Below the pieces are notes generated by a model, which was not told the DNA's origin, did not search any database, and saw only the letters and a program-made list of their open reading frames with translations. DNA of 23,652 bases, taken from assembly GCA_027001995.1 (NCBI GenBank), contig JALTLO010000041.1, positions 1 through 23,652 of the forward strand, written 5' to 3'. The position numbers were made by a program, and so were the translations under genes. This document shows positions 1 to 23,652 of the stretch, piece after piece. Source of the stretch: Planctomycetota bacterium. GTDB lineage: Bacteria; Planctomycetota; GCA-002687715; DRQF01. The first letter of the stretch is position 1. Each line of letters opens with the position of its first letter.

Positions 1-467
1 ATGAAATCCCGGTCGTCAAAGAAATCTCTGATCGCCTTGATGATGCGGTTCCGGACGCGAATGATGGCATGTTGTTTCTTCGAGCGTAGCCAAAGATGCC
101 GGCGGTCCAGCAAGAAATCAGGACCAGGGCCAGTTTGATCATTACTTTGTTTAGCAATGGGATAGTCCACCGCTTCATTGACCAAGGTGACACCAGAGAC
201 GTGCAACTCGTAGCCCCCCGGTGCACGGTCATCCGCGGAGACTTTGCCCCGCATAACGATCGACGACTCAATACCGATACGGCCGCAAAGGTCAAATTCT
301 TCCTCTGCCACCTCTTTCTTGCTCATGATAGCTTGGGTGAATGCGGAACCGTCCCGAACCGTCAAGAAATGGAGTTTGCCCTTGGAACGGCGATTGGCCA
401 ACCAGCCCTTGATTTCGACTTCTTCACCGACGTGGTCTTTCAGGTCACAAAGATATACCTGACTCAT
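1..467 (-). CDS. asnS: Asparagine--tRNA ligase, 5' part (runs off the left edge)
   Basis: Not in the ORF track. Manual translation from ATG at 467 gives MSQVYLCDLKDHVGEEVEIKGWLANRRSKGKLHFLTVRDGS...APGGYELHV...DYPI...DFLLDRRHLWLRS...IRDFF, i.e. the OB-fold anticodon domain and the RHLWLRS motif of AsnRS. SD-like AGAGGT lies upstream. Confidence 0.92.
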   Translation of the reverse strand, partial: MSQVYLCDLKDHVGEEVEIKGWLANRRSKGKLHFLTVRDGSAFTQAIMSKKEVAEEEFDLCGRIGIESSIVMRGKVSADDRAPGGYELHVSGVTLVNEAVDYPIAKQSNDQTGPGPDFLLDRRHLWLRSKKQHAIIRVRNRIIKAIRDFFDDRDF

Positions 468-651
468 GATTCTACCTCTTTGGATTCCGATTCGGCTTCA
501 ATTGCGAAGATGCTGGGGGATTCTATCAGGGAAGGCCCGACACTCAATCTCCCCCCCAGTTTCCCGGCGATTGGGGCTTCCTGAGGAGAGTCGATAAGAT
601 AGCGCCTCCAAGAGCCAAATGGGGCTCCCCACAAGGTCGAAAGGACTTCGA

Positions 652-1467
652 ATGACTCTCAGCAACAAGAAATTGGCAATCCTCGGCGTCGGCAATATGG
701 GTAATGCCCTGCTGAAAGGGATCTTAAAGGCCAGTCCTGTGGCCCCCAAGGACGTCATCGTCACAGCTAGGTCCGAGGCCCGCTTGGTGGCGGCGCGGGA
801 AGAATTCGGCGTTGGTAGCACCACCAACAACACCAAAGCCGTGGAATTCGCTGACATCGTCCTTTTGTGCACCAAACCTCAGGGCATTGAGGATCTGGCA
901 AAAGAGATCCAGCCCGCTTTCGACAGCGAGAAACTCCTCATCTCAATCTTGGCTGGACGCACCACCAAGAATTTAGAAGACATGTTCGGCACCACCACCC
1001 CCATCATGCGTGCCATGCCTAATATCCCATCGATGGTCGACGAAGGGGCCACAGCAATCTGTGCCGGTTCGTATGCCACCGAAGAACACCAACAAGCCAC
1101 GCGGGCAATTTTCTCCGCGGTGGGCGAAGTCGTTGACGTCGCAGAATACCAAATGGACGCCGTCACCGGCCTTTCTGGTTCTGGGCCAGCCTACATCTAC
1201 ATGATCATTGAAGCCCTCACCGATGGCGGCGTAAAGATGGGCTTACCTCGAGACACAGCTATCAAGCTGGCAACCCAAACCGTTTTGGGCTCGGCCAAAT
1301 TGGTCAAGGAAACAGGACTACATCCCGCCATCCTGAGAGACCAAGTCACCACCCCCGGCGGCACCGCTATCGCCGCCATTCATGATTTGGAAGACCACGG
1401 CCTCCGCCCCATGCTCATCTCCGCCGTCGTCACTGCCACCGAAAAATCAAAGGAGCTCGGGGACTGA
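652..1467 (+). CDS. proC: Pyrroline-5-carboxylate reductase
   Basis: Rossmann motif ILGVGNMG, plus RAMPN, TGLSGSGPAY and VTTPGGT. Start placed at ATG 652 (AAGGA upstream) rather than 619. Confidence 0.96.
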   Translation: MTLSNKKLAILGVGNMGNALLKGILKASPVAPKDVIVTARSEARLVAAREEFGVGSTTNNTKAVEFADIVLLCTKPQGIEDLAKEIQPAFDSEKLLISILAGRTTKNLEDMFGTTTPIMRAMPNIPSMVDEGATAICAGSYATEEHQQATRAIFSAVGEVVDVAEYQMDAVTGLSGSGPAYIYMIIEALTDGGVKMGLPRDTAIKLATQTVLGSAKLVKETGLHPAILRDQVTTPGGTAIAAIHDLEDHGLRPMLISAVVTATEKSKELGD

Positions 1468-1497
1468 AGCTAAGAAGAAAATCTTGCCCAAATACGA

Positions 1498-3615
1498 TCA
1501 AGCCGAGAAAAACGGACTCCGTTGTCCATATCCGGTCATCGCCAGCTGATCTCGCGCCCGAGTCATGGCGACATAGAGCAAGCGGCGTTCTTGCTCTTCG
1601 AGCTCCACAAGGGTAGCCGAATCAAGGTCCAGGCCAAATGACTTTGGAATCCCACCTTCATGAACACCAACAACGAGAATACAAGGGTATTCCAAACCTT
1701 TGAGCCGATGCATTGTTGCCAAACGAATCCCCTTTCCAGCCACATCATCTCCATCCGTATCAACAACGGTCGTTCCTTGGCCAACGGCGTCGAGCATTGG
1801 CAGGTAGCGCCTCGTCAATTCTCGGTGACTTCGTGAAGCCAAGCAAATCTGCTCAGGAGGAAAAGACTCGAGCCAACCGGCGATGATTTTTCTAATGGAC
1901 TTTTCTTCGTCAGCGGCTGAATTCTCAAAGCACAACTTAGGAGCCACGCCCAACCGGAGAGAATGATACCCCTTCAGGTCATCAAGCCCACCATCCAAGT
2001 CATCGATTTGCAGGCCTTCAAGGAGCGCCACGGCTTGATTGCGGATTCGCTGCGTTGTTCGGTAATTCACCTTGAGTCGTCGAGATCGTCCGCGAATATC
2101 GATACCGACATCAGACATCTTCGCCCTAAATCCATAAATTCTCTGGTGAGCATCGCCAGTAAGGAAAAGGCTATTAGGTTCGTCTGGAGCGAGAGTTCTG
2201 AGGAGTCGCAGCTCAATGGGACGAAGGTCCTGCACTTCATCAGCCAAAATTGCCCGATATGGTCGGTCTTCTGGATGCGCTCTCAAATATTCTACGGTGA
2301 ATCGAACGATATCGGCCCATTCAACCTTACCCCTTCCATCAAGCTCATTTCGGTACTCAGCCATAACGCTCCAGACAGCGCTGCGCTTGCGACGATCAAG
2401 TGGAGTACCCCTGCCAACACGCTTCACCTTCAAATACTCCATTTTCGTAGTGAGGCCATTAGCTTGGACGACTTTGGACCACTCATCCGCGATGAAATCG
2501 CTTGGAAGTGCCAAATCTTCATGCTCGAAGAGTATCTCATCCCAGATGTCACGAGCCTCAGCGTCATTGACAATCTTATGCGTGATACCACGTTCACGTA
2601 GGAACCTTACGCAGAAAAGATGCAAATGGACAACCTTGATTCGTTTGAATTCATCATCGCACAGCTGTTTCAGATTGCTCCGTATGTCGCGAGCGAGATT
2701 TTTGGTGAACGTAGTGACAAGGACATCGCCTGATCGTCCAAAGATGTTCATCGTCAAATGCCGAGCACGATGCATCAGGGCGACGGTCTTGCCAGTGCCA
2801 GCACCGCCCAAAACACGCATAGGACCCTGAGCGTTCATACGAACAACACGGTCTTGGCTCGGATGAAGAAAAACTCTCCATTTCTCGAGAGGCGCAGCCA
2901 GTATTGTATCGAGATCCCGATCATCTGCGACAACATGAAGCCGTCTCTTGCTATCCGGATGGTCAATTGCCAGATCAAAATCATTGACATCAACTTTCGT
3001 CTTTAGCTCCTCAATTCGGTCGACAGCCTCCTCTATTGTGTGGCCCGTGGCGATCATGTAAAGAGCGTCGCTGCATTCGCCAGGTAGATGAGGGGCAATG
3101 AGGTCGAGATCTGCATCATTGAAAATCGCCCGTACTGAAGGAATCAAAGGGGCAGGCACAGCGCATAATTCCAAGTCAGTGTCGTCCAGTCGATCGAACA
3201 GCCCTGCGGGTTGCACAACCCTGTCAGACCCATTCCCTGCTGTTTCAGGCGTAGTGATAGCGATTTCTGTCTCGTCGTATATTTGAATTGCACCCATTTT
3301 CGGGTTCACTTCAATCCGGCGGTTCTTTGCCCATGAATAAGCTTCATCATGGTGATCGACCCACGCGAAGATATACACATTCCCCTTTGGTGGCCTCACC
3401 AGAATGATCCGGTACGCGTCGCCTGCTCGAATGCTTCGGATGTTCGGGTCTCGTGTCGCCAAACTCTCATAGTTAAGCCCTGGAGACTTCGGATCAGACC
3501 GGAATTTCTTAATAGCTTCACTAACACGTTTTGCGATCTTTTTTGGCAGCCTTCTGAAGGCGTCCATGAAAGTTTCGCTCAGTGCGACGCGAAGATCCCC
3601 CACATTCCGACTCAT
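1498..3615 (-). CDS. UvrD/SF1 helicase with N-terminal RelE/ParE-like domain
   Basis: SF1 motifs GGAGTGKT, DEVQD, GDAHQRIY, NYRTT, TMHRLKGLEY, YVAMTRAR. The N-terminal ~100 aa (F..AFRRLP...PGLNYESL...RSIR...YRIIL...WVDHHDEAY) look RelE-like. Its ATG overlaps the TGA of the upstream helicase gene (ATGA, 3612-3615). Confidence 0.88.
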   Translation of the reverse strand: MSRNVGDLRVALSETFMDAFRRLPKKIAKRVSEAIKKFRSDPKSPGLNYESLATRDPNIRSIRAGDAYRIILVRPPKGNVYIFAWVDHHDEAYSWAKNRRIEVNPKMGAIQIYDETEIAITTPETAGNGSDRVVQPAGLFDRLDDTDLELCAVPAPLIPSVRAIFNDADLDLIAPHLPGECSDALYMIATGHTIEEAVDRIEELKTKVDVNDFDLAIDHPDSKRRLHVVADDRDLDTILAAPLEKWRVFLHPSQDRVVRMNAQGPMRVLGGAGTGKTVALMHRARHLTMNIFGRSGDVLVTTFTKNLARDIRSNLKQLCDDEFKRIKVVHLHLFCVRFLRERGITHKIVNDAEARDIWDEILFEHEDLALPSDFIADEWSKVVQANGLTTKMEYLKVKRVGRGTPLDRRKRSAVWSVMAEYRNELDGRGKVEWADIVRFTVEYLRAHPEDRPYRAILADEVQDLRPIELRLLRTLAPDEPNSLFLTGDAHQRIYGFRAKMSDVGIDIRGRSRRLKVNYRTTQRIRNQAVALLEGLQIDDLDGGLDDLKGYHSLRLGVAPKLCFENSAADEEKSIRKIIAGWLESFPPEQICLASRSHRELTRRYLPMLDAVGQGTTVVDTDGDDVAGKGIRLATMHRLKGLEYPCILVVGVHEGGIPKSFGLDLDSATLVELEEQERRLLYVAMTRARDQLAMTGYGQRSPFFSA

Positions 3616-6600
3616 GCTTCACCGCTCGTCGACTGGGAACCAAGCGTTTTGTCAACGCCGTCCACTCCATCTTGAGGAAGCAAGACAACCCAATTGCGAT
3701 TGTGAAAACACAAAGCGTCCTCTGATTCCTCTGACATGAAAGCAACTCTCTCTTCCGGCCAGGCCACATCGGCTTGCGCCACCACCTGTCCAGATACAAA
3801 CAGCTCGAAAGGAACTTCTGGAAGAGGATGGCCAAGAGTCAAAGCATGCTCAACCATAGGAGCAAGATGTTCACCGGCGAATTCCAAAATCTCCTGAAGT
3901 TCCTCTTCGGATGCCTCGATCGTTGGTTCTGCAGCTTGGAGACCTCGGGATGATTCCGCGTTTTCGTCCACCAAGCTCGGGTTCTCCAAAACAAGCCGCT
4001 CGGTGCTTGTGAACTCAAATTGAGGGAGAAACTGCAACACGTTCACACAGCCTAAGAAAGACCGCCAATCATGCTCGAAATCATCCTCTGATCGGGCCAC
4101 AAACGTGTCATTCAGCCGCAGACGTGCCTTCAACGCGGGAGTAGGATTCTCGAGACTGGGCGCACTCTGAAGTTTGAGCAGCAACGCGACATGCTGCCCA
4201 AGACGAAGCAGTGATGGACTTTGTGGGCGCGAGCCATGGTAATCAACATTTCCATCTAAGAGAGGCCAAGAGATAGTCCCAAGAGCATTCTCAACTTTAG
4301 CGATATCCGCATCCAAGGGAAAGCTCCTTTGTATTCCCAACAAAACAGTCGTTGCAATCTTAATCGGGCTCACTTGATTTCGAGGATCACCCTCTGAAAG
4401 AAGAGCCAGGAGCCCACTGAATGGATCAGTTTGCTCAAGCAACGCAGTCAAGCCCTTGCCCTTTCGAACAAGGAACTCTCGCACGTTCTTAGAATCCTTG
4501 TGGCCCATAAAAAGCTGCGCTGAATCTCCCTTACCTTCAAAATGGTCTAAGTCGCGCCAAGTGTAGCTCCATACGATCCAATCTTGCGAATGGATGATCG
4601 CCCGTCGTTTGAGGACGTCGTCTTCGATTCGTGATTGAATCTTCTCTTTTTCCACATGATATGTGAATCCATCACCATAGACAGCGATCCCTTGGGCATG
4701 GGGCGCATCGGGCATGTCAAGCACGAAGTCAGGGCGCGTCGGTACAGACACGCCTTCAGAGGACCCAAGTTGCAATTGAGCTCTCAAACGCCATCTCTGA
4801 TTCCCTACGGTTAACGACCACTGGGCGCCTGGCAGTTCATCCTCAATTTGCACTTTTGGCAAACCAGTCTTTGGGCTATCCATCAACTCATGCAGAAGCC
4901 GTACGAAACGAACCTCCAGCTCACTTTCCATTCGAGTTGAAAGTCGAGCTTCTGACAGCGTCTTGATGTCCTTCAATCGCCCCTTGGCCCCAAGTATCTC
5001 TTCAAGAAGTCTCTCGCAAACAGACCGCTTGATCACACTGAGATTGGCCTGTTCTTGATAAGCGTAGAGGCAATGGTAGCAGCCTTCGCGCCCCTTCGTC
5101 TGGCGGCACCGGCAGCTGCGAATAGCTTCAAGTGCCAACTCGAGCACTTCTATAAAACCATCATTGCGCCAAAGTTGGGCCAAATACCCTGTGCCACCAG
5201 GGACGGTATCAAAGATCACCAAGAATCTACGACGTGCGAATTCATGATCTTCGTAGGGTTCAGTCATAGAGCGGATGGAAAGATGAATAGGGTTGCCCTT
5301 GAATTTCTTCCTTAGTCCGAGTTGAAGCGCAGCACGAAAATTGACCTCGGTGTCATGAGTTTCTTCCAGTGCCACTGGCAAGAGCACACGAATAGCTTGG
5401 CTCTCAAGTCGACGATAGAGAAAGACCGTTTCAATACGCTCCTTCTTGCCTTTTCTTGCGGCACACCAAAGAGAATGATCGATGTCGATCTTATTCTTGG
5501 CGAAGTTCCTTTCAGGGTCGGAAACACGGCCGCAGTCCATGCAGACCTTGAAGCCAGGTGCGACATTCTCATCGCCAGCTGTCATGAAATCAGCCGAGGG
5601 CGTATCGGTTCTCAAATGCCCCAAATTGATTTCTTTCAACTCAACGCCGCGAAGAAGTTCGTACCCAAACGGCAGTTCTTCAACCAAACGTGCGCCAGAG
5701 CCATGCTGAACTGGGTCAACATCAACCAAGGCTTGGAACTCATAGAAGAGACGATCTCTGTCGTCATCATCATCAACAGAAATACTCTCTATATCTTCAG
5801 AAAAAGAACGGGCCTCAGAGAAACGAATCATCTTGCGGAGTTGCCCAGCATCGTGCCAGCCTAAACTGCCACACCGAGGACAGGAATCTTCCGTAGACAC
5901 ATCGTTGGCCGCTAAGACCGTCATATGGCAATTGTCACAAAAGCGCCAAATCTCAACTTTTGGTTTGCCCTGACTTCCCACGTCCAAGTCAGTAATCTTG
6001 ACCTGGTGTCCCTCGGCATAGAATGTGTTTCCAGGGGCGAATTCACGCAGTGCGGCACTCGCCGGGCGCTGGTATTCCAAAGTCACATACTCAAACTTCT
6101 TCTCGCCGCCAGCGTCCATGTCTTTGCGCTTCCGAATCACAGACTTCAGGACAACGCCGGGCTCGGGAAATGCGTAATTGGGCAAGACCCCAGCATCCGT
6201 CAGCACGTTGAGGGGATACTTCAGCCGAAGTTCGCCAGCCACCCGGCGCAAAGACTGAATACCGTGATTCGTCTCTTCAATGGCTGCATCCACTTCGTCG
6301 GGGGGCACATCGTCAATGAGGCCCTCCTCAAGATCCCTAAGCCTAGTCTTCAGACGTGTCGTTTGCGAACGAAGTTCCTTCAGTTCTTCACCGATAGCCG
6401 CGAAGGCTCCGGATATGGCTGCGCTCACCTCCCCCTTTATGGCAAAATCAGTGAGCATGTTTCTGTCTTCAGCATCCAAGTTGCCGCCAAAAACCTTCAA
6501 AAACTCGTCCAACAGGCCTTGGCGATGGCCTTCCTCAAACTCAAGAAACTGTCCAGGAAAAATCCTCTGTCCCCGCTCGCTGAGCACCATTTCCACCTTG

Positions 6601-9600
6601 CGCGGAATAGGTGAGGCGTGTTCGTCATTTCTCGCCCAAGCGTCCATGCAAAATGCAGCAAGTTGTCGTTTGAGCATCTCCGGAGCTTCAAGAAAACAAC
6701 CCGGAGGCTCGACGCTACCTGCCAATATTTCTTCTGGCTGCTCAAGAAAATAGAGGTCGTGTGGCCGGGTAACAGCCATTGTCATGGTTAAGGAGTTCCC
6801 CGTTGAACGGCCCCCTCGCCCAATTCTTTGCAAATAATTCGCTGGCGCCGGTGGCACTGAGCAAAGCACCGTTGTCGACAAATCACCTATGTCGATACCC
6901 ATCTCTAATGTCGGGGTGCAGACCAAAAGGTTCTCGTCATCGGGCCGCTTGCGTTTCTTGAAGCGGTCCTCCAGATTTTCTCTATTGTCACGATTTAGAA
7001 GACCTGTGTGTTCACCAACGAAAATGCGCTCAATATTCCCCGAGCGATAAACTCGCGCATAGTAAACATCGTCTTGCAATGGGATAGAGTGCAGCCTGCC
7101 ATTTCCTCTAAACACTGGGCTTGGGGCGTCTGCAAAACAATCCAACATGGATTCAGCGACCAAGTAGCGCCGATTCGTATCTGAACACTGAAGCGCTACC
7201 ACTTTCTTGGTCACTTTCAGTTTTTCTGGATTCAGGCCCCAAACGGACGCACCCTTTTTGCTTTCCACTTCCAAGAAGATCCCTGAGCGTACGCAGGCTG
7301 CCATCGTTGCTCGGTAAAGTTCGAGAATCCCGGGGCTATTGTTGCTTACGCCAAAACAGCGAGCGGCAAAATCAACATACCAAGTCAGCCCCTTACCCAT
7401 GAATGAATCAAAAACCTCATGCCCTGGTCGACTGGTTAAGAATTTTGGCTGCCGAGAGTATTTGCCAAAAGGCGAAAGGTAGGGGTTCATGCGCTTCGAA
7501 AGCAGATAGCTGGCCCCATCCCTTTCAACATAGGTTTTCAACAAGGGGTGCATGATGCCGCCCCGCTGCCGAGTTCGCATCAGAATCGCGGCTAAGAACT
7601 GCCGCACGGAGGAAGCACCTATAACTTCTTCGCCGAATACTCTCTCTTCTGACAGCTCAAGCTCAAGTTCGCCAACCGCTGCACGAAAAGCATCTTGATC
7701 GACAACCAAAGTGCTACAACTCGCTTTCTCGAGTGATCGACCCAAAAGCGCCGCATAGCCAAACTCTTGGGTCACCTCCCAAGACAAACGCTTAAGAAAT
7801 CGCGACTTTAGATAATTGAAATTCCTCTCGTCTGGTTTCTCCATATACCGATCGTAAGCTTCAATGCGCCCTAAATCACGAGGCCAAAAAGTCGCGACGA
7901 TCTCGTTTTTCTCACGCTTCTGGTCTTGCCAATACTCCATCATCTCTTCAGCAAAAGTAGAGAGCGACAGATCTTCGTCTCGACTCTCTAGAAGCCCCTG
8001 AATCGCCGATCGCATGTTAAAACGATAAGTACGGGCGCCAAAGAAGCCAGCTCGATGAGAAGCGTCTTGCACGGAATCAGTGAAAGCGAGAAGCTTCTTG
8101 TCCTTATTGTAGGGCGTCAAATACTGTTCGGAGATGGCAACTGAAAGAAGACTCGGAGCCCGCGAGCCCAAGATACGCAGAGCATCTTCGGCGCCACATT
8201 CAGGACAGCGAAAGAGAAAACGACGCCTCCGCCCTTCTCCAGAACAGGTCTGCTCGACGATAACATCCATTGCAAGCTCAGGGTCGAGCTCACCATCACT
8301 GGCATGGCCAAGAGACAAATCTGACAGATCTAATCGGTGATTTATTAATTCGCCTTCTAACTTCCCAGGCAGAATAAATGCACTCATCGGGGCCTTCTCC
8401 AGCCATGCGTGCCCAATGTCGCTCCGCTTATCAAGCACCTGCTGTTTGGTTTGATGAATCCTGGCCGCGAAGCCAGAACAACCGCAGTCGCGACAATGAC
8501 CGATTGGCAAATAGCGCGCGTCTTGAGTTGAATGAATCTCATCTTCCCATGCGAATGCGGGTGCGGTGTCAACACGACGCATCAAGGCGCGAAGCTCACG
8601 CACCCACAACTGCACTTGAACGCTCAAGAATGGCGCTTCATCACCCTGCAATGTTCTTGTCCGCGCTTTAGAAATAAGCGCCACATAGGACTCCAACAGG
8701 GCCCTACGTACTTCGGGGTCACGATCATTCCAACCGTCTTCTGCGTCTGACAGCGCCAGATCTATTTGGTCAAATGCCTTGGGCCTGCCCCCAATTATCT
8801 CCAGGAGAGATCGCAACAGACCATGACCGCTGAGGGCTTGCCCCAGCTCGAATGGGTTATCGAAGGTGCGACCAAACCAAATCCGCTCTTGGGCCTCATA
8901 GTATTCGGACACGGACGATGCCATGTCAGGATCAAGCTCACTCAATCCGACGTTGGGTGTGACTGTATCTTCAAACACATCTCCCAATGCCTCATTGGCC
9001 GTTTGCCGATCCTCACGAACCAAAGAAGAACGATCGAACGTGACGCCAAAAATCTCTGAAGCAAACCGCGTCAAGGCTTTGTCAGAGTCAACATCTTCGC
9101 CGCCGATCGTTGCAGAAGTGCCCACACAACAAATACTGTGTTTGTCATGGGTGGGTACCCCAAGCCTCGCCTTCAATCGGCGAATCAAACAAGCGATGTC
9201 ACTGCCTTGGGCGCCGTCATAACTGTGCAATTCATCAAGCACGAGATAGCGCAAAGTTGCTGGGCGATTGAGCCGCCAAAGGTCTGCATCCTCGGGTCGA
9301 AGGAGCAGGAAATCGAGCATCTTGTAATTCGTAAGCAAGATATCCGGCGGCGATTTGCGCAACACATCTCTTTGATCCACCAGATGTTCACCGTCAGCTC
9401 GCCCATGGGTTCCTTTGCCTCCCACATAGAGCCCAGCCGTCACCCCAGAGTCTTTGAGGTGCTCATCATCGTGCAGCATCTTCGCCAAGCGCCTGGCTTG
9501 ATCACTGGCCAAAGCATTCATCGGATAGAGAATGATTGCCTTGATGCCATCAATACCCGCCTTGCGTTCTCGCACACAATGATCGAGCAAAGGAAAGAGA

Positions 9601-9938
9601 AAACACTCCGTCTTTCCTGAGCCGGTACCTGTCGTCACCAAGGTGTGCTGAGGTTGCCGACCGTCTTTTGATCTAAGATTGCGAAAGGCCTGTAGTTGAT
9701 GAGCATAGGGAGGAAAACTTGGCATAAGATCAAGGGGTTGCTCCTCTGCAACAACATCGATCTCTCCGGTGCGAAAGGGCAAACGAACATCCAGCCACGG
9801 ACCGCGGAATATGCCCCGCTCGCTCTCAAGAAACTCAAAGAACGCCGCAACAAATGCCTCATCGGCGAAACCAAAGGTTGCCCTCAGATAATCAAGGATA
9901 CTCCGTCGAACTTGTTCAACAACTACGCTGGGAATCAT
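3612..9938 (-). CDS. Large SF2 (DEAD/DEAH) helicase with DUF1998 Zn-binding domain and C-terminal restriction-endonuclease-like domain (DrmA+DrmB/DruE-like architecture)
   Basis: Motifs TGTGSGKT, DELH, SAT, EHTGLL, TPTLEMGIDIG, QRIGRGGR. DUF1998 signature FDTVPGGTGY...CRC...GCYHCL. Several CxxC pairs. ESELE...RPDF...AVYGDGFTYH resembles a Vsr/DUF559-type PD-(D/E)xK fold. GGAG/GAGG RBS upstream. Confidence 0.9.
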   Translation of the reverse strand: MIPSVVVEQVRRSILDYLRATFGFADEAFVAAFFEFLESERGIFRGPWLDVRLPFRTGEIDVVAEEQPLDLMPSFPPYAHQLQAFRNLRSKDGRQPQHTLVTTGTGSGKTECFLFPLLDHCVRERKAGIDGIKAIILYPMNALASDQARRLAKMLHDDEHLKDSGVTAGLYVGGKGTHGRADGEHLVDQRDVLRKSPPDILLTNYKMLDFLLLRPEDADLWRLNRPATLRYLVLDELHSYDGAQGSDIACLIRRLKARLGVPTHDKHSICCVGTSATIGGEDVDSDKALTRFASEIFGVTFDRSSLVREDRQTANEALGDVFEDTVTPNVGLSELDPDMASSVSEYYEAQERIWFGRTFDNPFELGQALSGHGLLRSLLEIIGGRPKAFDQIDLALSDAEDGWNDRDPEVRRALLESYVALISKARTRTLQGDEAPFLSVQVQLWVRELRALMRRVDTAPAFAWEDEIHSTQDARYLPIGHCRDCGCSGFAARIHQTKQQVLDKRSDIGHAWLEKAPMSAFILPGKLEGELINHRLDLSDLSLGHASDGELDPELAMDVIVEQTCSGEGRRRRFLFRCPECGAEDALRILGSRAPSLLSVAISEQYLTPYNKDKKLLAFTDSVQDASHRAGFFGARTYRFNMRSAIQGLLESRDEDLSLSTFAEEMMEYWQDQKREKNEIVATFWPRDLGRIEAYDRYMEKPDERNFNYLKSRFLKRLSWEVTQEFGYAALLGRSLEKASCSTLVVDQDAFRAAVGELELELSEERVFGEEVIGASSVRQFLAAILMRTRQRGGIMHPLLKTYVERDGASYLLSKRMNPYLSPFGKYSRQPKFLTSRPGHEVFDSFMGKGLTWYVDFAARCFGVSNNSPGILELYRATMAACVRSGIFLEVESKKGASVWGLNPEKLKVTKKVVALQCSDTNRRYLVAESMLDCFADAPSPVFRGNGRLHSIPLQDDVYYARVYRSGNIERIFVGEHTGLLNRDNRENLEDRFKKRKRPDDENLLVCTPTLEMGIDIGDLSTTVLCSVPPAPANYLQRIGRGGRSTGNSLTMTMAVTRPHDLYFLEQPEEILAGSVEPPGCFLEAPEMLKRQLAAFCMDAWARNDEHASPIPRKVEMVLSERGQRIFPGQFLEFEEGHRQGLLDEFLKVFGGNLDAEDRNMLTDFAIKGEVSAAISGAFAAIGEELKELRSQTTRLKTRLRDLEEGLIDDVPPDEVDAAIEETNHGIQSLRRVAGELRLKYPLNVLTDAGVLPNYAFPEPGVVLKSVIRKRKDMDAGGEKKFEYVTLEYQRPASAALREFAPGNTFYAEGHQVKITDLDVGSQGKPKVEIWRFCDNCHMTVLAANDVSTEDSCPRCGSLGWHDAGQLRKMIRFSEARSFSEDIESISVDDDDDRDRLFYEFQALVDVDPVQHGSGARLVEELPFGYELLRGVELKEINLGHLRTDTPSADFMTAGDENVAPGFKVCMDCGRVSDPERNFAKNKIDIDHSLWCAARKGKKERIETVFLYRRLESQAIRVLLPVALEETHDTEVNFRAALQLGLRKKFKGNPIHLSIRSMTEPYEDHEFARRRFLVIFDTVPGGTGYLAQLWRNDGFIEVLELALEAIRSCRCRQTKGREGCYHCLYAYQEQANLSVIKRSVCERLLEEILGAKGRLKDIKTLSEARLSTRMESELEVRFVRLLHELMDSPKTGLPKVQIEDELPGAQWSLTVGNQRWRLRAQLQLGSSEGVSVPTRPDFVLDMPDAPHAQGIAVYGDGFTYHVEKEKIQSRIEDDVLKRRAIIHSQDWIVWSYTWRDLDHFEGKGDSAQLFMGHKDSKNVREFLVRKGKGLTALLEQTDPFSGLLALLSEGDPRNQVSPIKIATTVLLGIQRSFPLDADIAKVENALGTISWPLLDGNVDYHGSRPQSPSLLRLGQHVALLLKLQSAPSLENPTPALKARLRLNDTFVARSEDDFEHDWRSFLGCVNVLQFLPQFEFTSTERLVLENPSLVDENAESSRGLQAAEPTIEASEEELQEILEFAGEHLAPMVEHALTLGHPLPEVPFELFVSGQVVAQADVAWPEERVAFMSEESEDALCFHNRNWVVLLPQDGVDGVDKTLGSQSTSGEA

Positions 9939-9980
9939 CCCTCACTCCATGCCAATCAGTCTCATGCCGAGCTTGAGCCC

Positions 9981-10008
9981 AATTTAGCAATCCTCCCCCT
10001 TCTGTCCA
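9981..10008 (-). promoter_or_regulatory. Possible sigma70-type promoter for the helicase-UvrD pair
   Basis: Minus strand reads TGGACA-16 nt-TAAATT, with TG-N immediately before the -10, about 40 nt upstream of the ATG at 9938. Confidence 0.3.
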
Positions 10009-10093
10009 GTGAGCTCAAATGGAGGTCATTTGGTGACGAAATCCACAGCTCCTGCTACTATCAGGCCCAACGCAAGAGATATAGAGGAATCGA

Positions 10094-10990
10094 ATGGCTG
10101 TCACGCGACCCGAAGACAAGGATTTGCTCACAAAGCTCTTTGACGAAGTGGATGAATTAATGGATCCAAAGATCCGATCGCCTTGGAAAAGGGTCCGAAA
10201 ACGACAAATCAAGCGGACTGACACCGATGGTTGGCATGGCGAACTGGCAAGAAACGGTGGCATCACCTTCGAAGTCTGGATTGACAGGTGGGCCAGCGGC
10301 AAGGATGGTCTGCGGCAGTGGTGGTACGGTTTCGCCGGAGAAACCCCAATGGCCCGGCGAGCTATCGCCGAGGCGGCCCATTGTATCGACCCCGAGATCA
10401 GGGTGCTTAATGACGAAGCACAAACACGCTCATTGTCGATCCGAGGTCACACTTCGCTAGCCGAAAAAATAGACTTAGAAGATTTTGATGAGATCATTTG
10501 GGAGAATTACGAATGGGAGCGAACTGCGTTCCTGGGAGTCTTTTCACGAAATCGTTCCTTGAACAACCCGCCTTATCTCCTTGCAGACGAGATCGTCGAG
10601 TTCTTCAGTACTCACTCTGCGGAATTCGTCGACTCAGAACCACTAATTTACCCAAAAGAAGGTCAAGATAAGGTCGTCACTCATTTACGGAAGGAACGCT
10701 CCAATTCTTTTGTCCGCAACATGAAAGCTGCCCAAGGACCAGCCTGCGCTGTCTGCAGAACTGACCCACGAGAGATTTATGGCAAGGAGGTCGGCGAGAC
10801 CATCGTTGATGCTCATCACCTCATCCCACTTAAAGACTGCAAAAAGCCAAGACGTCCTCAGCGCCAGGACTTTGCCCTCGTCTGCCCCAATTGTCACAGA
10901 GCGCTTCATCGTCTTAAGAGCGGTACATCCGCAGTCAGTGTACTACGCCGCCTTGTGAAGAGAAACAGGGCGAGAAATGAGGCTAAGTAG
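10094..10990 (+). CDS. HNH endonuclease, McrA-like C-terminal domain (putative type IV restriction enzyme)
   Basis: EG..K..TH...ERS, CAVC, DAHHLIPL and LVCPNCHRALH motifs. The N-terminal ~180 aa are unrecognised. AGAGGA RBS upstream. Confidence 0.82.
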   Translation: MAVTRPEDKDLLTKLFDEVDELMDPKIRSPWKRVRKRQIKRTDTDGWHGELARNGGITFEVWIDRWASGKDGLRQWWYGFAGETPMARRAIAEAAHCIDPEIRVLNDEAQTRSLSIRGHTSLAEKIDLEDFDEIIWENYEWERTAFLGVFSRNRSLNNPPYLLADEIVEFFSTHSAEFVDSEPLIYPKEGQDKVVTHLRKERSNSFVRNMKAAQGPACAVCRTDPREIYGKEVGETIVDAHHLIPLKDCKKPRRPQRQDFALVCPNCHRALHRLKSGTSAVSVLRRLVKRNRARNEAK

Positions 10991-11756
10991 AGAAGGCGCC
11001 CACGATCCATCCAGTGCTCAACGCCACAGTCATGCTGGATAAGGTGCCAACCAAGACATACTCAGCGAAGTCTGAATCGGCTTCCATTGCTTTTGACCGA
11101 ACGATACCCTTAGCGGCAATCAGAAGGCCAAGAGCGCCATATTGCCCAGCCAGGACAAAGACATAAACGAGAATACGTTCGAGCACACCAATCTTCCAAC
11201 CCGCTCTTCTCTTAGCAGCCCCGTCACTCCCAAGTTCATCGGCCTCTTCTTCCGCTGGATCATTTTTGGTCTCCGGCTTCGCTCCAAGAACCACACTCAC
11301 CACAGTTGAACCACCACCCAAGATGAAACAAAATCCTGCCAAGGTGAAAAGCGAACCAGCCAAAGCGCCGGAATTCGTCGGGAGGACTAAGATCGGTGCC
11401 CTTAACGACAATTGATCAAAAGTCACAAGCAAAGGAATCACACAGAAAACAAACAAATGTCCACCAAGGCGAACGCCCCATCTCAGGTCTTCAAGAGGAA
11501 TGAGATGTCCAAGAATTTTGCAATTCGGCAGTTTCATCAACAACGACAAGACCGAGAATATCACGACCCAATGCAATTCATGGACTATCAAGCTCATGAC
11601 GATGCCAAACGCTAAGGAAGATGCGAATGCTCTCTTTGTCGTCTTGCTACTTGGCATTGGGTTGGCGAAATGGACCACCGACCATAGCAGCAATGGTTGG
11701 GCCCAAAGCAAGCGTGTTGATGGGGACAAGATGGATGTCAAATCGACTGGGGGCAT
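10983..11756 (-). CDS. DUF3307-family (SatE-like) multi-pass membrane protein
   Basis: Several hydrophobic segments and the C-terminal signature AGWKIGVLERIL...GLLIAAKGIVR...AEYVLVGTLSS. Directly downstream of satD. Start is ATG 11756 or TTG 11759. Confidence 0.8.
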   Translation of the reverse strand: MPPVDLTSILSPSTRLLWAQPLLLWSVVHFANPMPSSKTTKRAFASSLAFGIVMSLIVHELHWVVIFSVLSLLMKLPNCKILGHLIPLEDLRWGVRLGGHLFVFCVIPLLVTFDQLSLRAPILVLPTNSGALAGSLFTLAGFCFILGGGSTVVSVVLGAKPETKNDPAEEEADELGSDGAAKRRAGWKIGVLERILVYVFVLAGQYGALGLLIAAKGIVRSKAMEADSDFAEYVLVGTLSSMTVALSTGWIVGAFST

Positions 11757-11768
11757 CAATGAACTCAG

Positions 11769-12422
11769 CTATTTTGGGAGACTCTCACTTGTGTGATCGA
11801 TGAGGCTCTTCAAACCCCGCTCTACCAAGACATGCAATTCCCAATCGAGGTTCTTTGCATGCCTGCTAATATTCTGGACGCTTTGTTTCCACTCAATGGA
11901 CACATCTGTCATCGTTTTTTCTTTACGGAGCTCGCTTGCCACTGCTGATTGCTTCTTAGTCCAGCCTCGCCTTTGAGTGCTGAGGGTCTGCCCGAGTGCC
12001 GTCATCGGAACATCCATATCAGCGCCAAATCCTCGAAACCCAACACCTCCCTTTCGTCGTCTCAACTCGCCTGTCATTAAGTCACGAGCGAAATGAAAGG
12101 CTGGCCCATCGATAGCCCCCACCGGCCGGTCAAGGGACGTATGAATTTCACCCTTGCCCACGGCAATTCTCAAATCAAACTGCATCTCCAAAGTCCACAA
12201 GATGTCAACGATGGGTGCCGAATGCTGAAGGAGCCCCTCACACTCGTCGCCCAATGTCAAAGTGAAAGGCGCAGCAATATCCGCTTCATATTTTTCGTTC
12301 AATGAATTTAGCGCCTCTTGGAGGTCATCTTGAATCTGCCATCGATCATCTTTGTATTGCCGCTTTGATTGGACCAAATCAGCCACGAAGGCATAGTAGT
12401 CGCGTGGATTCTTGTTTGTCAT
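11769..12422 (-). CDS. satD: SatD-family protein (nucleotide-cyclase-like N-terminal fold plus C-terminal HTH)
   Basis: Motifs AFVADLVQSK, FTLTLGDECEGLL, LRIAVGKGEI, DGPAFHFAR, then HTH-like WTKKQ...TMTDVS...SVQNISRH. ATG at 12422 with GAGGT RBS is preferred over TTG 12449. Confidence 0.85.
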   Translation of the reverse strand: MTNKNPRDYYAFVADLVQSKRQYKDDRWQIQDDLQEALNSLNEKYEADIAAPFTLTLGDECEGLLQHSAPIVDILWTLEMQFDLRIAVGKGEIHTSLDRPVGAIDGPAFHFARDLMTGELRRRKGGVGFRGFGADMDVPMTALGQTLSTQRRGWTKKQSAVASELRKEKTMTDVSIEWKQSVQNISRHAKNLDWELHVLVERGLKSLIDHTSESLPK

Positions 12423-12435
12423 AAGTGACCTCAAC

Positions 12436-12566
12436 TCAACCGATTCCAATTGATAAATAGATATAAACCAATATCAGTTGAAATATAATATTTAAACTTA
12501 TTTCAATTGAAATAAGTTTATCAACTGAATTCAGTTGATATCAGAAAATCAATTAAAATCGATTGA
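12436..12566. repeat. Array of five 18-bp palindromic operator-like sites, T(C/A)AAY-N8-RTTGA, 28-29 bp period
   Basis: Sites: TCAACCGATTCCAATTGA (12436), TAAACCAATATCAGTTGA (12464), TAAACTTATTTCAATTGA (12493), TCAACTGAATTCAGTTGA (12521), TCAATTAAAATCGATTGA (12549). Includes perfect palindromes of 28 bp (12493-12520) and 22 bp (12519-12540). Very AT-rich. Confidence 0.88.
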
Positions 12567-12999
12567 GAACATAGAAACCAACTAGCCCATCTCCATTGTT
12601 CTTCCTCAAATCTGGGACACAAGCATGGCAAAGCCATCTCTTGCTTGAAACTTCTCCAAGATGTCAACGCGGGTTTTCTGAGAAACAGAAGCAAATATTA
12701 AGAAAGCTTGGGAATCTTCCGCTGAACGCTCCAAGAACATCAAAGAAGAAAGAGAAGACAAGTATCCTTCTCCCTTCCCCGCGATATTTAGCCACCAACT
12801 TCATGAATTCAAGACGCCAGAATGCCACTCCCGTATATCCAATCTATCAACAGAATTCCAAGCAAGGCGCTGCCATATTGGCCATCGCAGAGAGCCCGAG
12901 CATGTGTGCAAATCTGCGGTGTTGAAACCCAGACGAGACAAGCGGACATTCCCCAAGGTTAGGCAAGCCGAATCCAAAGGCCACATAGGAAAGTAGAAA

Positions 13000-14949
13000 T
13001 CAAACAGCCATGATCCCTTGAGGGGTCACTTCGATCAGGCCGTATTGCAAAAGTTCCGTCTCGACAGTTTCACGGAATACTTGACGATCAAGTCCAACCG
13101 AACAAGCCAATCGGGCTTGGCCACATGGCCGGTTGCGTTGCCTAAGAAAGTTTAGAGTGCGGATGTGGTTGGGCCCGAAACCTCGATGGTCCATGCGGCG
13201 TTGCTTCAGCGCCTGCTCAACCAAGGCTCTGTCGATTATTGAGTATTCGTTTGCCAAGAGATGATCTTCCACGGACGCCAAGAGGGAAAGAGCCTTCCTT
13301 GGCGTTCCCATGGAAGCCTGAGCAATCATCAAGGAAGCTTCCGAATCAATGGGAGCACAAGATGCTTGTGACACAATATCCGCCAACTCCTCGTCGCTGT
13401 AACTCAAGAACTCTTCTTGCACAGTAAAGCGATCTCTCAGAGGTTTTGGCATAAGATTCGGATTCGTGGTGGCGCCAATCACGCAAACCTTCTTCTTATC
13501 CATGACGTCATAAAGTAACTCAGCCACACTTCTGGGTAAGCCATGGATCTCATCAATGAACAAGACACAGCCATCAACAACAGAAAGATCTTCCAAACAA
13601 GAAACAGCAACCCCAGTTCGTTCAATGAAGGGAGCTTCGGTCTCCACCGCAACCGCTCTTGCCATCGTGGTCTTCCCCAGCCCTGGAGGGCCAGTGAATA
13701 GAATGTGCCGAAGGGGCCGCTCAGCAACTCTGGCCGCCTGGCAAGCCACTCTCAGTCCTTCAATAACATGTTGCTGTCCTATGAGTTGCGAAAGATTCTT
13801 GCCCACGGCTTTGCCATGTTCAGGTGGCACACGTGTGCCACCATTTATTGCTTCAACAGAGATCCTAAGCCCTGAATGCCGAATCGGTTTAGCCAATTCG
13901 CGGCCATCTCGATCTGTGATCTTGATCTGATGAGGAGCCTGGCCCTTCACGACTAAGAATCCATCATGGATCATTCCGTGGCAGCGATTGCAAGCTGTTA
14001 TCAAATTGGCAGCATCTGTTTTGCCTCCGTTCGCCCGAAAGACAATGTGATGGGCATGAAGATTCGATGCGCTGCCACAATGCACACATCGCCCGCCATC
14101 TCTGGCCAAAACACGTTTGCGAAGAGCTGGGGAAGTGGGCGCTGCTTTTCCACCACCGACAACGTGAGCATCACAGTGAATGGTACTCGCTTCCGCATCG
14201 CTCAATTCGATGGGCCCATCTTCCGTATTCACATGAGACTTGGCACAGCTTGGGCACTGCCCCACGGATACACGATAAAGCGAGTCTCTTGATTCTTGAA
14301 TCCCTGGGGCACCAGCCATTTCACGAAGCCGGTATTCCGCCATGGCCAAGAGGACTTCCGCATCATCCAGCTCAGCCCCGGCCTCGGCACAGATCTTTCG
14401 TCTTGCCTGTTGCAGGATTTCATGAGCTGCCGGCGCTAGTTTTGCTCCGAACTGGAACCGTACGGAGGGAGTTCCCTTACCATCTTTGCGAGGCGCCCTG
14501 CCAAATTCAGCGCCTCGCATCTGCGCTTCCAATTGATGGCAGGAAAGTTCCAAGGCCCGCTCCAACCACGCCGCTTCGTTCTCAGGAGTGGCCACAGAAA
14601 CCAACAAGCGCAATTTTGACCACGCAAGATGTCCATCGCAAAATGCTTGGTCAATCAGTAGGAGTTCTCGCAAGGCTTTGCCCACAGCGACCAAGTCACG
14701 AGCATGCCGCCTGTTCATTGACAACCTTTGGCAAGCGAAGTGAACAGCACTTGAGAAACCAAGTTCTTGGTGCAACCCCCGTCTTTGCATGTCATCCAAA
14801 TAAAATGACAAACTCCGCCGGGCAATGTCGTTCGAGCGATGGCTGCGCACAAGCGCCTGCTCAAGCTCTCTTGCTTCAAGCCCTGGACGTAAACGGATAC
14901 AACAATTCTTTGATCTAACTGCCTGTTTTGTACTCATGAAAGTAACCAT
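13000..14949 (-). CDS. DUF222-like / HNH endonuclease / RuvB-like AAA+ fusion protein
   Basis: N-terminus ELGFSS..HFA..RL...AL.EL..ID.AF..G.L.WSK.RLL (DUF222-like). HNH: VLARDGGRCVHCG...HAHHI...GG.T...NLITACNRCHGMIH. RuvB-like C-terminus: IGQ, HILFTGPPGLGKTT, LFIDEIH, IGATT, PLRDRF, GTPR, VETELLQYGLIEVTPQG. Start is 14949 or 14937. Confidence 0.88.
   Translation of the reverse strand: MVTFMSTKQAVRSKNCCIRLRPGLEARELEQALVRSHRSNDIARRSLSFYLDDMQRRGLHQELGFSSAVHFACQRLSMNRRHARDLVAVGKALRELLLIDQAFCDGHLAWSKLRLLVSVATPENEAAWLERALELSCHQLEAQMRGAEFGRAPRKDGKGTPSVRFQFGAKLAPAAHEILQQARRKICAEAGAELDDAEVLLAMAEYRLREMAGAPGIQESRDSLYRVSVGQCPSCAKSHVNTEDGPIELSDAEASTIHCDAHVVGGGKAAPTSPALRKRVLARDGGRCVHCGSASNLHAHHIVFRANGGKTDAANLITACNRCHGMIHDGFLVVKGQAPHQIKITDRDGRELAKPIRHSGLRISVEAINGGTRVPPEHGKAVGKNLSQLIGQQHVIEGLRVACQAARVAERPLRHILFTGPPGLGKTTMARAVAVETEAPFIERTGVAVSCLEDLSVVDGCVLFIDEIHGLPRSVAELLYDVMDKKKVCVIGATTNPNLMPKPLRDRFTVQEEFLSYSDEELADIVSQASCAPIDSEASLMIAQASMGTPRKALSLLASVEDHLLANEYSIIDRALVEQALKQRRMDHRGFGPNHIRTLNFLRQRNRPCGQARLACSVGLDRQVFRETVETELLQYGLIEVTPQGIMAV
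13823..13842. repeat. Perfect 20-bp palindrome inside the CDS at the HNH-RuvB junction
   Basis: GGTGGCACACGTGTGCCACC equals its own reverse complement and encodes the linker GGTRVPP. Confidence 0.9.
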
Positions 14950-15105
14950 GTTTAGGTCGAAACCGGTTCTTCATTGTACAAACCAAGGGGGTCATTTCTT
15001 CCTCAGCGGAGGCTATCCATTGGCAAGCTTGACCGAGAAATGTGCGTCGGGCGAAGCCTTGTAGTGAAGTTTGAGATCGGACATGAATTCCGAGAGTTGA
15101 GAGAA

Positions 15106-15402
15106 CGATAGGTGGATACTTTGCTGCGCCGAACAAAGCGAGGCAATTTCTTGGATATCGCAGCGAGCATAGACGCGAAGGACTGCGGCTTGCACAACAA
15201 TATCGATGTCGAAGCTTTCATTGAGATGATCCCCTCGCACATGCCGGCGAGGAACACCGCCAAACACGGCACAACTTTCAGAAGCGGCCGCAACATTGCT
15301 GATCAAGTCCACAAGTCTTGGATTGGAAACTCTCTTCTCAAGAACAAAACGACGCAACCGCCGTTCAATCCGAGATCGCAATTCCAATTCAGGACTTGGC
15401 AT
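15106..15402 (-). pseudogene. Degraded nucleotidyltransferase-like gene (Pol-beta superfamily head)
   Basis: ATG 15402 with GAAGGG upstream. AVFGGVPRR...FDIDIVV resembles GG..RD...DxD but the RD Asp is lost. An apparent frameshift near 15195 leads into CKPQSFASMLAAISKKLPRFVRRSKVSTYR. Too short for a full enzyme; 3' boundary approximate. Confidence 0.5.
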
Positions 15403-15439
15403 AAAGACCCTTCAGATCCTTGTGAAACTCGACCAAGAG

Positions 15440-15710
15440 AGTATCTGTACCTGAATGGCATTATGTTCTTGGGGGATGACGCTATCTCAATATAGTTGTC
15501 AGATATTCGTGAGAATGCGTACTTGTGCGGTGGCAGCTTCCTTTTGCGGTCAATCTCGATTTTTGAGGACTTTTCCGAAATCGCCGACCAAGTCATGTCC
15601 ATCGTCTCTTGAATGATTTTGAAACCCCGGGCTTCAAGGCGCAAGACCGCTGTGGAGTTATAAGCCGTATCGGAAGCGAAACGTCTCAAACTGTCCGCCA
15701 GGAATTGCCA
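15440..15710 (-). pseudogene. C-terminal fragment of a dGTP triphosphohydrolase-like gene
   Basis: LADSLRRFASDTAYNSTAVLRLEARGFKIIQETMDMTW...KYAFSRISDNY...PFRYR resembles the dGTPase C-terminal helical region. The HD domain and terminal D.I.GMTD motif are absent. Boundaries approximate. Confidence 0.5.
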
Positions 15711-16108
15711 AAAAAGCGCCCGGTGCAATGCGCTATGTCGATACTTTGTGTTCCTGTAGATGGGCCCCCGTTGGGGAGCTATCAAGACATAGGCGGAAAC
15801 CGCTGTTTGGTTCCCATTCCTTCCACCCCAATTTGAGGAGCAAGCTTGGCAAACCCCAGCCCTCGGCTTGGACTACTCACACTTTGGCGACCGCTTCTTG
15901 CAACGATTGGGACTAGGAGGTGCCTCTTAGGTGGACATAGAAAAGCGCTGGAATCAAGATGAGGTCGTGCGCCAGGTAATCGCCCGAGGCGATCAACAAC
16001 TTGCTATGAGCCTTTTGCATGAGCCCTTCCCAAATCTCGGCGGTCAACTTAGACTTGCAATTGTCTCCATAGGAGATTTTCGTATGACTGATGGCATAGA
16101 GAAAAAAG

Positions 16109-18736
16109 ATGGATACGACTCACCCCAGAAGGCAAATCAGCCTGATCCGGAAAAGATGGCGCTCGCTACTGCTGAGGGCATTCTTCCTGGCACTCTTTAT
16201 TACGTCCGCCTATGTCGCCTCGCCTACAATCCAACGTGGATTGACAGCAACAACTGACACACCTTGCGAGATCTGGATGCTCATCATTGTGTCGACCTTC
16301 CTCGCCTCACTCCTGCTCCCACCCGACCGGGAATACTGGACCAATCGATATCCATTCTGCTGGCCGCCATCCTGGACGGTGCCGATTCTTGCCATTCCCA
16401 TGTCAATTCTCTTCGGAATGATCCTGACCGGTACAGCGACAAGTTGGTTTCCAAAAAATAACATCCTGTTTCGTAGCAGCTCTGCTCTCATATTTCTTTT
16501 CTTTGGCTCAGCCATCTATTGGGCGAACTACGGTGGGGCCGAACTGCGTTTGGGAATTTCGAGATGGGTCACCCCCGGAATCATGACATCAGCGATCAAT
16601 AAATCTGATGTCACCCAGTTGGATGGCCAAGATTTCCTAAATTGGATAGAAAATGAAGATCCAATCAGCGACGAACGCTTCGATTTCTTCCAAAGCGCTC
16701 AAGTCGCGGATGAGGTCTTCGACTCCCTCAAATTAAGCGAAATCGACAATGGCGGGCTACGGTCAATTGTTCTATTGGGTGAAGTAGGTAGCGGCAAGAG
16801 CAGTGTAGGACGCCTCGTCGCAACGAAACTTCGTTCCGCATATGCATCCAAAGTGAACTTCAGAAGCGTCGGATTATGGTCATACTCTGATGGCCCGTCC
16901 GCCGCAGCAGGGATTCTCACCGAGGTGACGAGCTGCATCAACAGAGAAATTGACATGCTTTCGCTTCAAGGACTTTCGAGAGAGTATGCGAAGGCCATTG
17001 ATCTCGCAGGAACAACAGGCACGCTCCTCAACATTGCCCTGCAGAGGCAACGAACTCCCCAGGAAATCGTCCAGGTTATTGACGACATCCTTGCAGCAAT
17101 TGGCAAGCATCTTGTTGTTTGGGTCGATGATATGGAACGTTTTCAAAGCATAGATACTGCCACCAACGAGATTGGCCCAGTGCTGGCGCTCTTAGAATCA
17201 TTGCACAGTGCAAAGAATCTCACGGTCATAATCGCAACCGTAGCTGAGTGCAAGGCGCTCGACTACACCAGAATGGCATCACATCTGATCCTGATGCCAG
17301 AGAATTCGCCAACTAAGTTCTGGAAGATCATCGAGAAATTCATCACTGAGACATTTGAACAAAGCCCGCTGCTCCGCTGTGCCGATCCTAATTCCAACAT
17401 CCCCCGTGAATTCTGGATGTTGGGGGACATTCAGACTTTCATGCCGGGTGAGCAGGTAGACAATTCCCATCGCAGAACCGGGATGGCACGCAACGCGGCA
17501 TTTCAGGATATCATCCGGACGCCTCGCCTCATCAAGGCAGCACTCAGGTGGACCCTCAAACACTGGGGGCGGTTGGCAGGCGAATTCGATTTCAATGACT
17601 TATTGATGTTGGGTGCGATCCGCGCACGTATCCCAAGAGCAATTCAGTGGTGCGGCGAAAATCGAAGTGCCCTGCGCGACCAGGCACAGAAGATAAAGGT
17701 CAGCGACGGGACTCTCCGTTTGCCGCAGGACGAAAGCTCATTTGAGGCGAAGTTACCAGACCTACAAACAAATTCGCTGAGAATTTTACTCCAAGGGCTA
17801 TTTGGTCGGACTTACACAAGCACTCAAGGGGTAGCGAACCAATCGGTCGATTATTGGCCGCGGCTTCAGGCTGGCCGCGGCCGGGAGCACGCCCACTCAG
17901 ACCAAGAAATACTCCAAGCAATCAACGAGGCCAGCGACGGCGATTCAACGGCCTTGCTCAGAATGATGCATATCAAGTCATTGCGTCCGTTAGTCGTAAA
18001 CCTCGGAATGACTGCGGACACAGGGACTCTCCTTGCAATCCTCAAGAAAACGACCTCGAATTCTATTGGCGTCATGAATACGACGAAACCACTGCAAGAA
18101 AAATGGGAACCAGTACTCAGCATTGTGGCCGAACTTGTCGTTCAACAAATTGACGATATTAGAAAAACCTCAATCATCACAGATGCCCTAGTCGAAGTCG
18201 GGAAACAGTGCGCTGAGAATTCGATCGCCATGTCAGCTGCTTTCATTACCATCTTGACTTTTCACAGGGAGGAGCACCTAAGAAGAAAGAATTGGGACCC
18301 AACGGACACGTTTGGCGACTCATTCCTCGAACACTTGGTCAACGGCAATAGCGACGATGTCACCAGATCTCTTCAATCAGAATCCCCCTATTCGCTTAGA
18401 GAGGTCATGCATGGCATAGGTCTTTTGAGAATGGCCGAAAGCGGCAACCCTCCGCAGATTGGCGACAATACTAGTTGGAAAAATGTATCAGATCGACTCT
18501 TACAACTTGCAGCAGAGGATCAGTCATTTAGCGTAGTCAAACAGCTATTGCCGTTAACGACGGAACTCTCACACCCGCGATTGGGTGGGCATCCAATTCT
18601 CCGAAACAATCTCAGCGAATACTTCGACGAGCCTACCTTGCAGACCATCATCCGCAGAACGATTGCTCCACAAGAACTCCGAGACGATACCCTCGCTATG
18701 TGGAATCCTCTTCAAGAGTGGGCATCAGAGAAATGA
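16109..18736 (+). CDS. KAP-family P-loop NTPase with about four N-terminal transmembrane segments
   Basis: DPI....D.F motif, Walker A SIVLLGEVGSGKSS, GLWSY, Walker B VVWVDDMER, and TPRLIK. Four hydrophobic stretches in the first ~140 aa. Confidence 0.82.
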   Translation: MDTTHPRRQISLIRKRWRSLLLRAFFLALFITSAYVASPTIQRGLTATTDTPCEIWMLIIVSTFLASLLLPPDREYWTNRYPFCWPPSWTVPILAIPMSILFGMILTGTATSWFPKNNILFRSSSALIFLFFGSAIYWANYGGAELRLGISRWVTPGIMTSAINKSDVTQLDGQDFLNWIENEDPISDERFDFFQSAQVADEVFDSLKLSEIDNGGLRSIVLLGEVGSGKSSVGRLVATKLRSAYASKVNFRSVGLWSYSDGPSAAAGILTEVTSCINREIDMLSLQGLSREYAKAIDLAGTTGTLLNIALQRQRTPQEIVQVIDDILAAIGKHLVVWVDDMERFQSIDTATNEIGPVLALLESLHSAKNLTVIIATVAECKALDYTRMASHLILMPENSPTKFWKIIEKFITETFEQSPLLRCADPNSNIPREFWMLGDIQTFMPGEQVDNSHRRTGMARNAAFQDIIRTPRLIKAALRWTLKHWGRLAGEFDFNDLLMLGAIRARIPRAIQWCGENRSALRDQAQKIKVSDGTLRLPQDESSFEAKLPDLQTNSLRILLQGLFGRTYTSTQGVANQSVDYWPRLQAGRGREHAHSDQEILQAINEASDGDSTALLRMMHIKSLRPLVVNLGMTADTGTLLAILKKTTSNSIGVMNTTKPLQEKWEPVLSIVAELVVQQIDDIRKTSIITDALVEVGKQCAENSIAMSAAFITILTFHREEHLRRKNWDPTDTFGDSFLEHLVNGNSDDVTRSLQSESPYSLREVMHGIGLLRMAESGNPPQIGDNTSWKNVSDRLLQLAAEDQSFSVVKQLLPLTTELSHPRLGGHPILRNNLSEYFDEPTLQTIIRRTIAPQELRDDTLAMWNPLQEWASEK

Positions 18737-18821
18737 ACAGGCTATCGTGAGATTGGTATCAATTCAGCCCGGCGGCAAATTCGCAGATTTCCATGAGTCA
18801 GATTGACCGCAAGGACTTGCT

Positions 18822-20615
18822 TTACTCACCACCGATCCACCTGAAAAGACGGCGAAATCCTTCGGCATCATGACAGTTTTCGTCAAATCCTTCTGCTCTA
18901 GCCTTCGTTAGGAATTGCGGGACTATGTTGGGTCCGTGACCGGAAACGCCCAAGTGACGCTCGATGTCGCCTTTCGGCCAGACCCAAATCCCGCACTCTA
19001 AGACTTGAGAACACAGAGTTCGTATAGCCATTGCGCCATCCGCATCCTCCCCAAGAAGTGCAAACGCGTCTCGAGGATTGATATTCGATTCCTCGCTTTT
19101 CATCGGTAGCCCGTTGCCCTCAGCGAGTGCAAATCCGTGCTCTTCACTCAGTTCTACGAGTCGCGCCAAACACGATTGAAACTCAGTTGAATTTTCGGCG
19201 ACAAGATTCGCGCGAAGGGCTTGGCGGAATAGAAAATCTAGATCCACTATCGCTCGCGCCTTTATTCCCATGGCCGTGAGAATCTCGAGAGACTTCTTGA
19301 TGCTTCCAACTCCGCCAACAGAAATCAGAGCGATCTTATCCGCATCCATCTTACGCCCAGTGACTATGTGATACAGATCTGGAAGAAGTCTCAACTCCGT
19401 CTTGCCTTCAGTGATAACTACATACTCAGAAAATAAGATTAGGCTCGAACGGGTTAAATCAAACATCAAGTCAACCTGGTGATCGGCCTCACTAGAAAGC
19501 CTCTCGATTTCTTCATCGAGCCTTGGCTTCGCAATTGTACCCAGTTCAAGGTCTTTGTGAATAACGAGCGTCCTCTTCATATCGTCAGACGTCAACATCT
19601 GTGGTGCGTGTGTCGAAAACACTACTTGATATTCACCAAGTGAAAGTGCCCGGAGAGCCTCCCGAACTTGGACAACAGCTTGAGGATGAAGATACAGTTC
19701 TGGCTCATCGATCAGAAGTAACTTTCGTGAGCAATCGGTTGCCGCCTGATTCTCACGACCCCGGGAAATCTGCCGAATGAGCGACATTTGAATCGAGCGC
19801 TGTGCACCATGCCCAAGGCTACCAACATCGCCCCAATCATTACGATGTTCTTCTCTCACTTTGAGCGTGGCACCTTTCACAAAATCTTTGAATTCCGGAA
19901 CAGGAATATGCGCGGCGATTTCGAGACCCGGGTAGAAGTCACTGAGTCCACTTGTTGCGGCCTCATCGAACTCTACGAGTTCCGTTGCTCGAGACTGACC
20001 TCCAACTTCAAAAATATCACGGGCACCATCCAATCCTTGGCTAATCGCCGCACTGTGATTTGCCTCCAACTCTCCAACGATCTGCGATAGAAGTTTCCCA
20101 ATAGTCGTCGAAGTCTTGAACTTCGTGACGTCCTCATTCGCGTCTTGCATGGCTTCGATGCGAACGATTTCCGGAAACAAGGCCGACAAGGCTTGAGGGA
20201 TACCAGCTGGGTTGATCCTCCAAGCATCATCATCATCGTCACTCTCAATTTGTGGATCTCGAACAAGGAGTCTCACCTGCGCCTTCGAAATATTTGGCCG
20301 ATCTTGAATTCGTCGTAGTTGAATTGTGCCATTAGCAAGCAGTGGCTCAACTCGGGCACGATGGGCGACCAAAAGGCCTAAGAGTATTGCCTCGTCGATA
20401 CCTGAAATCACAAGTTCAACGCTAACTGCGGTCGAGGTGTCACAAAAGTCGGAGTCCCCGAGAGACGTGTGCTTAACACCCCAGCATAAGGCGGCGATGA
20501 TGTTTGATTTGCCGACATTGTTCTGTCCGACAAGAGGCGTCATATCGTCCAAAACAAATTCCGCACATGAAATTGACCTGAAATTCTTGACACGTATTTG
20601 CTCAATACGATGCAT
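18822..20615 (-). CDS. old: OLD-family ATP-dependent nuclease (ABC ATPase + TOPRIM), phage P2 Old-like
   Basis: KNFRS, LVGQNNVGKSNI, GHGAQRSIQM, IDEPELYLHP, STH, TOPRIM EGKTE and DLD, plus NPAGI...LFPE, TTIGKLL and W..GDIE as recalled from P2 Old. ATG 20615 has a GGGAGAGG RBS. Confidence 0.88.
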   Translation of the reverse strand: MHRIEQIRVKNFRSISCAEFVLDDMTPLVGQNNVGKSNIIAALCWGVKHTSLGDSDFCDTSTAVSVELVISGIDEAILLGLLVAHRARVEPLLANGTIQLRRIQDRPNISKAQVRLLVRDPQIESDDDDDAWRINPAGIPQALSALFPEIVRIEAMQDANEDVTKFKTSTTIGKLLSQIVGELEANHSAAISQGLDGARDIFEVGGQSRATELVEFDEAATSGLSDFYPGLEIAAHIPVPEFKDFVKGATLKVREEHRNDWGDVGSLGHGAQRSIQMSLIRQISRGRENQAATDCSRKLLLIDEPELYLHPQAVVQVREALRALSLGEYQVVFSTHAPQMLTSDDMKRTLVIHKDLELGTIAKPRLDEEIERLSSEADHQVDLMFDLTRSSLILFSEYVVITEGKTELRLLPDLYHIVTGRKMDADKIALISVGGVGSIKKSLEILTAMGIKARAIVDLDFLFRQALRANLVAENSTEFQSCLARLVELSEEHGFALAEGNGLPMKSEESNINPRDAFALLGEDADGAMAIRTLCSQVLECGIWVWPKGDIERHLGVSGHGPNIVPQFLTKARAEGFDENCHDAEGFRRLFRWIGGE

Positions 20616-20653
20616 CGCCCTCTCCCATTCTTGCTGTTGATCCTGATGCGTGA

Positions 20654-20682
20654 AGGATCTCAAACGGCACTCGCTTTGTCAA
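20654..20682 (-). promoter_or_regulatory. Possible promoter of old
   Basis: Minus strand reads TTGACA-17 nt-GATCCT (perfect -35, weak -10 preceded by TG-N), about 40 nt upstream of the start. Confidence 0.3.
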
Positions 20683-20908
20683 TAGTACTGACTTGCACTC
20701 AGCGATTCCGCATCTGGACTCGTTCGTCAGCCATTTTGGGATATGTGGATGATCTTTTGAGTCGGAATGGTGACCAAGGATTGCCGCAAGCACTTGTTTC
20801 ACGGCTTAGATCGACACATTGGTAGGCCAGAATGAGCTCGGTCGGCAGTGGTGCTATTTCCGAGCACGAAGCGCTCGGATTCTTCTTGGTTCGATCAATG
20901 CGGCGGTG

Positions 20909-22129
20909 CTATGAAGTGTCGCTGACGACAATGGCTTCGGCATCAATGCCAGCCATGATGAGATTAAGTATGCGACGTACCGTTGTCTTCTTGCGGTAGG
21001 CCTCTTTCAAGTTTCTGCTATAGAAGATCTGAAAGATGTTGGCTGCCAAAATGGTAAGCAATGAGAAGTTTTCGAAAGCATTGTCTTCATGGCGGTAAAC
21101 ATGATCGGCGTGCCAGTTGGTGACGAGGTTATTGAAACCTTCGTTTTCAATCGTCCATCGCTTACGCGCGATGTCGACGAATCGAAAGACGTCGATATCG
21201 TCGATAGAAAGGGATGAAGCCCAAAACCATTTCTTGCCTACGACTTCTTCTATTTCTCCAGTGAGCTGGCGCTTGACCTTCTTTGTGTCCCTGCACGATA
21301 CTACGCAAATTTTGATTTCGTCATCCCACCAGCTCGGACAATCGGAGACCTCACGGATTTCTTGAGACGTCGACTTCTTCTTGCGAATGGCTGGGGCCTG
21401 ATGCTCCATTAGTTTGGTGGCTTCATCTAAGAGCGTTTTGCAATTGCCCTTGAGGACAGTGATGATTTGCTTGCCGTTGGCAAGCACCGCTTTCCAAATG
21501 CTCTGGCAGCTATAAAGCGCATCGCCCATGACGATATCGTATGAGCGAGAGTATGCCCTGTGCACTCGTTCATACAGCGCAAGCGCTGCGGTGATCTCTC
21601 CGTCGCTGTCTCTTTGTGGTTCAATGTCCACCATGTAGGTGAAGTCTCTGCCCACGAGATGGGCTGCTACATGGCGATGATAGTATTGAGTACGCGTTCC
21701 TGAGCGGGTGTCAATTTCACGTTCCAAGCAGCCATCACAGCACCGAAAACAGCTTGTATGACTTTCGTGCCCATCTATTACCAACGCCACATGACCGGCA
21801 GACATGGGCGAGAATCCCTTGTTGCGCTTGAGTTTTCGAAAGACCTGACTCAAGACGACTCGGATTTCGTCACCGTCGACGGAAGACATAACTCTACCAA
21901 TGGTATCGGCACTTGGCGGTTGCCCTCCAAGCCAACGCCGAGCTGATTGGCTTAGTTGTGTTTGTTCAAAGGCATGAAGGCTCCCTAAGCGCGTTTGCAG
22001 TGTCAAGAACGCGCTGCCAACGACACGGCCGATGGAGAAAGTGGGAGCCTTGCGGTTGTCCGTAAAGGACTCGAATTGGCCGCGCAGTTTCCAGAGTTTC
22101 TCTACTGATGTAAGAAGCCGACGGAGAAT
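20909..22129 (-). CDS. DDE transposase (IS4-superfamily fold; ISAs1/ISNCY-like)
   Basis: PSADT, VIDG, C..C, YYH, GEI.AA, GDALY, LKGN and RW.IENEGFN motifs. The frame stays open upstream of the track's TTG (22006) through ILRRLL...D.R..P, suggesting an ATT start at 22129. Confidence 0.88.
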   Translation of the reverse strand: MLRRLLTSVEKLWKLRGQFESFTDNRKAPTFSIGRVVGSAFLTLQTRLGSLHAFEQTQLSQSARRWLGGQPPSADTIGRVMSSVDGDEIRVVLSQVFRKLKRNKGFSPMSAGHVALVIDGHESHTSCFRCCDGCLEREIDTRSGTRTQYYHRHVAAHLVGRDFTYMVDIEPQRDSDGEITAALALYERVHRAYSRSYDIVMGDALYSCQSIWKAVLANGKQIITVLKGNCKTLLDEATKLMEHQAPAIRKKKSTSQEIREVSDCPSWWDDEIKICVVSCRDTKKVKRQLTGEIEEVVGKKWFWASSLSIDDIDVFRFVDIARKRWTIENEGFNNLVTNWHADHVYRHEDNAFENFSLLTILAANIFQIFYSRNLKEAYRKKTTVRRILNLIMAGIDAEAIVVSDTS

Positions 22130-22143
22130 GGGTTGACCTTCGG

Positions 22144-22464
22144 TTAGCGCGCCTTGACGCGGTCGAGGTAAAGCAATCCAATCTCGTCAAGAAGTTGACG
22201 AAGCTCTTGGTAGTTATCGACCCAAGCCAGGACTTCCTCTCGTTTGGCCTTCTGTACATGAAACTGTTGAGAGCGGCCATCGACGCTGACTTGAATCGCA
22301 AGCGATTCATGGCGCTCGTCTTTGACCCAGCATTTGCAGCCCTTGTTGCCACATCGGTTACGACGAATGAGAGGTGAGCCGCGCAGGAGCCCTGCTCCAG
22401 AAACAAGTTGGTTAATACGCGAGCGAAGCTTGCGTTCTTTGGCGGACATTGATGCCCGAGGCAT
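22144..22464 (-). CDS. DUF6788-like small basic IS accessory protein
   Basis: LLRGS....RCGNKGCKC.....H motif. Lies inside the TIRs, upstream of the transposase. ATG 22464 has AAAGG upstream; alternative start 22488. Confidence 0.78.
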   Translation of the reverse strand: MPRASMSAKERKLRSRINQLVSGAGLLRGSPLIRRNRCGNKGCKCWVKDERHESLAIQVSVDGRSQQFHVQKAKREEVLAWVDNYQELRQLLDEIGLLYLDRVKAR

Positions 22465-22680
22465 TGAGCCTTTGTTATTAGCATTCATATATACTTTATT
22501 GCAGTATTCGTATGGAAAGTCTAGATTAAAATGAATGCGAATTTGCTTTTTGTTCACTGGCATCAAGAAGATGCCCAGAACGGGCTCAAACAGCCGTTTC
22601 TGAGGCGATCAGCTCTCAAGTTTTTTTTGATACGGAATCGCTGACTTGCACTTGGGATAAGCGAAAAGATGAAACCCGAT

Positions 22681-23652
22681 TTACCCATCGAGCGACAAGG
22701 TCGCCCAGATGTCAGAATAGTCTTGTTCGCGGGAGTGGGAGAGCCAGGGAGTTGGGTATTGGCGGGACTTGGAGGGGTAGAGGCCGGGGTCGGTGTAGGT
22801 TAGGGCGTAGATTGGGGTGGCGTTGGGGAGTTTGGTTTGGGTGAAGAGAGAGCGGACGGTGGTGCGGGCCTCTACGTTGAGGACGTCGGCGTCTTTTTTG
22901 TTGAGTTTGATGGACTTGTTGAGCATGGCTTCGGTTTCGGGGTCGCCGACGGGATAGGACCTGTTGAAATCGAAACCGACTTGGTCTTTTAGGAAGGTTG
23001 CAAGTTTGATTAAAGAGACGGCATGGTTGCCGGAGGCAGTGGATGCTGAGGGGACCAGGCGGCCATTGCGATCGTAGAGTCGTTCGCGCTCGTATTGTTG
23101 AAGAACAGGAAACTGGACACGATAGATGGTGAGGAGTTCTTCGAAGGTAAGGCCAAGGGCCTTGGCGGCTAAGACGTCGATCTCGATGAGGGCTTGGCGG
23201 CGGGACTCGTCGGTGCGGAGGGCTACTTCTGGGGACCACTTCTTGGGCAAGCCATCGATGGTTGGGGCTACTTCGTTCCAGAGGTCGGCGTAGTGGTTGG
23301 TTAGGCAATTCAGTTTCAAGACACGCAGGGAAAGATCATCACGAATTCGATCTTTCTTAGCGAAATCTGGAACTGGAAATTTCTCTGCAACATCTTTACG
23401 GCAATCGCTCTTCCCTGTTGACTTTACGAAGAAGTCAATGGCGATCGAAGATGTCAACCCGGAAAATAGAATTAGCTCATCGGCTGTTGCAAAGGCAATT
23501 CCAAGTGCGCCATCGATGTGGGAGGGTCCGGGAGGGATGATCGCTGGAATCAGCGTGCGCTCACCGGTTGGTGAAATTGCCCGACGATTCACATGCCGAT
23601 AGAACTCCGTGACTGGGCGGCCTTGGCCTTGGGGGGTGCGGTCGAGGTAGAG
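22681..23652 (-). CDS. C-terminal part of a type IIG/Eco57I-like (DrmMI-like) DNA methyltransferase or RM enzyme (5' end outside the window)
   Basis: Frame is open to the window edge: YLDRTP...PVTEFYR..NRR....[15 protein letters not shown]...[11 protein letters not shown]...LNCLT.HYADLW...[30 protein letters not shown] recognise this as the target-recognition and C-terminal region of MTases that accompany DUF1998 helicases. Catalytic motifs are not in view. Confidence 0.75.

Follow-up and report, generated by a model that had tools for sequence, protein, structure and literature searches.

Phased palindromic sites upstream of satD in a planctomycete contig belong to an array type found across the SatD family and are probable SatD operators

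The satD gene in the window analysed here, which is one entire contig (C41; 23,652 bases) of a planctomycete genome of 5.22 Mb (51.7% GC, 204 contigs), is preceded by five 18-bp palindromes in regular phase and by a sixth out of phase, and comparison with satD loci from other phyla identifies this arrangement as a divergent, expanded member of a family-wide, unpublished operator architecture. In our reading the phased palindromes are operators of SatD itself, dimers of which would bind them through a C-terminal helix-turn-helix (HTH) and repress the operon formed by satD and a SatE-like membrane-protein gene; we put the probability of this at about 0.78. The class, for which we use the term SatD-type phased operator array, was defined from the loci compared here and not from any paper, as at least three palindromes of 18-20 bp with a common half-site and a 28/29-bp period directly upstream of satD, and the window's array has each of these properties.

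Numbered outward from satD, the phased sites are the proximal O1 (12436..12453; TCAACCGATTCCAATTGA), whose midpoint is 22.5 nt before the first base of the satD start codon, O2 (12464..12481; TAAACCAATATCAGTTGA), the central site O3 (12493..12510; TAAACTTATTTCAATTGA), O4, which is a perfect 18-bp palindrome (12521..12538; TCAACTGAATTCAGTTGA), and the distal O5 (12549..12566; TCAATTAAAATCGATTGA). Their starts follow one another at 28, 29, 28 and 28 nt, and the linkers between them, of 10, 11, 10 and 10 nt, are AT-rich. The off-phase sixth site (12503..12520) overlaps O3 by 8 nt, and together the two form a perfect 28-bp palindrome (12493-12520) whose arms, 12493-12509 and 12504-12520, are 100% complementary. 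The initial annotation of this DNA had described five 18-bp sites starting at 12436, 12464, 12493, 12521 and 12549, gaps of 28/29/28/28, AT-rich linkers of 10-11 bp and an overlapping site that completes a perfect 28-bp palindrome; the sites were recovered by our pattern search, and the spacings and the palindrome came out the same on re-measuring.

The pattern searched was TMAAYNNNNNNNNRTTGA, which can be written TMAAY-N8-RTTGA and covers 18 bp. In the window it gave 9 strand-matches at 6 distinct positions, all of them inside the 131 bp from 12436 to 12566, while 100 dinucleotide-preserving shuffles of the window gave a mean of 0.49 strand-matches and at most 4, so that none of the 100 reached 9. 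When the AT-rich stretch 12423-12600 (27.5% GC) was shuffled by itself 20,000 times with its dinucleotides kept, no shuffle had two or more sites, against the six observed; the maximum was a single site, which occurred in 362 of the 20,000. Over the whole 5.22-Mb genome the pattern has 81 distinct positions, approximately what we ourselves estimate from base composition, and the satD array is the one place where more than two exact sites fall within 200 bp. The single other close pair of exact sites is 114 bp apart on contig C138. The array is well beyond chance and is the sole such cluster in the genome.

The gene behind the array, satD (11769..12422, minus strand), encodes a protein of 217 aa that scores 65.2 bits against the Pfam SatD family PF16264 (cut-off 29, E 8.8e-18) in a match that spans only positions 1-110 of the 211 in the profile; PF16264 was the sole family returned by the Pfam scan, which reported no Xre/HTH_3 domain. 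The genome contains one satD copy, and its product is divergent, with 33-38% identity to its nearest relatives. The N-terminal motifs of the family, xxGDxxxS, TLGDEF and DGPAFHxAR, are all present in it. Residues T56, L57, G58, D59, E60, D105-H110, A112 and R113 are invariant in an alignment of 29 sequences that includes the window's, and D15 is near-invariant in the same alignment. In the AlphaFold2 model (pLDDT 93.8, pTM 0.89) the protein ends in three helices, 156-166, 171-178 and 182-191, in a region that aligns with the HTH of the family. The C-terminus is accordingly a predicted HTH, with its recognition helix at about 182-191, and model and family alignment thus agree with the C-terminal HTH that had been ascribed to SatD from its sequence.

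A Foldseek search of the PDB matched approximately residues 8-130 of the model to 1ybu_A, the cyclase domain of Rv1900c (E 4.7e-4, probability 1.00; TM 0.42/0.53 and rmsd 3.0 Å over 120 columns). Further matches were to guanylate cyclases, GGDEF domains, Cas10/Cmr2 and the minimal CRISPR polymerase (mCpol), and as modelled the N-terminal domain appears to have the palm-type fold of the class III nucleotidyl cyclase/GGDEF/Cas10 superfamily. The TLGDEF motif and the upstream Asp (residues 15, 59 and 60) resemble the metal-binding acidic residues of cyclase and GGDEF domains. D15, D59 and E60 presumably occupy the spots expected for the two metal-binding acidic residues. Judged by these motifs SatD may bind or even make a nucleotide, and the modelled fold likewise makes a nucleotide-binding or catalytic role plausible.

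The membrane-protein gene follows on the same strand (10983..11759, 258 codons), beginning 9-12 nt past the satD stop depending on whether the TTG at 11759 or the ATG at 11756 is taken as its start. A hydropathy scan of the 258-aa ORF gave five hydrophobic segments. Pfam returned no match for this ORF, which falls below the DUF3307 model, and the Protein Atlas offered unnamed clusters only, together with a DUF3307 lead at 0.77. By blastp the ORF matches the ORF downstream of satD in the 74 loci tested (E 4e-20 to 2e-4), most strongly over its C-terminal 90 residues, and 17 of 38 of these satD-downstream ORFs carry DUF3307. In a 101-genome sample of the L078 family, represented by a Streptococcus record, SatD and DUF3307 occurred in the same 18 genomes and were adjacent. 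The satD gene and the membrane-protein gene thus form a fixed pair. Given that SatD is the sole candidate for DNA binding in this conserved two-gene unit, it is very probably the protein that reads the sites.

With the window protein as query, no SatD match was found in any of the 8 genomes searched from the same genus and family, and the genomes of 52 other relatives gave two weak matches. Because of this, and because the nearest SatD proteins are so distant in sequence, we compared the geometry of the upstream regions rather than their sequence. One genome per species was scanned, and the comparison set comprises 80 SatD loci out of at least 479 confirmed by tblastn, from Acidobacteriota, Bacillota, Pseudomonadota, Planctomycetota, Gemmatimonadota and other phyla. 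Four SatD frames of odd length, L050 (524 codons), L063 (458), L074 (725) and L062 (92), were omitted from the protein alignment; they could be fusions, read-through produced by the ORF rule, or broken genes.

For each locus we took the 300 nt upstream of the start codon and recorded, by autocorrelation, the lag between 8 and 60 that had the best 70-nt match. Among 78 loci the best lag was 29 in 35 and 28 in 7, that is, 42 of 78 at one or the other, and 58 in a further 3. Lags 28 and 29 together accounted for just 1-4 of 68-80 in five control regions taken from the same loci and for 5 of 79 shuffled upstream regions. As a check on its reading, the initial annotation had asked whether satD homologues are preceded by arrays with a comparable period, and such arrays are found.

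A chain score, which rewards three palindromes at one period with common half-sites, exceeded the control maximum (37, from 73 control regions) in 52 of the 80 upstream regions. The remaining 28 did not rise above that maximum, so either the array is not universal or the start-codon calls or the scoring overlook some examples. The 40 loci that scored at least 40 have a period of 29 in 33 cases, 28 in 6 and 30 in 1, with two doubtful members, L024 (the one with period 30) and L040 (which holds Ns). Their sites are 18-20 bp long, and 29 of the 40 arrays have exactly three of them; a clear phased fourth site is present at L016 and L054. With five phased sites plus one, the window's array is the largest in the compared set. 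As a hold-out we used loci of the L078 family that had been selected by the presence of SatD alone, and all 17 have three palindromes with a 28-bp period; being close kin, these 17 count as one lineage. More generally, the SatD loci are related to one another, and the counts given here and the permutation tests given below therefore overstate independence.

If SatD reads these sites, their sequence should be expected to change with its recognition helix. Within one locus the six half-sites are all of one sequence, and this sequence varies between loci, falling into the classes GTCACCCA-N4, CAACC-N6, CAAT, (T)ATGCAT, ATTCAT and others, with GTC..TATAAT..GAC in the L078 family. These classes follow the residues of the predicted recognition helix: QVVS[RK]Q goes with the half-site GTCACCC, QAVSKQ with CAACC, and QAVS[AL]Y with CAAT. 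Among Bacillota-type loci, Arg at the position equivalent to window residue 187 accompanies TGCA or TGCG in 10 of 10, and Lys at that position accompanies TTCA or GAATA in 5 of 9. The operator type of the window, TCAAC..GTTGA, recurs at L007-L009, L027 and L052, the last of which also has the 28-bp period, and alongside this operator type the window (S-R-H) and L027 (S-K-H) have the helix motif S-[KR]-H in common.

Over 36 loci, operator distance correlated with helix distance (Mantel r = 0.445), and the correlation persisted at a partial r of 0.205 when the N-terminal domain was controlled for; none of 2000 permutations reached 0.445 or 0.205, respectively. The correlation is inflated by kinship, and we count it as support for recognition of the sites by SatD and not as proof. 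Co-variation of the half-sites with HTH residues had been named in advance as a further check, and both the matching classes and the Mantel statistics point the way it predicted. The proposal of the initial annotation that SatD dimers bind these sites and autorepress the operon is thereby supported, on comparative evidence.

How the array is placed relative to the start of satD bears on what its occupancy would do. The start codon of satD, an ATG, occupies 12422-12420 of the minus strand, and 13 nt (12423-12435) separate it from O1; a GAGG at 12432-12429, 6 nt before the ATG, is the ribosome-binding site. That the proximal site lies 13 bp from the ATG and beside the ribosome-binding site had been noted earlier and is borne out by these positions. 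Together with this short gap, the array takes up all 144 bp ahead of the ATG. An extra GTTGA half-site, read from the sequence on the minus strand (12435-12431; element 12429..12435), lies directly against O1 and extends into the GAGG. O1 thus has its right arm in direct repeat (GTTGA GTTGA, 12431-12440), with the second copy the one that overlaps the GAGG. A SatD subunit at this second copy would cover the translation start region.

The initial annotation had also described the sites as covering the satD promoter, and in that form the statement was not confirmed: a simple sigma-70 promoter scan of 12300-13100 detected no minus-strand site within the array that passed its rule, its single match being inside satD. 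Two weak sigma-70-like candidates can be picked out on the minus strand, one at 12524-12495 (TTGATA at 12524-12519, a spacer of 18 nt, and TAAGTT at 12500-12495) and one at 12513-12485 (ATTTCA at 12513-12508, 17 nt, and TATTAT at 12490-12485). Either of them would put O3 across the core promoter.

In the relatives the proximal site overlaps promoter-like hexamers at 21 of the 40 best-scoring loci (the spacer or -10 in 12, the -35 in 9), and in all 17 hold-out loci every palindrome holds a -10-like hexamer, mostly TATAAT; these promoter calls are consensus matches only. It is for this reason, and because the sites of the window reach to within 13 nt of the ATG, abutting the ribosome-binding site, that we favour repression. 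The same observations weigh against the proposal that SatD binds the array as an activator or a dual-mode regulator, its upstream sites recruiting polymerase and the proximal one repressing at high SatD, a mode of control for which the lambda OR region is the model. On the other side, at 11 of the 40 loci (L032, L042, L053, L016, L064, L071, L040, L041, L048, L062 and L012) the best -35-like hexamer begins 13-19 nt past the centre of the third site, so that the array lies wholly upstream of the core promoter, with sites at about -50, -79 and -108. A site one 29-bp step further on would then coincide with the -35/-10 spacer, an arrangement that would suit graded control. The position one step further on in these 11 loci may hold a weak fourth site (clear in L016), or the layout may be an activating one. 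Taking both sides together, we regard activation or dual-mode control as unlikely.

Were the array a repressor-binding structure of the kind we favour, one SatD dimer would occupy each palindrome, dimerisation being suggested by the palindromic form of the sites, and the near-invariant 28/29-bp step would reflect contacts between neighbouring dimers and thus cooperative binding. A step of 29 bp is approximately 2.76 helical turns (about 2.7 per step), so that each site is rotated by roughly a quarter turn from the one before and successive sites look out from different faces of the DNA; SatD dimers placed on them would therefore spiral round or wrap the DNA. Occupancy of the array would block RNA polymerase, and the cyclase-like N-terminal domain could couple DNA binding to a nucleotide or other signal.

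The surroundings of the pair invite other explanations. A proC-like gene (619-1467) forms an ordinary flank, and beyond it are genes for a UvrD/GajB-like helicase (1498-3615), a DruE-like helicase of 2108 aa (3612-9938; PADLOC DruE3, E 1.4e-108) and an HNH protein (10094-10990). On the other side of the pair are an HNH-RuvB fusion (13000-14949), which is upstream of satD on the same minus strand and ends at 13000, a KAP-family NTPase (16109-18736), an OLD-family ATPase-TOPRIM protein (18822-20663) and a DDE transposase (20909-22006). From their predicted products, the genes at 1498-10990 and 13000-22006 look like a defence or mobile island. Neither SatD nor the membrane protein was matched by PADLOC or NCBIfam, and the pair is thus not listed in that library as a known defence system.

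Between the satD start and the HNH-RuvB fusion is a gap of 577 nt with no convincing gene. It contains a 109-codon ORF (12596-12925, plus strand), which has no Pfam match and is probably no gene, and a terminator-like hairpin on the minus strand (12775-12749). Contigs of related strains, from four DNA runs, have substitutions in the array region and differing joins upstream of the array, and the spacer 12539-13000 is therefore variable. In one contig, from run X3, position 12539 is joined to 13000 via 133 other letters, and in one from run X2 the stretch 12586-12766 is skipped; a loose end in run X2 bears an additional TCAAC-N8-GTTGA site. The copy number of sites in the array may differ between strains.

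In such a setting the palindromes might instead be bound by another protein, such as a global regulator of the host, or serve a mobile element, as centromere or iteron repeats of plasmid or phage type within the island. In favour of this are the genes around the pair, with their helicases and HNH nucleases, the OLD-family nuclease and the DDE transposase. Partition sites, moreover, are typically tandem arrays of palindromes. Yet the array accompanies satD across phyla and contexts, with a sequence that varies in step with the SatD helix; the genome has no second cluster, and among the scanned ORFs of the contig Pfam named no replication or partition gene. In the genomes of two relatives, too, the exact sites are confined to the gene of the presumed regulator: in G062 all 3 of 3 are at satD, 29 bp apart, and in G063 the single exact site is located at satD. 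A global regulator with the same motif genome-wide, which the initial annotation had named as the finding that would count against its reading, is therefore not what these genomes show. Given the linkage to satD and the absence of other sites we rejected both forms of this explanation, which we consider highly improbable.

That the palindromes function at the RNA level instead, forming hairpins in the 5'-UTR by which the satD transcript is attenuated or stabilised, we find barely credible and likewise rejected, since the strong folding of the stretch (-55.7 kcal/mol, z = -9.3, with 0 of 200 shuffles as good) is what like palindromes in any array would give, a hairpin requires no more than complementarity between its arms and yet the half-sites at each locus are identical, the best promoter-like site in those 11 of 40 relatives is downstream of all three sites and would leave them untranscribed, and Rfam gave nothing at gathering score in the whole window.

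For SatD as an autorepressor a more far-reaching proposal can be made, which we regard as possible but doubtful. SatD-SatE might be an undescribed module of toxin-antitoxin or abortive-infection character, in which a cyclase-fold repressor that senses or makes a nucleotide keeps a clamp on the promoter that drives a harmful membrane protein. The clamp would be the cooperative, helically phased operator array, and phage infection or envelope stress would free SatD at once, whereupon SatE would be made.

A report on S. pyogenes transposon screens describes satD as essential in three types, finds it in just 178 of 249 S. pyogenes genomes, and calls SatD unstudied outside S. mutans (PMC11323703). 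A gene that is accessory and yet essential behaves as one would expect if it repressed, or served as antidote to, a neighbour that does harm. It would fit the antitoxin-type control suggested in the initial annotation, as would the strict co-occurrence of SatD and DUF3307 in 18 of 18 genomes. If the repressor were lost, its membrane partner would be set free, which would explain why satD is essential in that species though many strains lack it. If it held, the module would explain this pattern and the fact that the pair never splits, and also the siting of the window's pair, with its expanded five-site clamp, among Druantia-, Gabija- and OLD-like genes.

SatD and DUF3307 are a widespread gene pair without a known mechanism. 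The array gives SatD a role that can be tested, as a dedicated autoregulator whose DNA site is predicted for each lineage, and the helix residues that track half-site bases amount to a recognition code that can be put to the test. The 28/29-bp step does not correspond to an integral number of helical turns, and the protein-DNA assembly that it predicts is an unusual one. For the window itself the result is mostly confirmatory and of modest interest, adding a divergent five-site member in a defence-island setting; the greater interest is for the SatD family. Our literature searches turned up no published SatD operator or binding site, a possible remark on repeats in the original sat-operon paper aside.

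Among described systems the closest analogue is HipB on its operators. The operators of E. coli hipBA, of which there are four, are likewise palindromes of the form 5-N8-5, with TATCC-N8-GGATA there and TCAAY-N8-RTTGA in the window. As at satD, they precede an operon whose first gene encodes an HTH repressor and whose second encodes a potentially harmful partner. HipB binds the hip operators cooperatively and autoregulates (PMC3376134). In contrast to HipB, SatD has no Xre-type HTH, Pfam giving the SatD family only, and in this it departs from type II toxin-antitoxin systems with an Xre/HipB-type HTH antitoxin. SatD also has a cyclase-like domain, some 130 residues long, its partner is a membrane protein and not a kinase, and the spacing of its arrays is held at 28/29 bp across phyla.

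The lambdoid OR1-OR3 region, bound by CI, resembles the SatD arrays in having three tandem palindromic operators. The lambda operators overlap the promoter, adjacent CI dimers bind them cooperatively, and the repressor gene is autoregulated; they are 17-bp sites, spaced about 23-24 bp apart, at divergent promoters. The SatD arrays, by contrast, have a 28/29-bp step and are directed at a single operon, and SatD and CI come from unrelated families.

In architecture SatD also recalls the C-terminal fragment of Rv2242 (PDB 9f80) and BAD_0249 (PDB 3onq), in which a GGDEF/cyclase-like domain is followed by a C-terminal HTH. Foldseek aligned these with the SatD model over 231-239 columns (E 6e-4 and 2.7e-3, respectively) at an rmsd of 14-16 Å and 10% identity, which suggests that SatD and these regulators have the same layout of a palm-like domain and then an HTH. 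We know of no phased 29-bp operator array for regulators of the Rv2242/BAD_0249 type.

A further system to compare is the sat locus of S. mutans, with SatD and SatE (PF16264 and PF11750): the window's SatD is above the Pfam cut-off, its neighbour is homologous to SatE-type partners, and the L078-family loci carry the same kind of array. The sat pair is placed next to ffh (PMC12077213). The window differs in that its pair is in a defence-island-like contig and not beside ffh, that its SatD is no more than 33-38% identical to the nearest relative and its membrane protein scores too low for the DUF3307 model, and that its array has five phased sites instead of three.
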